From an uncultured Candidatus Saccharibacteria bacterium (lineage in GTDB: Bacteria > Patescibacteriota > Minisyncoccia > UBA6257 > JACRHY01): 50,314 nucleotides of DNA. The notes under the pieces are model-generated. The model saw only the letters and a list, made by a program, of their open reading frames with translations. It made no database searches and was not told the origin of the DNA. This document shows positions 1 through 50,314 of this stretch, piece by piece. Position numbers and translations under genes: made by a program. Every line of letters begins with the position of its first letter. The stretch's first letter is position 1. Location of the stretch: positions 1 to 50,314 of the forward strand of contig CAYHUJ010000002.1 of assembly GCA_964360035.1 (NCBI GenBank). The letters are read 5' to 3'.

Positions 1-1
1 A

Positions 2-163
2 CGGCTCGAAAAAGGCATGTCGCAAGGCGACATTTGCCGTGAGTTAGGGTTAGATAGAGCGTATATTAGTAATGTTGAGAATGGCAAGCAAAATCTTACA
101 ATTAGCACAATGGAAAAGGTCGCCAAAGTGTTAGGAACGAGTATAGATCAACTTTTAAAATAA
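2..163 (+). CDS. XRE-family helix-turn-helix regulator, C-terminal part (5' end outside the window)
   Basis: The frame from nt 2 reads RLEKGMSQGDICRELGLDRAYISNVENGKQNLTISTMEKVAKVLGTSIDQLLK, then TAA at 161-163. This is the typical HTH_3/Cro-C1 pattern. It is absent from the ORF track because no start codon lies in the window. It ends 2 nt before the next ATG. Confidence 0.75.
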   Translation, partial: RLEKGMSQGDICRELGLDRAYISNVENGKQNLTISTMEKVAKVLGTSIDQLLK

Positions 164-165
164 TT

Positions 166-1008
166 ATGACTACTCAAAACCAAACTATTACTAAAATCGC
201 AATTTTTCAAAAAAAAGAAATTCGCAAGATTATTCATAAAGGTGAATGGTGGTTTTCCGTAATCGATGTCGTTGAAGCACTCTCTGGTACCGACCGCCCG
301 AGAAAATATTGGAACGATCTCAAGAAAAAGCTGATGAAAGAGGGGTTTCTTGAAGTGTCCGAAAAAATCGGACAGTTGAAAATGGCTTCTCCAGACGGGA
401 AAATGCGCGAAACGGACTGTGCTACTACCGAGACGATGTTTCGTATTATTCAAGCTATTCCATCCCCAAAAGCCGAGCCGTTTAAGCGTTGGCTCGCGCG
501 TGTCGGTTTTGAACGTGTGGAGGAAATAGAAAATCCTGAGCTTGCCACAAAGCGCACTCGAGCGATTTACAAAGCAAAAGGATATTCCGATGCGTGGATT
601 GAAAAGAGAATGCGTGGTATTGAAGTTCGAGAAACACTTACTGATGAATGGAAAAAGCGTGGAGTAAAGGAAGGTCAAGAATACGCAATTCTTACCGCCG
701 AAATCTCAAGGGCGACATTTGGTATGACCCCGAGAGAATATCAGAAATTCAAAGGATTAAAGCGTGAAAATCTACGCGACCACATGAACGATTTAGAGCT
801 TATTTTTACCATGCTCGGCGAAGCCTCAACCACTGAAATCGCGAAAAATAAAGATACACAAGGATTTATAGAAAACCAAAAAGCCGCAAAAGAAGGTGGT
901 GCAATCGCCGGGGACGCACGTAAAAAACTTGAAATAAAAAGTGGTAAAAAAGTTTCTACTGGTGAGAATTATTTACCGAGACCAAAGAAAGTAGAAAAGT
1001 TAAAATAA
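166..1008 (+). CDS. Bro-N domain / DNA-damage-inducible protein D (DinD)-like protein
   Basis: The N-terminus IAIFQKKEIRKIIHKGEWWFSVIDVVEALSG..RPRKYWNDLKKKL and the later RIIQAIPSPKAEPFKRWLARVG match the Bro-N/DinD fold pattern known from phage antirepressor-like proteins. The 280-aa ORF is intact. Confidence 0.8.
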   Translation: MTTQNQTITKIAIFQKKEIRKIIHKGEWWFSVIDVVEALSGTDRPRKYWNDLKKKLMKEGFLEVSEKIGQLKMASPDGKMRETDCATTETMFRIIQAIPSPKAEPFKRWLARVGFERVEEIENPELATKRTRAIYKAKGYSDAWIEKRMRGIEVRETLTDEWKKRGVKEGQEYAILTAEISRATFGMTPREYQKFKGLKRENLRDHMNDLELIFTMLGEASTTEIAKNKDTQGFIENQKAAKEGGAIAGDARKKLEIKSGKKVSTGENYLPRPKKVEKLK

Positions 1009-1012
1009 CTAT

Positions 1013-1796
1013 ATGACGACACAAGTAAAAGACTTTAGATCCGTAAGTTCTGAATACGACCAAGACTGGGTAAATGGCGTTGGTGAAAAAGAATATCGAG
1101 CGCTTTTCGAGTTTTTACAAGGAAAGAATATCAAAACGATTCTTGATCTTGCGGGTGGCAACGGAAAACTTGCCAAAATGCTTAGAGAGAGAGGATAATG
1201 ATGTCTTTCTATTTGATATCGCAGACAATATGCTTGCCGAAGCTCATCGTAAGGGTGTCCCAGAAGAAAAAACTATGGTGGGTGATATTTTTACTAAAAA
1301 TATTGGAAAGAAATTCGATTGTGTCATCCTCAAATCCTCAATGCACGAAATACCACTTGAAAAATCCTCAGAACTTCACTCGATTGTTTTTAATTTATTA
1401 AATCCCGAAGGATGGTTTATTGATTGGGATGTCCACATGCCAACAGAAAAAGACTCCAACTGGCTTATACGGTGGGTAAACATCAAGGACAACATTGCTG
1501 GTCTTGTGGATTTGGTAAAGAATCGCAATATTTATACGGAAGACTTTATTGTAGAGCAACTTAAACAAATAGGTTTTAAAAAAGTTACGATTGCATATCG
1601 CTTTTTTTACACTGTCTCTGTCGCAAAAATGAGTAAAGTATATTGGGCGGACAATTTTCAAAAAACTCAAGAGTTTTTTGAAAAGACGCAAGAATTATTA
1701 AAAACTTACGGGAGTGATAACATTTCCGTGACTGAAAAGCCGCCGATAGATTTTGAGATAAAAATACCTGCTGTCTTTATCGTCGGACAGAAATGA
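1013..1796 (+). pseudogene. Class I SAM-dependent methyltransferase interrupted by a +1 frameshift at an (AG)5 tract
   Basis: ORF 1013-1198 carries motif I (ILDLAGGNGKLAKML) and stops at TAA 1196-1198. The +1 frame continues directly with post-I and later motifs (DNDVFLFDIADNML, GDIF, FDCVILKSSMHEIP). The switch lies at agagagagag, 1184-1193. Confidence 0.7.
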
Positions 1797-2319
1797 GAAG
1801 TTATTGCTCTCGAATAGTTTCGTGTGATCTGTCATTTTGAATTACAGCAAGCTCAAACGAAGCCACCGAGCGAATACGAAGCAACACCGAGCAGGCATCG
1901 TGAGCGTAGCGAGCGGCCAGTGCGAGGTGCTTGCGAAGTGTGAGCGGACGTTATAGTTACCACAAAACGCGGATACGGAGTGCGCCTCGGTCGCCGTGAG
2001 GGTGGAGAAAAGAGCAACGAAAATGCTAAAATATAAATGTGCTCTTTTCGGAGACTGAAACGGCGAAGCAAAACCAAAAAATTCCTTTCCATTTCTTTTT
2101 CCGCTTTGCGGTGGGTGGTGGGGGGAGTCGCAAATAAAAATGATAGGAAATTTTGGGGTTTTGCCTCGCGCGAGCTTGTCGAGCGCGGCCGAGGCGCAAG
2201 TATCATTCGTCAAAATCCTGCGGATTTTGCCCGAAATACATTTGAACTTCGTCCAATACACACCGCAGGATTGGGCGCCCGTTCGAGAGACCGGACGCCC
2301 TAGTGTTTATAATACTTTT

Positions 2320-2439
2320 GAGAACAGAGATTTGGCGGTTGGGAACATCATCGGTTCAAACATCCTCAACATTCTTTGGGTTTTGGGCTTGACCGGCATT
2401 ATTTTGCCGCTACCTTTTAACGCCGATTTTGAACATTGA
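2320..2439 (+). pseudogene. C-terminal remnant of a CaCA-family Na+/Ca2+ exchanger membrane protein
   Basis: The tail of ORF 2140-2439 reads ENRDLAVGNIIGSNILNILWVLGLTGIILPLPF, the alpha-repeat signature (GNxxGSNxxNIL) of YrbG/CaCA exchangers. The upstream part of the same ORF is non-homologous junk. Only about 40 codons survive. Confidence 0.6.
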
Positions 2440-2467
2440 CGCATTAAACGGAGTGGTAAAAGATCGC

Positions 2468-2487
2468 CGATATACTTAAGTATATCG
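2468..2487. repeat. Perfect 20-bp palindrome CGATATACTTAAGTATATCG (copy 1 of 2)
   Basis: Read directly from the sequence. It is self-complementary around the central TTAA. A second copy lies 76 bp away, centre to centre. Confidence 0.9.
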
Positions 2488-2542
2488 CTCAAATACGAAG
2501 TAGAAAAAAATAGCATCCCGAGCGGAAAAGAAACAAAAAACA

Positions 2543-2564
2543 GCGATATACTTAAGTATATTGC
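2543..2564. repeat. 22-bp palindrome GCGATATACTTAAGTATATTGC with one mismatch (copy 2 of 2)
   Basis: It shares the core GATATACTTAAGTATAT with 2469-2485. The only arm mismatch is g2545/t2562. Confidence 0.9.
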
Positions 2565-2644
2565 CTTAAAGTGGAGCGACGGAAAAAAAAACGAAAAGAA
2601 AGATATTGGCGCGATTAGGTCAGAATTTGCGTCGCGGTTTTTTT

Positions 2645-2671
2645 AAAAAACCCCCGCTTGAAACGGGGGGG
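2645..2671 (-). terminator. Rho-independent terminator for the minus-strand gene ending at 2674
   Basis: The stem is CCCCCG (2651-2656) / CGGGGG (2664-2669) with a 7-nt loop. On the minus strand it is followed by TTTTTT (plus-strand aaaaaa, 2645-2650). It starts 3 nt after the stop codon. Confidence 0.7.
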
Positions 2672-2673
2672 CA

Positions 2674-3120
2674 TCAAAGTTTGACGCGCATGGAGTCAAG
2701 AAAAGAATCATCGTAAGAAGGGACGCGGATGACGCGCTGTTGGCCGTCCGGCCCCGTTAGAAGAAATTCCACGAAGAATTTGCCGTTGTCGTCCCGGCCC
2801 GCTCCGGATTCCACCTTAATTTTCAATTCTTGAAAAAGCCGGACGATTTTCGCGGCGGAATTGATGGCTTCGTCCATTGCGTTGTCGGCCAAATTGAGAG
2901 CGGTAATCATTCTATTCAGATTGGCGTTGACCCGCCTGTCCCACTCTTTTTTGGCGTTTTCGTCCACGGCCCCCTCCTTTTTTAGGCGCGATATTTTTGT
3001 TTGTTCTGCGAGTATCTTATCAGGAATAAAGCGAATGGTAAATCCCCGCGCCCGACTGATAAAGGCAAAATCTTTGCCTCCCGTTCTTTTTTTCGGAGGA
3101 ATCTGGTAAAATAAAGTCAT
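2674..3120 (-). CDS. Hypothetical protein (148 aa from MTLFYQIPPKK)
   Basis: This is an open frame with its own terminator. I recognise no domain. I chose the internal ATG (CAT at 3118-3120) because the longer 166-aa version is antisense to the receiver remnant. Confidence 0.5.
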   Translation of the reverse strand: MTLFYQIPPKKRTGGKDFAFISRARGFTIRFIPDKILAEQTKISRLKKEGAVDENAKKEWDRRVNANLNRMITALNLADNAMDEAINSAAKIVRLFQELKIKVESGAGRDDNGKFFVEFLLTGPDGQQRVIRVPSYDDSFLDSMRVKL

Positions 3121-3316
3121 GCCCGAAGTAACGAAGAGAATTCTCATTGCCGAGGATAACAAAGCTCTTTCCAAAGCGTTGGAATTGAAACTGCCGAACT
3201 TCGGCTTTTCGGTGGCGGTCGCTTTTGACGGGGAAGAAGTTGCCGAATCGTTCGGAATTCCATACGCCGACTTGAACGCGCGGGTTTTAACCGGAACGGT
3301 GATTCGCGGCTTATGA
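3119..3316 (+). pseudogene. Truncated response-regulator receiver (REC) stub
   Basis: KRILIAEDNKALSKALELKLPNFGFSVAVAFDGEEV aligns with beta1-alpha1-beta2 of the two downstream REC domains (RVLIAEDEENLVRALQDNLEAEGYGVDVAYNGEEA). Unrelated sequence follows and the ORF stops at 65 aa, before the phospho-acceptor Asp region (LILLDLLMP in the paralogs). Its TGA overlaps the kinase ATG (ATGA at 3313-3316). Confidence 0.55.
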
Positions 3317-5202
3317 GCTTAAAACAACGGACAATTTTCTATTTTTCATTATTGCTGATTTTTTTCATCGGCGCGGCGGTTACGGTTTACTATTTTCAAT
3401 TTTCGCAAAAACTGGACGCCGTCGTGATTGACGCCGCCGGCAGAAACAGGATGCTTTCCCAAAGGATCGGTTTTCTGTCCGAGCAAGCCGTCCGTGGCGG
3501 CAGGGACGTCGGGGCGGAACTGCGGGAGGCAGTTGATCTTTATGACGCTTCATTTTACGCCATAAAAAACGGCGGCGTCGTTTTGGGAATCGCCGGCGGC
3601 GCGGTGTTGCCTCCGTCGCCGCCCGGCGTTTTGCCGTTGGTCTTATCAGCCGAAGAATTATGGCAAGCATATAAAAAACAAGCCGAAATAATCGCGCGGG
3701 AGCCGATAGCCGCGGACGGCGAGTTGAACGTTACCCTCTCCGGAGCGCTGGATTTCATTGAAGCCAACGAAGCGGAGATGCTGGCAAGAAATCACGCAGT
3801 GACGGAGGCCTACGTTGAGCTTAACAGGATTAAAAACCAAAACCTTTTCTCCGTTTTTTTGACAATCGGCGCAATAAACGCGGGAATAATCGCGTTAAGT
3901 TTTTATTTGATGAGGATATTTGTTTTGCGGCCGTTGGAACGGCTCAAGTCGGGGGTTGACAGCGTCAAAACGGGAAATTTGGATTACCGGTTGTCCGTGC
4001 CGCGCCGGGACGAAATCGGCCAGCTTTCGGCGGCTTTTAATGAAATGGTCGCGGAAATACGCGAGCGAACCGCCAAACTGAAGGAAGCCGAAGCCGAAGA
4101 CAAGGCGATGCTTTTCAGCGTTGCCGAGGGTTTGGTGGCGGTTGACAAAGAGGAAAGGGTAATGTTTGTTAATAAAGCGTTTGAAGAAATACTCGGCTGG
4201 AAAGGGGAAGAGGTGAAGGGCAAAAAGTTCACCGAATTTATTCCGCTATTAAACGAGAATGGCGAGCCGATTCCGGCATCGCAGCGGCCTATCGCCAAAG
4301 CGCTTAAAGGAATCACCACCATCACCACCGTCACCTCCGCCGCCGTTGTCGCCAATTTTTACCGGCGGAAAGACGGTTCCATGGTTCCCGTCAGCATCAA
4401 TGTCGCTCCCGTTATTTTAGACGATCAAATCGCGGGGGTCATAGAAGTTTTTCACGACATAACCAAAGAAAATGAAATTGAAAAAGCGCGGACGGATTTT
4501 TTGACACTTGCTTCGCACCAGCTTCGCACGCCCCTTTCCGGCACTAAGTGGCTTATTGAAACGATACGGCGGGGGGTTATCGGCCAGATGACGGAAAAGC
4601 AAAAATCGTATCTTGACCGAATTTATCAGATTAACGAAAGAATGATAGGACTCGTTTCCGACATGCTCAACGCTTTGCGCATTGAAAGCGGCGCCGCGGC
4701 GGCAAAAAAGGAAACCGTTTTTTTTCGGGAATTGTTTAAGGAAATTTCTTTAACGGCGGCGTCCGCGGCCGACGCGAAAAAAATTACGCTGCGCAACGCC
4801 CTTGAAAACCGCGAAGCGATTTCCGTGGAATCCGACGCCGCCATGCTGCGGAACATTCTTGAGTGTTTCGTCGGGAACGCCATCAATTATTCAAATCCCG
4901 GACGGGAGGTTGTCGTGGGCGCGAGAGAAGAGCCGGCAACCGTCGTTTTTTCGGTAAAGGACTCGGGAATCGGAATTCCCAGGGAAGAGCGAAGGAAAAT
5001 CACGGAAAGATTTTACCGGGCCTCAAACGCCAAACTTTTTAATCCCGAAGGAACCGGTCTCGGTCTTTACATCGCTTCAATGCTCGCGGAGAAAATAGGC
5101 GCCGAAATCTTCTTTGAATCCGAAGAGGGAAAGGGCTCCACATTTTTCTTGCGGGTTCCGAAAAAAGTCGCAAATAACAAAACAATTAAAAACAACCATT
5201 AA
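3313..5202 (+). CDS. Sensor histidine kinase (PilJ/NarX-type N-terminal sensor, TM, HAMP, PAS, HisKA, HATPase_c)
   Basis: An N-terminal TM helix is followed by the AAGRNRMLSQRIGFLSEQ box typical of PilJ/NarX four-helix sensors, then a second TM helix. HAMP: RPLERLKSGVDSV...IGQLSAAFNEMV. PAS: VAEGLVAVDKEERVMFVNKAFEEILGW. H-box: FLTLASHQLRTPLSG. G-boxes: DSGIGIP and GTGLGLYI. Confidence 0.9.
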   Translation: MSLKQRTIFYFSLLLIFFIGAAVTVYYFQFSQKLDAVVIDAAGRNRMLSQRIGFLSEQAVRGGRDVGAELREAVDLYDASFYAIKNGGVVLGIAGGAVLPPSPPGVLPLVLSAEELWQAYKKQAEIIAREPIAADGELNVTLSGALDFIEANEAEMLARNHAVTEAYVELNRIKNQNLFSVFLTIGAINAGIIALSFYLMRIFVLRPLERLKSGVDSVKTGNLDYRLSVPRRDEIGQLSAAFNEMVAEIRERTAKLKEAEAEDKAMLFSVAEGLVAVDKEERVMFVNKAFEEILGWKGEEVKGKKFTEFIPLLNENGEPIPASQRPIAKALKGITTITTVTSAAVVANFYRRKDGSMVPVSINVAPVILDDQIAGVIEVFHDITKENEIEKARTDFLTLASHQLRTPLSGTKWLIETIRRGVIGQMTEKQKSYLDRIYQINERMIGLVSDMLNALRIESGAAAAKKETVFFRELFKEISLTAASAADAKKITLRNALENREAISVESDAAMLRNILECFVGNAINYSNPGREVVVGAREEPATVVFSVKDSGIGIPREERRKITERFYRASNAKLFNPEGTGLGLYIASMLAEKIGAEIFFESEEGKGSTFFLRVPKKVANNKTIKNNH

Positions 5203-5214
5203 ATCAATATCAAA

Positions 5215-5592
5215 ATGAACAAGGTCTTAATCGTTGAAGATGAAGAATTTCTGGCGTCCGCCCTCAAGGACAATCTTGAGTTGGAGGGTTGCGCGATAGA
5301 CGTCGCCTATAACGGCGAGGAGGCGATGGAGCGGATTCGGAAGAGCCGTCCCAATCTCATTCTTCTTGATCTTTTGATGCCCAAAAAGGACGGCTTCTAC
5401 GTGCTTGAAGAGCTCAAGAAGAACGACGAATGGAAACTGATTCCGGTGATCGTTCTTTCCAATCTGGGCGGAGACGCGGATATAAAAAGGGCGCTGGATA
5501 TGGGAGCGAATGATTATTTCGTGAAGTCCCAGCATCCGATTGAAGAGGTAGTGGAAAAAGTAAAAACTTATCTTGGGGGCAAAAAAGCATGA
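5215..5592 (+). CDS. Stand-alone response regulator receiver (CheY-like, 125 aa)
   Basis: KVLIVEDEE...LILLDLLMPKKDGF...VIVLSNLG...DYFVKS carries the acidic pocket, the phospho-Asp, the conserved S/T and the conserved K of REC domains. There is no output domain. Confidence 0.9.
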   Translation: MNKVLIVEDEEFLASALKDNLELEGCAIDVAYNGEEAMERIRKSRPNLILLDLLMPKKDGFYVLEELKKNDEWKLIPVIVLSNLGGDADIKRALDMGANDYFVKSQHPIEEVVEKVKTYLGGKKA

Positions 5593-7901
5593 TTTACCCG
5601 TTACCCAACGTGAAAAGGCGCGTGTTAATCGCGGAAGACGAGGAAAACCTGGTCCGCGCTCTTCAGGACAATCTTGAAGCGGAGGGATACGGCGTTGATG
5701 TCGCTTACAACGGCGAAGAAGCGGTGGAGCATCTGCGCAATCAGATGCCCGACTTGATTCTTCTTGATCTTTTGATGCCCAAAAAGGACGGATTCTACGT
5801 GCTGGAGGAAGTCAAGAAAAGTTCTGAATTCAAGCGGATTCCCGTGTTGGTACTTTCCAACCTTGAAGGAGACGCCGAAATAAAACGCGCGCTGGAAATT
5901 GGAGCGGACGATTACTGCGTCAAATCTCAGCACTCAATGGAAGAAATTATTGAAAAGATAAAAAAATATCTCGGCGCGGGAGCGCGAATGGGATTAGCCG
6001 AAAGCGGCTTCGTGAAGCCGAAAAAATCGAAAGCGGAAATTTACAGGGAAAAAAGCGAGCGGGAGAAAATAATCAATGCCGCGAAAGCGGAAACCGAAGT
6101 CGCGTCGGCCGAAAAAGAGCGGGCGACGTCGGCTCTTGCCGAGGAGCGGCAGAAAGCCGAAGAAGCGATAACGCTGGAAAAAAGCCGCGCGGAAAAAATC
6201 ATCGCCGAAGAAAGAAAACGGGCGGAAGAGGCGCTGGCCGAAGAACGCCGAAAAGTCAAAGAGGCCGGGGAAAATCTGGAGCTTGAAAAGAAACGGAAAG
6301 AAGCCGCCGAGTTTAAAGAGCTGGTTTTGGAGGAAACGCTTGAGGAAGAAAAAAGAAAAGCGGGGGCGATTGTTTCCGAAGAAAGAAAACGGGCGGACTG
6401 GCTTATCGCGGAAGAGCGCGGGAAGGCCGAAACGCTTCTCGCCGAAAGGGAGCGTCTTGAAAGAGCGCTGGCGGAAGAACGGAGGAAGGAAGAGGCCGTT
6501 TTGGATGAGCTCCGAAAGACCGGAGTTGAACGAGCCGCCGCCGAAGCGGAGCGGGTTGCCGCGGAAAAAAGAGCGGAGGCGGCGCTGGCGGGAAAAAAAT
6601 CAGCGGAAGCGAGGGGAAAAATTTTGGAAGCGGGAAAACGACAAGCGGAAGAGGCGCTGGCTGAAGAAAAAAGAAAGGAAGAGCTACTGCTTGCCGAAGA
6701 GCGGAAAAAGACCGGGGCGATTTTGGCTGAAAAAAACCGGACAGAAGCGGCTCTCGCCGGAGAGCGGGAAAAAGAGCGGGTTATTTTAGCCGAGGTTGAA
6801 AAGACCAATGTTGAACAAGCCACCGCAAAAAGAGAAGCGGAAGCCGTCTTGGCGGAAAAAGAACGGATGGCAAAAGAAGAAAAACAGCTGGAATCTGAAA
6901 TAAAAATCGCCCGAAAACGGGCGGAGCGGGCGCGGCTGGCTCTCGCCGAAGAAAGAGCGAAAGAGAAATTGGCGTCCAAGGCGGCGACGTCGGCTCTTGC
7001 CGAGGAGCGGCAGAAAGCCGAAGAAGCGATAACGCTGGAAAAAAGCCGCGCGGAAAAAATCATCGCCGAAGAAAGAAAACGGGCGGAAGAGGCGCTGATA
7101 ATGGAGGAGAAAAGGAGGGGAGTTGAATCGGTATTGCTTGAGACCTCCTTGTCCGCGAAAAAAAGGAAGGAGGCGGAAGAAATAAAAAAGACGCGGGAAG
7201 CGTTTCAAAAAGAAAGCGGAAAACTCAAAAAGGCCCTGGCCGCCGAGAAAAAGCGGCTGGCGGAAGAAAAGAAAAAGGAAAGAGCCGCCGTCCTCGCCGA
7301 AAGAAAGAAGGCGCGGTGGGCGCTTATTGCCGAAAGGAAGCGGCTGGCCGAAGAAAAAAAGAAGGGGAAAGCGGCTGTTATTCGGGAAAGAAAACGGGAA
7401 GGGGAACGAAAAAGGAAAGAAGAAAAAGAGAAAATTATCGCCGAGAGGAAGAAGGCCGGATCTGTTCTCGCGAAAAGAGGCGAAAAATTCAGAGAAATTT
7501 TGGCCGTGAAAAAACAGGAGAAAAAACAGGCAGTCCGGGCCGAAAGGGAGAGAATAAAATCAGCCCTATTGGAAAAAAGAAAAAAAATTATTCGAGCCGT
7601 CGTCTTCGCGCAAAAAATGAAAGAAGAGCGGAAAATTCTCGTCGGGAAGGAAAGGGCGCGGGCGGTTCTCCTCGCCGAGAAAAAGCGGCTGGCGGAAGAA
7701 AAGAAAAAGGAAAGAGCCGCCGTCCTCGCCGAAAGAAAGAAGGCGCGGTGGGCGCTTATTGCCGAAAAAAGAAAAGAACGGGCGGTTCTGGCCGCGGAGA
7801 AAAGAAAAGGGGCCGCGACTCTCGCGATGGCGAGAAGAAAAGCCGAAAAAGCGAAAATGGCCCTCGCGAAAATCGAAAAACAAGTTAAAAAAGCCCTTTA
7901 A
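5589..7901 (+). CDS. Response regulator: N-terminal REC fused to ~640 aa of periodic E/R/K/A-rich helical repeat
   Basis: The first ~130 aa are a close paralog of the preceding REC, including a 35-nt identical DNA run (5359-5393 = 5757-5791). The rest is a single open frame of motifs such as ALAEERQKAEEAI, IIAEERKRAEEAL and LLAEERKKTGAIL. The start overlaps the upstream stop (ATGA at 5589-5592). Confidence 0.85.
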   Translation: MIYPLPNVKRRVLIAEDEENLVRALQDNLEAEGYGVDVAYNGEEAVEHLRNQMPDLILLDLLMPKKDGFYVLEEVKKSSEFKRIPVLVLSNLEGDAEIKRALEIGADDYCVKSQHSMEEIIEKIKKYLGAGARMGLAESGFVKPKKSKAEIYREKSEREKIINAAKAETEVASAEKERATSALAEERQKAEEAITLEKSRAEKIIAEERKRAEEALAEERRKVKEAGENLELEKKRKEAAEFKELVLEETLEEEKRKAGAIVSEERKRADWLIAEERGKAETLLAERERLERALAEERRKEEAVLDELRKTGVERAAAEAERVAAEKRAEAALAGKKSAEARGKILEAGKRQAEEALAEEKRKEELLLAEERKKTGAILAEKNRTEAALAGEREKERVILAEVEKTNVEQATAKREAEAVLAEKERMAKEEKQLESEIKIARKRAERARLALAEERAKEKLASKAATSALAEERQKAEEAITLEKSRAEKIIAEERKRAEEALIMEEKRRGVESVLLETSLSAKKRKEAEEIKKTREAFQKESGKLKKALAAEKKRLAEEKKKERAAVLAERKKARWALIAERKRLAEEKKKGKAAVIRERKREGERKRKEEKEKIIAERKKAGSVLAKRGEKFREILAVKKQEKKQAVRAERERIKSALLEKRKKIIRAVVFAQKMKEERKILVGKERARAVLLAEKKRLAEEKKKERAAVLAERKKARWALIAEKRKERAVLAAEKRKGAATLAMARRKAEKAKMALAKIEKQVKKAL
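6122..6236 (+). repeat. 115-bp perfect intragenic direct repeat, copy 1 (partner 6983-7097)
   Basis: Compared base by base, ggcgacgtcggctcttgccgaggagcggcag...gggcggaagaggcgctg is identical at an offset of 861 bp (in frame). It encodes ATSALAEERQKAEEAITLEKSRAEKIIAEERKRAEEAL. Confidence 0.9.
6983..7097 (+). repeat. 115-bp perfect intragenic direct repeat, copy 2 (partner 6122-6236)
   Basis: See the partner entry. Identity ends at 6237/7098 (g versus a). Confidence 0.9.
7241..7335 (+). repeat. 95-bp perfect intragenic direct repeat, copy 1 (partner 7673-7767)
   Basis: cgccgagaaaaagcggctggcggaagaaaagaaaaagg...gcgcttattgccgaaa is identical at an offset of 432 bp (in frame). It encodes AEKKRLAEEKKKERAAVLAERKKARWALIAE. 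Confidence 0.9.
7673..7767 (+). repeat. 95-bp perfect intragenic direct repeat, copy 2 (partner 7241-7335)
   Basis: See the partner entry. The flanking bases differ (c7240 versus t7672, g7336 versus a7768). Confidence 0.9.
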
Positions 7902-7922
7902 CCGATTCAGCCGAAAAGTTAA

Positions 7923-10904
7923 ATGAAATTTACGGCGAATTTGATAAAAAAAACGGGGTTTGTTCTTATTATGGCCATTGTCGTCGGCCTGCTGTTTTCC
8001 GGCGGCCCGTTTTTTTTCCGTATTCCGGCGGCCCGCGCGGCGGTTGCTTTCGTCGGTTGTGGCGCGGCCAGCGCGGTTGGAAGCGGTAATATGACATCAG
8101 TGGGAATCCCTTCCGGAATTCAGAATAACGACATTCTTATCACTTATGTTCATACCAGGGACAACGTGGATTCTTCCATGCCGGCCGACTGGACCAATAA
8201 CGTTGCCGGCAACGGCAATACGACCAATCGGCTGGAAATTTTCTGGAAAAGAACTGCCGGCTCCGAGTCCGCCCCGACCGTTACCCATTCCGGCGGCGAT
8301 TCATCCATTGCAACGATGTGCGCCTTTCGGGAGGTTGACACGGCGGGCAGCCCCTTTAACGCCGTCGGTTCCGTGCAGAGCAATGCCGGCTCTCCCATAA
8401 GCACCGCCGCGATTTCCACGACGGTAAACAACGCGATGATAATTCACGTTTTTGGTTCCAATGACAACAACGCCTGGGGAAGCTACACGGGCATTCCGAC
8501 AAACGAAGCGGCGCAAAACGATAATGCCAGCGGATCGGACGACAGCTCGGGGATGACTTACGGCGCGCAGTCAACGGCGGGTTCCACGGGAACGGCGGGG
8601 GCGTCCCAAACACTTCGCGGTCCCGACGCCGGCGTTTCCGTATTAATGGCATTAAGGCCGTTTGTCGCGGTTACGACTTTAGGCGACGGCAGCGACCCCT
8701 CCAACGCCGCCGTTGCTCCGGGGGCGGCCGCGACCGATTTGGATGCGTTCACTCTACAAACAAACACGGGCGCCGATACGGTTACTGCGGCAACAGTCAC
8801 CTTATCGGCGGGTTCCTCCGGCGGGCTTTCTCTGGTCGCTATCACCAACGACGCCGGCTCCGTCACTTATTGCTCGCAGGCGGATCCGCCTTCCGATTCC
8901 GTTTCCCTTTCTTCCTGCGGAATCCCCGTAACCACCTCTTTAACTCAATTTAAAATCAGAATTACTCCCAAAATTCACGCCGATATGCCGGTTCCCCCGG
9001 GTTCTGATTATTCCGTTACCGGAACAATTACTTCATTTACCAGCACCAATTCCCAGTCGGGCGCTGATGCGGACAGCGCCACGGTAACGATTGACAACGC
9101 CTCGCCGGCAAACGTTACCGGAGCGAGCGGAACCGCCGGCGATTCCCAGGTTTCTTTAAGCTGGACCAATCCCGCGGACTCGGATTTTCACAGCGCGGTT
9201 GTTTTAAGAAGGGCCGGAGCGGCGACAAGCGACGCGCCCGCGGAAGGAGCCGTTTACGTCGTCGGTAACGCGGTCGGCTCGTCGATTGTCGCTTGCGTCG
9301 TCGCGTCGCCGTCAAGCGGCTGCGCCGACACCGGCCTTACCAACGGCACCGAGTATCATTATCGGATTTTTGCGAGGGATAACAACGTTAATTATTCCGA
9401 TACCGGCGCAGTACCGACAGGTTCGCCATTTACGCCCGTCGCAACTCCCGACACCACCCCGCCCGCGGCGGTTACCGACCTTGCGCTTTCAGACGCCTCT
9501 GATTCCGCGATAACGGTTTCCTGGACCGCGCCCGGCGATGACGGCAACACGGGAACGGCGACAAGTTATGATTTGCGGTATTCAACCTCTCTCATCACGG
9601 CCGGAAATTTTGATTCCGCGACGCAGGTAACGGGCGAACCGGCTCCGCAACCCGCGGGCACTTCCCAGTCAAAAGTTGTCTCGGGGCTTTCTCCGAGCAC
9701 GCTGTATTATTTCGCGCTGAAGACCTCCGATGAAGTGCCGAATGTTTCGGCGATGTCAAACGTGCCGAGCGGCACGACTTCCGTTACTCCCGACACCACC
9801 CCGCCCGCGGCGGTTACCGATTTGGCCACCGGAACGGTGACTTCCTCGTCCATAGCCATTTCCTGGACCGCGCCCGGCGATGACGGCAACACGGGAACGG
9901 CGACAAGTTATGATTTGCGGTATTCAACCTCTCTCATCACGGCCGGAAATTTTGATTCCGCGACGCAGGTAACGGGCGAACCGGCTCCGCAACCCGCGGG
10001 CACTTCCCAGTCAAAAGTTGTCTCGGGGCTTTCTCCGAGCACGCTGTATTATTTCGCGCTGAAGACCTCCGATGAAGTGCCGAATGTTTCGGCGATGTCA
10101 AACGTGCCGAGTTTGGCCACCGCGGCCGAAGGAGGCGGAGTGCCGCAGCCGTCCGCCGGCGGCGGAGGGCCGGGGGTCGCGCCGCGCCGCGCCGTTTTTT
10201 CCGGTCAAGCGTATCCTCAAAGCAAAATAGAAATCTTGCGGAAAAGCATGACGGACGAGATTTACGCGCAGGTGCCGTCGGAACATTCCCAAATAAATCC
10301 AGACGGAACGTTTCTGATTTCATTTACCGGCCTTATCGGCGCCGATTATCTCTTTGCTCTTCGCGCGTATGACAAAGATAACCGCAATACCGGCGTATTA
10401 ACGTTTAACGTGTCGCTTTTCGGCGACTTATTTGAAGCGAAAGACATCCTCGTTTCGCCTACGGTCGGTTTGAGCAAATCTTTAATTTCCAAAAACGACG
10501 TTGTTAAATTAAGGGGTTACGCCGGTCCCGGTTTCGTGGTAAAATTAGAAGTAGACGGATTAAAGCGCGAAGACGTCAAGGCGGATTCGTCCGGATTGTG
10601 GAGTTTTGATCTGGGCGTCACTTATCTGACTTACGGCGATCATCGCGTCAGGGCGCGGCAGGTTTCGCCCGACGGGAAAACGGCGAGTAATTTTTCACTT
10701 TCGCGCATTTTCAGAATTTCGCAGATGCCTTCGCTCAAGGCGGATATCAACAACGACGGCATGGTGACAATCGGTGATTGGAGCATTTTTCTTTTCCGAT
10801 GGGGAAGCAAAAACGAGGAATTACGAATGAAAAACGATCTTAATAACGACGGAAAAGTAAATGTATTTGATTTGAGTATTTTTCTTCAAGCAATGAGAAA
10901 ATAA
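7923..10904 (+). CDS. Large secreted/surface protein: N-terminal TM/signal, unknown ~230-aa domain, FN3-like repeats, Ig-like domains, C-terminal dockerin
   Basis: The hydrophobic N-terminus is GFVLIMAIVVGLLFSGGPFFF. Two near-identical FN3-like units follow (ISWTAPGDDGNTGTATSYDLRYS...LSPSTLYYFALKTSDE). The C-terminal pair of Ca-binding dockerin segments is DINNDGMVTIGDWSIF and DLNNDGKVNVFDLSIF, at about 10739-10901. Confidence 0.85.
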   Translation: MKFTANLIKKTGFVLIMAIVVGLLFSGGPFFFRIPAARAAVAFVGCGAASAVGSGNMTSVGIPSGIQNNDILITYVHTRDNVDSSMPADWTNNVAGNGNTTNRLEIFWKRTAGSESAPTVTHSGGDSSIATMCAFREVDTAGSPFNAVGSVQSNAGSPISTAAISTTVNNAMIIHVFGSNDNNAWGSYTGIPTNEAAQNDNASGSDDSSGMTYGAQSTAGSTGTAGASQTLRGPDAGVSVLMALRPFVAVTTLGDGSDPSNAAVAPGAAATDLDAFTLQTNTGADTVTAATVTLSAGSSGGLSLVAITNDAGSVTYCSQADPPSDSVSLSSCGIPVTTSLTQFKIRITPKIHADMPVPPGSDYSVTGTITSFTSTNSQSGADADSATVTIDNASPANVTGASGTAGDSQVSLSWTNPADSDFHSAVVLRRAGAATSDAPAEGAVYVVGNAVGSSIVACVVASPSSGCADTGLTNGTEYHYRIFARDNNVNYSDTGAVPTGSPFTPVATPDTTPPAAVTDLALSDASDSAITVSWTAPGDDGNTGTATSYDLRYSTSLITAGNFDSATQVTGEPAPQPAGTSQSKVVSGLSPSTLYYFALKTSDEVPNVSAMSNVPSGTTSVTPDTTPPAAVTDLATGTVTSSSIAISWTAPGDDGNTGTATSYDLRYSTSLITAGNFDSATQVTGEPAPQPAGTSQSKVVSGLSPSTLYYFALKTSDEVPNVSAMSNVPSLATAAEGGGVPQPSAGGGGPGVAPRRAVFSGQAYPQSKIEILRKSMTDEIYAQVPSEHSQINPDGTFLISFTGLIGADYLFALRAYDKDNRNTGVLTFNVSLFGDLFEAKDILVSPTVGLSKSLISKNDVVKLRGYAGPGFVVKLEVDGLKREDVKADSSGLWSFDLGVTYLTYGDHRVRARQVSPDGKTASNFSLSRIFRISQMPSLKADINNDGMVTIGDWSIFLFRWGSKNEELRMKNDLNNDGKVNVFDLSIFLQAMRK
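9444..10111 (+). repeat. Tandem duplication, period 342 bp (114 codons), inside the dockerin protein gene
   Basis: 9444-9478 matches 9786-9820. 9519-9769 matches 9861-10111, apparently base for base. The ~40 nt between these blocks has diverged. Confidence 0.9.
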
Positions 10905-10917
10905 CCGTCTTAAACTT

Positions 10918-12666
10918 ATGCGCAAGCATTATTTTGTAATAATTTTCACACTCTCGCTTTTTCTGGCGCTGACTCGGGGGGCGTTGGCGGCGAGCATTTA
11001 CCTATTGCCCGAGCAGCGCGCCATTAATCGCGGAGAGATTTTTGTCGTAGACGTTAAAATAGATTCCGAAGGGGAAGATATCAATGCCGCCGAAGCGAGG
11101 ATAAGCTGGCCGGCGGGCGTTTTAGAATTTGTTGAAGCGAGCAAAAACGGTTCGGTGTTCAATTTTTGGGTGGAAGAGCCGCAATTTTCCGCCTCGTCCA
11201 ATTCCGTGAGGTTTATTAGCGGAACCACCAACGGCGTTTCGGGCGGGGCGCTGCAGGTTTTAAAAATTAAATTTAAAGGGGCGGGTAGCGGCATCGCGGA
11301 CGTTTCAATTGCCGATGCCGCCGTAATCGCGGCGGACGGCAAGGGAACAAACGTGTTATCTCGAGTCGGGAGCGCGAGCTACCGCGTCGGCATAGAGGCC
11401 GCACAGCCGGAAGCCGCCGTTCCGTCCCGGGAAGCGCCGCAGCCGGTGCCCATTGACAGGAAAGTTGTTCCCGCCGCAAAACTGCCGCAGAAACCGAATG
11501 TTTCCGTACCTCTTTATCCTGACCAAGAGAAATGGCACAACTATTTTGGCGAAGCGGTTGTCTTATGGGATGTGCCCGAAGACGTCGTAAAAATCGCCGT
11601 TTCGGCAGACCAAAGCCCCAAAGCGGAGCCGATGAGCGTTGAAGAAAAACTTTTTACCGGTAAAAAGCTTGGAGTTTTGGAAGAGGGGATATGGTATGTC
11701 CACGCGCAATTCAAGAACAACATCGGTTGGGGTCCCGTGGCGCATTACCGCATCGCGATTGATGCCGCGCCGCCGCTTGAATTTGAGATAACCGCGAGCG
11801 AAGGGGAGGTGACGGACAACCCCGCTCCGGTTCTCCAGTTTAAAACTTCCGACGCCCTTTCTGGTCTTGTGTGGTATCGGGTAAAAATAGACGGCGACGA
11901 GCCGATAAAAATAGACGCGAAAGATTTCAACGGCAGTTTCACTTTGCCGCTGCAGCCGCCGGGCGCGCGCCGGGTGGTCGTAAAGGCGTGGGATTTGGCG
12001 GGAAACAGCGTTACCGACGACATTAATTTGGAAATTCTTCCCATTCCGTCGCCTAATATCACTTTTGTCACCGCGGAACTTTTTTCCGACGAGGAAAGGG
12101 GTTTGACGGTGAAAGGAACGGCGCTGCCCGGCCTTGATGTTTTGTTGCGAGTTTGGCAACTTTTGGACGCGGAAAGGGGCGAAATGGTTGTTGAGAGCAT
12201 CGCTTTGGCGGACGAGAAGGGCGTATGGGAAACGACATTTGACAAGCTATTGCGGAACGGCCGGTATGTTGTCGCGGCCCAAAGCCGGGACGTCCGCGGC
12301 GCGTTGAGTTTGGGGGTGGATTCGCCGGAGGTGCTGGTAAAATCAAAGCCAATTATTCAAATCGGTTTCATCCAGCTTGGCAAAGGCGGCGCGGCGCTGC
12401 TTCTGCTCGTGATTTTGGTGGCGGGATTCGGCGGCGGCGTGTGGTTTTACAGGAAACGGCAGGAAAAATTGGCGTTGCGGGTTTCTTTCGCGGCGTCGGA
12501 AATCGCGAAAATATTCCAGCTTTTAAAATCGGACCTTGATCGGCTTCGCTTGTCGCTGCGGACGCCCGCGACGGAAGACGATGAATACGCCCTTAAAAAA
12601 ATGGAGGAGAACCTTCAGAAAATGGAAATGTATCTCAAAAAGGGAGTTGAGAAGATAAAGAAATAG
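10918..12666 (+). CDS. Cohesin-domain protein with Ig-like modules, C-terminal TM anchor and short cytoplasmic coiled-coil tail
   Basis: A signal-like N-terminus is followed by IYLLPEQRAINRGEIFVVDVKIDSEGEDINAAEARISWPAGVLEFVE...GALQVLKIKFKGAGSGIADVSI. This is the cohesin-type beta-sandwich pattern (best-scoring strand motifs: F.V.V......INA.......D...L). The TM helix GGAALLLLVILVAGFGGGVWFY lies near 12381-12452 and is followed by RKRQEK. Confidence 0.8.
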   Translation: MRKHYFVIIFTLSLFLALTRGALAASIYLLPEQRAINRGEIFVVDVKIDSEGEDINAAEARISWPAGVLEFVEASKNGSVFNFWVEEPQFSASSNSVRFISGTTNGVSGGALQVLKIKFKGAGSGIADVSIADAAVIAADGKGTNVLSRVGSASYRVGIEAAQPEAAVPSREAPQPVPIDRKVVPAAKLPQKPNVSVPLYPDQEKWHNYFGEAVVLWDVPEDVVKIAVSADQSPKAEPMSVEEKLFTGKKLGVLEEGIWYVHAQFKNNIGWGPVAHYRIAIDAAPPLEFEITASEGEVTDNPAPVLQFKTSDALSGLVWYRVKIDGDEPIKIDAKDFNGSFTLPLQPPGARRVVVKAWDLAGNSVTDDINLEILPIPSPNITFVTAELFSDEERGLTVKGTALPGLDVLLRVWQLLDAERGEMVVESIALADEKGVWETTFDKLLRNGRYVVAAQSRDVRGALSLGVDSPEVLVKSKPIIQIGFIQLGKGGAALLLLVILVAGFGGGVWFYRKRQEKLALRVSFAASEIAKIFQLLKSDLDRLRLSLRTPATEDDEYALKKMEENLQKMEMYLKKGVEKIKK

Positions 12667-12674
12667 GATTTAAT

Positions 12675-12698
12675 GCCCCGCGAGGAGTCCCGCGGGGC
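12675..12698 (+). terminator. GC-rich hairpin after the cohesin gene (possible terminator, no U-tract)
   Basis: GCCCCGCG (12675-12682) pairs with CGCGGGGC (12691-12698) around an 8-nt loop. No T-run follows, so a terminator role is uncertain. Confidence 0.3.
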
Positions 12699-12747
12699 CT
12701 ACCCGCAACGCCGGCAAAATGACGGCAAAAGCGGCGCCAATTCGCGG

Positions 12748-12776
12748 TTGCCATTTTTAGAGAAGGCGTGTTTAAT
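12748..12776 (+). promoter_or_regulatory. Sigma70-like promoter for dnaG: TTGCCA-17-TTTAAT, 7 nt before the ATG
   Basis: The -35 is at 12748-12753 and the -10 at 12771-12776. The ATG is at 12784 and no Shine-Dalgarno lies between them. Confidence 0.45.
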
Positions 12777-12783
12777 TTAAGCG

Positions 12784-14574
12784 ATGAACAAGCCCGCGAT
12801 TCAGGATATTAAAGAGCGGCTGGATATTGCCGAATTTATCCGGCAGTACGTTGAAATCAAGCCGGCCGGAAAAAATTTCAAAGCGCTCTGCCCGTTTCAC
12901 TCCGAAAAAACGCCTTCTTTTATGATTTCTCCCGAACGGCAGAGCTGGCACTGCTTCGGAAGCTGTTCCGAAGGAGGGGACGTGTTCAAGTTTTTGATGA
13001 AATACGAAAATCTGGAATTTCACGAAGCGCTGAAAGTTCTGGCGGAAAAAGCGGGGGTGGAGCTGAAAAAAACGGGATACGGCGACCAGCGGGAATACGA
13101 CGTTCTTTACGAAATAAACACAGCGGCGAAAGATTTTTTCATCAACCAGCTCAAGCAATCCAAAGAGGGATTGGATTATCTGAAAGAGCGCGGCTTGAAA
13201 GAAGAAACGATTGAAAGATTCGGCTTGGGGTTCGCCGGCGCCGCCCCCGATAATTTAACGGTTTATTTAATCAAGGCCGGCTATGACATTAAAGACGTCG
13301 TCCGGGCGGGACTGGCGGTTCGTTCGGAAAGGGGGCTGAATTTTGACCGATTCCGCGGCCGGTTGATGTTTCCGCTTTTCAACCATTACGGCAAAACGGT
13401 CGGATTTACGGGCCGAATTCTGGAACGCCTGCTTCCTTCCGGAATGGAATTGGCTAAGTACGTCAACAGTCCGGAAACGCCGATTTTCAACAAATCGCGG
13501 GTTCTTTACGGATTTCACGAAACCAAGGGCGATATCAGAAAGAAAAACGAGGCCGTTTTGATTGAGGGGCAGATGGATTTTTTGATGGGCTGGCAGGAAG
13601 GCGCGCGTAATCTCGCGGCGGTGTCGGGCACGGCGCTTTCGGCCGACCATCTCAAGACGCTTCGGCGCGCCGCCGACGTTTTGACTTTCTGTTTTGACAA
13701 CGACGAGGCCGGAGCGAAAGCGCTGGAACGGGGGGCGGATCTGGCGGCCGCTCTTGATTTTCACGTTAAAGCCGTTGATCTCGGGACTTTTAAGGACCCG
13801 GCCGACGCCGTTTTAAGTTCCCCCGGATTTTTTTTAAAACAGGTTGAAAGCGCCAGGCCGGCGATGGAGAATTTATTTGAACGCCGCTTGAAATCCGGCT
13901 CCGTAAACGTCGCCCGGCTGAAAAACGACATCCGTTTTCTTCTCGGAAAAATAAAGAAAATTCAAAGCGCCGTGGAGCGAGCTTTTTGGATCAAGGAACT
14001 TTCGCGCCGGACGGCGGTTTCCGAATCCGCTTTGACGGAAGAAATGGACGGCTTGGCACCCGATTCTTTTTCGCCGCAAAACGACGGGCAAGCCGTGAGC
14101 GGAACAGCCGCCGCTGTTTCCCCGGGAGAGAGGGGGGCGGGAAAAAGCGGGGCCGTTCTCGCCGAAAACGGCCGTTGGGGGCTTGTCGCTGAACAGCTTT
14201 TAATCCTGGCGTTGGCAAAAAAGGAATTTTCCGGTATTATTAACGACAATCTTGATTATTTTCCCGAAGTTTATCGGGAAGTTTACGCCGCCGTTTCCGG
14301 CGGCAAGCCGCCCTCCGATTCCGCGAAAACGGCCGATGCCGTCAACTTTCTGCATTTGCGGGCCGGCTGGGAAGCGGAGAAAATACCCGAGGAAAAATTT
14401 CAGCGGGAGATGGACGAGCTGGCAAGACAGCTGAAGCTGGAATTTTATAAAGAACGCCGCCGCGCGCTGTCCGCGAAAATAAAGAAAGCGGAACTGTCCG
14501 CCAGCGAAGACGAACTTCCCGCTTTATTGAAAGAATTCGGCGATTTATCGGAAGAAATCATTAAATACGAATAA
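12784..14574 (+). CDS. dnaG: DNA primase
   Basis: The zinc-ribbon region is CPFHSEKTPSFMISPERQSWHCFGSCSEGGDVFKFLM. The TOPRIM region is AVLIEGQMDFL...FCFDNDEAG. Confidence 0.95.
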   Translation: MNKPAIQDIKERLDIAEFIRQYVEIKPAGKNFKALCPFHSEKTPSFMISPERQSWHCFGSCSEGGDVFKFLMKYENLEFHEALKVLAEKAGVELKKTGYGDQREYDVLYEINTAAKDFFINQLKQSKEGLDYLKERGLKEETIERFGLGFAGAAPDNLTVYLIKAGYDIKDVVRAGLAVRSERGLNFDRFRGRLMFPLFNHYGKTVGFTGRILERLLPSGMELAKYVNSPETPIFNKSRVLYGFHETKGDIRKKNEAVLIEGQMDFLMGWQEGARNLAAVSGTALSADHLKTLRRAADVLTFCFDNDEAGAKALERGADLAAALDFHVKAVDLGTFKDPADAVLSSPGFFLKQVESARPAMENLFERRLKSGSVNVARLKNDIRFLLGKIKKIQSAVERAFWIKELSRRTAVSESALTEEMDGLAPDSFSPQNDGQAVSGTAAAVSPGERGAGKSGAVLAENGRWGLVAEQLLILALAKKEFSGIINDNLDYFPEVYREVYAAVSGGKPPSDSAKTADAVNFLHLRAGWEAEKIPEEKFQREMDELARQLKLEFYKERRRALSAKIKKAELSASEDELPALLKEFGDLSEEIIKYE

Positions 14575-14604
14575 ACCTTTAATTACGAAAGGCAATAAAA
14601 AACA

Positions 14605-15882
14605 ATGGCAAAATCTTCAAAGAAAAATACGAAAAAGCCGGCCAAAAAAACGAATCCGAAAAAGCCGAAAAAAAAGAAGGCCGCGGCTAAAGCCAAAAAT
14701 CCGCGTCCGATAAAACGGAAAGCCCGAAAGAAAAAGGGCGTGATTACTGCCGTTAAGGCCAAAGCGAAGCCCGTAAAAGCGGAAAAAGAAGCGAAGATAA
14801 AATTGGATGAAGCGGTTTTAGATGAGCTTATCAAGCGCGGACGGTCGCGCGGCTTCGTGACCGATTCGGAAATTATCTATTTTTTTCCGACGATTGAAGA
14901 GGATATTTCTTTTCTAGAAGAGATTTACGACCGGCTGGAAAAGGCCGACATTAAAGTGATTGAAACGGCCCAGCTTATAGAATTGCCGAAAGAGGAAATC
15001 AGCGAGCGGGAACTGAAAGAAGCGGCGATTGTTGAAGTTGAAGACGGCAAACTGGCCGATGCCGTTCAGTCCTATCTGCGGGAAATCGGCCGGACGCCTC
15101 TTTTGAATAAAAACGAAGAAAGGGAGCTGTCTAAGAGATCGGAAACTGGCGACGAGGAAGCGCGCCGCCATCTTATTCAGGCCAATTTGCGGCTTGTCGT
15201 TTCCATCGCCAAGCGTTACGTCAACCGCACGCCGCATTTGAGCATTCTTGATTTGATTCAGGAAGGAAATATCGGCCTTTCCCGCGCGGTGGACAAGTTT
15301 GACTGGCGCCGCGGTTTCAAGTTTTCCACTTACGCCACCTGGTGGATCCGCCAGGCGATAACCCGCGCTTTGGCCGACCAATCCCGCACCATCAGAATTC
15401 CCGTCCATATGGTGGAGACGATTTCCAAATACACCCAGCTCAAAAGGCGGCTCACGCAGGAACTCGGCCGCGAACCGCTGGTTGAAGAGATCGCCAGCGA
15501 AATGCGGGTTGATCCCCAGAAAATCCGCTATATTCAGAAAATATCGCAGGAGGTTATTTCTCTGGAATCGCCGGTGGGGGATGAAAACGACGATTCAACG
15601 CTTTTGGAATTCATTCCCGACGAAAAAAGCTTAACCCCCTCCCAGCTCGCCGCCTACCGGCTTTTAAAGGACAGAATAAAAAGCATCATTGACGATTTGA
15701 CGCCGCGGGAGCAAAGAATCCTGCAAATGCGCTTCGGGCTGGAAGACGGCGTTACCCATACTCTGGAAGAAGTCGGAAACGAATTCGGGGTTACGCGGGA
15801 GCGCATCCGGCAGATAGAAGCCAAGGCGTTGGAAAAAATAAAAACCCACGAAAAAGCGGCGAAGCTGAAAGAATACCACTAG
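14605..15882 (+). CDS. rpoD: RNA polymerase primary sigma factor (sigma-70 family) with a Lys-rich N-terminal extension
   Basis: Region 2 is [55 protein letters not shown]. Region 4 is [20 protein letters not shown]. The gene follows dnaG, as in the classical MMS operon. Confidence 0.95.
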
Positions 15883-15895
15883 AATCTACTTCGTA

Positions 15896-17701
15896 ATGAA
15901 TTCCAAAGAAATTCGCGAATCGTTTATCGCTTTTTTCCGCGAGCGTGGGCACGCCGTCGTTCCGTCTTCCTCGCTTTTACCGGACGATCCGTCGGTGCTT
16001 TTAACGACCGCGGGAATGCAGCAGTTCAAGCGGTATTTCACCGGCGAACTGAACGCGGCGGGCGATTTCGGCTCGCGCCGCGCCGTTTCCGTCCAGAAAT
16101 GCTTCCGAACCTCCGACATTGACGAAGTGGGCGACGAAACGCACCTGACTTTTTTTGAAATGCTCGGCAATTTTTCTTTCGGGCCGGTTGAAAGCGATGA
16201 CCCGCGGGATTTCGGCAGGGGCGGCTATTTCAAACGCGCGGCGATTTTCTGGGCTTATGAATTCACAACCGGCATTTTGGGGATTTCCCCCGAAAGATTG
16301 ACGATTTCCGTTTTTGAAGGCGACCGGGACGTTCCTTTTGACGATGATTCCTACCGGATTTGGAATGAAGAAATAGGAATTCCAAAAAACAGGATGATAT
16401 TGGGAAAGCGCGCGGATAATTTCTGGGGTCCGACGGGAGACGAGGGCCCCTGCGGGCCGACGACGGAAATTTATGTTGCTTCCACCGCCGCCGAGGCTGT
16501 GGCGGGCAAGGGCGTGGAAATCTGGAATCTCGTTTTTAACGAATATTACCGGGAAAAAGACGGCCGGTTGAGAAAGCTCCAAAATCCGGGGGTGGATACC
16601 GGAATGGGACTGGAACGTCTGACCGCCGTAATGGGAGGGGTGGGAAGCGTTTTTGAAACCGACGTTTTCGGGGATTTGCTCGCCAAAATAAACGAACTGG
16701 CGCCGACGCTTGACGACCGCGCCGCCCGCGTTTTCGCCGACCATTTGCGGGCAGCCGCTTTTCTCATCGCCGACGGCGTCCGGCCGTCCAACAAGGAGGC
16801 GGGCTATATTCTGCGCCGTCTCCTGCGCCGTCTGTTCGCTTACCGGATGAAATACGACGTTCACGCCGATCTTTTTCCCGACGCTTTCCGGATTATCAAG
16901 GAATGTTTCGGGGCGTTTTATCCGGAATTGAACGACCTTAAAACGTTGCTGGAAGTCGCCGACGAGGAACAGCGGAAATTCGGCGTCGCCGTCGGCGCCG
17001 GCTTGAAAAAGCTGAAGGATTACGAAAATATTTCCGGGAAAGACGCTTTTTATCTTTACGAGACCTTCGGATTGCCGTTTGAACTGATTAAAGAAATGGC
17101 GCCGAAAGCCGCGGCCGGACTCTTGCGACAGGATTTTGACCGCGAGTTTGAAAAGCATCAGGAAATTTCCCGCGCCGGACTGGAGAAAAAATTCGGCGGC
17201 CACGGGCTGATTTTAAACACCGGGGAGCTTAAAGCCGGAAGCGAAGAAGAGCTCAAGAAAATCGTCCGGCTTCACACCGCCACCCACCTGATGCATCAGG
17301 CATTGCGGGAAACGCTCGGAGAAGAGGTGAAACAGGCCGGCTCCGACATCAACACAGACCGCCTGCGCTTTGACTTTCTTTTCCCCCGCAAGATGACCGA
17401 CGAGGAAAAAAAGAAAGTTGAGGAAATCGTCAACCGGAAAATCGCCGAAGACCTACCGGTCGGATTCTCGGAACTTTCCAAAGAAGAAGCGGAAAAAACC
17501 GGCGCGCTTCATTTTTTCAAAGAGAAATATCCGGACAGGGTGAAAGTTTATTATATCGGTCATTCTTTAAACGATGCTTTCAGCAAGGAATTTTGCGGCG
17601 GCCCTCACGTGAATCACACGCTGGAAGTGGGAAAATTTCGGATAATCAAAGAAGAGGCCGTGGGAGCGGGAATAAGGCGGATTAAAGCAACGGCGGAATA
17701 A
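15896..17701 (+). CDS. alaS: Alanine--tRNA ligase, short form (601 aa) ending after the editing domain
   Basis: The N-terminus is EIRESFIAFFRERGHAVVPSSSLLPDDPSVLLTTAGMQQFK. The editing-site motifs HTATHLMHQAL and CGGPHV are present. The protein ends at GIRRIKATAE with no C-Ala/DHHA1-like domain. Confidence 0.95.
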   Translation: MNSKEIRESFIAFFRERGHAVVPSSSLLPDDPSVLLTTAGMQQFKRYFTGELNAAGDFGSRRAVSVQKCFRTSDIDEVGDETHLTFFEMLGNFSFGPVESDDPRDFGRGGYFKRAAIFWAYEFTTGILGISPERLTISVFEGDRDVPFDDDSYRIWNEEIGIPKNRMILGKRADNFWGPTGDEGPCGPTTEIYVASTAAEAVAGKGVEIWNLVFNEYYREKDGRLRKLQNPGVDTGMGLERLTAVMGGVGSVFETDVFGDLLAKINELAPTLDDRAARVFADHLRAAAFLIADGVRPSNKEAGYILRRLLRRLFAYRMKYDVHADLFPDAFRIIKECFGAFYPELNDLKTLLEVADEEQRKFGVAVGAGLKKLKDYENISGKDAFYLYETFGLPFELIKEMAPKAAAGLLRQDFDREFEKHQEISRAGLEKKFGGHGLILNTGELKAGSEEELKKIVRLHTATHLMHQALRETLGEEVKQAGSDINTDRLRFDFLFPRKMTDEEKKKVEEIVNRKIAEDLPVGFSELSKEEAEKTGALHFFKEKYPDRVKVYYIGHSLNDAFSKEFCGGPHVNHTLEVGKFRIIKEEAVGAGIRRIKATAE

Positions 17702-17715
17702 TTTTTTTTGAAGCT

Positions 17716-18738
17716 ATGGAAAATCGCCGATTTTCTTTGCGGAAAACAGCCGGATTTACTCCTGTTTTGGCCGCGCTGGCCGGCAACGCTTTCGTGACGG
17801 CGATCAAATTCGCGGGGTATTTTTTATCCGGCTCCAGCGCGCTTTTTTCCGAAGCGATCCACAGCTTTGCCGACACGATCAATCAGGTGCTTTTAATGGT
17901 CGGCCTCAAGCGTTCCGTCAAAAAGCCGAGCGATGAATTTGCTTACGGGCACGGGCAGGAGCGGTTTGTTTGGGCGCTTGTCTCCGCCTGCGGCATTTTT
18001 TTTCTCGGCGCGGGAGTGAACATTTATCGCGGGATTTCCGCTTTAAGCGGTCATCGCGAAGTTTTCATCGGAACGGCGATTTTCGCCATTCTCGCCGTTT
18101 CCCTGCTGGTGGAATCAATCACTCTTTTGATCGCCCTGCGGGAGTTAAAGAGGCAAAACGCCGGAAAGGGATGGGCGAATATTTTGAGAGAAGGAGATCC
18201 ATCGTCGCTGGCCGTTTTTTACGAAGACGGGGCGGCGGTATTGGGAGTTTTGACGGCTCTGGCGAGCATTATCCTGACTTCGCTGACGGGAAATTTTTAT
18301 TGGGACGCCGTCGGCTCCATTATTATCGGCCTTCTTTTGGGAATCGTGGCCGTCGTTTTAATAAATAAAAATCGCGCGTTTCTCATTGAAAAGTCGATTC
18401 CCGACGATCTGAAGAAAAAAATCATTGAATTGATGGAGGCCGACCCCGCGATTGAAAAAGTGATTGACTTCAAATCGGCCGTTCTGGACGTCGGCAGTTA
18501 TCGCGTCAAATGCGAAATTGAATTCAACGGCCCGGCGCTGATGAAGGAAATCAAAAAAAGCGGCGCGATCAAAAAAGAATACGCGTTAATCCGGAGCGAT
18601 TACGACGAATTCGTGAAATTCTGCGTAAATTACGCCGATCTCATTCCGCGGCTGATGGGAAAGCGGATTGACGAAATTGAGAAAAAAATCCAAGAAGCCG
18701 TGCCCGGCGTCAGGCATATAGACATAGAAATAAATTAA
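17716..18738 (+). CDS. Cation diffusion facilitator (CDF) family transporter
   Basis: HSFADTINQVLLMVGLKRSVKKPSDEFAYGHGQERF is the CDF TM2-loop signature. Six predicted TM segments are followed by a cytoplasmic C-terminal domain. Confidence 0.9.
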   Translation: MENRRFSLRKTAGFTPVLAALAGNAFVTAIKFAGYFLSGSSALFSEAIHSFADTINQVLLMVGLKRSVKKPSDEFAYGHGQERFVWALVSACGIFFLGAGVNIYRGISALSGHREVFIGTAIFAILAVSLLVESITLLIALRELKRQNAGKGWANILREGDPSSLAVFYEDGAAVLGVLTALASIILTSLTGNFYWDAVGSIIIGLLLGIVAVVLINKNRAFLIEKSIPDDLKKKIIELMEADPAIEKVIDFKSAVLDVGSYRVKCEIEFNGPALMKEIKKSGAIKKEYALIRSDYDEFVKFCVNYADLIPRLMGKRIDEIEKKIQEAVPGVRHIDIEIN

Positions 18739-18752
18739 CCGGCCGTTTAGAT

Positions 18753-18781
18753 TTGACGGACTATTAAAAATTTGGTATAAT
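18753..18781 (+). promoter_or_regulatory. Near-consensus extended -10 sigma70 promoter: TTGACG-17-(TGg)TATAAT
   Basis: The -35 is at 18753-18758, the TG at 18773-18774 and the -10 at 18776-18781. It sits in the 174-nt gap upstream of the 862-aa ORF. Confidence 0.55.
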
Positions 18782-18870
18782 TGCGGAAATTAGAAGAAAG
18801 TCGCGCGATTGCGATCAGCGGGGGCGCCCTTTCCAAGTTTTTATGTTTATGTTATACTGAAAATCATTAA

Positions 18871-18896
18871 GAGGGTGTAAAAAGAGGGTGTAAAAA
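18871..18896 (+). repeat. Tandem 13-mer GAGGGTGTAAAAA x2 in the 5' leader of the 862-aa gene
   Basis: There are two exact adjacent copies (18871-18883 and 18884-18896). They end 16 nt before the ATG at 18913. Confidence 0.85.
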
Positions 18897-18912
18897 TTAA
18901 TTTAAATAAACT

Positions 18913-21501
18913 ATGACGCCGGAAGAATATCAACCTACGCCGGAAGAAATAAAAGCGGCCGAGGCGATGCTCTCAAAGAAGCAGCGCATCGCTTCCGCCC
19001 AAAGAAAGTTAAAATATCAGTACGGAGGAGCGGATAAAAGCAATGATCCGGGAATTGAATCCAATAAAACCGGTACGCCAAAAATTTCCGGCACTATAGG
19101 AGAGCAATTATCGCAACAAGGAATCAATCCCGGGCAGATAAGCGCCGAATCAATAGAGGCAGCGCGAGATCGGGAGTGGCAAAGGCGAGCAGAGTGGGAA
19201 AAAACGCTCAATGAACTCGGAGCGGCTGTAGAAAAAGGCGTTGAACGACACGACGAATGGGCGAAATCAATTTCTTCTCCCGGTGTCGTTGTAAAAATCG
19301 GCAAAGAAAACGCGGAAAGCGACCCGGATCGGCTGAAAATGATCAGGGCGGAAAAAAAGAGAATGGCGGAAATTCACAAGCAAGAAACGGGGCGTTTTCC
19401 GGCTCAACAAGAAATAGAAAGGCGATTGCTGAATGCCATGGAACAGCTTGAGATGAGCAAGGGGATGAAAGGCGAGAAAAGCGCCGAGCGGACGGCTCAT
19501 TATCAAAAAGAGGTCGCGTCTTTAATGATAAAACTTAAAGAAACGGATGAGGCGCGAGAAAGACGCCGGCGGTTTCAGGAAGAAAAAGCAAAAGGAAAAA
19601 AATCAGCGGAAACACAAAAAGGTCAAGCATCATCATTAAATAATGATAACATGTCAAAAGAAGACATATACAAACAAAACGAAGCGGAGCGGATAGCGCG
19701 AGAACAGAGAGAGAGTGAAAGATTTGATAAATTCGCGGAGGCGCGTCCCGAATTCGTCAAGGAGATTGAAATTTTGCGAAAACTCGGCTATGCGCGTATC
19801 AGCGAAAAAGAGGGATCGGAAGAGGCCATGACCAAAAATCTTGAGAATGTTCGCAAGCGGAAAACCGAAGAATTGGTTTCTAAAGAAAGGGAATTGACCA
19901 AAAAATATTTGGCCGAAGAAAGAGCGAAGCTAGACCCCGTTTCCCGATTGGACCTTTTCATCAAAGAAAATCCGAAATACGCCGGGTTGATCGCTAAAAT
20001 GAGAGAAGGGATGGGAAAAAGAAAAGAAATACTCGGTATTCTCCCAAACGGCGAAGAGGCATTTTCAAAATGGCTTGAGGACATTGAAAAAATGAAGCAA
20101 TCTGCGGATCAAGGGCGGGATATTGCCGAAAAAACGGCGGAAGCGGGAACTAAGCGCGCGGAATCAACCGGCGGGACGCCCGAAGAAATCGGCCAAACGC
20201 AAAAGACCGGCGGGCGATACGTTGAAGGCGTTAAAATGGCGGGAGAAGAAGCCGAAAAAGCGACGGTCGGTTTGAATTCTGGTCTTGAAACTCAAAGCAG
20301 GGAAGGTCCTCCGCCCCCTCCTCCCGGGCGCCGCTCGGAAAGAGGAGCGGAAGAGCCGCCTTTGGATTGCTATGATTTCGGCAGTTGTTGCGAGAAGGCC
20401 TCCGATGCCGTCAAGAGATTTGCGAAGAAACTTTACGAAGGAGTCAGGATGAAAACGGTTAACCGCGCGAAAATATGGTTCAATGAAAAAATATACAATT
20501 GGCACGATAAAAAATCCCGCAAATACGTCGGCCAGGTTTCCGCTTTTGACAGGCAAATTACCGGTTTGGAAAATCAGATAAAAGAGCACGAGGAAGGCCT
20601 TTCCAGACGCTTTGCCAACGCTTCCGCCGCTTCGCGCGAACGGATCTTTTCCTCTATTCAAAAAATGCGCCGGGATGTTGAAAAACTGACGGCCGATAAA
20701 GAAAAAGCGCAGTCACGGCTGAATAACAGAGACAATGAAAAAAGACGGTACGAGAACAAACAAAAAGATAACGCCGCCGAAGCGCTCGGCCGCATCGCCG
20801 ACGGGCTTCGTCCTTACGAGTTGAAAATAGCCGCCCGAAAAAAATGCAAAGAGCAATATGACGTGGAGATAAGTTCCCATGCCGCCAGAAAGAAAGAATT
20901 TCAGGCGGAATTGGAGGCCTTGCGGCGGGAAATGGCTGGCGCTCCCAAAGAAGTAAAGAAGGCCATCAAAGAAGAAATCGCTCTTATTCAAGCCGAAATA
21001 AAACGGGCCGAGAAGAACATCAAGAACCGCGTCAAAGCACGGCAGGAAATTGAAAAACAACTGACTAAATTGGAAAGGGGAGCTTCGTATTGGCGGGATG
21101 CGCGCAATGAATTTTCCAGAATCGCCAATAGAGAGAGGGCTTATTACGCCAAAAAAGCGAAAAAGCCGATTGTGGAGGCGGACTTGGCAAGAAAAGAAAT
21201 CTCCGCCGGCGGTGGAGAAGAAGCGGCGCCTGCGGAACGGAAAGAAATCAAAAAAATTCGGCCGTTGAGCGAACGCATTAACGAGTGGAACGACCACTTC
21301 AGAACCGCTTTTCCTCTTAGTGCGGTTGATCTGCGAAGAGCCGGCGTTATTACCGGAGAAAGAGATCTTTTGACCGAGGATTTCGTTTCCATCTTGAACG
21401 ATTATTACGTTTTTTTATCGGGAGAAGGAGAGGGAATTCCCTCCGAACGCGAGCTTGACGACATGATTGCCGCCTTGAGAGGGTGGGAAATGGGACGTTA
21501 A
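18913..21501 (+). CDS. Hypothetical 862-aa highly charged (E/K/R-rich) protein, largely predicted helical, with an internal poly-Pro stretch
   Basis: This is a long uninterrupted ORF. I see no TM segment, signal peptide or recognisable catalytic motif. Notable features are GPPPPPPG followed by LDCYDFGSCCEK. Confidence 0.7.
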   Translation: MTPEEYQPTPEEIKAAEAMLSKKQRIASAQRKLKYQYGGADKSNDPGIESNKTGTPKISGTIGEQLSQQGINPGQISAESIEAARDREWQRRAEWEKTLNELGAAVEKGVERHDEWAKSISSPGVVVKIGKENAESDPDRLKMIRAEKKRMAEIHKQETGRFPAQQEIERRLLNAMEQLEMSKGMKGEKSAERTAHYQKEVASLMIKLKETDEARERRRRFQEEKAKGKKSAETQKGQASSLNNDNMSKEDIYKQNEAERIAREQRESERFDKFAEARPEFVKEIEILRKLGYARISEKEGSEEAMTKNLENVRKRKTEELVSKERELTKKYLAEERAKLDPVSRLDLFIKENPKYAGLIAKMREGMGKRKEILGILPNGEEAFSKWLEDIEKMKQSADQGRDIAEKTAEAGTKRAESTGGTPEEIGQTQKTGGRYVEGVKMAGEEAEKATVGLNSGLETQSREGPPPPPPGRRSERGAEEPPLDCYDFGSCCEKASDAVKRFAKKLYEGVRMKTVNRAKIWFNEKIYNWHDKKSRKYVGQVSAFDRQITGLENQIKEHEEGLSRRFANASAASRERIFSSIQKMRRDVEKLTADKEKAQSRLNNRDNEKRRYENKQKDNAAEALGRIADGLRPYELKIAARKKCKEQYDVEISSHAARKKEFQAELEALRREMAGAPKEVKKAIKEEIALIQAEIKRAEKNIKNRVKARQEIEKQLTKLERGASYWRDARNEFSRIANRERAYYAKKAKKPIVEADLARKEISAGGGEEAAPAERKEIKKIRPLSERINEWNDHFRTAFPLSAVDLRRAGVITGERDLLTEDFVSILNDYYVFLSGEGEGIPSERELDDMIAALRGWEMGR

Positions 21502-21524
21502 AATTAAAATAAAAAAATAAAATT

Positions 21525-21773
21525 ATGGATACCAACAATAATCAAGCTCAAACAAGCGCGTTGGCTAGGGCGAAACGGCTTGCCGCCGCCGCCAAAAAAG
21601 TGAACGACGACTTTGAGCGGAGAACCGATGAGTTGGCTAAGCAAGCCAAGCGGAACGCGGATGAGCTGGAAAAGCTGGAGGCGAATCTTCAACAAACGGA
21701 GATTGACGCCATTAATAAAATGGACGCGGAGCTTATAAGGTTTCTGTCATCGGACGAAGAAGATCAAAAATAA
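21525..21773 (+). CDS. Small (82 aa) coiled-coil hypothetical protein
   Basis: The ORF starts 23 nt after the previous stop. It shares the motif AAAKK(V/I)xDDFxR(R/K)T(D/E)xL with the next small ORF. Confidence 0.6.
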   Translation: MDTNNNQAQTSALARAKRLAAAAKKVNDDFERRTDELAKQAKRNADELEKLEANLQQTEIDAINKMDAELIRFLSSDEEDQK

Positions 21774-21778
21774 CGCCA

Positions 21779-21946
21779 ATGGACGAAAAGGAATTATCGG
21801 CGGCGGCCAAAAAAATCTTTGACGATTTTACCAGAAAAACGGAAGCGCTTCGCCGCGAGTACGAGGAAGCGATTAAAAAGATTCTGAAAGAAATTGAAGA
21901 AAGAAAAATAAGAGAGCTTAAAGAAAGATTAAGAAATTTGCCGTAA
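21779..21946 (+). CDS. Small (55 aa) coiled-coil hypothetical protein, paralog of the preceding gene (below the ORF-track cutoff)
   Basis: The stretch from ATG 21779 to TAA 21944-21946 reads MDEKELSAAAKKIFDDFTRKTEALRREYEEAIKKILKEIEERKIRELKERLRNLP. It starts 5 nt after the previous stop. Confidence 0.5.
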   Translation: MDEKELSAAAKKIFDDFTRKTEALRREYEEAIKKILKEIEERKIRELKERLRNLP

Positions 21947-21968
21947 ACCCGTCTTATTTTCTGCGGAC

Positions 21969-21997
21969 TTGCTCTGCGGATGAACGCCATTTATAAT
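21969..21997 (+). promoter_or_regulatory. Sigma70-like promoter TTGCTC-17-TATAAT, 7 nt before the GTG at 22005
   Basis: The -35 is at 21969-21974 and a perfect -10 at 21992-21997. An in-frame stop at 21999-22001 makes GTG 22005 the first possible start. Confidence 0.4.
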
Positions 21998-22004
21998 GTA
22001 AGCG

Positions 22005-23201
22005 GTGAACCGCTTAAAGAAAATTTCCCGTTTCGTCAACTCTTTTTTTATCAAAGACGAGGATTTTTTGGTCGTTGAAATTTTCAGCGACTGCTCCAAA
22101 GCGACGGTTTTAAGGGCCGATTTCGCCGAAAAATCCGTCCGCGTTTTAAAATGCCGATTATTTGAAAATAAAGAAAAAGGCCATCTCGGCGCTTTGAAAA
22201 AAATCGCCAAGAACTTCGGCGGATACAAAACGATTCTCGCGCTTGATTCCGATTTCGCTCATACCGTCAATTCGTCCATAGGCATCATTCGCGACAATCC
22301 CAAAGAAACGATAACCGAAAGCGATCTGGACAACATCCTGTTTCAGGCGCTTTGGCGGTTCTTTGACCGTTACCGCGCGACGGCGGCGGGACGCCTCGGC
22401 GTCGGCGACGTTGACGTCGTGTTAAGCGACATAAGAGTCGGCGAGATAAAATTGGACGGCCACAAAGTCATCAATCCGGTCGGTTTTAAAGCGAAGAGCG
22501 CGGAAATTTATTTAAGCGAAACGTTTATTTCCAGGAAACTGTTTGATTTTTTGAAAGTTAATTTCTTCGGCGAGAAAAACGCCTTGCTCCGGATAACGGA
22601 AGCGGGAAGCGCCTGGGCGCATCTTCTGGCCGGAAAATCCGAAAAGGACGGCGGCGCCGTCGCTCTTTTGGCCGCCGACCGCACCGCTCTATTTTCTTCC
22701 GCCGCCGGCCGCGCTTTTTACCTTGACGAATTTAAGTGGGGCGGAGAAAATCTGCGTTCCGCCTTCTCCAACTATCTCAAAATTCCCGCCGAAGCGGCGG
22801 AGGCGGCCATCGGGCGGTATGTCGCGCGCGACGCCTCGGAGAAATTCCTCCGTTATTTTCAGAAAATATTTCTGGAAGAGTTTGAAACGTTTTTGAAGGG
22901 ACTAAAGTCCGCTTTTTCTTCGGCGAAAATAGCCGCGCCCGAAATTATCCATCTTGGCAGTTTTTATGAATTGCCGGCCGTCGTTTTTGACAGGAAATTC
23001 GGCTTTAAAATCGCGCCCCTTTTGCCGGAGGCGATTTCGGAAAAATTCGGATTTCGTGTTAAAATAAACAAACCGGCGGAAGCGGATTTTGAAAGGCGGG
23101 CCTTTTCCACTCTCGCGGTTTTTTTGGAAGCGCATTTTAACGGCAAAGAGGGAAATTTAAACCGCTTGATAAGTCGCCGGGCGAAATGGCTGACCGGTTA
23201 A
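22005..23201 (+). CDS. Hypothetical protein with weak resemblance to FtsA/PilM-type actin-fold proteins (nucleotide motifs degenerate)
   Basis: FLVVEIFSDCSKATVLRA sits where FtsA/PilM have (L)DIGSxxxK(xV). ITESDLDNILFQALWRF resembles the FtsA 1C/2A junction. No clean DxGxGxT phosphate-2 motif is present. This is pattern recognition only. Confidence 0.6.
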   Translation: MNRLKKISRFVNSFFIKDEDFLVVEIFSDCSKATVLRADFAEKSVRVLKCRLFENKEKGHLGALKKIAKNFGGYKTILALDSDFAHTVNSSIGIIRDNPKETITESDLDNILFQALWRFFDRYRATAAGRLGVGDVDVVLSDIRVGEIKLDGHKVINPVGFKAKSAEIYLSETFISRKLFDFLKVNFFGEKNALLRITEAGSAWAHLLAGKSEKDGGAVALLAADRTALFSSAAGRAFYLDEFKWGGENLRSAFSNYLKIPAEAAEAAIGRYVARDASEKFLRYFQKIFLEEFETFLKGLKSAFSSAKIAAPEIIHLGSFYELPAVVFDRKFGFKIAPLLPEAISEKFGFRVKINKPAEADFERRAFSTLAVFLEAHFNGKEGNLNRLISRRAKWLTG

Positions 23202-23228
23202 TCTTGCCCGCCAAATCGTTTAAAGATT

Positions 23229-24932
23229 ATGAAAACAAAAATGCAAAAAATAAACATCGGGCCTTCCGACAGCACGGCGAAAGTGGCCGAGGAGATTATT
23301 TCTTCCGTCGCGGAGGAAATCGTTTTACGCATCCCAAAATTTTCCAGGTTGAGGGAAGCGGCGGATAATTTTGAGCTTTTAAAAAGAGAAGCTGAAGCCG
23401 CCGGCAAGAAAATCTTCATTGAATCGGTTGACGATGACGTGCTGGAGATGGCGGAAAAAAGCGGCATTGAAGGGCAAAATCCCGTGTTGAAATTCGGAGG
23501 CGGCAAAAGGCGACTTTCCGACATAACGCCTTCCGTTTATTCAACCCGTCCGGCCGACCGGCCGCCGAAGGAAGCGAAAGAGGAAAAAGAGCCGGAAGAA
23601 GAGCGGGAAAAGGACCGCGAAGAGCAGCCGGCGATCCTTCATCTGCGCGTTGAGAAAAAAGAGCAGCCGCCCGTTTCCGAAGTTTTTTCCGCCGGCGAAA
23701 AACAGCAATTTAAACGGGAGGAAAAAATTCCCATTCGCGTAAAAGAAGCCGCGCCGGAAACGATTCCGGCCAAAAGGCGCCTGCCGGAAATCCTCGGGAA
23801 GAAAAATTTTTTCTATTTTGCCGGAGCGGCGGTCATTTTACTTGCGGCGATCGGCTATCTCGCCTTGGCCGTTTTGCCCCGCGCCGGCGTTTCCGTGGCT
23901 TTAAAAAAAGCCGGCTGGTCTTATGATGGAATCGTTACGGTTGACAAAAACGCGGCCGTGGCGGATTTGAGCGAAATGAAAATTCCGGGAGAAGTATTCG
24001 TTCTTTCCAAGAACACGCAAATGTCCTTTCCGGCTTCGTTGAAAAAAAGCGGCGAACAGAAGGCCAGGGGGAAAATAAGGATATTCAACGCCTACGGCCC
24101 CGCTTCGCAGACGCTGGTGGCGACGACCCGCTTTGAGACGCCGGACGGCAAAATTTTCCGCATTGACGAAAAAACCGTCGTGCCGGCCGCCAAAACCGCG
24201 AACGGAAAAATAGTTCCGTCAAGCGTGGAAGCGGCGATAACGGCGGACAAGCCGGGAACGGAGTACAACGTCGGGCCGGTGGAAAAGCTGACCATACCCG
24301 GATTCAAAGGAACTCCAAAATACGACGGTTTTTACGGGGCGATGGAGGAACCGGCGAGCGGTGGCTTTGCCGGCGAAACCGCAGTGCCGAGCGAGCAGGA
24401 CCTTTCTGACGCGAAGAGTAAAATAGCGCAGGTTCTTCAAGACAGCTTAAACGCGGAGCTTATCGGTCAGGCGCCGGAGGGATTTAAAACGGTTGACGGC
24501 GCCTCGGTTTTTAAAATTATCAAGGAAAACGTCGTTATCGGGAACGGTCAGGGGGAAAATTTCAGCGTTTTTGCCGAAGGAGAATCGGCAACCATCGTTT
24601 TTTCCGAACAAACGCTTCAAGACCTGCTTGTTTCCAAAGGACGGGAAGAATCCGGCGACGGCTTTCTTAATCCGAAAAATATTGAATTAAGCTATACCCC
24701 CGCGTCTGCGGATTTTTCCGCCGGTACGATGTCTTTACCGGTAAAATTCGGCGTTTCTCTTGAAAGCGGCTTGGACCAGGAAGCGCTCAAGACCATAATT
24801 GCCGGTAAAAATAAAAGCGAATTAGAGGGATTGTCTTTTCCGGGAATTGAAAAAATAACCGTTTCTTTCTGGCCTTTTTGGGTCCGGACGATTCCCGCCG
24901 ATGTTTCCCGCATTAAGGTGAGCGCGGAGTAA
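23229..24932 (+). CDS. Hypothetical bitopic membrane protein: ~90-aa cytoplasmic domain, charged linker, one TM helix, ~350-aa beta-rich exodomain
   Basis: The TM helix is FFYFAGAAVILLAAIGYLALAVL at about aa 195-217. The exodomain segment GKIRIFNAYGPASQTLVATTRFETPDGKIFRIDEKTVVPAAK...ADKPGTEYNVGP loosely recalls baseplate-J/gp47-like repeats. That resemblance is unverified. Confidence 0.7.
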   Translation: MKTKMQKINIGPSDSTAKVAEEIISSVAEEIVLRIPKFSRLREAADNFELLKREAEAAGKKIFIESVDDDVLEMAEKSGIEGQNPVLKFGGGKRRLSDITPSVYSTRPADRPPKEAKEEKEPEEEREKDREEQPAILHLRVEKKEQPPVSEVFSAGEKQQFKREEKIPIRVKEAAPETIPAKRRLPEILGKKNFFYFAGAAVILLAAIGYLALAVLPRAGVSVALKKAGWSYDGIVTVDKNAAVADLSEMKIPGEVFVLSKNTQMSFPASLKKSGEQKARGKIRIFNAYGPASQTLVATTRFETPDGKIFRIDEKTVVPAAKTANGKIVPSSVEAAITADKPGTEYNVGPVEKLTIPGFKGTPKYDGFYGAMEEPASGGFAGETAVPSEQDLSDAKSKIAQVLQDSLNAELIGQAPEGFKTVDGASVFKIIKENVVIGNGQGENFSVFAEGESATIVFSEQTLQDLLVSKGREESGDGFLNPKNIELSYTPASADFSAGTMSLPVKFGVSLESGLDQEALKTIIAGKNKSELEGLSFPGIEKITVSFWPFWVRTIPADVSRIKVSAE

Positions 24933-24937
24933 CGCTC

Positions 24938-24967
24938 TTGACTTGCTCGGATTATCCATGATAACAT
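24938..24967 (+). promoter_or_regulatory. Candidate promoter for the infA-alpha operon: TTGACT-18-TAACAT (TG at -15/-14)
   Basis: The -35 is at 24938-24943 and the -10 at 24962-24967, preceded by TGa. The infA ATG is at 24978. Confidence 0.35.
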
Positions 24968-24977
24968 TTCAAATCGC

Positions 24978-25199
24978 ATGAGCGACGATCGACAATTAAC
25001 GAAGAAAACTGACGGTGTCGTTGAAGAGGCGTTACCCGGCTTAACTTTTAAGGTGCGGCTTGGCGACGGGAAAGAAGTTCTGGCTCATCTTGCCGGAAAG
25101 ATGAGAATTAATTACATTAAAATTCTTCCGGGGGATCGGGTAACCGTTGAATTAAGCCAGTACGACGATCGCCGCGGAAGAATCGTCAGAAGATTGTAG
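24978..25199 (+). CDS. infA: Translation initiation factor IF-1
   Basis: [60 protein letters not shown] is the S1-like IF-1 fold signature. Confidence 0.95.
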
Positions 25200-25244
25200 T
25201 ATTTTTTTTCCGGCGGCAGCTTATTTTTTATTTGTTTAAAATTT

Positions 25245-25361
25245 ATGAAAGTCAGGGCTTCGGTAAGTAAAATCTGCAAAAATTGTAAAACCGTCCGCAG
25301 AAAGGGAAGGGTTTACGTTGTTTGCAAGAAAAACGTTAAGCACAAACAAAGGCAGGGCTAA
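25245..25361 (+). CDS. rpmJ: 50S ribosomal protein L36 (38 aa, below the ORF-track cutoff)
   Basis: Manual translation gives [38 protein letters not shown] followed by TAA at 25359-25361. This is the canonical L36 zinc-ribbon sequence in its canonical position between infA and rpsM. Confidence 0.9.
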
Positions 25362-25370
25362 TTCAATCCT

Positions 25371-25754
25371 ATGAGATTACTGGGTATAAACATTCCGGAC
25401 GGAAAAAGGGCGGAAATCGCCCTGACTTACATTTACGGAATCGGCCGTTCCACCGCGACTGATATTTTGACGTCTTTAAAAATTAATCCTGGCAAAAAAG
25501 CCAAGGATTTAAGTTCCGAAGAGGCCAATAAAATCAAGGATTTCATAGAAAAAAATTATAAAATAGAAGGGGAAATGCGCCAGCTCGTGAAACAGCATAT
25601 AGGACGATTAAAGGACATAAGATGCTATCGCGGCCTTCGCCACCTAAAGCGGCTTCCGGCGCGCGGCCAAAGGACGAAGACCAATTCCCGAACCGTTCGC
25701 GGAAACGTCCGAAAAACGGCCGGTAGCGGAAAAAGAAAGGTTGAATTGAAGTAA
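25371..25754 (+). CDS. rpsM: 30S ribosomal protein S13
   Basis: The sequence contains INIPDGKRAEIALTYIYGIGRSTA...YRGLRHLKRLPARGQRTKTNSRT. Confidence 0.95.
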   Translation: MRLLGINIPDGKRAEIALTYIYGIGRSTATDILTSLKINPGKKAKDLSSEEANKIKDFIEKNYKIEGEMRQLVKQHIGRLKDIRCYRGLRHLKRLPARGQRTKTNSRTVRGNVRKTAGSGKRKVELK

Positions 25755-25772
25755 CGAACATAATCAATATCC

Positions 25773-26225
25773 ATGGGAAAGAAAAAAATAGCCAAACAAT
25801 CCGAAACGGACGTTCTAAAGGACGCAAGCGGCCAGGAAGCCGCGGCCGCCAAGGCTCCGGTTTCCGCCGGCGCTAAAAAAATTGAAAAGGGGAAAATTTA
25901 CATTAAAGCGTCGTATAACAACACCATTGTTACGGTAACCAACGCCGCCGGCGATACGCTGGCGTGGGCTTCGGCCGGTTCCCTTGGTTTCTCCGGTCCC
26001 AAAAAAGCGACTCCGTTCGCCGCCTCAAAAGTAGTGGAGGCGATCTCCGAAAAGCTGCGCCGCACCGGCCCGTTTGACGTTGATATTATTGTCAGCGGCA
26101 TCGGCAGCGGACGGGATTCGGCCATTCGTTCCCTGATAAACCGCGGTTTTAATCCGCTGTCTTTAAGAGACGTCACTCCCGTTCCTCATAACGGTCCGAG
26201 ACCGAAAAAAGTCAGGCGAGTGTAA
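25773..26225 (+). CDS. rpsK: 30S ribosomal protein S11
   Basis: The sequence contains IYIKASYNNTIVTVTNAAGDTLAWASAGSLGFSGPKKATPFAA...DVTPVPHNGPRPKK. Confidence 0.95.
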   Translation: MGKKKIAKQSETDVLKDASGQEAAAAKAPVSAGAKKIEKGKIYIKASYNNTIVTVTNAAGDTLAWASAGSLGFSGPKKATPFAASKVVEAISEKLRRTGPFDVDIIVSGIGSGRDSAIRSLINRGFNPLSLRDVTPVPHNGPRPKKVRRV

Positions 26226-26251
26226 TTCAAGAACAAAAACAAAAAAGAAAA

Positions 26252-26869
26252 ATGTTAATAAAAGCCAAAGAAAAAAAGGAGCGGGCTCTCGGGACGAAAT
26301 TGGGATTAAAAGGGGAGCGCTGTAATTCGCCGAAATGCGCGATGATCAGGCGTCCTTACGGTCCGGGAATGCACGGGAAAAGAAGGCGGCGCGCGCCTTC
26401 CGAATTTGGCGAGCAATTGAAAGAAAAGCAGAAAATCCGATTTAGTTATGCGCTGAAAGAGGGTCAGCTCGGCAGAATTTTCGCCGAAGCGGCGAAAAAA
26501 ACGGAAGCGACCGGCGACGCTCTGATGCGGCTTCTGGAAAGCCGGCTTGACAACGTCGTTTTCCGCCTCGGTTTCGCCGGCTCGCGGCTGGTCGCCAGAC
26601 AGCTCGTAAACCACGGCCACATTCTCGTCAACGGACGGGTAAGCAATACCCCTTCCCGCCGCGTCAGAATCGGCGACGTTATTTCGCTGTCGGAAAGGGC
26701 GAAAAAGAGCGTTTTTGCTTCCGAATTGCCGGCGCGCCTCAAAAAATACAATGCGCCTTCCTGGCTGGGATTGGACAAGGAGAAGATTGAAGGAAAAATG
26801 TCCGGCTCGCCGGTTGACGTTGAGAGGCCGTTTGACGTTGACAAGGTCATTGATTATTATTCAAGATAA
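26252..26869 (+). CDS. rpsD: 30S ribosomal protein S4
   Basis: LESRLDNVVFRLGFAGSRLVARQLVNHGHILVNGRVSNTPSRRVRIGDVI is the S4 domain. Confidence 0.95.
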   Translation: MLIKAKEKKERALGTKLGLKGERCNSPKCAMIRRPYGPGMHGKRRRRAPSEFGEQLKEKQKIRFSYALKEGQLGRIFAEAAKKTEATGDALMRLLESRLDNVVFRLGFAGSRLVARQLVNHGHILVNGRVSNTPSRRVRIGDVISLSERAKKSVFASELPARLKKYNAPSWLGLDKEKIEGKMSGSPVDVERPFDVDKVIDYYSR

Positions 26870-26913
26870 AATAAAAAGGCGATTTTATTTATTATCGCAA
26901 TAAATTAAACATT

Positions 26914-27708
26914 ATGAAATTTTCTCATCTTAGCGAAACGGTGAAAATTAAAAAAATTTCCGAAAAGAACAATGCCGGTGTTTTTGAAATTGACGGCTTG
27001 TTTTCCGGCTACGGCCTGACCGTCGGCAACGCTCTGCGCCGCGCTCTTTTATCGTCTTTGCCCGGAGCGGCGATAACTCAGATAAAAATAAAGGGAGTGA
27101 ATAATGAATTTTCCACGATTTCCGGCGTTATGGAGGACGTCGTTGAAATTATCGGCAATCTAAAAAACATCCGTTTTAAGGTTTATACCGACGAACCGCA
27201 GACGCTGGAGCTGAAAGCGAAGGGAGAACTTGAAGTAACGGCCGGGGACATTAAAGCCAATTCCCAGGTGGAAATCGTCAATCCCAAATCCCACATTGCC
27301 ACCCTTTCTTCCAAGAACGCCGAATTGGAAGCGGAGTTGACCGTTGAAAGAGGCATGGGATACGCATCTTCCGAGGCGCGCAAAGTTGAAAAACTTCCGA
27401 TTGGAGCGCTGATCATAGACGCCTTTTTCTCGCCGGTTTTGAAGGTGAATTTTGCCGTTGAAAATACCCGCGTCGGCGAAAGGACCGATTATAACCGCTT
27501 GGTTTTTGACATTGAAACCGACGGCACCATTTCTCCTTCCGTGGCCTTGCACAAAGCCGCCAACATTTTGAAAGACCATTTCAATAAAATTTCGCAAATT
27601 GAAGGCGGGCAGGAAGCGGAAAAAGAGGCGGAAGAAGCGGAAAAAGAAGGCGAAGCGAAAAAAGAAAAGACAAAAGAAAAAGGAGCTAAAAAAACCAAAA
27701 AGAAATAA
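26914..27708 (+). CDS. rpoA: DNA-directed RNA polymerase alpha subunit, N-terminal domain only plus an acidic/basic tail (no alpha-CTD)
   Basis: GYGLTVGNALRRALLSSLPGAAIT and NTRVGERTDYNRLVFDIETDGTISP are alpha-NTD signatures. After about aa 228 only EGGQEAEKEAEEAEKEGEAKKEKTKEKGAKKTKKK remains. rplQ follows 42 nt later. Confidence 0.9.
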   Translation: MKFSHLSETVKIKKISEKNNAGVFEIDGLFSGYGLTVGNALRRALLSSLPGAAITQIKIKGVNNEFSTISGVMEDVVEIIGNLKNIRFKVYTDEPQTLELKAKGELEVTAGDIKANSQVEIVNPKSHIATLSSKNAELEAELTVERGMGYASSEARKVEKLPIGALIIDAFFSPVLKVNFAVENTRVGERTDYNRLVFDIETDGTISPSVALHKAANILKDHFNKISQIEGGQEAEKEAEEAEKEGEAKKEKTKEKGAKKTKKK

Positions 27709-27750
27709 ATCTGGACAAGTTTCCGGCTCCGGCTTAACTTTATTATTCAA

Positions 27751-28101
27751 ATGCGCCATCTAAAAAAAGGAAGAAAATTCGGAAAAAAAACGGGAAGGCG
27801 CCGGTCTTTTTTAAAAGGGATCGCGCATAATTTGATTATGGAAGAAAAAATAGAAACGACGACGGCCAGGGCGAAGGAAATCAAGCCGAAGGTGGAAAAA
27901 ATGGTAACGCTCGGAAAAAAACAAAATTTAGCCGGCTTGCGGCTTTTGCTCTCGCGCCTTCCCAAAAAATCCGCCGAAAAGCTTTATTATGAAATCGCTC
28001 CCCGCTACAAAGACCGCCGCGGCGGTTATTTAAGGATAATCAAGGGTACGGGAACGAGAAAGCGTGACGGAGTTTTAAAGAGTATTATTGAATTTGTGTA
28101 A
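27751..28101 (+). CDS. rplQ: 50S ribosomal protein L17
   Basis: The sequence contains MRHLKKGRKFGKKTGRRRSFLKGIAHNLIMEEKIETTTARAKEIKP. Confidence 0.95.
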   Translation: MRHLKKGRKFGKKTGRRRSFLKGIAHNLIMEEKIETTTARAKEIKPKVEKMVTLGKKQNLAGLRLLLSRLPKKSAEKLYYEIAPRYKDRRGGYLRIIKGTGTRKRDGVLKSIIEFV

Positions 28102-28110
28102 ATATCAATC

Positions 28111-28452
28111 ATGGAATACGTCATTGACGCCAAGAATCAAAAATTGGGACGCCTGGCGGCGAAAATCGCCGGCATTTTACAGGGGAAAATCAAGGCGGGA
28201 TACACTCCGCGCCTTTTAAGCGGCAACCGCGTCGTCGTTAAAAACATCCGCCTGATCGCCGTCAGCGGCGGCAAAGAGAAGCAAAAAACTTATTACCGTC
28301 ACACGGGTTACATCGGCCATTTGAAAGAGAAAAAATATCGGGAAGTTTTTGAAAAAAATCCGGACAGAGTCCTGCGGCACGCCGTTGAAGGAATGCTGCC
28401 GAAAAACCGGCTTCAGCCGAAAATGCTCAAAAACCTGATTATTGAACGATAA
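28111..28452 (+). CDS. rplM: 50S ribosomal protein L13 (short, 113 aa)
   Basis: The sequence contains VIDAKNQKLGRLAAKIAGILQGK...YYRHTGYIGHLKE...AVEGMLPKN. Confidence 0.9.
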   Translation: MEYVIDAKNQKLGRLAAKIAGILQGKIKAGYTPRLLSGNRVVVKNIRLIAVSGGKEKQKTYYRHTGYIGHLKEKKYREVFEKNPDRVLRHAVEGMLPKNRLQPKMLKNLIIER

Positions 28453-28464
28453 AAACAAAAAATT

Positions 28465-28938
28465 ATGATTGTTAAAACAAAAAAAACATCCGCCGTTAAA
28501 TCGGAAAAAGGGGAATCGCCGGCTAAAAGCGGCGCCGTTCGTCCGGCGGGCGGGCGCTATCATGAGGCCGTCGGCCGGAGAAAAACGGCCGTTGCCCGGG
28601 TGCGGATTTTCGGCAAAGGCGGCGATATTTCCGTTAATGGAAAGGAATATAAGAAGTATTTTACCGTCGCGCGCCATCAAGTCGGCGTCGCCGCCCCCTT
28701 TAAGGAGACGCAGCTTGAGGGGAAATTTGGCGTTGAAGTGAAGGTGTCCGGCGGAGGAATCGGCGCTCAAGCCGAAGCGGTGCGGCACGGAATCAGCCGG
28801 GCGTTGCTAAAGATTAACCCCGAGCTTAAAAAGCCGCTTAAACGGGCCGGTTTTCTCACCCGCGATCCGCGGATGGTGGAACGGAAAAAATACGGACTCA
28901 AAAAAGCCCGCCGCGCTCCGCAATGGGCGAAGCGGTAA
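28465..28938 (+). CDS. rpsI: 30S ribosomal protein S9
   Basis: The sequence contains GRRKTAVARVRI...VKVSGGGIGAQAEAVRHGISRAL...LTRDPRMVERKKYGLKKARRAPQWAKR. Confidence 0.95.
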   Translation: MIVKTKKTSAVKSEKGESPAKSGAVRPAGGRYHEAVGRRKTAVARVRIFGKGGDISVNGKEYKKYFTVARHQVGVAAPFKETQLEGKFGVEVKVSGGGIGAQAEAVRHGISRALLKINPELKKPLKRAGFLTRDPRMVERKKYGLKKARRAPQWAKR

Positions 28939-28951
28939 AGCGGTCACGTTC

Positions 28952-30310
28952 TCAATCTTCAAAAACGGCGATTTCATAGAGGTCGCCGTTTTTAAGCGCG
29001 TAAATTTTTCCGCCGGCACGGGAAGATTTTGAAATGTCCCCGTCTATTTCCGCGACGTTGACGGGCGGCCGGTCGTCTATCTCCGCGAAACTGAGCCCTT
29101 TCGGATATTGAAGAAAGACGTGAAGCGAATCGTCGTGCCATGATATCGCCTGAGGATTTCCGGCGTCGGCAAGGAGAACGGCGACGTCTCCCGCTTTCTT
29201 GTTGACGTTTTTGATTTGATTTTCAAGAAAGTAAATTTTCAAATCGCCGCTTAAGCTCAAAACGGCGATTTTCTTTTCATCCGGCGAAAAAACAGGGGGG
29301 ACGCGGACGGGCGGCAGGCCGGTTACTTTTTGGTCGCGGCGATTGAAAAGAAGCGGAGCGCCGTCCCGGATTTCGGCGATAAGATAATAACCGGAAGGAG
29401 AGAGATGAAGGGCGCTGATTTCGCCGTTCGCTTCGCCGATAGGCGACGCGCGCTTAAGCATCAGATTATGGGCGAAAACGCGGTTTTGGTCGTCTGCCCA
29501 GACAATTTCCGAATTGGCGGCGATAATGGCGACGGGATCGGCATTTTCTTCAACGGTTTCCAGCGATAATTTTGCCGTATCCAGGACATAAACGGCGCGT
29601 TTGGTCGCGATGATTATTTTATTATCGTCAAAAGGATGGTGGAGAGCGCTCTTGATTTCCACCGCGCCGGCAAGCCTCAGTTGCCTTTCTTTGAGATTAT
29701 TGAAAAGGGAATTGAGGTTAAGGGAGGAGTCTAGATTATCAAAATCAACCAAAAAATAGGCGTTGTTTTTTATTGAAAAAACAATCAACCGGTTTGAACC
29801 GCCTTTCCAATCAACGATATTGTCGCCGATAATCTTTATTTTTTTGTCGCCGGTTTTTTTCCATAATGCGCCTCTGGCATCCCGCCAGACGACGTTTTCG
29901 CCGTTAACCCAGAAGTCGTCTACGCCGCTCTGGATTTTCAGTTCCGGTTTTTCGTCGGGAATCAAAGCGATGCTGACGGCTTCCGCGACGAGCGAGGGGG
30001 CGACTTCAAGCGATTTTTCCCATGTTGAATATCCGCTTTGGGAAACGGAGACGCGGTAGCGTCCGGGAGTCAGGTCGTCTATCAAAGTTCCGCTTTTCAA
30101 AATTCCGGACTTATTTTCAAAAATTTTACCGTTAATTTTTATTTCGGAGTAAGGCGGCTCGCTTTTAAGAAAAATGGCGCCGGTTTTCTGCAGTTCCAGC
30201 GTTTCCGGATTTATTCTGAATCCCTGGGAGTAAAGCGCCGCGCCGCCGCCGCCGATGACGAATAAAACCGCCAAAACGTAAAAGAGAGCCCGTCTTTTTC
30301 TGATGGTCAT
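28952..30310 (-). CDS. Membrane-anchored PEGA-like domain plus beta-propeller-like protein
   Basis: The N-terminal TM helix is ALFYVLAVLFVIGGGGAALY. The PEGA-like module is FLKSEPPYSEIKINGK...LTPGRYRVSVSQSGYSTWEKSLEV. Repetitive beta-rich sequence follows. Confidence 0.65.
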   Translation of the reverse strand: MTIRKRRALFYVLAVLFVIGGGGAALYSQGFRINPETLELQKTGAIFLKSEPPYSEIKINGKIFENKSGILKSGTLIDDLTPGRYRVSVSQSGYSTWEKSLEVAPSLVAEAVSIALIPDEKPELKIQSGVDDFWVNGENVVWRDARGALWKKTGDKKIKIIGDNIVDWKGGSNRLIVFSIKNNAYFLVDFDNLDSSLNLNSLFNNLKERQLRLAGAVEIKSALHHPFDDNKIIIATKRAVYVLDTAKLSLETVEENADPVAIIAANSEIVWADDQNRVFAHNLMLKRASPIGEANGEISALHLSPSGYYLIAEIRDGAPLLFNRRDQKVTGLPPVRVPPVFSPDEKKIAVLSLSGDLKIYFLENQIKNVNKKAGDVAVLLADAGNPQAISWHDDSLHVFLQYPKGLSFAEIDDRPPVNVAEIDGDISKSSRAGGKIYALKNGDLYEIAVFED

Positions 30311-30365
30311 GCTTAAATATTAGAACTTACCTCAAAAATACCACCGCCCGCGATATGAGTCAATT

Positions 30366-30395
30366 TTGACACCTTGCCTCAAATCGGATTAAAAT
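30366..30395 (+). promoter_or_regulatory. Candidate promoter for mreB copy 1: TTGACA-18-TAAAAT, 9 nt before the ATG
   Basis: The -35 is at 30366-30371 and the -10 at 30390-30395. The ATG is at 30405 and no SD is visible. Confidence 0.4.
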
Positions 30396-30404
30396 TATTC
30401 CGAA

Positions 30405-31424
30405 ATGTTCACCAGCAAAATAGGAATAGATTTAGGAACGACCAATACCATCGTTTTCGTTCCCGGGCAGGGATTCATCATCAACGAACCGACGATCGTC
30501 GCTTTAAGCGCGCCGGACAATTCCGTTTTAGCCATCGGCAAGGAAGCGAAAGAAATGATCGGTCGGACTCCGGACGATATTACCGCTTATCGTCCGCTCA
30601 AAGACGGCGTCATCGCCGATTATTACATTACCAAGGCGATGCTCCAGTATTTCATCGCGAAAGCCGCCGGCCGTTTCAATATTTTTAAACCCGACGTGGT
30701 GATTTCCGTTCCCGCCGGCATCACCTCCACGGAAAGGCGGGCGGTTATCAACGCGGCCCGCGAAGCCGGAGCGCGCGAGGCCTATATCGTCAAGGAACCG
30801 ATTTTGGCCGCTTTGGGAGCCGGCATTCCCGTCAATTCGCCTTCCGGAAACATGATTATCAACATCGGCGGGGGAACTTCGGAGGTCGCGGTTATTTCGC
30901 TTGGCGGCATTGTTACTTGGGCCAGTTTGCGCGTTGCCGGAAATAAATTTGACCAGGCCATCATTGACATGGTCAAGAAAAAACACGCGCTGGCGATTGG
31001 CGAGCAGATGGCGGAAACGATGAAAATTGAAATCGGCGCCGCTCTTCCGGCGCGCTCCAAAACGGAGTTCCGCGTGCGCGGCCGCGACCTTGCCTCCGGT
31101 TTGCCCAAAGACGTCGTTATTACCGCCAACGAAGTCGTTGACGCTTTGCGCGACCACCTGATGGACATCGCCGCTTCTGTTCAGGGAGTTTTCAACGAAA
31201 CGCCTCCCGAATTGGCCGCCGACATTATGGAGAAAGGAATTATTCTTTCCGGAGGAGGCGCCAATCTTCGCTACGTTGACGAGTTTTTCAAAAGGGTTTT
31301 GGGAGTGGCGGCTTACGTCGCCGAAGATCCTCTTTTTTGCGTAGCCAAAGGTAGCGGCGCCATTTTAAACCATCTTGATATTTACAAGCGGACGCTGCTG
31401 AATAAAACGTCGGGAAACAGATAG
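30405..31424 (+). CDS. mreB: Rod shape-determining protein MreB (copy 1)
   Basis: The sequence contains IGIDLGTTNTIVFV...INEPTIVAL...IINIGGGTSEVAVISLGGIV...ILSGGGANL. Confidence 0.95.
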   Translation: MFTSKIGIDLGTTNTIVFVPGQGFIINEPTIVALSAPDNSVLAIGKEAKEMIGRTPDDITAYRPLKDGVIADYYITKAMLQYFIAKAAGRFNIFKPDVVISVPAGITSTERRAVINAAREAGAREAYIVKEPILAALGAGIPVNSPSGNMIINIGGGTSEVAVISLGGIVTWASLRVAGNKFDQAIIDMVKKKHALAIGEQMAETMKIEIGAALPARSKTEFRVRGRDLASGLPKDVVITANEVVDALRDHLMDIAASVQGVFNETPPELAADIMEKGIILSGGGANLRYVDEFFKRVLGVAAYVAEDPLFCVAKGSGAILNHLDIYKRTLLNKTSGNR

Positions 31425-31449
31425 CGACGAACGGATAACGCGGTAAAAA

Positions 31450-31615
31450 ACTTTGAATTACAAAACTCCGATTTCAGCCCTTTTTCTTGATTTTCTGCTC
31501 GGCTTGTTTGAAAGTTTAAGCCGTATCCGCCGGATACTGTCTTAAATATTTCAAACTTCGCCTCGCGACGAAAATCAAAAAAAATCATCCGAAAGCGAGT
31601 TTCGTAATTCAAAGT
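31450..31615. other. Long (~166 nt) imperfect inverted repeat / extended hairpin filling the mreB-holB intergenic gap
   Basis: There are four nested arm pairs. 31450-31468 pairs with 31597-31615 (19 bp, 1 mismatch). 31481-31495 pairs with 31570-31584 (15 bp, 1 mismatch). gtttgaaa/tttcaaac and tttaag/cttaaa pair within 31501-31520 and 31541-31562. The apical stem is gtatc-cgccg-gatac (31523-31537). Confidence 0.7.
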
Positions 31616-31622
31616 AAAAAAT

Positions 31623-32456
31623 ATGATCGTCGGGCATGAAAATCTGATAAAACACTTCAAAAATTTAGCCGAAAGAAACGCGCTTTCCCACGGCTATCTT
31701 TTTTTCGGAGAGCCGCGGGTCGGAAAAGCGACTATCGCCGCCGCTCTGGCGAATTTTCTGGAAAACGGCCGCTTTGAAAAGCCGGACGGCCTTCTCGCGG
31801 ATTTTTTGTCCGTTTCACCGGACGAAAACGGAGCCATCGGCATTGACGCGGCGCGGGCAATTAAAGAATTTTTGTGGCGGCGGCCGGTTAAGTCGGGAAA
31901 GCGCTTCGTCGCTATAAGCGATGCCCAAGCGATGACTCCGCAGGCGCAGAACGCTTTGTTGAAAATCGCCGAAGAGCCGCCGGCCAGCGCTTTAATAATC
32001 GCCGTTTCTCCGAACGCCGAACTTTTGGCGCCTACTCTCGTTTCGCGATTTCAAAAATTTCATTTATCCCGGGTTTCCGACGCCCAAGTCGCCGAGTTGG
32101 CAAAAAGTTTTGGCTGTGACGCCAAAACGGCGGCGCAGACGGCGAAAAAAGCGGCGGGGCGTCCCGGTTTGGCCGCCGATTTTATCCAAAACGGCTCTTT
32201 TTGGCTGGAAGCGGAATCGCTGGCGAAAGATTTTTTGAAAAACGCCGCGCGCCGGACGTTTATCGCAAGCCGCCTCGCCGAAGACGAAAAATTGCTTGAC
32301 CGCTTCGCGGAAATTCTGCTAATTTATTTGAGACAGAACCCGATCGCGAATCTGGAACTGACCCGGTCATTTTTAAAACGCTTCTCACTTATCAAACAAT
32401 TTAACGTCAATAAACGCCTTCAGCTGGAAGCCGCGGCGGCAGGGGACGGCCGGTAG
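31623..32456 (+). CDS. holB: DNA polymerase III delta-prime-like clamp-loader subunit
   Basis: The sequence contains GHENLIKHF...SHGYLFFGEPRVGKATIAAALANFL, then NALLKIAEEPP, then the SRFQKF sensor motif. Confidence 0.8.
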   Translation: MIVGHENLIKHFKNLAERNALSHGYLFFGEPRVGKATIAAALANFLENGRFEKPDGLLADFLSVSPDENGAIGIDAARAIKEFLWRRPVKSGKRFVAISDAQAMTPQAQNALLKIAEEPPASALIIAVSPNAELLAPTLVSRFQKFHLSRVSDAQVAELAKSFGCDAKTAAQTAKKAAGRPGLAADFIQNGSFWLEAESLAKDFLKNAARRTFIASRLAEDEKLLDRFAEILLIYLRQNPIANLELTRSFLKRFSLIKQFNVNKRLQLEAAAAGDGR

Positions 32457-32491
32457 TTTTTTCGGGGTTGTGGCGCCCCCTAAACATTTAA

Positions 32492-33499
32492 ATGGGCAAA
32501 GTATTTTTTTTGTTTTTTTTAATTTTGACCGGCGCCGCCGTAATTTTTTCTTTACCGGCGGCTTTTCGGATATTCGGCTTGGAAATCGGCGGGGTGGAAG
32601 CGAATAAATCGGAAGCGCTGGCCATTTCCGTAAACGGCGGCGAATTTCGGCCGGCGGCCGTTCACGGCCTTGGTTCCACGCCCGATGTTTTTGATATTGA
32701 GCAATCTTTGGTTGACGACTCGGTTTTTTACGCGGGGACCAGCCGCGGCCTTTTAATAAGCAAAGACGGCGGGGAAAATTGGCACGTTTTTTCCGATTTG
32801 GAAAAGAAAATAGACGCTGCGGCGGTGAAAAAAATCGTCGCCAATCGGGCGAATCCGAAACAAACATTCGTTTCCGCCTCCAAGGGGGGAAAAGAATTCG
32901 TTTATCTGACCGAAGATAATTTTTTTTCGCTGAAGACGGTTTTTGAAATCAAGAAAGCGGCCGTCGCGGATCTGGAAATGGACGGCGATCAATTACTCTT
33001 GGGGTTATCGGACGGAAGAATTCTGCGCTATATCATCGGGAACGATTTGTTCATGCCGCTGTTCGCGTTTGATTCGGCTGTTTTGGACTTGGCGGCCGGA
33101 AACGGCGTAATTTACGCCTCAACAAAATCAAACGGCGTTTTTAAAAGTTATGACGGCGGGAAAACTTTTACGGCGGCCGGAAACTGGATTGGGGCGGTAA
33201 AGCGGCTGACTCTTGAAAACGAAAAAAGAATTTACGCCGCGTCGCTGTCCGGCGTTTTGCGCAGCGACAACGGCGGCGACTGGATTTCCGTCAAGACGGC
33301 GGCGGAGAAAAACGGCGCGATTGAGGATATCGTCGTTGAGCGGGGCGCGGTTTATCTGGCTTCCGGTTCAAAAATCTACAAAAGCGCCGACGCGGGAGCG
33401 CTGTGGAAGATTTTTACTCCCTTCAGCGCCAAAAGAACCTCCACCGTTATTAATTTGGCGAAAAATGGTAAAATAATAATTATAGGATCAAAAGGATAA
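32492..33499 (+). CDS. Secreted/anchored BNR (Asp-box) repeat beta-propeller protein
   Basis: The N-terminus is hydrophobic. Asp-boxes are SKDGGENW, SYDGGKTF, SDNGGDW and SADAGALW. Confidence 0.75.
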   Translation: MGKVFFLFFLILTGAAVIFSLPAAFRIFGLEIGGVEANKSEALAISVNGGEFRPAAVHGLGSTPDVFDIEQSLVDDSVFYAGTSRGLLISKDGGENWHVFSDLEKKIDAAAVKKIVANRANPKQTFVSASKGGKEFVYLTEDNFFSLKTVFEIKKAAVADLEMDGDQLLLGLSDGRILRYIIGNDLFMPLFAFDSAVLDLAAGNGVIYASTKSNGVFKSYDGGKTFTAAGNWIGAVKRLTLENEKRIYAASLSGVLRSDNGGDWISVKTAAEKNGAIEDIVVERGAVYLASGSKIYKSADAGALWKIFTPFSAKRTSTVINLAKNGKIIIIGSKG

Positions 33500-33502
33500 A
33501 TT

Positions 33503-34054
33503 ATGACCGAAACGCTTTTAAAAGAATTGGGGCTGAAATTCAAAGCGCTGATTGACGAGCTGAAGCGCGATTTTTCGTCTCTGCGGGGCGGACGCGCGAC
33601 GCCGAAGCTGGTTGAGGACGTTAAAGTTGATTATTTCGGCCAGGTGATGACTGTCAAGCAGCTCGGTTCCATAAGTGTCAATTTGCCGCGGGAAATCGTC
33701 GTCGCCGTCTGGGACGGGAACGCCGTTTCCGTCGTCGTGAAAGCGATTGAGGAAGCAACCCGGTTGAACACCAACATTGACGGCAACGCCGTGAGAATAA
33801 ATCTGCCGGCGCTGACCGAGGAAAGAAAAAAAGACATCGTTAAAATCGCCAAAGCCGGTTCCGAAGAGGCGCGCATAAAAGTGCGGACTCTGCGCGACGA
33901 GGCCAATAAAGCGATTGGCAAGGCCTGCGACGAAAAGATTATCGGCGAAGACGAAAAATTCAAACTCAAAGAAAAAATTCAGGCCGCGGTTGACGCTTGT
34001 AATTCGGAAATAGAACAAATGCTGGAAAAAAAGACGGCGGAAATCAACGAATAA
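33503..34054 (+). CDS. frr: Ribosome recycling factor
   Basis: The sequence contains LRGGRATPKLVEDVKVDYFGQVMTVKQLGSISV...INLPALTEERKKDIVK...RTLRDEANK. Confidence 0.95.
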   Translation: MTETLLKELGLKFKALIDELKRDFSSLRGGRATPKLVEDVKVDYFGQVMTVKQLGSISVNLPREIVVAVWDGNAVSVVVKAIEEATRLNTNIDGNAVRINLPALTEERKKDIVKIAKAGSEEARIKVRTLRDEANKAIGKACDEKIIGEDEKFKLKEKIQAAVDACNSEIEQMLEKKTAEINE

Positions 34055-34058
34055 CGCA

Positions 34059-35144
34059 ATGCTACTGGGAATTTTATCGGTTATCATCTTTTTGTCTCTG
34101 CTGATTTTAATCCATGAATTGGGGCATTTTTTGGCGGCGAAATTTTTCAAATTAAAAGTGGAAGAATTCGGCTTCGGCTTTCCGCCTCGAATCGTCTCAA
34201 AAAAGAAAGGGGAGACCCGCTATAGCCTGAACTGGCTGCCCTTCGGAGGATTTGTGAAAATTTACGGCGAAAATCCTCTTGAACAAAAACGGGAAGGCGA
34301 AGAAAGGTCGGCGGGCACGGCGCCGCAAGCGGACTTGAACCGCAGTTTTTCTTTTCAAAAAGCGTGGAAACGGGCAATCGTTCTTTCGGCCGGCGTTTTT
34401 ATGAATTTTATTTTCGGCTGGGCGGCGATTTCTTTTGTTTTGGCGGCGGGAATTCCGTCCGCTCTTTTTATCAGCGAAGTCAAACGGGAAAGTCCGGCGG
34501 AGGCGGCGGGCTTGAAGTCAGCTGATAAAATAGCGGCGATTTACGCCGGCGGAGAATCATTAGCTAATCCCTCCGCGAATTCGTTCGTGGAATTTGTCCA
34601 AAAATACAAAGGAGAAGAATTTAAAATCACCGTGGAACGTTCCGGAGAGACGCTGGATATTGCGACCGCTTCGCGCGTTTCTCCGCCGGCGGGAGAGGGC
34701 GCTTTGGGAATCGCCCTGTTGGAAGCCGGCAGCGAACCGATGCCGTTTTTTTCCGCTCTCGGCGAAGGGTTCAAGGACGCCTTAATCATCATCAAAGAAA
34801 TTATTTTCGCGTTTTCCGGCGCGCTGGCGGGAATTTTTACGGACGGCTCGCTTGGCGGGGTAACCGGACCGGTGGGCATCGTCGGCGTCGCCGCTCAGGC
34901 CGCCGGAATCAGCGTCGTGTATCTGCTTCAGCTTTTCGGATTGATTTCTTTGAATCTGGCCGTTTTAAACGCCCTGCCTTTTCCGGCGCTTGACGGCGGA
35001 CGGCTTTTTTTCGTGCTGATTGAAAAAATAAAGGGCTCGCCGGTATCCGCCAAGGCGGAAGGCATCGCCCACGCCGTCGGATTTTCTCTTTTGCTGGCTT
35101 TAATGGCGGCCATCACCATAAAAGACGTGGCGGGGCTGTTCTAA
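34059..35144 (+). CDS. rseP: RIP (site-2) zinc metalloprotease RseP family
   Basis: The HExxH motif is HELGHFLAAK. A PDZ-like segment is present (SPAEAAGLKSADKI). The NxxPxxxLDG motif is NALPFPALDGGR. Confidence 0.9.
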   Translation: MLLGILSVIIFLSLLILIHELGHFLAAKFFKLKVEEFGFGFPPRIVSKKKGETRYSLNWLPFGGFVKIYGENPLEQKREGEERSAGTAPQADLNRSFSFQKAWKRAIVLSAGVFMNFIFGWAAISFVLAAGIPSALFISEVKRESPAEAAGLKSADKIAAIYAGGESLANPSANSFVEFVQKYKGEEFKITVERSGETLDIATASRVSPPAGEGALGIALLEAGSEPMPFFSALGEGFKDALIIIKEIIFAFSGALAGIFTDGSLGGVTGPVGIVGVAAQAAGISVVYLLQLFGLISLNLAVLNALPFPALDGGRLFFVLIEKIKGSPVSAKAEGIAHAVGFSLLLALMAAITIKDVAGLF

Positions 35145-35161
35145 ATCCCCGCAATAACTTT

Positions 35162-35182
35162 TTACGAGACTAAATCTCGTAA
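35162..35182. repeat. Palindrome TTACGAG-N7-CTCGTAA (site 1 of 2) between rseP and proS
   Basis: ttacgag (35162-35168), actaaat, ctcgtaa (35176-35182). Flanking t/a pairs extend it to a 9-10 bp stem. The same half-sites and spacing recur at 48584-48604. Confidence 0.85.
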
Positions 35183-35236
35183 AATTACGATGATTGCAAT
35201 TCATTGCCGGATTTTATATTCTGTATTCATTGCGCC

Positions 35237-36475
35237 ATGCTTCAATCCAAGCTTTTTCCTTCTACTCAAAAAGAAGCTCCCCGAGACGAAATAGCGGCCA
35301 ACGCTGTTCTTCTGGTGCGCGGCGGATTTATCCAGAAATTAATGGCCGGCGTTTATTCTTTTCTGCCGCTCGGACTGCGAGCGCTTAAAAACATTGAAAA
35401 CATCATCCGCGAAGAAATGGACGCCGTCGGCGGGCAGGAACTTCTAATGCCGGCGCTTCACCCGAAAGAAATTTGGGCGGAAACCGGACGCTTTGAAACG
35501 GTTGACGACTTGTATAAATTTCGCGACCGGCAGGAAAAATGGCTGGCGCTGGGCTCCACGCATGAAGAGGTTATTACCGATATTATCAGGCGTCACCTCA
35601 GTTCTTATAAGGATTTGCCGCTTTATCTTTATCAAATTCAGACCAAATTCCGCGACGAACTGCGTGCCAAGTCTGGACTTTTGCGCGGAAGGGAATTTTT
35701 AATGAAAGACCTGTACAGCTTTCACGCGGACGAAGAAGACCGGAAAGCTTATTACGAAAAAGTTAAAACCGCTTATTCCAAAATTTTTCGGCGCTGCGGG
35801 CTGGAAACGCTCGTCGCGGAAGCGTCCGGCGGGACGTTTTCCAAGGAATATTCCCATGAATTCCAAGCGTCCACTGAAGCGGGCGAGGACCTCATTGTTT
35901 TTTGTCCCGCCGGAGATTTTACCCGCAACAAGGAAATAACCGACAAAAGAGCGGGGGGCGATTGCCCCGTCTGCGGAAAAACGCTGAAAGACGCCAAAAC
36001 CATTGAGGTCGGAAACATCTTCGCTCTCGGCGTCAAATTTTCGGAAGCGATGGGCGCTAATTTTCTCAATAGTAAAGGAGAGAAACACCCGATAATAATG
36101 GGCTGTTACGGAATCGGCTTGGGGCGGGTTTTGGGCGCCGTGGCGGAAATCCATCGCGACGAGAAAGGGATAATCTGGCCGTTTGAAGTCGCGCCGTTCT
36201 CCGCTCATCTTCTGGCAATTGGAAAAAAAGAGGAAATTTTCCGCCGCTCCGGAGAAATTTACCGAGATTTACAAAAACGGGGGGTTCAAGTATTATACGA
36301 CGATCGGGAAGGCGTATCGGCGGGACAAAAATTCGCCGACGCCGATTTAATCGGGTCTCCGTATCGCCTGGTTGTCAGCGAAAAAACCGGCGATAAAATT
36401 GAAGTCCGAAAGAGATCGGACGGGGAGGCGGTTTTGTTAAAACCGGAAAAACTTCCCGAAATTATCATTCCGTAA
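35237..36475 (+). CDS. proS: Proline--tRNA ligase, bacterial-type without the INS editing insertion (412 aa from ATG 35237)
   Basis: The sequence contains MLQSKLFPSTQKEAPRDEIAANAVLLVRGGFIQKLMAGVYSFLPLG, motif 2 (FRDELRAKSGLLRGREFLMKD) and CPVCGK...IEVGNIFALGVKFS. I chose the ATG at 35237 rather than the track's TTG at 35204. Confidence 0.9.
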   Translation: MLQSKLFPSTQKEAPRDEIAANAVLLVRGGFIQKLMAGVYSFLPLGLRALKNIENIIREEMDAVGGQELLMPALHPKEIWAETGRFETVDDLYKFRDRQEKWLALGSTHEEVITDIIRRHLSSYKDLPLYLYQIQTKFRDELRAKSGLLRGREFLMKDLYSFHADEEDRKAYYEKVKTAYSKIFRRCGLETLVAEASGGTFSKEYSHEFQASTEAGEDLIVFCPAGDFTRNKEITDKRAGGDCPVCGKTLKDAKTIEVGNIFALGVKFSEAMGANFLNSKGEKHPIIMGCYGIGLGRVLGAVAEIHRDEKGIIWPFEVAPFSAHLLAIGKKEEIFRRSGEIYRDLQKRGVQVLYDDREGVSAGQKFADADLIGSPYRLVVSEKTGDKIEVRKRSDGEAVLLKPEKLPEIIIP

Positions 36476-36485
36476 AGCGATTATA

Positions 36486-37532
36486 ATGAAACTTCCGTTA
36501 ACTTTTTTCACGAAAGACATCGGGCTTGATTTAGGAACGGCGAATTCGCTGGTTTACGTCAGGAACCGCGGCATCGTGATAAACGAGCCGTCAATAGTGT
36601 CGCTCAACAACAGAACCGGCCAGATTTTAGCCGTCGGCGGCGAAGCGAAGAAAATGCTGAGCCGCACTCCCGCTCACATCACCGCCATCCGGCCGCTGAT
36701 AAACGGCGTCATTTCCGATTTTGACATCACCCAGGAAATGATCCGTCATTTTCTGAAAAAAGCCGGAGCAACCTCTCCGTTCAGCTACTCGCGCGTCGTC
36801 ATCGGCGTTCCGAGCAATCTGACCGAGGTGGAAAGGAAATCCGTTGAAGACGCCGCCGTCGGCGCCGGCGCGGCCAAAACGTATCTGATTGAACAGCCGC
36901 TTGCCGCCGCCGTCGGAGCGCGCCTGCCGATAGAAGAACCGACCGCCAATCTGATAATAGACATCGGCGGCGGAACGACCGATATCGCCATTATTTCAAT
37001 GGGGGGAATCGTTACCGCCAAAAGTTTGAAAATCGCGGGCGATAGATTTAATGAAGACATCATCAGATATATCCGCGACGAATTCAAGCTGATTATCGGC
37101 GAACCGACGGCCGAGGAACTGAAAATTACCATCGGTTCCGCCGTTCCTCTTGAAGAAAAACTGGACATTGCGGCGCGAGGACGCGACGCCTCAACGGGAC
37201 TGCCGAGAGAAATCACGGTTAAAAACACGCAAATCAGGGTGGCGCTGGAGAGGTCGCTGCAGACGATCGTCGCGGCGCTTAAGGAAGTGATTGAGGTGTC
37301 TCCGCCGGAACTGGTCGGCGACATCCTTAAAAGAGGAATATATCTCTGCGGCGGCGGAAGCCTGCTGCGCGGCATTGATCAGCTTATTGAAAAGGAAACC
37401 GGCATTAATACGACGATAATTGACGATCCGTTGACCTGCGTTGTCCGCGGAACGGGGATAATCATTGAAGATATTGAAAAGTACGAGCAGGTTTTGGCCA
37501 ATGTTCTGGCGCCGAGAAAAATAAATTTATAA
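36486..37532 (+). CDS. mreB: Rod shape-determining protein MreB (copy 2)
   Basis: The sequence contains IGLDLGTANSLVYV...INEPSIVSL...IIDIGGGTTDIAIISMGGIV...YLCGGGSLL. It is roughly half identical to copy 1 by eye. Confidence 0.9.
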   Translation: MKLPLTFFTKDIGLDLGTANSLVYVRNRGIVINEPSIVSLNNRTGQILAVGGEAKKMLSRTPAHITAIRPLINGVISDFDITQEMIRHFLKKAGATSPFSYSRVVIGVPSNLTEVERKSVEDAAVGAGAAKTYLIEQPLAAAVGARLPIEEPTANLIIDIGGGTTDIAIISMGGIVTAKSLKIAGDRFNEDIIRYIRDEFKLIIGEPTAEELKITIGSAVPLEEKLDIAARGRDASTGLPREITVKNTQIRVALERSLQTIVAALKEVIEVSPPELVGDILKRGIYLCGGGSLLRGIDQLIEKETGINTTIIDDPLTCVVRGTGIIIEDIEKYEQVLANVLAPRKINL

Positions 37533-37563
37533 GCCGGTTTGTTTTCGGCGCCGCCGCGCGAAA

Positions 37564-39483
37564 ATGGGTTCAAAAAACAACGACCTTTATTTTGAAGAAG
37601 CGATTGCCGACAGCCTTGCCGGCGATTTTGACGTTGTTGAATCTCCTCTTTCAAGATCGGCTTTCCGCCTTGTTTTGGGAGCGGCGGCTCTGCTGGGATT
37701 GGCGGCCGCCGTCTGGACGGCGGTTTTAAACGCGGAGGGGGGCGGTTTTTTTTATTTCAACCGCGCGGAGGCGAATCTGAACAGGGTTTCGCCGATTAAG
37801 GCCCCCCGCGGCGTGATTTACGACCGCTACGGAGAGCCGCTCGTTAAAAATGCCGTTGCCCATAATATCATTCTTATCCCCTCGGATTTGCCGCGAAGCG
37901 CCGAAGAAAAACGGCAAGTTATAAAAATGCTGGCCGGCGCGCTGAAAATTTCCGAGGAAACCGTAAAAAACTATCTGACCGGCGCCGATTTGAAAAAATA
38001 CAACAGCGTTTTAATCAGCCGCGGCGTTGATCCGGAAAAGGCCGCGGAAATCAAAGCGCTTGATTTGCGGGGCGTAAGAATTGAAAGCGATTTCAAAAGG
38101 GATTACCTGCGCGGAGAGGCGTTTTCGCATTTGATCGGCTATACGGGCGCGGTCAGCCGGGAGGATTTGGCGGAAAACCCGGATTTTCTGCCCAACGACG
38201 AAATCGGGAAAAGCGGCCTGGAGACCTATTACGACGGATTTTTAAGAGGCGCCGCCGGCCGTTCAATTATTTCCAAAGACGCCAAAAACAATCCCGTTGC
38301 CGAAGAAAGAGAAGAAGCGCCGACGGCGGGAGCGGATATTGAAACAAGCATTGACGCCGGACTCCAGCAATATTTTTACGACCGCCTGTCGTATGGTTTG
38401 CGGTCAATCGGCCGCGTTTCCGGCGTCGGCATCGCGCTTAATCCCCGGACCGGAGAAGTGCTGGCCTTGATCAGCGCGCCGTCTTTTGACGGCAACGCGT
38501 TTTCCGGCGGCGATTCGGTGAAAATTGCCGAGCTGCTTTCTTCGCCGCACAAGCCGCTTTTCAACCGCGCCGTTTCCGGAATTTACAATCCCGGTTCCAC
38601 CGTTAAGCCGCTCATCGCCGTGGCGGCCCTGGCGGAAAAAGTCGTTACTCCCCGGAAAGAAATTTTTTCGTCCGGTTCAATAGAAATTCCGAATCCTTAC
38701 GATCCGGAACGGCCGAGTATTTTTTTGGACTGGAAACCGCACGGCTGGGTTGATTTATATTCGGCGCTGGCGCGCTCCAGCAACGTTTATTTCTACAGCG
38801 TCGGCGGCGGGTTTGGAGACGTTTCCGGATTGGGAATAGCAAGAATCAAAACGTACTGGGAAAAATTCGGCTTTGGGAAAAAAAGCGGCCTTGACCTGAC
38901 GGAAGAAAACGATGGTTTCTTGCCCGATCCCGAAGAGAAAAAGAAAAGAACGGGGGATATCTGGCGGCTGGGAGACACTTATAACGCCACCATCGGACAG
39001 GGCGATCTGCTGGTAACCCCGCTTCAGCTGATAAACTATATTTCCGTCCTGGCCAACGGCGAAAAACTTTACCGCCCTTATCTGGCGGCAAAAATAAAAA
39101 CGGGATCGGGAAAAATCATAAAAGAAACGCAGCCCGAGATATTGGCCGATTATTCCGGATTGCGCGGCGAAATCGCCGAAGTCCGAAAGGGAATGGAGGA
39201 CGCCGTCAAAAAGGAATACGGCACGGCCCATCTTTTAAGCGGCTTGCCGTTTGCCGTCGCCGGAAAAACGGGAAGCGCCCAGATTCAAAACAACGCCAAA
39301 ACTAACGCCTTTTTCGTCGGTTACGCGCCGGCAAATCCGCCGCCGGGCGGGCCGGAAATCGCGATTCTCGTGTTGGTAGAAGACGCCCGCGAAGGAAGCC
39401 TGAATGCCGTCCCCATAGCCAAAGATGTTTTGTCGTGGTATTATGAAAACCGCTATTTAGCAAAAAACGGACAAAAAAATTAA
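37564..39483 (+). CDS. mrdA: Penicillin-binding protein 2 (elongasome transpeptidase)
   Basis: An N-terminal TM helix is present. The active-site motifs are SxxK (GSTVKP), SxN (RSSNVYF) and KTG (GKTGSAQ). Confidence 0.9.
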   Translation: MGSKNNDLYFEEAIADSLAGDFDVVESPLSRSAFRLVLGAAALLGLAAAVWTAVLNAEGGGFFYFNRAEANLNRVSPIKAPRGVIYDRYGEPLVKNAVAHNIILIPSDLPRSAEEKRQVIKMLAGALKISEETVKNYLTGADLKKYNSVLISRGVDPEKAAEIKALDLRGVRIESDFKRDYLRGEAFSHLIGYTGAVSREDLAENPDFLPNDEIGKSGLETYYDGFLRGAAGRSIISKDAKNNPVAEEREEAPTAGADIETSIDAGLQQYFYDRLSYGLRSIGRVSGVGIALNPRTGEVLALISAPSFDGNAFSGGDSVKIAELLSSPHKPLFNRAVSGIYNPGSTVKPLIAVAALAEKVVTPRKEIFSSGSIEIPNPYDPERPSIFLDWKPHGWVDLYSALARSSNVYFYSVGGGFGDVSGLGIARIKTYWEKFGFGKKSGLDLTEENDGFLPDPEEKKKRTGDIWRLGDTYNATIGQGDLLVTPLQLINYISVLANGEKLYRPYLAAKIKTGSGKIIKETQPEILADYSGLRGEIAEVRKGMEDAVKKEYGTAHLLSGLPFAVAGKTGSAQIQNNAKTNAFFVGYAPANPPPGGPEIAILVLVEDAREGSLNAVPIAKDVLSWYYENRYLAKNGQKN

Positions 39484-39511
39484 CGGAATTAAATATCATT
39501 AGATTATCAAA

Positions 39512-39973
39512 ATGACCAACGAAATTTATCTGACGAAAGAACGGCTGGACGAATTAAAAAACGAGCTTCACGAATTAAAAACCAAGCGGCGGCAGGAAGT
39601 GGCGGAACGCCTTAAGCGCGCCAAGGAACTTGGGGACCTTTCGGAAAATTCGGAATATTTTGAAGCGCGGGAAGAACAGGCCGATATTGAAAATCGGATT
39701 TTTGAACTGGAAGAAACCGTCAAAAGAGCGTCTATTATTAAAAAATCCGCCGGCGGGGGAGCGGTTAAAATCGGCTCCACGGTTATCGCGAAAAAAGACG
39801 GAAAAGAAATAAAATACACCATCGTCGGTTACAATGAGGCGCGTCCGGAAGAAGGCCGCGTTTCCAACGAATCCCCGATAGGCAAGGCCTTCTTGGGAAA
39901 ATCCGCCGGCGAGTCGGCGACCGTTGAGACCCCCAAAGGAAGAATCATCTACAAAATTACGGCGGTTGAATAA
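39512..39973 (+). CDS. greA: Transcription elongation factor GreA
   Basis: The sequence contains LTKERLDELKNELHELK...AKELGDLSENSEYFEAREEQADIENRIFELE. Confidence 0.95.
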   Translation: MTNEIYLTKERLDELKNELHELKTKRRQEVAERLKRAKELGDLSENSEYFEAREEQADIENRIFELEETVKRASIIKKSAGGGAVKIGSTVIAKKDGKEIKYTIVGYNEARPEEGRVSNESPIGKAFLGKSAGESATVETPKGRIIYKITAVE

Positions 39974-39981
39974 ATGCGGTC

Positions 39982-41439
39982 ATGCTTGAGGAAATAATCG
40001 CGGAACGCGATAAAAAACTGGCCAATCTTCGCGATGCCGAAACAGACCCCTATCCGGCTTCGGTAAAACGGACGCTTTCCGCCGCCGCCGCGGTGAAAAA
40101 TTTCGGCGTTTTGTCAAAGGCGAAAAAAACCGTTTTCTTGACCGGCCGCGTTTTCGGCATCAGAAAGCAGGGCGGGGTTATTTTCGCCGACATCAAGGAC
40201 GAAAGCGGAAAAATCCAGGCCGTCATCAAAAAGGAATCGGTGAAAAATTTCGCTCTTCTCAAGGAAAACGTTGACATCGGCGATTTTCTGGAAATTTCCG
40301 GAATTCTTTTCAAAACCAAGCGGGGGGAAAAAAGCGTTGACGCCAAATCGGCGCGGGTAATCGTCAAAACGCTGCGCCCCCTGCCGACGCAATGGTACGG
40401 CTTGGAAGACCAGGAAACGCGCCTGCGCCGCCGCTATCTTGATCTTTTGCTCCATCCGGAGGTCAAGGAAATGTTCGTTAAAAAAAGCGTTTTTTGGCGG
40501 GAAATCCGCGATTTTATGCTAGCGGGCGGCTTTACGGAAGTGGAAACCCCCGTTTTGGAAGCGACTCCCGGCGGCGCCGACGCCGAACCGTTTCTTACCC
40601 GTCATAATGCGCTGGACGCCGATTTTTATCTGCGGATTTCCCTGGAAATTTCGCTGAAAAAATTGCTTGTCGGCGGTTTTGAAAAAATTTTTGAAATCGG
40701 ACGCGTTTTCCGCAACGAAGGAATAGATGCCGAGCATCTTCAGGATTATACCCAGCTGGAATTTTACGCCGCTTACGGCGATTATCGCGAACTGATGAAA
40801 TTCACGGAAAAAATGTACAAAACCGTCATTAAAAAAATCGCCGGTTCTCTGACGACCAAATATCGTGAAGAAACGATTAGTTGGGGGAAAAAATGGCCGC
40901 TGGTTGATTATTACGCGATTTTCAAAAAAGAAACCGGTCTTGACCTGGTTTCCGTAAGCCGCGACCGATTGTTTGAAGAGGCGCGAAAAAGGGGGCTCCA
41001 GCCGGAAGACAAGGCGGGACGGGGGCGCCTTATTGACCTTCTTTACAAAAAGGCCGTGCGGCCGAAGATGATCCAGCCGTGCTTTTTGATTGATCCGCCG
41101 GTTGATATCGAGCCGCTGGCCAAAAGATCGGCGAAAGACCCCGGCAGGGTGGAGCGGTTTCAAATCATCGCCTGCGGCACGGAACTGGGCAAGGGCTTCT
41201 CCGAAGCGAATGACCCGAGAGACCAAAGGCGGCGATTTGAGGAGCAGGTAAAATTACGGGAAGCGGGGGACAAAGAAGCCCAGCGGCTGGACGAGGAATT
41301 TTTAGAAGCGCTGGAATACGGCATGCCGCCGGCCGCCGGTTTCGGAATGTCCGAGCGTCTTTTCGCCGTTTTAATGGATAAACCGATAAGAGAAATCGTC
41401 TTTTTTCCGCCGATGCGGCCGCCGAAAAGCAACCCGTAG
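39982..41439 (+). CDS. lysS: Lysine--tRNA ligase (class II)
   Basis: An OB-fold N-domain is present. The class II motifs are FTEVETPVLE, FEIGRVFRNEGID and GMPPAAGFGMSERL. Confidence 0.95.
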   Translation: MLEEIIAERDKKLANLRDAETDPYPASVKRTLSAAAAVKNFGVLSKAKKTVFLTGRVFGIRKQGGVIFADIKDESGKIQAVIKKESVKNFALLKENVDIGDFLEISGILFKTKRGEKSVDAKSARVIVKTLRPLPTQWYGLEDQETRLRRRYLDLLLHPEVKEMFVKKSVFWREIRDFMLAGGFTEVETPVLEATPGGADAEPFLTRHNALDADFYLRISLEISLKKLLVGGFEKIFEIGRVFRNEGIDAEHLQDYTQLEFYAAYGDYRELMKFTEKMYKTVIKKIAGSLTTKYREETISWGKKWPLVDYYAIFKKETGLDLVSVSRDRLFEEARKRGLQPEDKAGRGRLIDLLYKKAVRPKMIQPCFLIDPPVDIEPLAKRSAKDPGRVERFQIIACGTELGKGFSEANDPRDQRRRFEEQVKLREAGDKEAQRLDEEFLEALEYGMPPAAGFGMSERLFAVLMDKPIREIVFFPPMRPPKSNP

Positions 41440-41505
41440 TTCCCATCTCCTTTATTTTGGTCTATACTTTCTAAAAGGGTCGTTACTATTAAAATTTTAT
41501 AATTT

Positions 41506-41907
41506 ATGAAGAAAATAATGGTTTTTGGGTCGTTTGACGGTCTTCATAACGGTCACCGGGCGTTTTTCAAAGAAGCCCGCTCTCACGGCGATTATCTCAT
41601 TGCCGTTCTGGCGCAGGACCACATTATTGAGCATCTCAAAGGACGCGCGCCGAAACTGAATTTAACCGAAAGGTTTGAACATCTGAACAAAGAAGACGGC
41701 GTGGATGAGGTGGCTATCGGCGACAAAGAGTTGAGCGCCTGGGAAGTCGTTCAAAAATACCAGCCGGAAATCATCGCCGTCGGTTACGATCAGGCAACGC
41801 TGAGAGAAGATTTGGAAAAACATCTTGACCGCCTCGGCGTCAAACCGGAAATAAAAGTGATGAGCGCCTACGAACCGGATATTTATCACAGCTCAAAGAT
41901 TCGCTGA
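41506..41907 (+). CDS. Cytidylyltransferase-superfamily nucleotidyltransferase (FAD synthase/RibL-like or related)
   Basis: The HxGH motif lies in VFGSFDGLHNGH. The size (133 aa) and the Rossmann-like pattern fit. Substrate cannot be assigned from sequence alone. Confidence 0.65.
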   Translation: MKKIMVFGSFDGLHNGHRAFFKEARSHGDYLIAVLAQDHIIEHLKGRAPKLNLTERFEHLNKEDGVDEVAIGDKELSAWEVVQKYQPEIIAVGYDQATLREDLEKHLDRLGVKPEIKVMSAYEPDIYHSSKIR

Positions 41908-41921
41908 AATACGCACCGCAC

Positions 41922-43223
41922 ATGCTGGACATAAAATTTATCAGGGAAAATAAAGAGCTGGTTAAAAAAGCGATTAAAGACAAGGGGGTCAATCTGGACA
42001 TTGATGAGCTTCTTCACGCCGACAGCAAGCGGCGCGATTTAATCTGGCAGGTGGAAGAATACCGTCGCAAACGAAACGAGGTTTCGGAAGCCGTCGCGAA
42101 CGAAAAAGACATCGTAAAGAAAAACGATCTCATCGCCGAGACGCGTTCTCTTAAGGAAAACGGGAAAATACTGGAAGACCGGCTCCGGCAGGCGGAAGAG
42201 GAATACGACCGGCTGATGCTGCTCGTTCCCAACATTCCTTCTCCGGAAGCGCCGGTCGGTCCGGACGCGGGATACAACAAAAAAATTTACAAATGGGGCG
42301 AGCCGCCGGTTTTTGATTTTCCGGTTAAAAACCACGCGGAATTGGCCGAGGGGCTCGGTCTGATTGACTTTGAAAACGGCGCGCGGGTTTCCGGTTTTCG
42401 CGGTTATTACCTCAAAAACGAGGCGGTCTTGATGCACCTGGGTATCGTCTGGCATGCCTTAAGAAAAATGGCGGCGCGGGGATTTGAACTGACCGTTCCG
42501 CCAACTATTGTCAGGGAGTTTGCCCTGATAGGCAGCGGACATTTTCCCTACGGAAAAGAGGAGATTTACCAAATAGCCAATCCCGGCCATCTGGAAGCCA
42601 AAGAGGGTGAGAAAGAGTCCGCTTTTTTGGCGGGCACGTCCGAACCGTCGCTTTTGGCGATGTTCGCCGGCCGGCATTTCAAAGAAGCGGAACTGCCGGT
42701 TAAAATTTGCGGCATTTCGCAATGCTATCGCTCGGAAATCGGCAGTTACGGCAAGGACACGAAGGGGATTTACCGCGTCCATGAATTTATGAAAGTAGAG
42801 CAGGTGATTTTATGCAAAAACGATCTTCAGGAATCGGAAAAATGGTTTCAAGAAATACTCGCTATCGCCCGGGAAATCCTGGAAGAACTGAAACTGCCAT
42901 ATCGCGTCATTGACGCCGCCACCGGCGATATGGGGGCCGGAAAATACCGGATGAACGATATTGAGGTTTGGATGCCCGGCCGCGGCGATTGGGGCGAGAC
43001 CCATTCCAATTCAATGCTGACCGATTGGCAGGCGCGGCGGCTGAATATCAAATACGCGGACTCCGAAGGAGCGGCGAAATTCGTCCATACGCTCAACAAT
43101 ACCGTTATCGCCAGTCCGCGGATTCTCATCGCCATTTTGGAAAATTATCAGCGGGCGGACGGCTCGGTGGTCGTTCCGGAAATTTTGCGGGAATACGTCG
43201 GAAAAGACCTGATTCAAAGATAA
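41922..43223 (+). CDS. serS: Serine--tRNA ligase
   Basis: MLDIKFIRENKELV opens the coiled-coil arm. The class II motifs are FRGYYLKNEA, YRSEIGSYGKDTKGIYRVHEF and NNTVIASPRILIAILEN. Confidence 0.95.
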   Translation: MLDIKFIRENKELVKKAIKDKGVNLDIDELLHADSKRRDLIWQVEEYRRKRNEVSEAVANEKDIVKKNDLIAETRSLKENGKILEDRLRQAEEEYDRLMLLVPNIPSPEAPVGPDAGYNKKIYKWGEPPVFDFPVKNHAELAEGLGLIDFENGARVSGFRGYYLKNEAVLMHLGIVWHALRKMAARGFELTVPPTIVREFALIGSGHFPYGKEEIYQIANPGHLEAKEGEKESAFLAGTSEPSLLAMFAGRHFKEAELPVKICGISQCYRSEIGSYGKDTKGIYRVHEFMKVEQVILCKNDLQESEKWFQEILAIAREILEELKLPYRVIDAATGDMGAGKYRMNDIEVWMPGRGDWGETHSNSMLTDWQARRLNIKYADSEGAAKFVHTLNNTVIASPRILIAILENYQRADGSVVVPEILREYVGKDLIQR

Positions 43224-43247
43224 AAAACGCGGCTTATGAAAGCCGCG
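43222..43247 (-). terminator. Hairpin plus T-run (minus strand) spanning the stop of the small membrane-protein gene
   Basis: CGCGGCTT (43228-43235) pairs with AAGCCGCG (43240-43247) around a 4-nt loop. Plus-strand aaaaaa at 43222-43227 gives a U-tract on the minus strand. Confidence 0.5.
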
Positions 43248-43581
43248 CGGCGAGAGCGAGAAGATCGTTGATGATGTTAAGGTTGTGGATAACGGCGCCG
43301 ACGCGCATAATCGTCGCGATGTAAACAAAATATCTCACGGGGCGCCGTTCCCAGAAAAAATTCAAAAGCGGCAGAGCGGCGACATTGACGGCAAGCCAGA
43401 CAACGAGAGCCCATTCCAAGCCGGTTGCGTCAATAAGGCGGGCCAGAAGGCAATTTCCTTCTTCCAAATGCCCGGGAAACGATTTAAGCGCGACGTATGT
43501 AATTAAAGCGTCCAGCGCGGTGCCGGCGGCGAAAACCGCCAAAACAACTTTTTTATCAAAAAGGATTTTAAGAGATTTCAT
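43234..43581 (-). CDS. Small hypothetical integral membrane protein (115 aa, 3-4 TM segments)
   Basis: Hydrophobic segments are VVLAVFAAGTALDALITYVAL, WALVVWLAVNVAALPLL and FVYIATIMRVGAVI. No family is recognised with confidence. Confidence 0.55.
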   Translation of the reverse strand: MKSLKILFDKKVVLAVFAAGTALDALITYVALKSFPGHLEEGNCLLARLIDATGLEWALVVWLAVNVAALPLLNFFWERRPVRYFVYIATIMRVGAVIHNLNIINDLLALAARLS

Positions 43582-43611
43582 TTCCGTTCCTCCCGAAAGA
43601 ACGAGGTGGTT

Positions 43612-43641
43612 TTGGCAAAGAGCGGGTTCCTATGGGATAAT
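43612..43641 (+). promoter_or_regulatory. Candidate promoter for alr: TTGGCA-18-GATAAT, 6 nt before ATG 43648
   Basis: The -35 is at 43612-43617 and the -10 at 43636-43641. This supports the ATG at 43648 over the track's GTG at 43606. Confidence 0.4.
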
Positions 43642-43647
43642 TATGCC

Positions 43648-44823
43648 ATGACCGAGCGGAAATTAACAAGAAAGCGCGAAAGCGACCAAGGCGGCTCGCC
43701 GCGCGTTTTGCGGGGATTGCGAACATGGGTGGAGATAAGCTCCTCCGCCGTTAAAAATAATCTTTGTCTTTTCAGAAAAATCGTAAAGCCGAAAACAAAA
43801 ATTTTTGCCGTCGTGAAATCCAACGCTTACGGCCACGGTTTGGCGGAATTTTCCCGCTTGATTGATAAATACGGCGCCGACGGTTTTGCCGTTGACGGCA
43901 TCGCGGAAGCGCGGCGATTGCGGAAGGAGGGTATTGATAAGCCGATGTTTATTTTGGGAATGACGCTTCCCGAACTTTTTAAAGAAGCGGGTTCCTTGCG
44001 CGCGACGTTGACGATTTCCAATTGGGACGCGCTTAAGGCGTTCATCCAAAAAAAAGCACCGGCCGGTTTTCATTTGAAAATAGACACCGGCATGCGCCGG
44101 CAGGGATTTTATCCCGAAGAAATCGGCCGGTTGGCCGCGGTTCTCAAGGAGAAAAATCTGAAACCGGCCGGAATTTACACTCATTTCGCCGCCGCTAAAG
44201 ACGCCGCGCGGCTCGCGCCGACGGAGAAACAATTCCGACTTTTTTCGGAAGCCGAACGGACGCTGCGCCGTTTCGGATTTAAAAATTTTTCGCGGCATTG
44301 CGCCGCCACCGGAGCGGCGGTTCTTGACGAAAAATACCATCTTGACTTCGTCAGAATTGGCATCGGACTCTACGGCCGCGCTCCTTCGGAAAAATTGCGG
44401 CGTCAAAGAGCCGGTTTTTTCCGGTCGCTAATGCCAGTTTTTTCATGGCGTACTTTAGTCGGCGAAATAAAGGAATTGCGCTCCGGCGACGCTATCGGTT
44501 ATGATTTTACCGAAAAAGTCCACCGTGCGGCGAAAATGGCGATTCTGCCGGTCGGCTATTGGCACGGTTTTGACCGCGGATTTTCTTCCCGGGGAGAAGT
44601 TTTAATAAACGGCCGACGGGCCAAAGTTTTGGGAAGGGTGTCAATGAGCATGACGGCCGTTGACGTTTCCGGAATAAATTGCGCCGTTTTTGACGAAGCG
44701 ACGATCATCGGGCGGCAGGACGGCGAAGAAATAACGGCGGAAGAAGCGGCCAGCCGGATTGATTCCGCCAACTACGAACTGCTTGCCCGCGTCAATCCTC
44801 TAATTAAGCGGATAATCGTTTAA
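43648..44823 (+). CDS. alr: Alanine racemase
   Basis: The PLP-lysine motif is AVVKSNAYGHG. The C-terminal beta domain contains VGYWHGF...VLGRVSMSM. Confidence 0.9.
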   Translation: MTERKLTRKRESDQGGSPRVLRGLRTWVEISSSAVKNNLCLFRKIVKPKTKIFAVVKSNAYGHGLAEFSRLIDKYGADGFAVDGIAEARRLRKEGIDKPMFILGMTLPELFKEAGSLRATLTISNWDALKAFIQKKAPAGFHLKIDTGMRRQGFYPEEIGRLAAVLKEKNLKPAGIYTHFAAAKDAARLAPTEKQFRLFSEAERTLRRFGFKNFSRHCAATGAAVLDEKYHLDFVRIGIGLYGRAPSEKLRRQRAGFFRSLMPVFSWRTLVGEIKELRSGDAIGYDFTEKVHRAAKMAILPVGYWHGFDRGFSSRGEVLINGRRAKVLGRVSMSMTAVDVSGINCAVFDEATIIGRQDGEEITAEEAASRIDSANYELLARVNPLIKRIIV

Positions 44824-45617
44824 TGCAGATTTACAGGATAGAAAGCCGGCTGAAAAAACAGCGTTTTTACCGCCGGTTTAAAATTTACGCCGGAATCGCG
44901 GCAATTTTTCTTCTGCTGCTCGGCGTTTCCCGCGTTGTTTTATTTTCCTCTCTTTTGAAGGCGAAAAGTGTTGAAATCAGCGGCGGACACCGGCTTTCCG
45001 ATGAAAATCTGCTCGGCGCTCTGGAGCTGGAAATACTGAAAAAATCAAAAATAAAAACGCTGCTCGGCCGCGATAACCTGCTTTTTTGGGGGAAAAGCGA
45101 CGTTTTGGAAGCAGCCGGAAAAATACCCCTGATTGCCGAAATTAATTTTCAAAAAAATTATTCCGAAAAAAAAGTAACGATGGAAATCAGGGAACGAAAG
45201 GGGAGCGGCGTCTGGTGTCTTGTTTTTTCCGGAAAATGCTTCTGGTTTGACGAAGAAGGAACGATAATTTCGGAAGCGCCGAAAACCGAGGGCTTTCTTA
45301 TATTAAAAATAGACGATTACACGAAACGCCCCGTTGAAACGGGGGAGAAAATACTCAACGGGAAATTTCTTGATAATTTTTTCGGCGTTATTCGCTCTTT
45401 GCGGCAATTGCCGCTCGGCATCAGCGAAATAAGAATGGACGATTTAGCTCTTCAGGAATTCAAGGTTGCCCTGAAAAACGGCCCCGATTTGCTTTTCAGC
45501 TTCCGGTTTTATCCGGAATTTCTCGGCAACGCGATTTCCTTCGTGAAAAACAAAGGAGATTTTTCCAAACTTAACTATATTGATTTTCGCGTGGAAAACA
45601 GAGTTTATTACCGGTAA
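44823..45617 (+). CDS. ftsQ: FtsQ/DivIB-like cell-division protein (TM + POTRA)
   Basis: A basic N-terminus is followed by the TM helix IYAGIAAIFLLLLGV. The POTRA-like start is VEISGGHRLSDENLLGAL. Its ATG overlaps the alr stop by 1 nt (TAATG). Confidence 0.6.
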   Translation: MQIYRIESRLKKQRFYRRFKIYAGIAAIFLLLLGVSRVVLFSSLLKAKSVEISGGHRLSDENLLGALELEILKKSKIKTLLGRDNLLFWGKSDVLEAAGKIPLIAEINFQKNYSEKKVTMEIRERKGSGVWCLVFSGKCFWFDEEGTIISEAPKTEGFLILKIDDYTKRPVETGEKILNGKFLDNFFGVIRSLRQLPLGISEIRMDDLALQEFKVALKNGPDLLFSFRFYPEFLGNAISFVKNKGDFSKLNYIDFRVENRVYYR

Positions 45618-45651
45618 AAACTTGACAAAAATACCCCGTTTGTTTACTTTA

Positions 45652-45687
45652 CCGCCCGAATGTTTCTTTGCGTTCGGGCGGTTTTTT
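45652..45687 (+). terminator. Rho-independent terminator after the ftsQ-like gene
   Basis: CCGCCCGAA (45652-45660) pairs with TTCGGGCGG (45673-45681) around a 12-nt loop. TTTTTT follows at 45682-45687. Confidence 0.75.
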
Positions 45688-47623
45688 ATAGTTTATAGAC
45701 AAAAATGGAAGCTCCGGCGCGGAAAAACGGCTCATCGGGATTTTCCAGCCAGCGGTATTCATCCTCGGCTTTTCTTTCGTAGCCGCCCGCCGTTTTCCCC
45801 TTGGCGTTTTGAATATTATTGACGGAAACGGCAAACCACCCGACGCCTTCTTCTTTCGGATTACCGCGGGACGACCACCAATACTGCGCCCTCTCTTCGC
45901 CGAGATAATATTTGGGATTTCCGCCGCCGAAATAGTCAACGGCAATTTTTTCAACGCCGTTTTTATCGGCGAAATCCTTTAACCGTTTCAAATCCTGCCC
46001 CCAGTCGTAATTGGAATCCACGACGTGGCGGTACCCCCCGAAAACACCGCCGGAAAATTCGTTGAAATAAGACAGAAAATTCGGAGAGGCGAAAAGAGTT
46101 TCCGCGGCGTACCAAATAAGCAAGAGGAAAACAAAGAGCGATTTCAGCGATAATTTAAAAAGAGCGGCGGTGAGATCGGCTATTTTCGCCGCTAATCCTT
46201 TCAGCGAAGCGTTTAAGGGCGTCGCGAAAATCCACCTCTTGATTCCCGAAGCCGTCAGAATGTAAATGAACGGCAAGGTGGGGAGAAGATGCCTGACACC
46301 GATGTTCAGTTTGCCGTTGATGCTGTAAAGCCAGTAAAAAACCACGAAACCGATCATTGAAAATTCCGCGAAATTCGTTCCCAAATAATCAAAAAAGGTT
46401 TTGATTTTCAGATTTTTGGTTTTTATTTTTTTGGCAAAGCCGCCGATGGTGAAAAGAGCGGCAACGGCGATGAGCAGAAGAGAGGGAAGGGGCTCTTTCA
46501 TAAGGAAAACGACGGGAAAATAATACCACCAGCCGGCGGAAGAAACCTCGCCGAGAAAATAAGCCGTATTGCCGCCGACTGTTCTTTGCATCACCATCAG
46601 GACGCCCAGCGCGTATTCGGCGATCGGCCGCAGAATTTTATTGCCGGCCATCCAGATGTTTATTTCCGCCAGACAGCGGATGCGCCGTTTTAAATCAACG
46701 CCGGAATACGGATCGCACGATTCCCAATTTACATCCGGCCGGTTGGCGAAAGAAGTCAGGATAAACTTCGTGTCGGCGGCCTGTTTTTCAACCGGGTAAT
46801 TAACGGTTGTAATGAAATAAACGGCGTAAATGACGGCAAGTCCGACGGCGAAAATGACGAGAACCGACCGGAAGTAACGCAGAGCTCGGATGCAAAAACG
46901 CCGCAAACATTTTCCGGGAGCCGTCTCCCGCCAGTCGCGCTTCACGCTTGCCAGATAAAAAACCGCCATCAGAAAGAAAAAATAAGGAATCAGAAGAACA
47001 TTGGAAAATTTCAAAAGCTGGGCTATGCCGAACGCGGCGCCGGCGAAAACCAGATGCTTGCGCGACGGCGAGTGGATAAATTTCACGAAAAAATAGAGCG
47101 CGAGCGAAACGCCCAGCGCCGCTCCTATGTCGGTCGTCACATAGTGGCCGTGGGCCAAAACGGTCGGCGAAAGAGCGAAAAGGAACGCCGGTAAAAGCGC
47201 CCAGACGGAGCCGAGAAGCTCCCGCGACCAGACGTAAATCAAAACCGCCAAAAGAAGCGTCAGAAGTATCGGCCCGAGCCGCGCCCAGTTGATTATTTTA
47301 TCGGCGTCGTTTCCCGATTCGTATAAAAACTGGGTTCCCGCGACCCACTGGTCATTGATATTTTCGGTCCAGGACGGCTTATCGGCGGGAAAATTCAAAT
47401 CCATAAACGCGAGCGGCAGGGCGGCGGCGATTTTGACGAGGGGAGGGTGTTCGGGATTGAGGCGGTAATCAAAATATTTAACGTAGCCGTAGCCGGCGGG
47501 AATATGCGCCAGCTCGTCCATAATCGCCGAATCGCCGAAAGAGGCGTTAAGCATTAAAATCAGCGAAACGGCCAGCAGAAAAACGATAACCGCGACGGAC
47601 AGGCGATTTGATAGTTTATTCAT
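45686..47623 (-). CDS. GT39/PMT_2 (ArnT-like) phospholipid-carrier-dependent glycosyltransferase, polytopic membrane protein
   Basis: Many TM helices are present. The first-loop acidic motif is AIMDELAHIPAGYGY. The C-terminal soluble part contains DSNYDWGQDLKRLKDF. I chose the start MNKLSNRLSVAVIVFLL (CAT at 47621-47623). Confidence 0.8.
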   Translation of the reverse strand: MNKLSNRLSVAVIVFLLAVSLILMLNASFGDSAIMDELAHIPAGYGYVKYFDYRLNPEHPPLVKIAAALPLAFMDLNFPADKPSWTENINDQWVAGTQFLYESGNDADKIINWARLGPILLTLLLAVLIYVWSRELLGSVWALLPAFLFALSPTVLAHGHYVTTDIGAALGVSLALYFFVKFIHSPSRKHLVFAGAAFGIAQLLKFSNVLLIPYFFFLMAVFYLASVKRDWRETAPGKCLRRFCIRALRYFRSVLVIFAVGLAVIYAVYFITTVNYPVEKQAADTKFILTSFANRPDVNWESCDPYSGVDLKRRIRCLAEINIWMAGNKILRPIAEYALGVLMVMQRTVGGNTAYFLGEVSSAGWWYYFPVVFLMKEPLPSLLLIAVAALFTIGGFAKKIKTKNLKIKTFFDYLGTNFAEFSMIGFVVFYWLYSINGKLNIGVRHLLPTLPFIYILTASGIKRWIFATPLNASLKGLAAKIADLTAALFKLSLKSLFVFLLLIWYAAETLFASPNFLSYFNEFSGGVFGGYRHVVDSNYDWGQDLKRLKDFADKNGVEKIAVDYFGGGNPKYYLGEERAQYWWSSRGNPKEEGVGWFAVSVNNIQNAKGKTAGGYERKAEDEYRWLENPDEPFFRAGASIFVYKL

Positions 47624-47630
47624 ATTATCC

Positions 47631-47659
47631 TTGATTATAACACGGCTTTTTGCTACATT
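47631..47659 (+). promoter_or_regulatory. Candidate promoter TTGATT-17-TACATT, 6 nt before ATG 47666
   Basis: The -35 is at 47631-47636 and the -10 at 47654-47659. On the opposite strand, TGtTATAAT (plus-strand 47634-47642) faces the GT39 gene, 10 nt before its ATG. Confidence 0.4.
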
Positions 47660-47665
47660 GGAACA

Positions 47666-48037
47666 ATGGAGCCAACGACGCCAAGGATACCCTCGGAACC
47701 GTGCCGCATTTGCGGACTTGTCGGCGACCATGGAGTCGGTTGCCCTTTAAAACCAGAAGAAAAAAATCCGCATCCTTGCCAGTATTGCGGTTATGTCGGC
47801 GAACATGATTTTGATTGTCGTGTCGGCCAAGCAGAAAAAAAAACCGGCGGAATAATTAATATGAGCGGAATCGGACAAGAAACGTCCGCGCCTGTTTCCG
47901 GCAGCCAAGGGACACAAGAAACGCGGCTATCCCCGAAAGAAGCCTCGAGGGCATTTATTAAACAACAACTGCCGCACCTTTCCGATGAGCGCGTGGAAGA
48001 ACTGGTCCAAAAAGAGCTGGAGAAAAATAAAAAATAA
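47666..48037 (+). CDS. Small protein with two tandem C-x2-C-x5-H-x3-C (zinc-knuckle-like) motifs
   Basis: The two motifs are CRICGLVGDHGVGC and CQYCGYVGEHDFDC, 13 residues apart. The rest is low-complexity or helical. A strong terminator follows. Confidence 0.6.
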   Translation: MEPTTPRIPSEPCRICGLVGDHGVGCPLKPEEKNPHPCQYCGYVGEHDFDCRVGQAEKKTGGIINMSGIGQETSAPVSGSQGTQETRLSPKEASRAFIKQQLPHLSDERVEELVQKELEKNKK

Positions 48038-48053
48038 CCGTCGCCCTGCTTTT

Positions 48054-48083
48054 CCCCGAGTATAACAACTCGGGGATTTTTTT
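48054..48083 (+). terminator. Rho-independent terminator
   Basis: CCCCGAG (48054-48060) pairs with CTCGGGG (48069-48075) around an 8-nt loop. aTTTTTTT follows (48076-48083). Confidence 0.8.
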
Positions 48084-48086
48084 AAC

Positions 48087-48112
48087 AAAAAAAGAGCCCC
48101 TCTTTGAGGGGC
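48087..48112 (-). terminator. Convergent minus-strand terminator
   Basis: GCCCCTC (48096-48102) pairs with GAGGGGC (48106-48112). Plus-strand aaaaaaa at 48087-48093 gives the U-tract on the minus strand. Confidence 0.5.
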
Positions 48113-48262
48113 GATCGGAATGAAAGAACTGAATTTGGTCCAGGCGTCCGGATTTTTACCGGATTTTCTTTGCGGGTTAACCGCAAAGCGCGTCGGCATG
48201 CGGCCCCGCCCGGTTTTTAAATTATGGGAAAAGACAAGGGGGTTGTCAATCGCCCCCCTCTC

Positions 48263-48505
48263 CTATTTGCTTTTCAAACTCCCGCTGCGCCGGCGGCGCA
48301 GGGCCCTCTCCCAATTGGAGAGTCGCTTGGGAATTGGGAGAGGATTTTCCTTCTCCTCCTTTTTACCGCCGCACTTTTGACAGCGGTAAAAACCCTCCCA
48401 AAAGTACTCCCAGTAATGGAGGCACAAAAAGCGTCCTCCAACGCGCTTCAATCCGCGTCCCAGCGGTCTAAAAATCGTGAAATAGTGCCGAATTTTTTCG
48501 GCCAT
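48263..48505 (-). CDS. Possible degenerate YidD-like (membrane protein insertion efficiency factor) small protein
   Basis: A strong SD (AAGGAG) lies 6 nt before the ATG (CAT at 48503-48505). IRHYFTIFRPL..GGRF...RCQKCGG....NPLP echoes the YidD pattern IRxYQxxISPL..CRFxPTCSxY...RCxPxxxGGxDPVP. A middle segment and several Cys are missing. Confidence 0.4.
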   Translation of the reverse strand: MAEKIRHYFTIFRPLGRGLKRVGGRFLCLHYWEYFWEGFYRCQKCGGKKEEKENPLPIPKRLSNWERALRRRRSGSLKSK

Positions 48506-48578
48506 TTTTTCTCCTTCCAAAAAAAAGGTTATGTCAAAGAACCGATGTCAATATTAAATAACAAATAAACATCCCCGT

Positions 48579-48609
48579 CAATCTTACGAGGCTTAGCCTC
48601 GTAAGATTG
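48579..48609. repeat. Perfect 14-bp-arm inverted repeat containing TTACGAG-N7-CTCGTAA (site 2 of 2), centred in a divergent intergenic region
   Basis: caatcttacgaggc (48579-48592), tta, gcctcgtaagattg (48596-48609). The core half-sites are at 48584-48590 and 48598-48604. Confidence 0.85.
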
Positions 48610-48645
48610 GAGATTGAACATTATAGAAATGACTTGCGAGATAGC

Positions 48646-48674
48646 TTGCGCGGTTTTGACGGCGGGTATATTAT
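48646..48674 (+). promoter_or_regulatory. Candidate promoter TTGCGC-17-TATTAT, 9 nt before ATG 48684
   Basis: The -35 is at 48646-48651 and the -10 at 48669-48674. No SD precedes the DUF167 start. Confidence 0.35.
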
Positions 48675-48683
48675 CTCAAAGTT

Positions 48684-48902
48684 ATGCTTATTAAAGTCAA
48701 CGCGCGCGCCAACGCCAAGAAAAATCAAATCATTGAAGAAAAAGACGGCCTGACCGTCCATGTTACCGCTCCGGCGAAAGAGGGTAAAGCCAATGAGGCG
48801 ATCGCCAAAGCGCTGGCCCGCCACTTCGGCGTTTCCAAGTCGGCGGTTTTCGTCGCCAAAGGCGCCAAAAGCAAGTCGAAACTTTTCAAAGTGATGATTT
48901 AG
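48684..48902 (+). CDS. DUF167 (YggU/UPF0235) family protein
   Basis: LTVHVTAPAKEGKANEAIAKALARHFGVSKSAVFVAKGAKSKSK matches the YggU pattern (V.A.P..G.AN..L...L...F.V.KS.V.I..G..S..K). Confidence 0.75.
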   Translation: MLIKVNARANAKKNQIIEEKDGLTVHVTAPAKEGKANEAIAKALARHFGVSKSAVFVAKGAKSKSKLFKVMI

Positions 48903-48932
48903 CGGTGTTTTGATTTTAAGCAATAAAATAAA

Positions 48933-49931
48933 ATGAACTTGTCCATCGGCATCGTCGGCCTGCCCAACGTCGGCAAATCAACCCTTTTTAAGGCGCTGAC
49001 CAAGCAAAGCGTCAATATCGCCAATTATCCTTTCGCCACCATTGACCCGAACATCGGCGTCGTGCCCGTTCCGGACGAGCGCCTGAAAAAACTGGCGGCG
49101 ATGAGTAAGTCAAAAAAAACCGTTCCGGCGGTGGTGGAGTTTTACGATATCGCGGGACTGGTGAAAGGCGCCAGCAAAGGAGAAGGACTGGGAAATCAGT
49201 TTCTTTCCCACATCCGTGAAGTCAGCGCCGTCGTTGAAGTTTTGCGCTGTTTCAAGAGCGAGGAAATCATTCACGTGGAAAACACCGTCAATCCCGCGCG
49301 CGATTTGGAAATAATCAACGCCGAACTGATTCTCAAAGATTTGGAAACGGTGGATCGGCGGCTGGAAAAAGCGGAGGCGGAAGCGCGAACCGGGAAAAAG
49401 GAAGCCGTTGAAGAAGTAAAGTCGCTCAAGGCCGTCCGCGACGTTCTGGACAACGGCGAATTGGCCGGAAAATTTTCCACCGATCCCTTCGTCAAGAATC
49501 TCCAGCTTTTGACCGCCAAACCGCAGATTTATCTTTTAAACGGCAAGGCGGACGACGTTTCGGAAGAACTGAAGGAGAAAATCAAAGCGCTGGAAGCTTC
49601 TTTCGTCGTCGTTGATTTAAGCGGGGAAGACGCGGATTTGAGCGGGTTGATAGCGGAGGCGTATCGGATTCTGGATTTAATAAGTTTTTTGACGACCGGT
49701 GAGGAAGAAACGCGGGCCTGGACGATAAAAAGAGGCGCCAAAGCGCCGGAAGCCGCCGGAGCGATACATTCCGATTTTGAAAAAAAGTTCATCCGCGCCG
49801 AAGTTATCGGCTGGGAAAAACTGCTGGAAGCCGGAAGCTGGAACGGCGCCAAGCAAAAGGGCTGGCTGCGCCTGGAGGGTAAGGACTATGTCGTTAATGA
49901 CGGCGACGTTATGGTAATCCGTCACGGCTAG
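48933..49931 (+). CDS. ychF: Ribosome-binding (redox-regulated) ATPase YchF
   Basis: The P-loop is GIVGLPNVGKSTLFKALT, followed by NYPFATIDPNIGVV. The C-terminal TGS-like segment is AWTIKRGAKAPEAAGAIHSDFEKKFIRAEV. Confidence 0.95.
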   Translation: MNLSIGIVGLPNVGKSTLFKALTKQSVNIANYPFATIDPNIGVVPVPDERLKKLAAMSKSKKTVPAVVEFYDIAGLVKGASKGEGLGNQFLSHIREVSAVVEVLRCFKSEEIIHVENTVNPARDLEIINAELILKDLETVDRRLEKAEAEARTGKKEAVEEVKSLKAVRDVLDNGELAGKFSTDPFVKNLQLLTAKPQIYLLNGKADDVSEELKEKIKALEASFVVVDLSGEDADLSGLIAEAYRILDLISFLTTGEEETRAWTIKRGAKAPEAAGAIHSDFEKKFIRAEVIGWEKLLEAGSWNGAKQKGWLRLEGKDYVVNDGDVMVIRHG

Positions 49932-49932
49932 C

Positions 49933-49965
49933 CGCCGGCAACGGACGGACAGCCGGCGATTTTTT
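49933..49965 (+). terminator. Rho-independent terminator after ychF
   Basis: CGCCGGC (49933-49939) pairs with GCCGGCG (49952-49958) around a 12-nt loop. aTTTTTT follows (49959-49965). Confidence 0.7.
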
Positions 49966-49969
49966 GAAT

Positions 49970-49997
49970 TTGACAAAATAAGCCGGAGTTGTTATGA
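49970..49997 (+). promoter_or_regulatory. Candidate promoter TTGACA-16-TATGAT for the lipoprotein gene (leadered, with SD)
   Basis: The -35 is at 49970-49975 and the -10 at 49992-49997. A ~55-nt leader ends in GGAGGTG, 8 nt before ATG 50053. Confidence 0.45.
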
Positions 49998-50052
49998 TTT
50001 CCCGAGCGATTTAAAGGGCCAACCAAAAACCAAAAGGAAGGAGGTGATAGAA

Positions 50053-50307
50053 ATGAAGAAAGCGACATTGATCGCTTTCACGCTGACGGCGGCAATCGCC
50101 GTCAGCGGATGCGGTCGGAGTTGTCCGACCGACCCGGAGCCGGAACCTCCGAAGAAGGAGGAGAAGGCGCCGGAAAAGAAGGGGGGTGGCGGCGAGGGAT
50201 CGTCGCAGCCCTCCGGCGGTTCCGGGGGCGGCTCCGGCGGCGGAGGAGGCAGTTCGCCGCCGCCCAGCGGCGGAGGCGGCGGACCGGCGCCCCCGCCGGC
50301 CAATTAG
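50053..50307 (+). CDS. Lipoprotein with a Gly/Ser/Pro-rich low-complexity mature region
   Basis: MKKATLIAFTLTAAIAVSGC is a signal peptide with a lipobox (VSG|C). The rest is PEPEPPKKEEK...GGSGGGSGGGGGSSPPPSGGGGGPAPPPAN. I chose the start at ATG 50053 because the track's GTG at 50044 lies inside the SD. Confidence 0.7.
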   Translation: MKKATLIAFTLTAAIAVSGCGRSCPTDPEPEPPKKEEKAPEKKGGGGEGSSQPSGGSGGGSGGGGGSSPPPSGGGGGPAPPPAN

Positions 50308-50314
50308 TTCTTTG

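Follow-up and report, generated by a model that had tools for sequence, protein, structure and literature searches.

The 50,314 nt analysed here (the window; positions 1 to 50,314 of the forward strand of contig CAYHUJ010000002.1, assembly GCA_964360035.1, from an uncultured Candidatus Saccharibacteria bacterium) contain a block of six genes which is one copy of an apparently undescribed cassette conserved across Parcubacteria. In this cassette, a histidine kinase and phosphorylatable stand-alone receivers are inherited together with a surface protein ending in a dockerin and a membrane protein carrying a cohesin. The most likely reading is that phosphorylated receivers would signal to a surface tether formed by cohesin and dockerin, or relay signals from it. 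The first-pass annotation of this DNA knew of no described module with such a linkage, and our search of the accessible literature likewise found no published description of a kinase–receiver–dockerin–cohesin cassette.

Parcubacteria are ultra-small candidate-phyla bacteria and account for much of the bacterial diversity that has yet to be cultured. Their genomes are tiny and encode few regulators, and the organisms are believed to rely on contact with other cells. To our knowledge, almost nothing is known about their attachment and sensing. Since about 18 named lineages have retained the cassette as a unit despite such genome reduction, it is likely to be important to the biology of these organisms.

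Gene order and conservation of the linkage

Of the five junctions between the six co-directional genes (table 1), the first and third are 4-nt overlaps, and the second, fourth and fifth are gaps of 12, 21 and 13 nt, exactly as annotated before. This is operon-type spacing, which recurs in related loci (median gaps between module genes of 9–33 nt), and on the strength of spacing the block is probably one co-transcribed unit. Scans for promoters and terminators found as many sites as expected in shuffled sequence. The earlier statement that the block has no internal terminator could not be confirmed, as terminator-like sites occur inside it at chance rate (22 found versus 23.8 expected). The hairpin noted behind the cohesin gene is a real structure (−19.7 kcal/mol, z = −2.9) but does not have the U-tract of a terminator. 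A fresh promoter proposed for dnaG was not recovered, as the promoter scan found no sigma-70-like promoter ahead of this gene. At the 5′ end, the start codon of the receiver (REC) stub overlaps the start of a divergent gene (2674–3120), which leaves no intergenic promoter space there.

Table 1. Features of the six-gene block and its encoded proteins
Feature	Position (nt)	Residues (aa)	Strand	Basis or remarks
REC stub	3119–3316	65 in total	+	receiver-like over first ~40 residues only; phospho-acceptor Asp absent
Membrane sensor histidine kinase	3313–5202		+	Pfam, NCBIfam; hydrophobic stretches near aa 7 and aa 178
Stand-alone receiver	5215–5592	125 in total	+	Pfam Response_reg, 4.9e-25
Receiver + helical-repeat fusion	5589–7901	770 in total	+	receiver aa 1–130, then 640 aa
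Dockerin protein	7923–10904	993 in total	+	
Dockerin protein, variable part	7923–10154		+	N-terminal signal/anchor helix, ~250-aa head, linker, two fibronectin-III domains (aa ~516–727; Pfam fn3)
Dockerin protein, constant part	10155–10904		+	two Ig-like stalk domains (aa ~745–930) and C-terminal dockerin
Dockerin domain	10740–10880	940–986	+	two Ca-binding loops
Cohesin anchor	10918–12666	582 in total	+	structure models, Foldseek, family alignment
Anchor signal peptide		1–23	+	
Anchor cohesin domain	10987–11388	24–157	+	followed by linker
Anchor Ig-like domains		196–475	+	three
Anchor transmembrane (TM) helix		489–511	+	
Anchor cytoplasmic tail	12451–12663	512–582	+	helix-loop-helix
GC-rich hairpin, candidate terminator	12675–12698		+	directly 3′ of last gene; no U-tract

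Conservation of the gene neighbourhood, on which the first-pass annotation had let its proposal stand or fall, was found in a survey of 80 species-representative genomes covering these lineages. The cohesin-anchor gene is immediately preceded by a dockerin-ending gene at 71 of 74 loci, with a stand-alone receiver no more than three genes upstream at 44 of 48 and a histidine kinase no more than four genes upstream at 41 of 48. The surveyed loci are phylogenetically related, so that these counts overstate independence. Most loci without an upstream receiver or kinase have a receiver and/or a kinase just downstream, and a receiver follows the anchor gene immediately at 24 of 72 loci. The linkage also occurs in five independent contexts. 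In the flanks, receivers and kinases occur at a background of 0.6% and 0.8%, respectively, and for 171 of 284 flank genes the flanks of the other loci contain no related gene. Chance adjacency is thus ruled out by the conservation counts, a flank background below 1% and the unrelated flanks.

The conserved core consists of the kinase, one small receiver, the dockerin protein and the cohesin anchor, often with another receiver behind them. Its varying parts are the kinase sensor and the head of the dockerin protein; what stays constant is the receiver, the stalk of the dockerin protein and the anchor including its tail. An extra conserved regulator gene was not found in the cassette across the surveyed loci.

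The cohesin–dockerin pair

Modelling shows the product of the last gene as a type-I membrane protein with the cohesin outermost, three Ig-like domains, one TM helix and a helical cytoplasmic tail of ~70 aa. Sequence searches with this anchor alone gave no match to Pfam Cohesin (PF00963) even at E ≤ 10 and none to a cohesin in the PDB, and the fold search with the full-length protein was swamped by generic Ig-repeat matches, which made a domain-only model necessary. For this model (aa 24–165; pLDDT 91.6, pTM 0.85), the best 37 PDB matches in Foldseek are all cohesins (TM 0.51–0.77), with 2xdh at the top (E 4.8e-9). The earlier assignment as a cohesin is confirmed by the fold, which in cohesins is a nine-stranded flattened beta-sandwich (jelly-roll) of ~140 residues, and by relatives with Pfam Cohesin matches, which include 13 of 32 full-length relatives (best E 8e-6) and the distant relatives P0438 and P0434 (45 bits versus a cut-off of 24.1). 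In P0404 and P0438, each ORF comprises two tandem cohesin–TM proteins.

The matches of the full-length anchor model include S-layer proteins (7ptp, 8cka) and Ig-repeat adhesins, and could point to a structural, S-layer-like surface coat, with the anchor as membrane stalk, the dockerin protein as outer canopy and the two-component genes only tuning envelope homeostasis. The anchor family is indeed very widespread (2187 cluster representatives at E ≤ 1e-30), and archaeal S-layer glycoproteins resemble the anchor in having a C-terminal TM segment. Yet the TM-scores of these full-length matches are only 0.13–0.23, as generic Ig repeats would give, dockerin-protein heads ranging from ~100 to 3300 aa across loci fit poorly into a lattice, and evidence for lattice formation is absent, which makes a coat distinctly unlikely.

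In the dockerin protein, constancy is confined to the last ~250 aa, over which about 82 of 84 neighbour proteins (L001–L087) align, whereas the head side is unconserved between loci. The ~250-aa head in the window belongs to no Pfam family but is also found on other surface proteins of Patescibacteria whose C-termini differ; Pfam at E ≤ 1 yielded nothing usable on head and stalk, and the two fn3 copies are 99% identical at the DNA level. The C-terminal domain was rightly annotated as a dockerin: it scores above the cut-off of Dockerin_1 (Pfam PF00404; the full-length protein reaches 23.7 bits and its C-terminus alone 28.0 bits, cut-off 22.9), is matched by the PDB dockerin 2y3n_B (E 0.004) and shows the canonical duplicated F-hand, with loops DINNDGMVTIGD + WSIFLFRW and DLNNDGKVNVFD + LSIFLQAM of the D-x-N-x-D-G-x-V-x-x-x-D type and a helix after each. 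This two-loop pattern is kept across 69 aligned C-termini (the window and 68 species-representative loci).

The adjacency of the two genes strongly suggests that the neighbouring cohesin retains the dockerin protein at the cell surface. If so, each cell would expose a variable head, with a ligand-binding or adhesive role, on an anchor that stays the same. Mirror-tree analysis with partial Mantel tests gave 0.32 for dockerin versus cohesin and 0.31 for dockerin versus the Ig region of the anchor, i.e. no specific co-evolution.

Cohesin and dockerin are the defining modules of cellulosomes, and the pair might be taken to assemble polysaccharide-degrading enzymes at the cell surface in miniature. 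What characterizes a cellulosome, i.e. a scaffoldin with several cohesins and many dockerin-bearing glycoside hydrolases, was not found here. Each anchor carries a single cohesin, no glycoside hydrolase or carbohydrate-binding module was detected in the window's dockerin protein, the entire window contains only one dockerin, and in 1.26 Mb of related loci all 54 dockerin-pattern ORFs adjoin an anchor gene, with none located away from the cassette. This reading is thus highly improbable.

Single cohesins serving as surface anchors have precedents. In Ruminococcus flavefaciens, the X-module–dockerin of the adhesin CttA is held by the single cohesin of the cell-anchored protein ScaE, and the two genes are adjacent. 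As in the window, a surface protein without enzymatic function has a stalk module and a dockerin at its end, its partner is a cell-bound single-cohesin protein, and the gene of the former immediately precedes that of the latter. In contrast to the window's anchor, however, ScaE is attached to the wall by sortase and has neither a TM helix nor a cytoplasmic tail, and the CttA–ScaE cluster includes no kinase or receiver and serves cellulose degradation in Firmicutes. OlpA and OlpC of Clostridium thermocellum, whose structures (PDB 3ul4, 4dh2) are among the best fold matches (TM 0.72–0.77), also expose an N-terminal single type-I-like cohesin on the surface, but are anchored by SLH repeats, bind the dockerins of enzymes and are subject to sigma-I/RsgI regulation rather than to a linked two-component pair. 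Finally, Archaeoglobus fulgidus (2xdh) and the toxin complexes of Clostridium perfringens (2jh2, 2w1n, 2vo8) share with the window the use of cohesin and dockerin beyond plant cell-wall degradation, but differ in anchoring and have no reported conserved link to a kinase or receiver.

Kinase and receivers

The kinase of the window (Pfam HisKA 3.9e-12, HATPase_c 3.1e-22; His box ASHQLRTPL) consists of TM1, a PilJ-like periplasmic four-helix sensor (aa 31–131), TM2, HAMP (203–251), PAS (264–385), HisKA (392–460) and HATPase (508–618) domains. Across the related loci, the sensors of module kinases vary and include periplasmic PilJ/HAMP, multi-TM and soluble PAS types. Additional PAS sensors that are not fused to a kinase cluster near the module.

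Of the three receivers originally counted in the window, two are complete. The third, i.e. the stub, has no Pfam match and only weak NCBIfam matches to profile positions 2–41, and its best matches are module receivers (E about 1e-6). With just ~40 receiver-like residues and the phospho-acceptor Asp missing, it is probably the non-functional relic of a receiver gene. The two complete receivers are 70% identical to each other, and the stand-alone protein has the full phospho-acceptor set (E8, D9, D52, S82, K104). Among 90 module receivers, the catalytic residues are nearly invariant, with the phospho-acceptor Asp kept in 89. The adjacency seen at 46 kinase–receiver junctions in related loci (median gap 27.5 nt) suggests that the kinase may phosphorylate the adjacent receiver or receivers.

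As the first-pass annotation had pointed out, the window's receivers have no DNA-binding output by Pfam or NCBIfam, and the same applies to all 90 module receivers examined, although their closest relatives in NCBIfam are receiver domains of the OmpR/PhoB/YycF type. This kinship, and the fact that two-component genes often adjoin their targets, would be in line with an ordinary regulatory cassette, in which kinase and receiver act on dockerin and cohesin transcription via an unlinked sigma, anti-sigma or DNA-binding partner and the receiver never touches the anchor. A precedent is the XydS/XydR two-component system of Clostridium cellulolyticum, which adjoins the xyl-doc cluster of dockerin-enzyme genes, just as two-component genes stand beside dockerin-protein genes in the window; XydR, however, is a DNA-binding regulator with 14 hemicellulases as targets, and its cluster contains no cohesin anchor (PMC3572039). 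Purely transcriptional control of this kind seems rather unlikely to us, given the complete lack of DNA-binding domains among the module receivers, the lack of a conserved additional regulator gene and the retention of a length-constrained cytoplasmic tail, which a passive anchor would not need.

A putative regulated tether

Single-domain receivers that work by protein contact are known from CheY–FliM, DivK and CpdR, and integrin inside-out signalling provides a functional analogy. The cassette shares with the receiver systems the output-less phospho-receivers, and with all of these systems a proposed action at the cytoplasmic side of a surface apparatus; their targets, however, have no sequence or structural relation to the window proteins, and receiver contact is a proposal here. 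Tentatively, and with slightly more doubt than belief, we suggest from sequence that kinase, receivers and the cohesin–dockerin pair together build a regulated cell-surface tether. The kinase might sense a lineage-specific cue and phosphorylate the small receiver or receivers, which, having no DNA-binding output, might act through protein contact. The most economical target would be the conserved cytoplasmic tail of the anchor, and receiver–tail contact could alter how the surface complex is anchored, clustered or presented, i.e. exert inside-out control.

This tail measures 69–78 aa in nearly all relatives. Against the proposed contact, its sequence is only moderately conserved and is modelled with a pLDDT of 54–73. 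The tail matches no known receiver-binding family or recognized signalling domain (Pfam to E ≤ 1), its length class follows no pattern of receiver or kinase architecture across the relatives, and a Rosetta-stone search among longer members of the anchor family found no receiver or kinase fused to the anchor.

Signals could also run from outside to inside, with the variable head binding a host or substrate ligand, the anchor tail relaying this to the kinase and the receivers acting elsewhere, e.g. on pili or division. Head variability is what a ligand-binding part should show, many module kinases have PAS domains only and no TM segment and would thus need input from another protein, and the kinase-less PAS sensors nearby fit in as well. 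But many other module kinases, including that of the window, have a periplasmic sensor domain of their own, and a single-pass anchor whose ~70-aa tail has no recognized signalling domain would have to act as the relay; we consider this unlikely.

By analogy, the regulated tether could even correspond, in bacteria, to an adhesion receiver of the integrin type, in which the tail would dock the phosphorylated receiver, and kinase input would switch presentation or clustering of a host-specific, dockerin-borne head, or the kinase would be informed of engagement at the surface. In this specific form, the idea is doubtful, but, if true, Parcubacteria, which are thought to live attached to other cells, would have a widely conserved system devoted to the control of attachment. 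More generally, a regulated tether would extend cohesin–dockerin pairing to a single surface connection in a new phylum-level group, and would be the first case in which this pairing is linked to phospho-signalling through receivers without DNA-binding output. Four small soluble fragments, i.e. cohesin, stalk–dockerin, receiver and tail, are open to in vitro study without culturing the organism.

The giant helical receiver, originally considered part of the module, turned out to be lineage-specific, as a receiver–helical-repeat fusion occurs at only one of 81 loci, i.e. in the window itself. The long receiver proteins P0151 and P0162 were rejected as counterparts, since both sit in unrelated gene contexts. 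A homologue search with the entire protein matched the receiver part alone and left the repeat region uncovered, and the latter has no family match in Pfam (including E ≤ 1). These 640 aa form helical repeats rich in Glu, Lys, Arg and Ala, with a 33-nt periodicity and internal duplications that are 100% identical at the DNA level. The duplicated receiver of the window may have acquired them as a very long, charged helical extension that could serve as a spacer or scaffold.

The cassette and its linkage across genomes

The first-pass annotation had proposed an operon of sensor kinase, receivers, dockerin protein and cohesin anchor, and this linkage turns out to be conserved in related genomes. 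In five contexts from different assemblies, a receiver, a dockerin-ending protein and the anchor follow one another in all five cases, with the kinase upstream in four and downstream in the fifth. An anchor scan of species-representative genomes gave 195 carriers, of which the best 80 loci were analysed (Niyogi-, Harrison-, Wolfe-, Yonath-, Nealson-, Azam-, Giovannoni-, Lloyd-, Ryan-, Adler-, Nomura-, Staskawicz-, Colwell-, Yanofsky-, Magasanik-, Uhrbacteria and others), with ORFs labelled by HMMER using the window proteins and by a dockerin pattern. A dockerin-type gene lies directly upstream of the anchor in 71 of 74 loci and, among the 48 loci with at least 5 kb of upstream sequence, a receiver is found within three genes upstream in 44 and a kinase within four genes in 41; outside the cassette, receivers and kinases make up 0.6% and 0.8% of genes. 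Most loci devoid of an upstream receiver or kinase have one just downstream of the anchor, and an additional receiver directly follows it in 24/72. Median junctions are 9–33 nt, and 171 of 284 flank genes are unrelated to the flanks of other loci. The parts list and the linkage of the parts are matters of observation; formal linkage probabilities are inflated, as the loci share ancestry, yet a gene order kept amid scrambled surroundings is strong evidence for a functional unit.

In the window, the six ORFs are co-directional (3119–12666), with junctions of −4, 12, −4, 21 and 13 nt, exactly as originally read. Promoter- and terminator-like sites occur across the block at the frequency expected from shuffled sequence, and it is therefore spacing alone that suggests an operon. 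The hairpin noted 3′ of the last gene proved genuine and stable (−19.7 kcal/mol, z = −2.9) but has no U-tract. At the other end, the first ~2 kb have 40% G+C as against about 50% elsewhere in the window; this stretch, adjoining the truncated receiver gene, may be phage- or mobile-element-derived.

Features of the window and of related loci (L-numbers)
Sequence	Coordinates	Strand	Feature
Window	1–2400		region with low-G+C start
Window	166–1008		Bro-N domain protein, within low-G+C first ~2 kb
Window	1074–1796		methyltransferase, within low-G+C first ~2 kb
Window	2651–3120	−	148-aa gene, no family match; back to back with receiver stub, start codons overlapping by 2 nt
Window	2669–2651	−	strong intrinsic-terminator-like hairpin CCCCCGTTTCAAGCGGGGG plus T-run, end of 148-aa gene
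Window	3119–3316	+	receiver stub (65 aa)
Window	3313–5202	+	sensor kinase: two hydrophobic segments flanking PilJ-like sensor, then HAMP, PAS, HisKA, HATPase_c
Window	5215–5592	+	receiver (125 aa)
Window	5589–7901	+	receiver fusion (770 aa)
Window	6122–6236 = 6983–7097	+	direct repeat, 115 nt, 100% identical
Window	7241–7335 = 7673–7767	+	direct repeat, 95 nt, 100% identical
Window	7923–10904	+	dockerin protein (993 aa): signal or anchor helix, ~250-aa head, two fibronectin-III domains, C-terminal dockerin
Window	8034–8780	+	domain taken as head (aa ~38–286)
Window	9510–9769, 9852–10111	+	fibronectin-III domains, 99% identical DNA over 260 nt
Window	10918–12666	+	cohesin anchor (582 aa)
L003	1–5458		chemotaxis-type cluster
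L018	11721–13970		kinase-less sensor
L090	3810–6515		tandem anchor

The surface pair

The 582-aa protein has no Cohesin match by Pfam or PDB sequence search, and the initial cohesin call therefore needed checking. Modelled at full length (pLDDT 79), the protein comprises a signal helix, a beta domain (aa 25–157), a disordered linker and three Ig-like domains, followed by a transmembrane helix from aa 489 and a helix–loop–helix tail. Modelled alone, aa 24–165 (pLDDT 91.6, pTM 0.85) find cohesins as all of their best 37 PDB fold matches (TM-scores up to 0.77), headed by a non-cellulosomal cohesin of Archaeoglobus fulgidus, and Pfam Cohesin matches 13 of 32 full-length relatives, with scores far above cut-off in more distant ones. 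Because of this domain model, the fold matches and the relatives, the assignment of a predicted cohesin domain stands. The anchor family is large and conserved over its full length (298 word-index matches; 2187 cluster representatives at E ≤ 1e-30), the whole anchor being constant across loci, with a cytoplasmic tail of 69–78 aa. Giant proteins, the longest reaching 4269 aa (P0309; the others are P0311, P0315, P0398 and P0421), carry 14–32 copies of the anchor's Ig-like domain type (profile positions ~190–390). The distant relatives P0404 and P0438 are two cohesin anchors in tandem, a ~320-aa cohesin–Ig–transmembrane unit preceding the full anchor in one ORF; at L090 the gene upstream likewise ends in a dockerin.

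The dockerin call held as well: the C-terminus of the 993-aa protein exceeds the Pfam cut-off, matches a solved dockerin and has two calcium loops of canonical type with a (W/F)SIFL helix after each. Across loci, dockerin proteins range from about 110 to 3300 aa and have only their last ~250 aa in common (two Ig-like stalk domains and the dockerin). About half of the N-terminal part queried (aa 38–500) is a domain without a Pfam family, taken as the head; counterparts with about 55% identity occur in at least 60 other Patescibacteria (surface) proteins, joined to differing C-terminal modules (fn3, TIG, DUF11/CLIPPER, dockerin). The near-identical fibronectin-III pair points to a recent tandem duplication.

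The anchor's cohesin probably holds the neighbouring dockerin protein and so would display a lineage-specific head. A cellulosome is very unlikely because there is a single cohesin, domain searches detected no hydrolase or CBM, and the window and 1.26 Mb of related loci contain no other dockerins, all 54 dockerin-pattern ORFs in the latter adjoining the anchor gene. That the assembly serves as a structural surface coat seems improbable to us. The nearest functional analogue is the CttA–ScaE pair of R. flavefaciens, an adhesin with stalk and dockerin on a single-cohesin cell anchor encoded by an adjacent gene. Also close are the single-cohesin anchors OlpA and OlpC, whose structures rank among the top fold matches. 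All these use sortase or SLH anchoring instead of a transmembrane helix plus tail and, unlike the cassette, have no linked kinase or receiver. The two-component system XydS/R beside dockerin genes in C. cellulolyticum (PMC3572039) differs in having a DNA-binding regulator and enzyme targets. Full-text searches for dockerin/cohesin with CPR/Parcubacteria/Patescibacteria or two-component proteins found no description of the cassette, in line with the original impression of novelty; the only relevant remark concerned an essential dockerin-domain protein of a cultivated Saccharibacterium (PMC10633639). We rate the modules as familiar, and the conserved combination and the transmembrane-plus-tail anchoring as undescribed.

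Signalling parts and their possible output

Two of the three receivers initially counted are complete, namely the 125-aa protein and aa 1–130 of the 770-aa protein (70% mutual identity). Both are nearest to OmpR/PhoB/YycF-type receiver domains and, as had been noticed, domain searches found no output domain in either; transcriptional control of the surface genes would be indirect, and we consider it rather unlikely. In the third, the 65-aa stub, similarity to receiver profiles is confined to their first ~40 positions and the phospho-acceptor Asp is missing; its ATG overlaps the divergent gene's start, and it is treated as a putative relic of a receiver gene. Stub and fusion are seen in the window only. 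The remaining 640 aa of the fusion, a helical-repeat region, are rich in Glu, Lys, Arg and Ala, without a family match, and contain the identical DNA duplications superimposed on a 33-nt (11-residue) periodicity. This means either that the internal duplication is very recent or that the assembly is at risk of having collapsed or expanded here.

Across cassettes, every phospho-acceptor residue of the small receiver is nearly invariant (Asp kept in 89/90 sequences), and receivers upstream and downstream of the anchor form partly separate clades. Kinase sensor parts vary from periplasmic PilJ/HAMP through multi-transmembrane to soluble PAS-only. That module kinases are often soluble fits outside-in sensing by way of the anchor, a rival reading that appears unlikely to us. 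In the simplest reading, a lineage-specific cue would lead the kinase to phosphorylate the output-less receivers, which would act by protein contact on the cassette's constant side; the anchor's tail is a tentative candidate target.

At least 25 related loci have a further sensor beside the cassette, PAS-only or TM/HAMP-type and without a kinase core (e.g. L065, a 429-aa ORF two genes upstream of the kinase, L031, L039, L057, L069 and L018), ending in a helix with the conserved motif N-K-x-M-(V/T)-G-R-E-(L/I)-K-M-x-E-L-K-K-E-I; the window has none. Related 138–140-aa ORFs near the module kinase (L052, L056, L065, L066, L071), hemerythrin-like by eye only in the L065 copy, hint that the input in this sub-lineage may be O2, NO or iron. 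In one Parcubacteria genome (L003), a complete chemotaxis-type cluster (MCP, CheW, CheY, CheB, CheA) lies directly upstream of the cassette.

Follow-up and report, generated by a model that had tools for sequence, protein, structure and literature searches.

A canonical receiver domain joined to a long, charged, predicted helical tail in a groundwater member of the Patescibacteria

The window analysed here is the whole 50,314-nucleotide stretch of DNA, and the features described lie on its forward strand (Table 1). At the center of the locus is a gene for a 770-aa response regulator, made up of a receiver (REC) domain (residues 12-124) and a 636-aa tail (residues 135-770). The sensor histidine kinase gene on the same strand ends 12 nt before the single-domain receiver gene and 387 nt before the tailed gene, and the stop codon of the former receiver overlaps the start codon of the latter in an ATGA; both receiver genes lie downstream of one kinase, with reading frames overlapping or near-abutting. 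This kinase is presumed to be the phosphodonor of both receivers. The gene for the secreted fn3/dockerin protein is co-directional and begins 21 nt past the stop of the tailed gene, and no convincing terminator was found when one was sought between them. The 582-aa protein is also encoded co-directionally, by the last gene ahead of a conserved dnaG-rpoD-alaS block that is present in relatives; its only Pfam match is a weak one to Big_13, and a putative signal peptide and membrane anchor were read by eye from its sequence. The region in which the locus lies is variable and has a phage-like Bro-N gene on its flank.

Table 1. Features of the tailed response regulator locus, in window positions
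Feature	Position	Strand	Basis or detail
Sensor histidine kinase (PilJ-type sensor, HAMP, PAS, HisKA, HATPase_c)	3313..5202	+	Pfam, all above gathering scores
Single-domain receiver, 125 aa	5215..5592	+	Pfam Response_reg E 4.9e-25
Whole gene, 770-aa response regulator with charged, predicted helical tail	5589..7901	+	ATG-to-TGA ORF; exact DNA copy in L001, L002
Canonical receiver domain, residues 12-124, phospho-acceptor D60	5622..5960	+	Pfam and CheY alignment
Flexible linker, residues 129-147 (GAGARMGLAESGFVKPKKS), only Pro of tail	5973..6029	+	AlphaFold2, Gly/Pro positions
Proximal helical region, residues 148-540, charge-balanced, most repeat units	6030..7208	+	Charge profile, predicted helices
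115-nt in-frame duplication, 100% identical, copy 1	6122..6236	+	Repeat search
115-nt in-frame duplication, copy 2	6983..7097	+	Spacing 861 nt (287 codons)
Distal helical region, residues 541-770, strongly basic	7209..7898	+	Charge profile
95-nt in-frame duplication, 100% identical, copy 1	7241..7335	+	Protein offset 144
95-nt in-frame duplication, copy 2	7673..7767	+	Spacing 432 nt (144 codons)
C-terminal Lys-flanked amphipathic helix, residues 753-770 (EKAKMALAKIEKQVKKAL)	7845..7898	+	Hydrophobic moment
Secreted 993-aa protein, fn3 and dockerin-type domains	7923..10904	+	Pfam fn3 E 7.7e-18, Dockerin_1 E 5.5e-05
582-aa protein, hydrophobic stretches at N-terminus and near C-terminus	10918..12666	+	ORF translation

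The gene is real and intact. All 636 codons of the tail frame are free of internal stops, whereas the other two forward frames contain 13 and 14, and the tail frame was taken as real because of this difference; the number of stops predicted from tail composition was 26.6 +/- 4.9.

The receiver matched Response_reg (PF00072) over residues 12-124 (E 1.3e-22, 80.5 bits against a cutoff of 30.2). Residues E16/D17, D60, S90, Y109 and K112 aligned with D12/D13, D57, T87, Y106 and K109 of CheY, so that the acidic pair, phospho-acceptor Asp, Ser/Thr, aromatic switch residue and Lys of the catalytic and switch set are all present. The canonical REC domain named in an earlier, sequence-only reading of this DNA was thus borne out, and the N-terminal receiver is, by its residues, canonical and predicted to be phosphorylatable. 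Residues 11-130 were 70% identical to the adjacent single-domain REC over 120 aa, ungapped; the receiver of the tailed protein is a tandem duplicate of that upstream receiver.

The tail is composed of E (21%), A (19%), K (17%), R (12%) and L (9%), with E, K and R making up 50% and L/I/V/M/F/W about 20%. Response_reg was the sole Pfam domain of the whole protein, and residues 135-770 alone had no match in Pfam, NCBIfam, PHROGs, PADLOC or PDB sequences, in agreement with the earlier statement that no known output domain is visible. The repeat claimed in that reading exceeded chance, and its period was corrected from 12-13 to 11 residues (33 nt; consensus [LI]AEE[RK][KR]KAE[EA][AI]), as the 13-residue motif covers one unit and the start of the next. 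Using a position matrix seeded with four units and shuffled tails as the control, 22 units were found in the tail against 7.3 (maximum 13) in shuffles, and six neighboring pairs lay exactly 11 residues apart against 0.0 (maximum 2). BLOSUM autocorrelation peaked at lag 11 (z = 8.7), hydrophobicity power was high at periods of 10.5-11 (z = 11-13), and Leu/Ile doublets occurred only about once per 11 residues. No long tandem array was detected in the tail by TRF; the array is degenerate with phase slips, and is not a perfect tandem array. All duplications detected in the tail are in frame (Table 1), and at the protein level residues 172-224 match 459-511 at an offset of 287. The tail arose through nested in-frame duplication of the 11-residue unit, and two pairs of copies are still 100% identical.

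The tail (about 620 residues) is predicted to be almost entirely alpha-helical, from an AlphaFold2 model run without an alignment (pTM 0.20). Three tail helices were modeled (148-334, 336-513 and 521-769; pLDDT mostly 70-85), with low-confidence zones at 248-263, 333-340, 374-386 and 506-521; in the last helix block-mean pLDDT was mostly 70-84, falling to 51-57 near residues 621-640. Residues 129-144 had pLDDT <50 and no secondary structure, in keeping with a flexible connection of about 20 residues between receiver and tail. Charge divided the tail into two zones, with a net charge of -1 for residues 135-540 (101 acidic, 100 basic) and +51 for residues 541-770 (86 K/R, 35 E/D). The helical hydrophobic moment reached its tail maximum of 0.51 in residues 753-770 (tail mean 0.22 +/- 0.11). 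The description of the tail as one uninterrupted E/R/K/A-rich stretch therefore stood for its biased composition and not for homogeneity, given 19 Gly, 1 Pro, three predicted helices and two charge zones. Similarly, the proposed span of 90-100 nm is an upper bound only, reached if the three predicted helices (about 28, 27 and 37 nm) all lie on one line and do not bend.

A single alpha-helix (SAH) or a long coiled coil had both been offered for this region. The sequence statistics favor an ER/K-like, charge-stabilized SAH over a coiled coil. Relative to shuffled tails, like charges were depleted at i+3 and i+4 (z = -5.6 and -5.7; controls: about -8 for a designed SAH, about -0.9 for tropomyosin), and pairs of E to K/R at i+3 (z = 5.8) and K/R to E at i+4 (z = 3.0) were enriched, E to K/R at i+4 not being so (z = -1.3); these z-scores overstate the number of independent observations because the tail is built from repeated copies of a single unit. 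The charge pattern could be a product of amplification and not of selection. Hydrophobic power at periods of 3.5, 3.6, 3.67 and 7 was not above shuffles (z = -1.1 to 1.2). For a heptad, power at 3.5 or 7 gave z of about -1.1 and the moment at 102.9 degrees was below shuffles; for a hendecad (11/3), power at 3.667 gave z of 0.0 to 1.2 and the 98.2-degree moment z of -0.5 to -3.6. A hendecad coiled coil (core a, d, e, h) was ruled against by the absent 3.67-residue periodicity and the low 98.2-degree moment. The local helical hydrophobic moment of the tail was lower than in shuffles (z = -1 to -3.7) and large hydrophobics showed no alignment above shuffles (z = -0.6 to 1.6), whereas tropomyosin, with near-identical composition, gave z of +4.4 to +7.8 for the moment and +2.3 to +4.6 for large hydrophobics alone. 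Sparse Leu/Ile doublets at 11-residue spacing could permit weak pairing.

Relative to known SAHs, a charged fraction of 50% is low and one of about 20% large hydrophobics is high, and the tail is for this reason not a textbook SAH. It resembles the ER/K SAHs of myosin VI/X/7a, INCENP and the CAF-1 KER in being E/K/R-rich, in its opposite charges and depletion of like charges at i+3/i+4 and in being predicted as continuous helix without a hydrophobic seam; it differs from them in its charged, Ala (19%) and large hydrophobic fractions, its regular 11-residue period and its bacterial host. The net-positive K/E/R SAH of CAF-1 binds DNA non-specifically and the charge-balanced SAH of myosin 7a does not (PMC10335832); the former is paralleled by the +51 distal third of the tail. 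The tail, a predicted SAH, has about 620 residues, whereas 90 is the greatest length cited for an SAH of described structure (PMC10335832).

The host is a Wolfebacteria-like member of the Patescibacteria, an ultra-small-cell lineage, from groundwater. Its best named AlaRS matches were to Patescibacteria and Candidatus Wolfebacteria and the gene-bearing contigs came from 0.1 um groundwater filters, which upheld the suggestion of an ultra-small cell. In four related genomes, the locus ahead of dnaG-rpoD-alaS was examined and contained no tail-like sequence; the relatives without the gene at the syntenic position have AlaRS identities of 68-89%, and no tail homologue was found in any search made. 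The tailed gene is lineage-specific and confined to one groundwater population. In a close relative, a REC gene lies beside type IV pilus genes at the same locus. Three findings go beyond the sequence-only reading: the strongly basic distal third, the tandem REC paralogue and the lack of the gene in those related genomes that were examined.

Among known systems, RomR has a Pro-rich, Glu-rich output that is not a long helix. That output has neither the 11-residue repeat nor the basic segment of the tail. The likeness lies in the fusion of a receiver to a non-enzymatic C-terminal region of biased composition, which acts via protein localization (PMC2034494). Single-domain CheY/DivK-like receivers (the adjacent paralogue, P0153 and P0176) are 62-70% identical across the receiver, and the adjacent paralogue shares the operon and presumably the kinase; these proteins end past alpha-5 or carry unrelated extensions of up to ~40 residues, whereas the tailed protein continues for 636 more.

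We tentatively favor, on sequence evidence, a lineage-specific response regulator with a structural, non-enzymatic output, in which the tail would act as a long tether or spacer and not as an enzyme or a classical DNA-binding domain. Both paralogous receivers would be phosphorylated by the kinase, and the untailed paralogue would compete for the same phosphoryl groups. The tailed receiver would provide the physical output, serving as a semi-rigid tether or spacer that could reach about 90 nm at most. The basic end of its tail would adhere, without specificity, to a polyanionic surface, which could be DNA or the membrane's anionic inner face. Phosphorylation would alter the partner or dimer state at the receiver end, and so change what is held, the distance or the avidity.

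It is possible, though we consider it doubtful, that the tail is a low-complexity appendage of recent origin and fast evolution, having scarcely any specific function or none, which arose when read-through and replication slippage expanded a purine-rich 33-nt unit, and that the receiver works as a phosphate sink or modulator in competition with its paralogue. The missing homologues, the lack of the gene at the syntenic site in relatives, the two duplications still identical and the variable, Bro-N-flanked setting are all consistent with this, as are the predominantly non-synonymous changes in the tail and one strain variant (L023) in which four small deletions leave two ORFs in place of the gene, one of 191 aa for the REC and one of 524 aa for the tail. 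All six REC substitutions in this strain were synonymous, against three of nine in the linker and tail (6 non-synonymous); in view of the split and the non-synonymous changes, the REC-tail fusion may be dispensable. Against an idle appendage are the open frame over 636 codons where the other frames carry 13-14 stops, the in-frame character of every duplication detected, a two-part charge layout and terminal amphipathic helix that appear organized and not random, the 524-aa tail ORF still open in the split variant and, by general reasoning, the cost of 636 additional residues to a small-genome organism.

A two-stranded or higher coiled-coil scaffold, dimerizing lengthwise as a platform for phosphorylation-controlled localization or assembly of, for example, envelope, pilus or cytoskeletal proteins, is unlikely. 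FrzS and AglZ of Myxococcus xanthus would be its models and are, by architecture only, the closest known analogues of the tailed protein, so that the earlier description of this receiver architecture as unusual needs qualifying: precedent exists (PMC1974792), albeit among pseudo-receivers with heptad coiled coils. FrzS has a receiver fold and a 258-residue coiled coil (PMC1974792), and both proteins share with ours an N-terminal CheY-like fold followed by hundreds of helical, non-enzymatic, non-HTH residues, with an output that is structural or localization-related and not catalytic (PMC1974792, PMC9811614). A scaffold is also consistent with the near-tropomyosin composition (about 50% charged, 20% large hydrophobics, many Ala), with Leu/Ile every 11 residues, a spacing that roughly keeps to one side of a helix, with the pilus genes adjoining the REC gene of the close relative and with the PilJ-type sensor domain of the kinase. 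However, FrzS and AglZ are pseudo-receivers without a phosphorylation site (PMC1974792), whereas the tailed protein has the full catalytic set and an adjacent kinase; taken by description, they are heptad coiled coils predicted to dimerize, and our tail lacks heptad or hendecad amphipathicity. The tail also shows no 3.5, 3.67 or 7-residue hydrophobic periodicity, its local moment falls below random in the same test that tropomyosin passes with positive z-scores, and no similarity to coiled-coil families (Pfam) or PDB chains was found. Membership of the FrzS/AglZ-type pseudo-receiver class, marked by an atypical receiver with neither the phosphorylatable Asp nor the Mg2+ site and by a heptad-based tail, was rejected, with all catalytic residues present in the REC and the heptad signal absent.

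Lengthwise binding of lipid surfaces by an 11-mer-repeat amphipathic helix, as in apolipoproteins, alpha-synuclein, perilipins and group 3 LEA proteins, is very improbable. A period of 11 is common to those families, and the basic distal third and amphipathic C-terminus would suit such binding, but no Pfam similarity to them was found and the tail has no lipid-facing side, because its moment at 98-100 degrees is below that of shuffled sequence (z to -3.7) except in the last 18 residues. The class (apolipoprotein, alpha-synuclein, LEA3, perilipin) was rejected, the period being shared and the hydrophobic moment below random.

The same gene layout occurs in five other assemblies, one with a long-read-like error profile, and the tailed gene is collinear in L023, L024 and L025. 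The exact 2313-nt gene was recovered in two replicate-sample assemblies, on four contigs, and the long-read-like contig was collinear over 5501-8000 with indels of 1-3 nt only. An NCBI MAG copy carries 2 substitutions and a 100-N scaffold gap within the 115-nt repeat. Truncated calls of 191, 197 and 89 aa in other assemblies are each explained, by a 5.8x-coverage contig of a divergent strain, by the 100-N gap at which the call stops, and by a contig with single-base homopolymer indels in every gene, respectively. An origin of the long ORF in misassembly or frameshifting across repetitive, purine-rich DNA, which the exact 115-nt and 95-nt repeats, the scaffold gap and the truncated calls might have implied, is hardly credible against the replicate copies and the collinear long-read-like contig, and this objection to the sequence-only reading fails.

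A bolder form of the favored tether reading, which we regard as distinctly improbable, is that the tail is a genuine SAH several times longer than any characterized and acts as a phosphorylation-controlled molecular ruler or tether with segments of ~28 + 27 + 37 nm. With its receiver end docked on the kinase or on a partner and its +51 end holding DNA or membrane, the protein would put out its signal as a change in physical distance or bridging, not as catalysis or sequence-specific DNA binding.

Output domains are the basis on which response regulators are classified. To our knowledge, structural outputs that are neither enzymatic nor HTH are rare, and are known mainly from the Myxococcus pseudo-receivers. 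The general importance of the tailed protein is perhaps small because it comes from one groundwater population and lacks orthologues, and because its tail is under relaxed constraint. The locus shows a quick route of origin, in which a receiver was duplicated and a 33-nt unit then expanded in frame. A charged helix of ~620 residues under the control of a canonical, kinase-linked receiver would broaden the structural-output class, and the tail would offer a natural test case for very long bacterial SAHs. If the ruler reading were true, this would be the first known response regulator with an SAH output, in a cell only a few hundred nanometres across.

The open reading frame of the tailed protein was recovered exactly as the sequence-only reading had it (see table), and its single Pfam domain was Response_reg (residues 12-124, 80.5 bits against a cutoff of 30.2). 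NCBIfam matches were confined to the receiver half of regulators, OmpR/PhoB-type among them, and all lay far under the cutoffs. The receiver (REC) had been called canonical, and alignment with CheY confirmed this, all catalytic and switch residues being kept (E16/D17, D60, S90, Y109, K112). It shares 70% identity, with no gaps, with the single-domain receiver encoded directly upstream, and the stop of the upstream gene overlaps the start of the tailed gene (ATGA). Ahead of both lies a kinase gene (PilJ-type sensor, HAMP, PAS, HisKA and HATPase_c by Pfam). Two proteins of other organisms (P0153 and P0176) aligned with both receivers and have motifs in common with the untailed paralogue (EEFL/EDFL; GGDA in P0153), which suggests that the tailed gene is the derived copy of the pair. 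The 65-aa ORF before the kinase appears to be what is left of a third receiver gene. A promoter and terminator scan gave signal no better than background.

Coordinates of the features discussed; positions refer to the window unless another contig is named.
Feature	Position	Strand	Details
Bro-N gene beside methyltransferase-like gene	166-1008, 1074-1796 (within 1-2300)	+	GC of 1-2300 0.40-0.41, about 0.50 elsewhere
65-aa ORF	3119-3316	+	N-terminal REC fragment (ILIAEDN...), aligns with roughly the first 45 REC residues; overlaps kinase start codon by ATGA
Kinase gene	3313-5202	+	629 aa
Single-domain receiver gene	5215-5592	+	125 aa
Tailed gene	5589-7901	+	770 aa
115-nt duplication	6122-6236 = 6983-7097		100% identity
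95-nt duplication	7241-7335 = 7673-7767		100% identity
First downstream gene	7923-10904	+	993-aa fn3/dockerin-type secreted protein; two near-identical fn3 copies
Second downstream gene		+	582-aa protein, hydrophobic stretches at N-terminus and near C-terminus
Charged gene	18913-21501	+	862 aa, purine-rich, AT skew 0.27-0.40, not repetitive
MreB paralogues	30405-31424, 36486-37532	+	Full length, 5 kb apart; Pfam E 5e-127, 2e-131
197-aa call	NCBI MAG GCA_038062555.1 (L024)		Stops at 100-N scaffold gap set inside 115-nt repeat
89-aa call	ERZ1286166 contig_4444 (L025)		22 indels of 1-3 nt over 5501-8000, mostly single A
191-aa call	ERZ2470813 NODE_3905 (L023), 3073-5377		5.8x coverage; divergent strain, 16 substitutions and four small deletions
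Locus upstream of dnaG in a relative	L026, 281-6638		Different REC, then PilB-like (MshEN+T2SSE) and PilC-like (T2SSF) genes
Eukaryote-like protein	JAAUXV010188858.1 (L022), 459-3713		1084 aa; Ser/His/Pro-rich regions either side of long RIAEEKRKAEE repeats

The tail (residues 135-770) consists largely of E (21%), A (19%), K (17%), R (12%) and L (9%), with 19 Gly and 1 Pro. Pfam gave no match past residue 124, and the tail alone had none in NCBIfam, PHROGs or PADLOC, nor among PDB sequences at E <= 1; the claim that no known output domain is present was upheld. DNA repeat families in the tail have a common spacing of 33 nt, and a layout of the protein in rows of 11 residues makes the repeat register visible. 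A position matrix seeded with 4 units converged on [LI]AEE[RK][KR]KAE[EA][AI] and counted 22 units (7.3, maximum 13, in shuffled tails), with 6 neighbouring pairs exactly 11 apart (0.0, maximum 2, in shuffles). BLOSUM autocorrelation peaked at lag 11 (z 8.7), and hydrophobicity power at a period of 10.5-11 reached z 11-13. By the matrix, spacing, autocorrelation and hydrophobicity results the true period is therefore 11 residues, and the motif of 12-13 residues proposed earlier was revised, its 13-residue form covering one unit and running into the next. Phase slips occur in the array, which is degenerate, and no long tandem array was found in the tail by TRF. Larger duplications, in frame without exception, overlie it (self-match diagonals at the protein level at offsets 287, 144, 115, 63 and 29). 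By charge the tail falls into two parts, with 101 acidic and 100 basic residues in 135-540, and 86 basic and 35 acidic in 541-770 (net charge +51). The last 18 residues, EKAKMALAKIEKQVKKAL, have the top helical hydrophobic moment of the tail (0.51 vs. 0.22 +/- 0.11).

AlphaFold2, run on the single sequence, predicted three long helices (148-334, 336-513 and 521-769), with tail pLDDT mostly 70-85 and dips at 248-263, 333-340, 374-386 and 506-521; searched against the PDB with Foldseek, the model had no match below E = 1. Hydrophobic power of the tail did not rise above shuffles at periods 3.5, 3.6, 3.67 or 7 (z -1.1 to 1.2). At 98.2, 100 and 102.9 degrees its local helical hydrophobic moment fell below them (z -0.5 to -3.7), and alignment of large hydrophobic residues was at chance level (z -0.6 to 1.6). 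Tropomyosin, with a composition close to that of the tail (47% charged, 21% large hydrophobics, 13% Ala), served as a control; the same hydrophobic tests gave z +4.4 to +7.8, and large hydrophobics alone +2.3 to +4.6. In the tail, like charges were rarer than chance at i+3 and i+4 (z -5.6 and -5.7), E followed by K/R was commoner at i+3 (z 5.8) and K/R followed by E at i+4 (z 3.0), these and the other tail z-scores overstating the count of independent observations because the tail is built from copies of a single unit. A designed AEEEKRK single alpha-helix (SAH) gave the same signs as the tail, and tropomyosin did not. Of the earlier proposal of an ER/K SAH or a long coiled coil, the SAH charge pattern was found and the hydrophobic periodicity of a coiled coil was not. 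The proposed span of 90-100 nm stands as an upper bound, reached only with the three helices (about 28, 27 and 37 nm) collinear. Overall, the observation held, with the revisions given here, and the first interpretation of the tailed protein was supported in part.

The protein is a canonical receiver, with a tandem paralogue and an adjoining kinase, fused to an orphan, predicted-helical, charge-patterned tail. One kinase would supply phosphoryl groups to both receivers, and the tailed receiver would act as a structural output, its neutral proximal part serving as a semi-rigid spacer and its basic distal part and terminal amphipathic helix sticking to a polyanion, either DNA or an anionic membrane. 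On phosphorylation the receiver could change its partner or dimer state, which would alter tethering or avidity. We favor this receiver-controlled spacer with a polyanion-adhering basic end tentatively, as a reading that may well prove wrong. The KER region of CAF-1, a net-positive K/E/R single alpha-helix with non-specific DNA binding, is by analogy a possible precedent for the basic distal tail; the charge-balanced single alpha-helix of myosin 7a does not bind DNA (PMC10335832).

A serious rival, although somewhat unlikely, is that the tail evolves fast as a mostly neutral appendage of a receiver acting as phosphate sink, for which the lack of a tail orthologue argues. A full-length search of 5.8 billion proteins gave REC matches only, covering <= 27% of the query, and a tail-only search gave nothing at E <= 1e-3. 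The exact 770-aa sequence is not in the clustered protein collection, and the search therefore returned no self-match. An exhaustive HMMER search with the full-length protein found mostly multi-REC hybrid kinases, and the 15 top matches inspected all belonged to one of three kinds (hybrid kinases, multi-REC proteins, short single-REC proteins). By tblastn, the tail had no match in any fetched locus of other organisms or in the rest of the window. A metagenome scan gave REC matches plus L022, which was rejected as a tail relative and attributed to convergent low complexity (eukaryote-like, repeats of period 6/12); the same short motif arose there independently, so the charged motif recurs among unrelated proteins. 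Three further proteins (P0031, P0042 and P0045) were considered as analogues, having TM segments, E/R-rich repeats and several RECs, and were rejected as homologues, with another domain order and a match confined to REC; they are a separate, unrelated pairing of receiver and long charged helix. Members of this family (1189-1344 aa) have membrane segments at the N-terminus and E/R/A-rich repeats (AEERERxQRELEER...) over 300-500 aa; beyond these come a receiver-like region that is degenerate and two receivers of canonical type, each with a Cys-rich motif (CxxC with CC and CxxC pairs) in front of it. The divergent strain also speaks for a neutral appendage: its linker and tail carry 6 non-synonymous and 3 synonymous substitutions, and those in REC are 6/6 synonymous. 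Its apparent deletions (-2, -1, -4 and -1 nt at window 6032-6193, at 5.8x coverage) leave two ORFs, one of 191 aa with the REC and one of 524 aa with tail only, so this one strain may carry a split tailed gene. Its kinase has 9.5 differences per kb and the adjacent REC, 582-aa gene and dnaG are identical, a mosaic pattern.

FrzS and AglZ of Myxococcus xanthus come closest in architecture, each joining a receiver fold to a long coiled coil (that of FrzS has 258 residues; PMC1974792). A FrzS-like coiled-coil scaffold is unlikely, as both defining features tested came out otherwise: this receiver is of canonical type, and by the tests above its tail is no heptad coiled coil. The test for a coiled coil or amphipathic helix along the tail was negative, and a lipid-binding helix of 11-mer repeats is very improbable. 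The nearest physical analogue of the tail is the ER/K single alpha-helix, whose charge pattern the tail sequence carries; its E+K+R content is 50%. Among single alpha-helices with a structural description, the longest cited has 90 residues (PMC10335832); the tail, if one, would be several times longer.

That the repeat region is an assembly artefact or frameshifted, which the sequence-only reading had allowed for, is hardly credible, given exact copies in replicate assemblies and short calls that are explained (see table). Long ORFs are cheap in this purine-rich stretch because T is scarce; the tail frame nevertheless has 0 internal stops in 636 codons, against 13 and 14 in the two remaining + frames (composition expectation 26.6 +/- 4.9). 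The exact 770-aa protein is encoded on 4 contigs, and the exact 2313-nt gene is present in L001 and L002, assembled from two replicate samples taken on 0.1 um filters at Hainich well H52. These are of the same strain as the window, with all differences in the adjoining fn3 gene, and their match shows reproducible assembly, not evolutionary conservation. Within 9000-10999 lie 116/116 of the L001 differences and 114/117 of the L002 differences (about 39 per kb, essentially none elsewhere); this could reflect hypervariability of a surface protein, or ambiguous assembly of the fn3 copies. Apart from its 100-N gap, L024 has 2 substitutions relative to the window. The indels of L025, whose kinase region is likewise called as short fragments, appear to be a long-read-like error profile; L025 is collinear across the whole gene, and the repeat count is thereby independently confirmed.

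Best named AlaRS matches were Patescibacteria group bacteria and Candidatus Wolfebacteria (62-71% identity). Two co-directional genes follow the tailed gene (gaps of 21 and 13 nt), and dnaG-rpoD-alaS comes after them. The remainder of the window holds housekeeping genes, including ribosomal proteins, RpoA, two MreB, PBP2 and aminoacyl-tRNA synthetases. A PBP2-type transpeptidase gene follows the second MreB. The 862-aa gene, which encodes a second, highly charged protein, had no Pfam or PHROG match, and L026 has an 802-aa gene in the same position after alaS. A kinase-based genome scan found relatives at <= 33% identity only, the best of which (L003) has a kinase and single-domain REC without a tailed REC. 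Among the relatives examined, which keep dnaG-rpoD-alaS, the kinase/REC/tailed-REC block upstream is absent: those with AlaRS at 71%, 69% and 68% have unrelated genes there, and L026 (AlaRS 89%) has its own REC and pilus-type genes, an LVIVD-repeat gene and several small genes, viewed up to the contig end about 340 nt upstream of REC. At the locus upstream of dnaG, REC-linked surface machinery is swapped in and out. Upstream of the block are an HTH gene and the Bro-N gene (phage family phrog_15286, E 2e-95), where GC is 0.40; in L001 the HTH gene lies just upstream of the Bro-N region. Absence of the block in relatives and the low-GC Bro-N flank place it in a variable, possibly mobile region, and the flank of this two-component block may be phage-like or mobile. 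Only one population is known to carry the tailed gene. In the literature searched there was no response regulator with a single alpha-helix output, and no such architecture in Patescibacteria. On the predicted model, the tailed protein would be a response regulator with a structural, helical output; it is unusual, yet an orphan of one population, with a function that we infer.

Follow-up and report, generated by a model that had tools for sequence, protein, structure and literature searches.

We propose that two adjacent genes in a 50,314-nucleotide stretch of DNA from an uncultured Candidatus Saccharibacteria bacterium (hereafter, the window) form a module, FAM398–FAM567 (22005–24932), that has its own predicted promoter and would encode a membrane-spanning scaffold-and-adaptor pair. 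We hold this reading at slightly better than even odds (probability about 0.55). It builds on the folds, loss of nucleotide motifs, conservation pattern, topology, synteny and promoter placement presented below, from which we infer the interaction of the two proteins and their role.

Gene layout, synteny and promoter-like sites

An ORF check of the window recovered the five plus-strand ORFs of a preliminary description at the coordinates it had claimed, separated, from the 862-aa to the 567-aa gene, by 23, 5, 58 and 27 nt. They encode p862 (18913..21501; 862 aa), a highly charged, largely coiled-coil-like orphan outside the conserved module; p82 (21525..21773; 82 aa) and p55 (21779..21946; 55 aa), charged helical mini-proteins, the former lineage-specific and the latter its tandem paralogue, the two sharing AAAKK(V/I)xDDFxR(R/K)T (blastp E 5e-7; DNA repeat D4); p398, the FAM398 member (22005..23201; 398 aa, GTG start), a predicted FtsA-like actin-fold pseudo-ATPase; and p567, the FAM567 member (23229..24932; 567 aa), a bitopic N-in/C-out membrane protein. 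Non-synonymous changes were far rarer than synonymous ones in all five when compared with the close relative L004 (dN/dS 0.14–0.23; p862 0.23, p82 0.19; for p55, pN 0.16 and pS 0.91), and because dN/dS is low we take all five to be real genes on this substitution pattern. The preliminary description could assign none to a known family with confidence, and no curated family model assigned any of the five proteins at threshold. A TM segment was predicted in none of p862, p82, p55 and p398.

The conserved unit is the last two genes only, a pair that is uncharacterised. FAM398, FAM567 and infA-rpsM-rpsK followed one another, adjacent and co-directional, in 47 of the 49 informative Patescibacteria loci, namely those with DNA continuing past FAM398; two loci (L042 and L044) carried FAM398 without an adjacent FAM567. 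The gap between the two genes had a median of 33 nt, with certain pairs overlapping by 4 nt, and the arrangement persisted to 25% identity, also for distant FAM567 members. Its fixed setting is a housekeeping block, dnaG-rpoD-alaS ... infA-rpsM-rpsK-rpsD-rpoA, and in the window infA with its promoter-like site (24938..25199, + strand) is the invariant downstream neighbour. The pair is distributed across Parcubacteria/Paceibacteria, the taxonomic labels being generic for many loci. Synteny, which had been put forward as a check on the whole cluster, thus held for FAM398–FAM567 in many genomes and essentially not for p862, p82 and p55.

The promoter-like sites said to flank the cluster were present, as consensus matches only. 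The site ahead of p862, TTGACG-17-TATAAT with an upstream TG (18753..18781, + strand), is the best sigma-70-like site in 17600–25500 (11/12 matches) and serves the lineage-specific genes but need not act on the conserved pair; the infA site, TTGACT-18-TAACAT (24938-24967, + strand), is weaker. A further promoter-like element, TTGCTC-17-TATAAT (21969..21997, + strand), lies ahead of p398; only 7 nt separate its -10 box from the GTG, a spacing that suggests a leaderless or near-leaderless p398 mRNA. L004 keeps CATTTATAAT of this element, while the remaining spacer has diverged and includes a 70-nt indel. Allowing at most 1 mismatch, we found a -10 box 3–8 nt ahead of an in-frame FAM398 start in 42/49 loci (30 TG-extended), the start being GTG in 36 loci, whereas the same test applied to FAM567 as a control gene was positive in 5/46. 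This predicted promoter placement suggests that FAM398–FAM567 is its own transcription unit.

The FAM398 and FAM567 proteins

AF2 modelled p398 confidently (pLDDT 82.6, pTM 0.79) as a predicted actin fold of the FtsA/PilM class with an SHS2 (1C) domain. The best Foldseek matches were FtsA (4a2a, E 1.8e-17) and PilM (5eou, E 1.9e-15), and the best 29 were all FtsA or PilM (E 1e-17 to 1e-11), followed more weakly by EpsL/GspL (~1e-8 to 1e-7) and then DnaK and MreB (~1e-6); the best TM-score, 0.67, was to PilM:PilN (5eou). A deep FAM398 profile of 137 sequences weakly matched residues 100–261 of E. coli FtsA (Prob 70%, E 4.2e-5) and gave no signal against E. coli HofM (0.5%) or MreB (0.3%). Predicted structure and profile match together point to a kinship with FtsA that curated models fail to detect, in a family that comprises 997 clusters at 50% identity (E<=1e-3).

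The AF2 fold, Foldseek matches and family alignment also bear out the earlier view of p398 as FtsA/PilM-like with degenerate nucleotide motifs. Residues 23–36 of p398 read VVEIFSDCSKATVL, and the phosphate-1, phosphate-2 and adenosine motifs are all missing across the family, as judged from 137 FAM398 members: the phosphate-1 region has E25 in 72% and is missing its Gly, the phosphate-2 region lacks D-x-G-G-G-T and conserves T227 alone (75%), and the adenosine motif is missing its GG. With these motifs lost, FAM398 is degenerate and probably ATP-independent. One subfamily of 297–321 aa lacks strands beta1–3 entirely, yet its members keep 1C and the tail and are still accompanied by the partner.

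The SHS2/subdomain-1C-like insert of p398 (22227..22532, + strand; about residues 75–176; E75-80, E85-95, H105-131, E136-150, E153-155 and E165-176 in the AF2 model) is the most conserved part of FAM398, with information content peaking at 101–160. D107, D109, N110, Q114, W117, D121, R124, D151, G152, H153, N157, P158, G160 and F161 are invariant in a 13-sequence alignment, and W117, R124, D151, P158 and G160 remain at >=85% among the 137 members; NPxGF of FAM398 lines up with the NPVGL of E. coli FtsA. The protein ends in an amphipathic basic tail (23154..23192, + strand; residues 384–396, NLNRLISRRAKWL; consensus LAKRRxRWL) that is well kept in the same 137 members (R391 83%, R392 75%, R394 78%, W395 97%, L396 81%) and has a hydrophobic moment of 0.56–0.62, compared with the 0.57 of GSWIKRLNSWLRKEF, the tail of E. 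coli FtsA. We regard this tail as a candidate membrane-targeting helix, although it could instead pack on its own protein or bind a partner.

FAM567 has at least 874 homologues, all hypothetical proteins of Patescibacteria. In p567 the sequence MQKINIGPSD begins at the second ATG (23241) of the 567-aa ORF, and since homologues start MKKIxINK, this ATG is probably the true start. The single TM helix, conserved cytoplasmic N-terminus and large ectodomain attributed to p567 in the preliminary description all stood, but its "short" N-terminus is really a cytoplasmic part of ~190 residues, in which a disordered linker follows a folded domain of 88 aa. The alpha/beta N-domain (23229..23492, + strand; residues 1–88) is modelled with pLDDT above 90 as beta-alpha-beta-alpha-beta-alpha-beta, has weak Rossmann-like or B12-binding-like fold matches and, at about 3 bits per column, equals the ectodomain in information content. 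Residues 5–9 form a strand within this domain in the model, and the suggested PilN-like short N-terminal peptide is wrong for most FAM567 members. Directly after the domain, in a low-pLDDT region, lies the linear motif RRLSDITP (23508..23531, + strand; consensus R-Q-F-S-D-I-V-P; D98 and I99 97%, S97 85%). The FAM567 of locus L045 is missing the entire N-domain, so that its head is a short tail, and retains the motif (KVADIVARP). We consider R-x-x-S-D-I-x-P a candidate docking peptide.

Residues 102–190 form a disordered, E/K/S/R/P-rich linker (pLDDT below 50 across 90–190) that varies among 119 members in sequence and in length (31–98 aa) and precedes the TM helix (23808..23876, + strand; F194–L216; helix 191–215 in the model). 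With exactly one TM (KD19 maximum 2.47) and net charges of +4 on the N-flank and +1 on the C-flank, FAM567 is a type II, N-in/C-out bitopic membrane protein that follows the positive-inside pattern. Its ectodomain (23883..24929, + strand; residues 219–567) is beta-rich and baseplate-J-like, with a central barrel (24060-24341, + strand; residues 278–371). The GlxA barrel model PF21110 matched 28/30 FAM567 members (best E 2.6e-7), the match of p567 in the window lying below cutoff; the p567 ectodomain also matched the phrog_6 baseplate wedge (E 3.6e-5). Foldseek against the PDB returned GlxA (5lxz, E 3e-6) and, at E 1e-5 to 1e-4, baseplate proteins from the phages Pa193, Mu and XM1; most of the best 25 BFVD matches were baseplate J-like or baseplate wedge, with TM-scores of only 0.15–0.26. 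In fold, and to a weak degree in sequence (phrog_6, PF21110), the barrel and the beta-rich domains flanking it resemble baseplate J, gp47, T4 gp6 and the T6SS TssF wedge as well as the GlxA barrel; with such low global TM-scores, the baseplate-J likeness may be just a shared barrel.

Competing readings and known systems

The preliminary description had placed all five genes in one lineage-specific cytoskeletal or envelope-spanning apparatus, with the coiled-coil proteins as filament or spacer components alongside the FtsA-like protein. Co-directional, tightly spaced genes, with no convincing terminator found between them from p862 to p567, agree with this, as do the identical five-gene order in L004 and a coiled-coil-rich composition compatible with cytoskeletal proteins (p862 is 38.6% K/R/D/E, with no Pfam match and a sub-threshold SMC coiled-coil match, 20.9 bits where the cutoff is 567). 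However, p862, p82 and p55 were found only in L004 (an 86%-identical relative) and one database homologue (to p862, 43% identity), and are missing from the other pair-carrying loci (L001–L003, L005–L055). They are 49–72% identical to their L004 copies (p862 49%) where neighbouring genes are 77–94%, evolving 3–4 times faster; the alaS-to-FAM398 slot that holds them ranges from 0 to 6.2 kb between genomes and differs even between the window and L004, which is without the CDF gene; and FAM398 carries its separate conserved -10 box. A single apparatus is accordingly very unlikely: the three are fast-evolving, lineage-specific coiled-coil-type genes in a variable upstream slot, tied to the module by nothing but adjacency in two close genomes. 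FAM398 and FAM567 might themselves be functionally unrelated, their adjacency a frozen accident, because the whole block from dnaG-rpoD-alaS to infA-rpsM-rpsK is conserved and neighbours in so long a run of housekeeping genes can remain together without a functional link; L042 and L044, without a neighbouring FAM567, fit this. Yet the alaS–FAM398 slot is highly variable and the FAM398–FAM567 junction is not, the gaps are short or overlapping, the promoter-like box stands on the first gene only, and an actin-like protein with a bitopic partner has several precedents, so we find an accident improbable. That FAM567 is what remains of a baseplate from a prophage, tailocin or contractile injection system, making the pair mobile in origin, is suggested by its baseplate J-like and wedge matches; it is largely refuted by synteny and scarcely credible, since the chromosomal position is fixed across the class, tail or baseplate genes were not found nearby, flanking repeats are absent, IMG/VR contigs yield no FAM567 relatives, and FAM567, unlike wedge proteins, is membrane-anchored with its domain outside and unmatched by PF04865.

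The FtsA likeness raises a further alternative, that FAM398 is the FtsA orthologue of this lineage, highly diverged, and tethers FtsZ to the membrane, with FAM567 a lineage-specific late-divisome partner, FtsN- or FtsQ/DivIB-like, recruited via 1C. FtsA gives the best fold matches and the sole sequence-level signal; in both proteins the SHS2/1C insert replaces actin subdomain 1B and carries the NPxG motif, and the amphipathic tail is like the FtsA membrane anchor. FtsA 1C, the counterpart of the most conserved FAM398 surface, binds cytoplasmic tails of bitopic proteins, FAM567 is single-pass N-in like FtsN and FtsQ, and the module is class-wide in a housekeeping context. But FAM398 lies outside the dcw cluster, adjoins neither ftsZ nor any dcw gene, has lost its ATP motifs and, in one subfamily, part of subdomain 1A, and is missed by FtsA Pfam/NCBIfam models; FAM567, encoded downstream of and tightly linked to FAM398, has a folded cytoplasmic domain and a baseplate-J-like ectodomain, not SPOR or POTRA. 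Published surveys describe, in CPR, an FtsA that Pfam recognises, encoded beside ftsZ (PMC9871819), and report transcripts annotated as ftsA in Patescibacteria MAGs (PMC9938205); judged from these other genomes, FAM398 is therefore more likely an extra FtsA paralogue, and orthology is doubtful, if worth keeping in view. PilM–PilN and the fused GspL/EpsL likewise pair an FtsA-like fold with an adjacent bitopic-protein gene, PilM–PilN with the actin-like gene first, and the PilN cytoplasmic N-terminus binds the actin-like protein, as we only propose for FAM567. A PilM–PilN-like alignment subcomplex of a type IV filament or secretion machine would suit the 5eou match, the bitopic downstream product and the short, motif-bearing N-terminal tail of FAM567 in L045. 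It is nonetheless quite improbable: pil genes belong to pilMNOPQ or T4P clusters, and no locus has pilus or secretion genes near the pair; FAM398 has neither a PilM_2 Pfam match nor a profile signal to PilM (HofM, above); and PilN relies on a short INLLP peptide and has a periplasmic domain that is ferredoxin-like, the FAM567 ectodomain being unlike PilN/PilO. PilM also differs from FAM398 in binding ATP and in being without a membrane-targeting tail. CPR genomes, moreover, already have a separately recognised PilM, co-localised with T4P genes (PMC6744442).

A putative membrane-spanning module

By analogy, RodZ comes closest to FAM567 in architecture: this bitopic adaptor of MreB likewise has a folded cytoplasmic N-domain, a disordered linker, a TM helix and an extracytoplasmic beta-rich domain. 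Its head is a helix-turn-helix whereas that of FAM567 is alpha/beta, and MreB, unlike FAM398, is a genuine ATPase and has no 1C domain. Two ordinary MreB proteins are encoded elsewhere in the window (30405-31424 and 36486-37532).

In the scaffold-and-adaptor module that we favour, FAM398 would be a remote FtsA homologue from which the ATP-binding motifs have been lost, with the actin fold and the protein-interacting SHS2/1C domain retained. Its most likely role is that of a peripheral-membrane scaffold that works independently of nucleotide and is perhaps capable of oligomerisation; the invariant amphipathic basic helix at its C-terminus would hold it at the membrane. The cytoplasmic head of FAM567 (the 88-aa domain plus R-x-x-S-D-I-x-P) would dock onto FAM398, probably at the 1C domain. 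The flexible linker and TM helix would join this contact to the ectodomain, which resembles a baseplate wedge and would lie at the cell surface. In this way the pair would connect a scaffold in the cytoplasm with an extracellular assembly, by a logic analogous to that of FtsA–FtsN/FtsQ, PilM–PilN and MreB–RodZ. As to the cellular process served, both the fixed housekeeping position of the pair and its wide occurrence in Parcubacteria/Paceibacteria suggest a core function related to the envelope or to division.

Gene order around the FAM398–FAM567 pair

Five forward-strand open reading frames (ORFs) lie between alaS and infA at exactly the positions reported in the preliminary description: p862 (18913–21501, 862 aa), p82 (21525–21773, 82 aa), p55 (21779–21946, 55 aa), the GTG-initiated gene of the 398-aa protein FAM398 (22005–23201), and the gene of the 567-aa protein FAM567 (23229–24932), with intergenic gaps of 23, 5, 58 and 27 nt, in that order. 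They are preceded by dnaG, rpoD, alaS and a cation-efflux (CDF) transporter gene, and followed by infA, rpsM, rpsK, rpsD and rpoA. The promoters previously placed on either side of the cluster correspond to two promoter-like sites, TTGACG-17-TATAAT with a TG element at 18753–18781, which is the best sigma-70-like match of the region, and a weaker match before infA at 24938–24967. Another promoter-like site, TTTCCA-17-TATACT (18830–18858), lies upstream of an exact tandem duplication of the 13-mer GAGGGTGTAAAAA in the p862 leader (18871–18896). Counts of terminator-like sites did not exceed shuffled expectation, tRNA and Rfam scans of the window returned no RNA genes, and a repeat scan of 18700–25000 detected no mobile-element boundaries.

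Purifying selection acts on all five genes relative to the closest related locus, L004, which is from a groundwater Parcubacteria MAG (dN/dS 0.14–0.23; for p55, pN 0.16 and pS 0.91), indicating that the ORFs are genuine genes. The preliminary description could place none of their products in a known family with confidence, and searches of all five proteins against Pfam, NCBIfam, PHROGs and PADLOC gave no match at threshold; the only sub-threshold signals were PF21110, phrog_6 and an SMC coiled-coil match. PDB sequence searches with single proteins and profiles retrieved no FtsA, PilM or baseplate entries.

We searched the ORFs of 54 related loci, drawn from species-representative genomes and public assemblies, with profiles of FAM398 (alignment A1) and FAM567 (alignment A2). 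In 47 loci the gene after FAM398 is FAM567; of the seven loci without this order, five are contig ends, and an adjacent FAM567 is truly absent only from L042 and L044. Spacing within the pair is short (median 33 nt, with a 4-nt overlap in several pairs), and infA-rpsM-rpsK come next in nearly all loci where the contig is long enough. The arrangement holds down to 25% identity and also around distant FAM567 members. Both L042 (4866–6113) and L044 (6992–8257) carry an FtsA-like gene with neither partner nor infA downstream, the partner's place being taken by an opposite-strand ORF in L042 and by an IMPDH-like gene in L044; L044 is a Wolfebacteria MAG, and the label of L042 is generic. MAG records with the pair (L008, L010, L012, L013 and others) are often titled 'uncultured Candidatus Saccharibacteria bacterium', a title that looks generic rather than informative because gene order and sequence similarity match Parcubacteria loci. 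The window itself comes from a groundwater bacterium of the Parcubacteria group of Patescibacteria.

The three upstream genes behave differently from the pair. Among the loci compared, p862, p82 and p55 were found in L004 only, and p862 had a single homologue (43% identity) in the 5.8 billion proteins searched. Identity between the window and L004 is 49% for p862, 57% for p82 and 72% for p55, versus 86% for FAM398, 77% for FAM567 and 90–94% for infA and the ribosomal proteins. Across 42 loci, FAM398 lies 0 to 6.2 kb from alaS, directly next to it in 15, and other genomes have a malic enzyme, histidine kinase, exonuclease or beta-propeller protein gene in the interval. In the window this interval (17702–22004) includes the CDF gene (17716–18738), which is absent from that of L004 (184–3348). 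Because of their restriction to L004, their fast divergence, and the varying content and length of the interval, p862, p82 and p55 are assigned to a variable slot upstream of FAM398. Synteny thus divides what had been interpreted as a single five-gene apparatus: the interpretation holds for the last two genes and fails for the five as a unit.

p82 and p55 are tandem paralogues (blastp E 5e-7; 73% DNA identity) that have the motif AAAKK(V/I)xDDFxR(R/K)T in common (21585–21614 and 21800–21829). SMC proteins are recognized by a full-length match with an ABC ATPase head and hinge; we rejected p862 as an SMC protein, as it scored 20.9 bits against TIGR02168 (cutoff 567) through its coiled-coil part only (residues 533–782).

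The pair itself has a TATAAT box on the forward strand (21992–21997) that ends 7 nt before the FAM398 GTG and is preceded by TTGCTC at a spacing of 17 nt, and the box is kept in L004 despite a diverged spacer that includes a 70-nt indel. A −10 box with at most one mismatch occurs 3–8 nt before an in-frame FAM398 start in 42 of 49 loci, and is TG-extended in 30; the start codon is GTG in 36 of those 42. FAM567, used as a comparison gene, has such a box before its start in 5 of 46. Given this placement of the −10 box and GTG across loci, FAM398 and FAM567 appear to form a bicistronic unit with its own start, in which the first gene is leaderless or near-leaderless and GTG-initiated, and which would be independent of upstream content. 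The arrangement of a −10 box followed by GTG suggests that leaderless GTG initiation is conserved class-wide in CPR.

Elsewhere in the window, a protein with a BRO-N domain, which is common in phages and mobile elements, is encoded at the left end (166–1008), and the same arrangement is found on a second Hainich groundwater contig. A 770-aa protein with an N-terminal receiver domain and a long remainder without an assigned domain (5589–7901) is encoded by DNA of extreme strand skew (6001–8000; AT ~0.5, GC ~0.28), and the stretch encoding a 993-aa protein with fibronectin type III and dockerin domains (7923–10904) has a G+C content of 0.58–0.60, compared to ~0.50 elsewhere, and a reversed GC skew. 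The window also encodes two full-length MreB paralogues 5 kb apart (30405–31424, Pfam E 5e-127; 36486–37532, Pfam E 2e-131), and a PBP2-type transpeptidase gene (37564–39483) follows the second.

FAM398 as a remote FtsA homologue

The AlphaFold2 model of FAM398, which was built on an alignment (pLDDT 82.6, pTM 0.79), contains a strand-helix-strand-strand insert, SHS2 or subdomain 1C, at approximately residues 75–176. This insert defines the FtsA/PilM branch of actin folds, and FAM398 is predicted to have the FtsA fold, actin-like with SHS2 in subdomain 1A. The best 29 Foldseek matches were FtsA, from five species, and PilM (E 1.8e-17 to 3e-11, TM 0.47–0.67); FtsA structures headed the list (E 1.8e-17, TM 0.55–0.62), and EpsL/GspL, EutJ, DnaK and MreB ranked far below. 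The FtsA/PilM-like fold that had been suspected from the sequence is supported by the model and its Foldseek matches.

Neither the window protein nor 12 relatives matched Pfam FtsA PF14450, SHS2_FTSA or NCBIfam ftsA at E ≤ 1, and the FAM398 profile matched no FtsA in the PDB. A usable FtsA signal came only from a profile of 137 sequences, not from one of 13, for which the alignment to E. coli FtsA was insignificant (hhalign Prob 0.9%). The larger profile aligned residues 99–272 to residues 100–261 of E. coli FtsA (Prob 70%, E 4.2e-5), a stretch in which the 1C motif NPxG(F/L) lies. Against both E. coli HofM (PilM) and the MreBs of the window, the 137-sequence profile scored below 1%, and FAM398 is thus best described as a remote FtsA homologue. 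The family comprises 997 clusters at 50% identity with E ≤ 1e-3 (274 with E ≤ 1e-30), the named members of which are all hypothetical proteins of Parcubacteria; no fusion of FAM398 with FAM567 was present among the top 150 representatives, the longest being 481 aa.

The degenerate nucleotide motifs noted earlier in the 398-aa protein proved to be a property of the whole family, which lacks the conserved ATP-binding motifs of FtsA. Across the 137 members, the phosphate-1 motif (D-x-G in FtsA) has E25 in 72% and no Gly, the phosphate-2 motif (D-x-G-G-G-T in FtsA) has lost its Asp/Gly run and conserves T227 alone (75%), and the adenosine G-G is missing at residues 318–319. A subfamily of 297–321 aa (L047:291–1250, L048:2380–3273 and L049:6965–7930) lacks the first ~75 residues (strands beta1–3, subdomain 1A) and retains the 1C/SHS2 domain, the C-terminal tail (KRRIKWL) and the partner gene, which FAM398 overlaps by 4 nt in L047 and L049. 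Within FAM398, the 1C domain (residues 101–160) and the final six residues are the most conserved. The amphipathic helix at the C-terminus (consensus LAKRRxRWL; W395 in 97%) is a candidate membrane-targeting tail with a hydrophobic moment of 0.56–0.62, compared to 0.57 for the tail of E. coli FtsA, which is a membrane-targeting helix.

While its fold and 1C motif and, by hydrophobic moment, its candidate membrane-targeting tail resemble those of FtsA, FAM398 differs in failing the curated models and in its ATP motifs, dcw context and ftsZ neighbourhood. The usual place of ftsA is the dcw cluster, beside ftsZ, and FtsA binds the C-terminal peptide of FtsZ. Neither ftsZ nor ftsQ was ever found beside FAM398 in ~50 loci, where the context is alaS ... 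FAM398–FAM567–infA, and extension of the contig beyond both window ends revealed no ftsA or ftsZ. Surveys report FtsA-domain genes that adjoin ftsZ in CPR (PMC9871819) and, in MAGs of Patescibacteria, transcripts annotated as ftsA (PMC9938205), and FAM398 is therefore probably an additional FtsA paralogue. PilM has the same fold, and this fold-level likeness is the only one: PilM_2 (PF11104) was unmatched, hhalign against E. coli HofM gave a Prob of 0.5%, and no pil genes were near the pair in any locus examined. In CPR, PilM belongs to a separate family, encoded alongside T4P genes (PMC6744442).

FAM567 as a bitopic protein with a barrel-centred ectodomain

FAM567 has at least 874 homologues, all unnamed, and their named sources are all Patescibacteria. 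In its model (pLDDT 79.8), residues 1–88 form a compact alpha/beta domain (pLDDT >90), residues 90–190 are disordered and residues 191–215 are helical; a beta-rich ectodomain, C-terminal to the helix, makes up the fourth part. The protein has one hydrophobic segment, F194–L216, and the net charge of its flanks (+4 on the N-terminal side, +1 on the C-terminal side) places the N-terminus in the cytoplasm. The topology proposed from sequence, a conserved cytoplasmic N-terminus, one TM helix and a large exodomain, is retained, except that the cytoplasmic part is not short; it consists of the folded 88-aa domain and ~100 disordered residues. The folded head is conserved as much as the ectodomain (~3 bits per column), and a nearly invariant motif, R-Q-F-S-D-I-V-P, comes after it (D98 and I99 in 97%). 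The linker is 31–98 residues long and E/K/S/R/P-rich. The FAM567 of L045 (8138–9538) is without the folded head, and its short tail retains the DIV motif as KVADIVARP; this layout is PilN/FtsN-like.

PF21110, the GlxA beta-barrel, was matched in 28 of 30 FAM567 members, and FAM567 matched phrog_6, a baseplate wedge subunit (E 3.6e-5). Foldseek matches in the PDB included GlxA and, from phages Pa193, Mu and XM1, baseplate wedge proteins, and the best 25 matches in BFVD were mostly baseplate J-like or baseplate wedge proteins (TM 0.15–0.26). These links between the ectodomain and baseplate wedges are weak but consistent, and since the TM-scores are low, they are secure for the barrel-centred similarity only. 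The stronger proposition that FAM567 is a Baseplate J/gp47 protein was rejected: PF04865 was unmatched in 30 members at E ≤ 0.1, and tail genes are absent nearby. A phage origin was likewise rejected because a scan of IMG/VR viral contigs found no relatives. PilN proteins have a short cytoplasmic N-terminal INLLP peptide, one TM helix, and a periplasmic coiled coil with a ferredoxin-like domain, and have in common with FAM567 only the single-TM, N-in topology. In contrast, the N-domain of FAM567 is folded and 88 aa long, ~100 disordered residues come next, and the ectodomain is baseplate-J-like; even the short tail of the L045 protein carries a motif different from that of PilN. FAM567 is not PilN, FtsN, FtsQ, RodZ or a phage baseplate J protein.

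A proposed scaffold and membrane adaptor in Parcubacteria

We propose that FAM398 acts as a nucleotide-independent, FtsA-derived scaffold at the membrane, that FAM567 is its bitopic partner, which FAM398 would contact through the conserved cytoplasmic head or motif, and that together they may connect the cytoplasm with a surface domain resembling baseplate wedges. Of the readings considered, this one is the best supported; alongside the observed folds, motif loss, topology, conservation, synteny and promoter placement, we infer that the two proteins interact, that the scaffold binds the membrane and which process they serve in the cell. The FtsA–FtsN/FtsQ, PilM–PilN/GspL and MreB–RodZ pairs follow the same logic, and RodZ, with its folded head, linker, TM helix and outer domain, comes nearest to the architecture of FAM567. 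We rate the pair as an actin-like scaffold with a bitopic adaptor, a kind of system that is already known. Neither family was described in the papers we found on the pair, on baseplate J in Patescibacteria or on FtsA-like CPR families. Meheust et al. (PMC6744442) noted CPR-enriched families that are membrane-associated and unannotated, and both may belong to these.

A more speculative extension, which we regard as improbable, is that Parcubacteria possess an unrecognised core envelope-spanning machine, in which an FtsA paralogue working independently of ATP would form polymers or clusters at the inner face of the membrane and, through the FAM567 head, organise surface rings or arrays of a baseplate-wedge-like protein. 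Such a machine could serve at the division site or in cell contact (episymbiosis), perhaps together with the divergent second FtsZ that reportedly occurs in CPR.

Parcubacteria (Paceibacteria) rank with the most abundant bacteria and also with the least understood, and to our knowledge almost nothing is known of how these ultra-small cells build their envelopes, divide or attach to hosts. The pair is present across the class, within the most conserved housekeeping block of the genome. As a naturally ATP-motif-free relative of FtsA, including forms without part of subdomain 1A, FAM398 is useful for asking which FtsA functions require nucleotide, and the combination of a degenerate FtsA with a phage-baseplate-like surface protein gives a concrete candidate, and a tractable one, for a cell-biological machine specific to the lineage.
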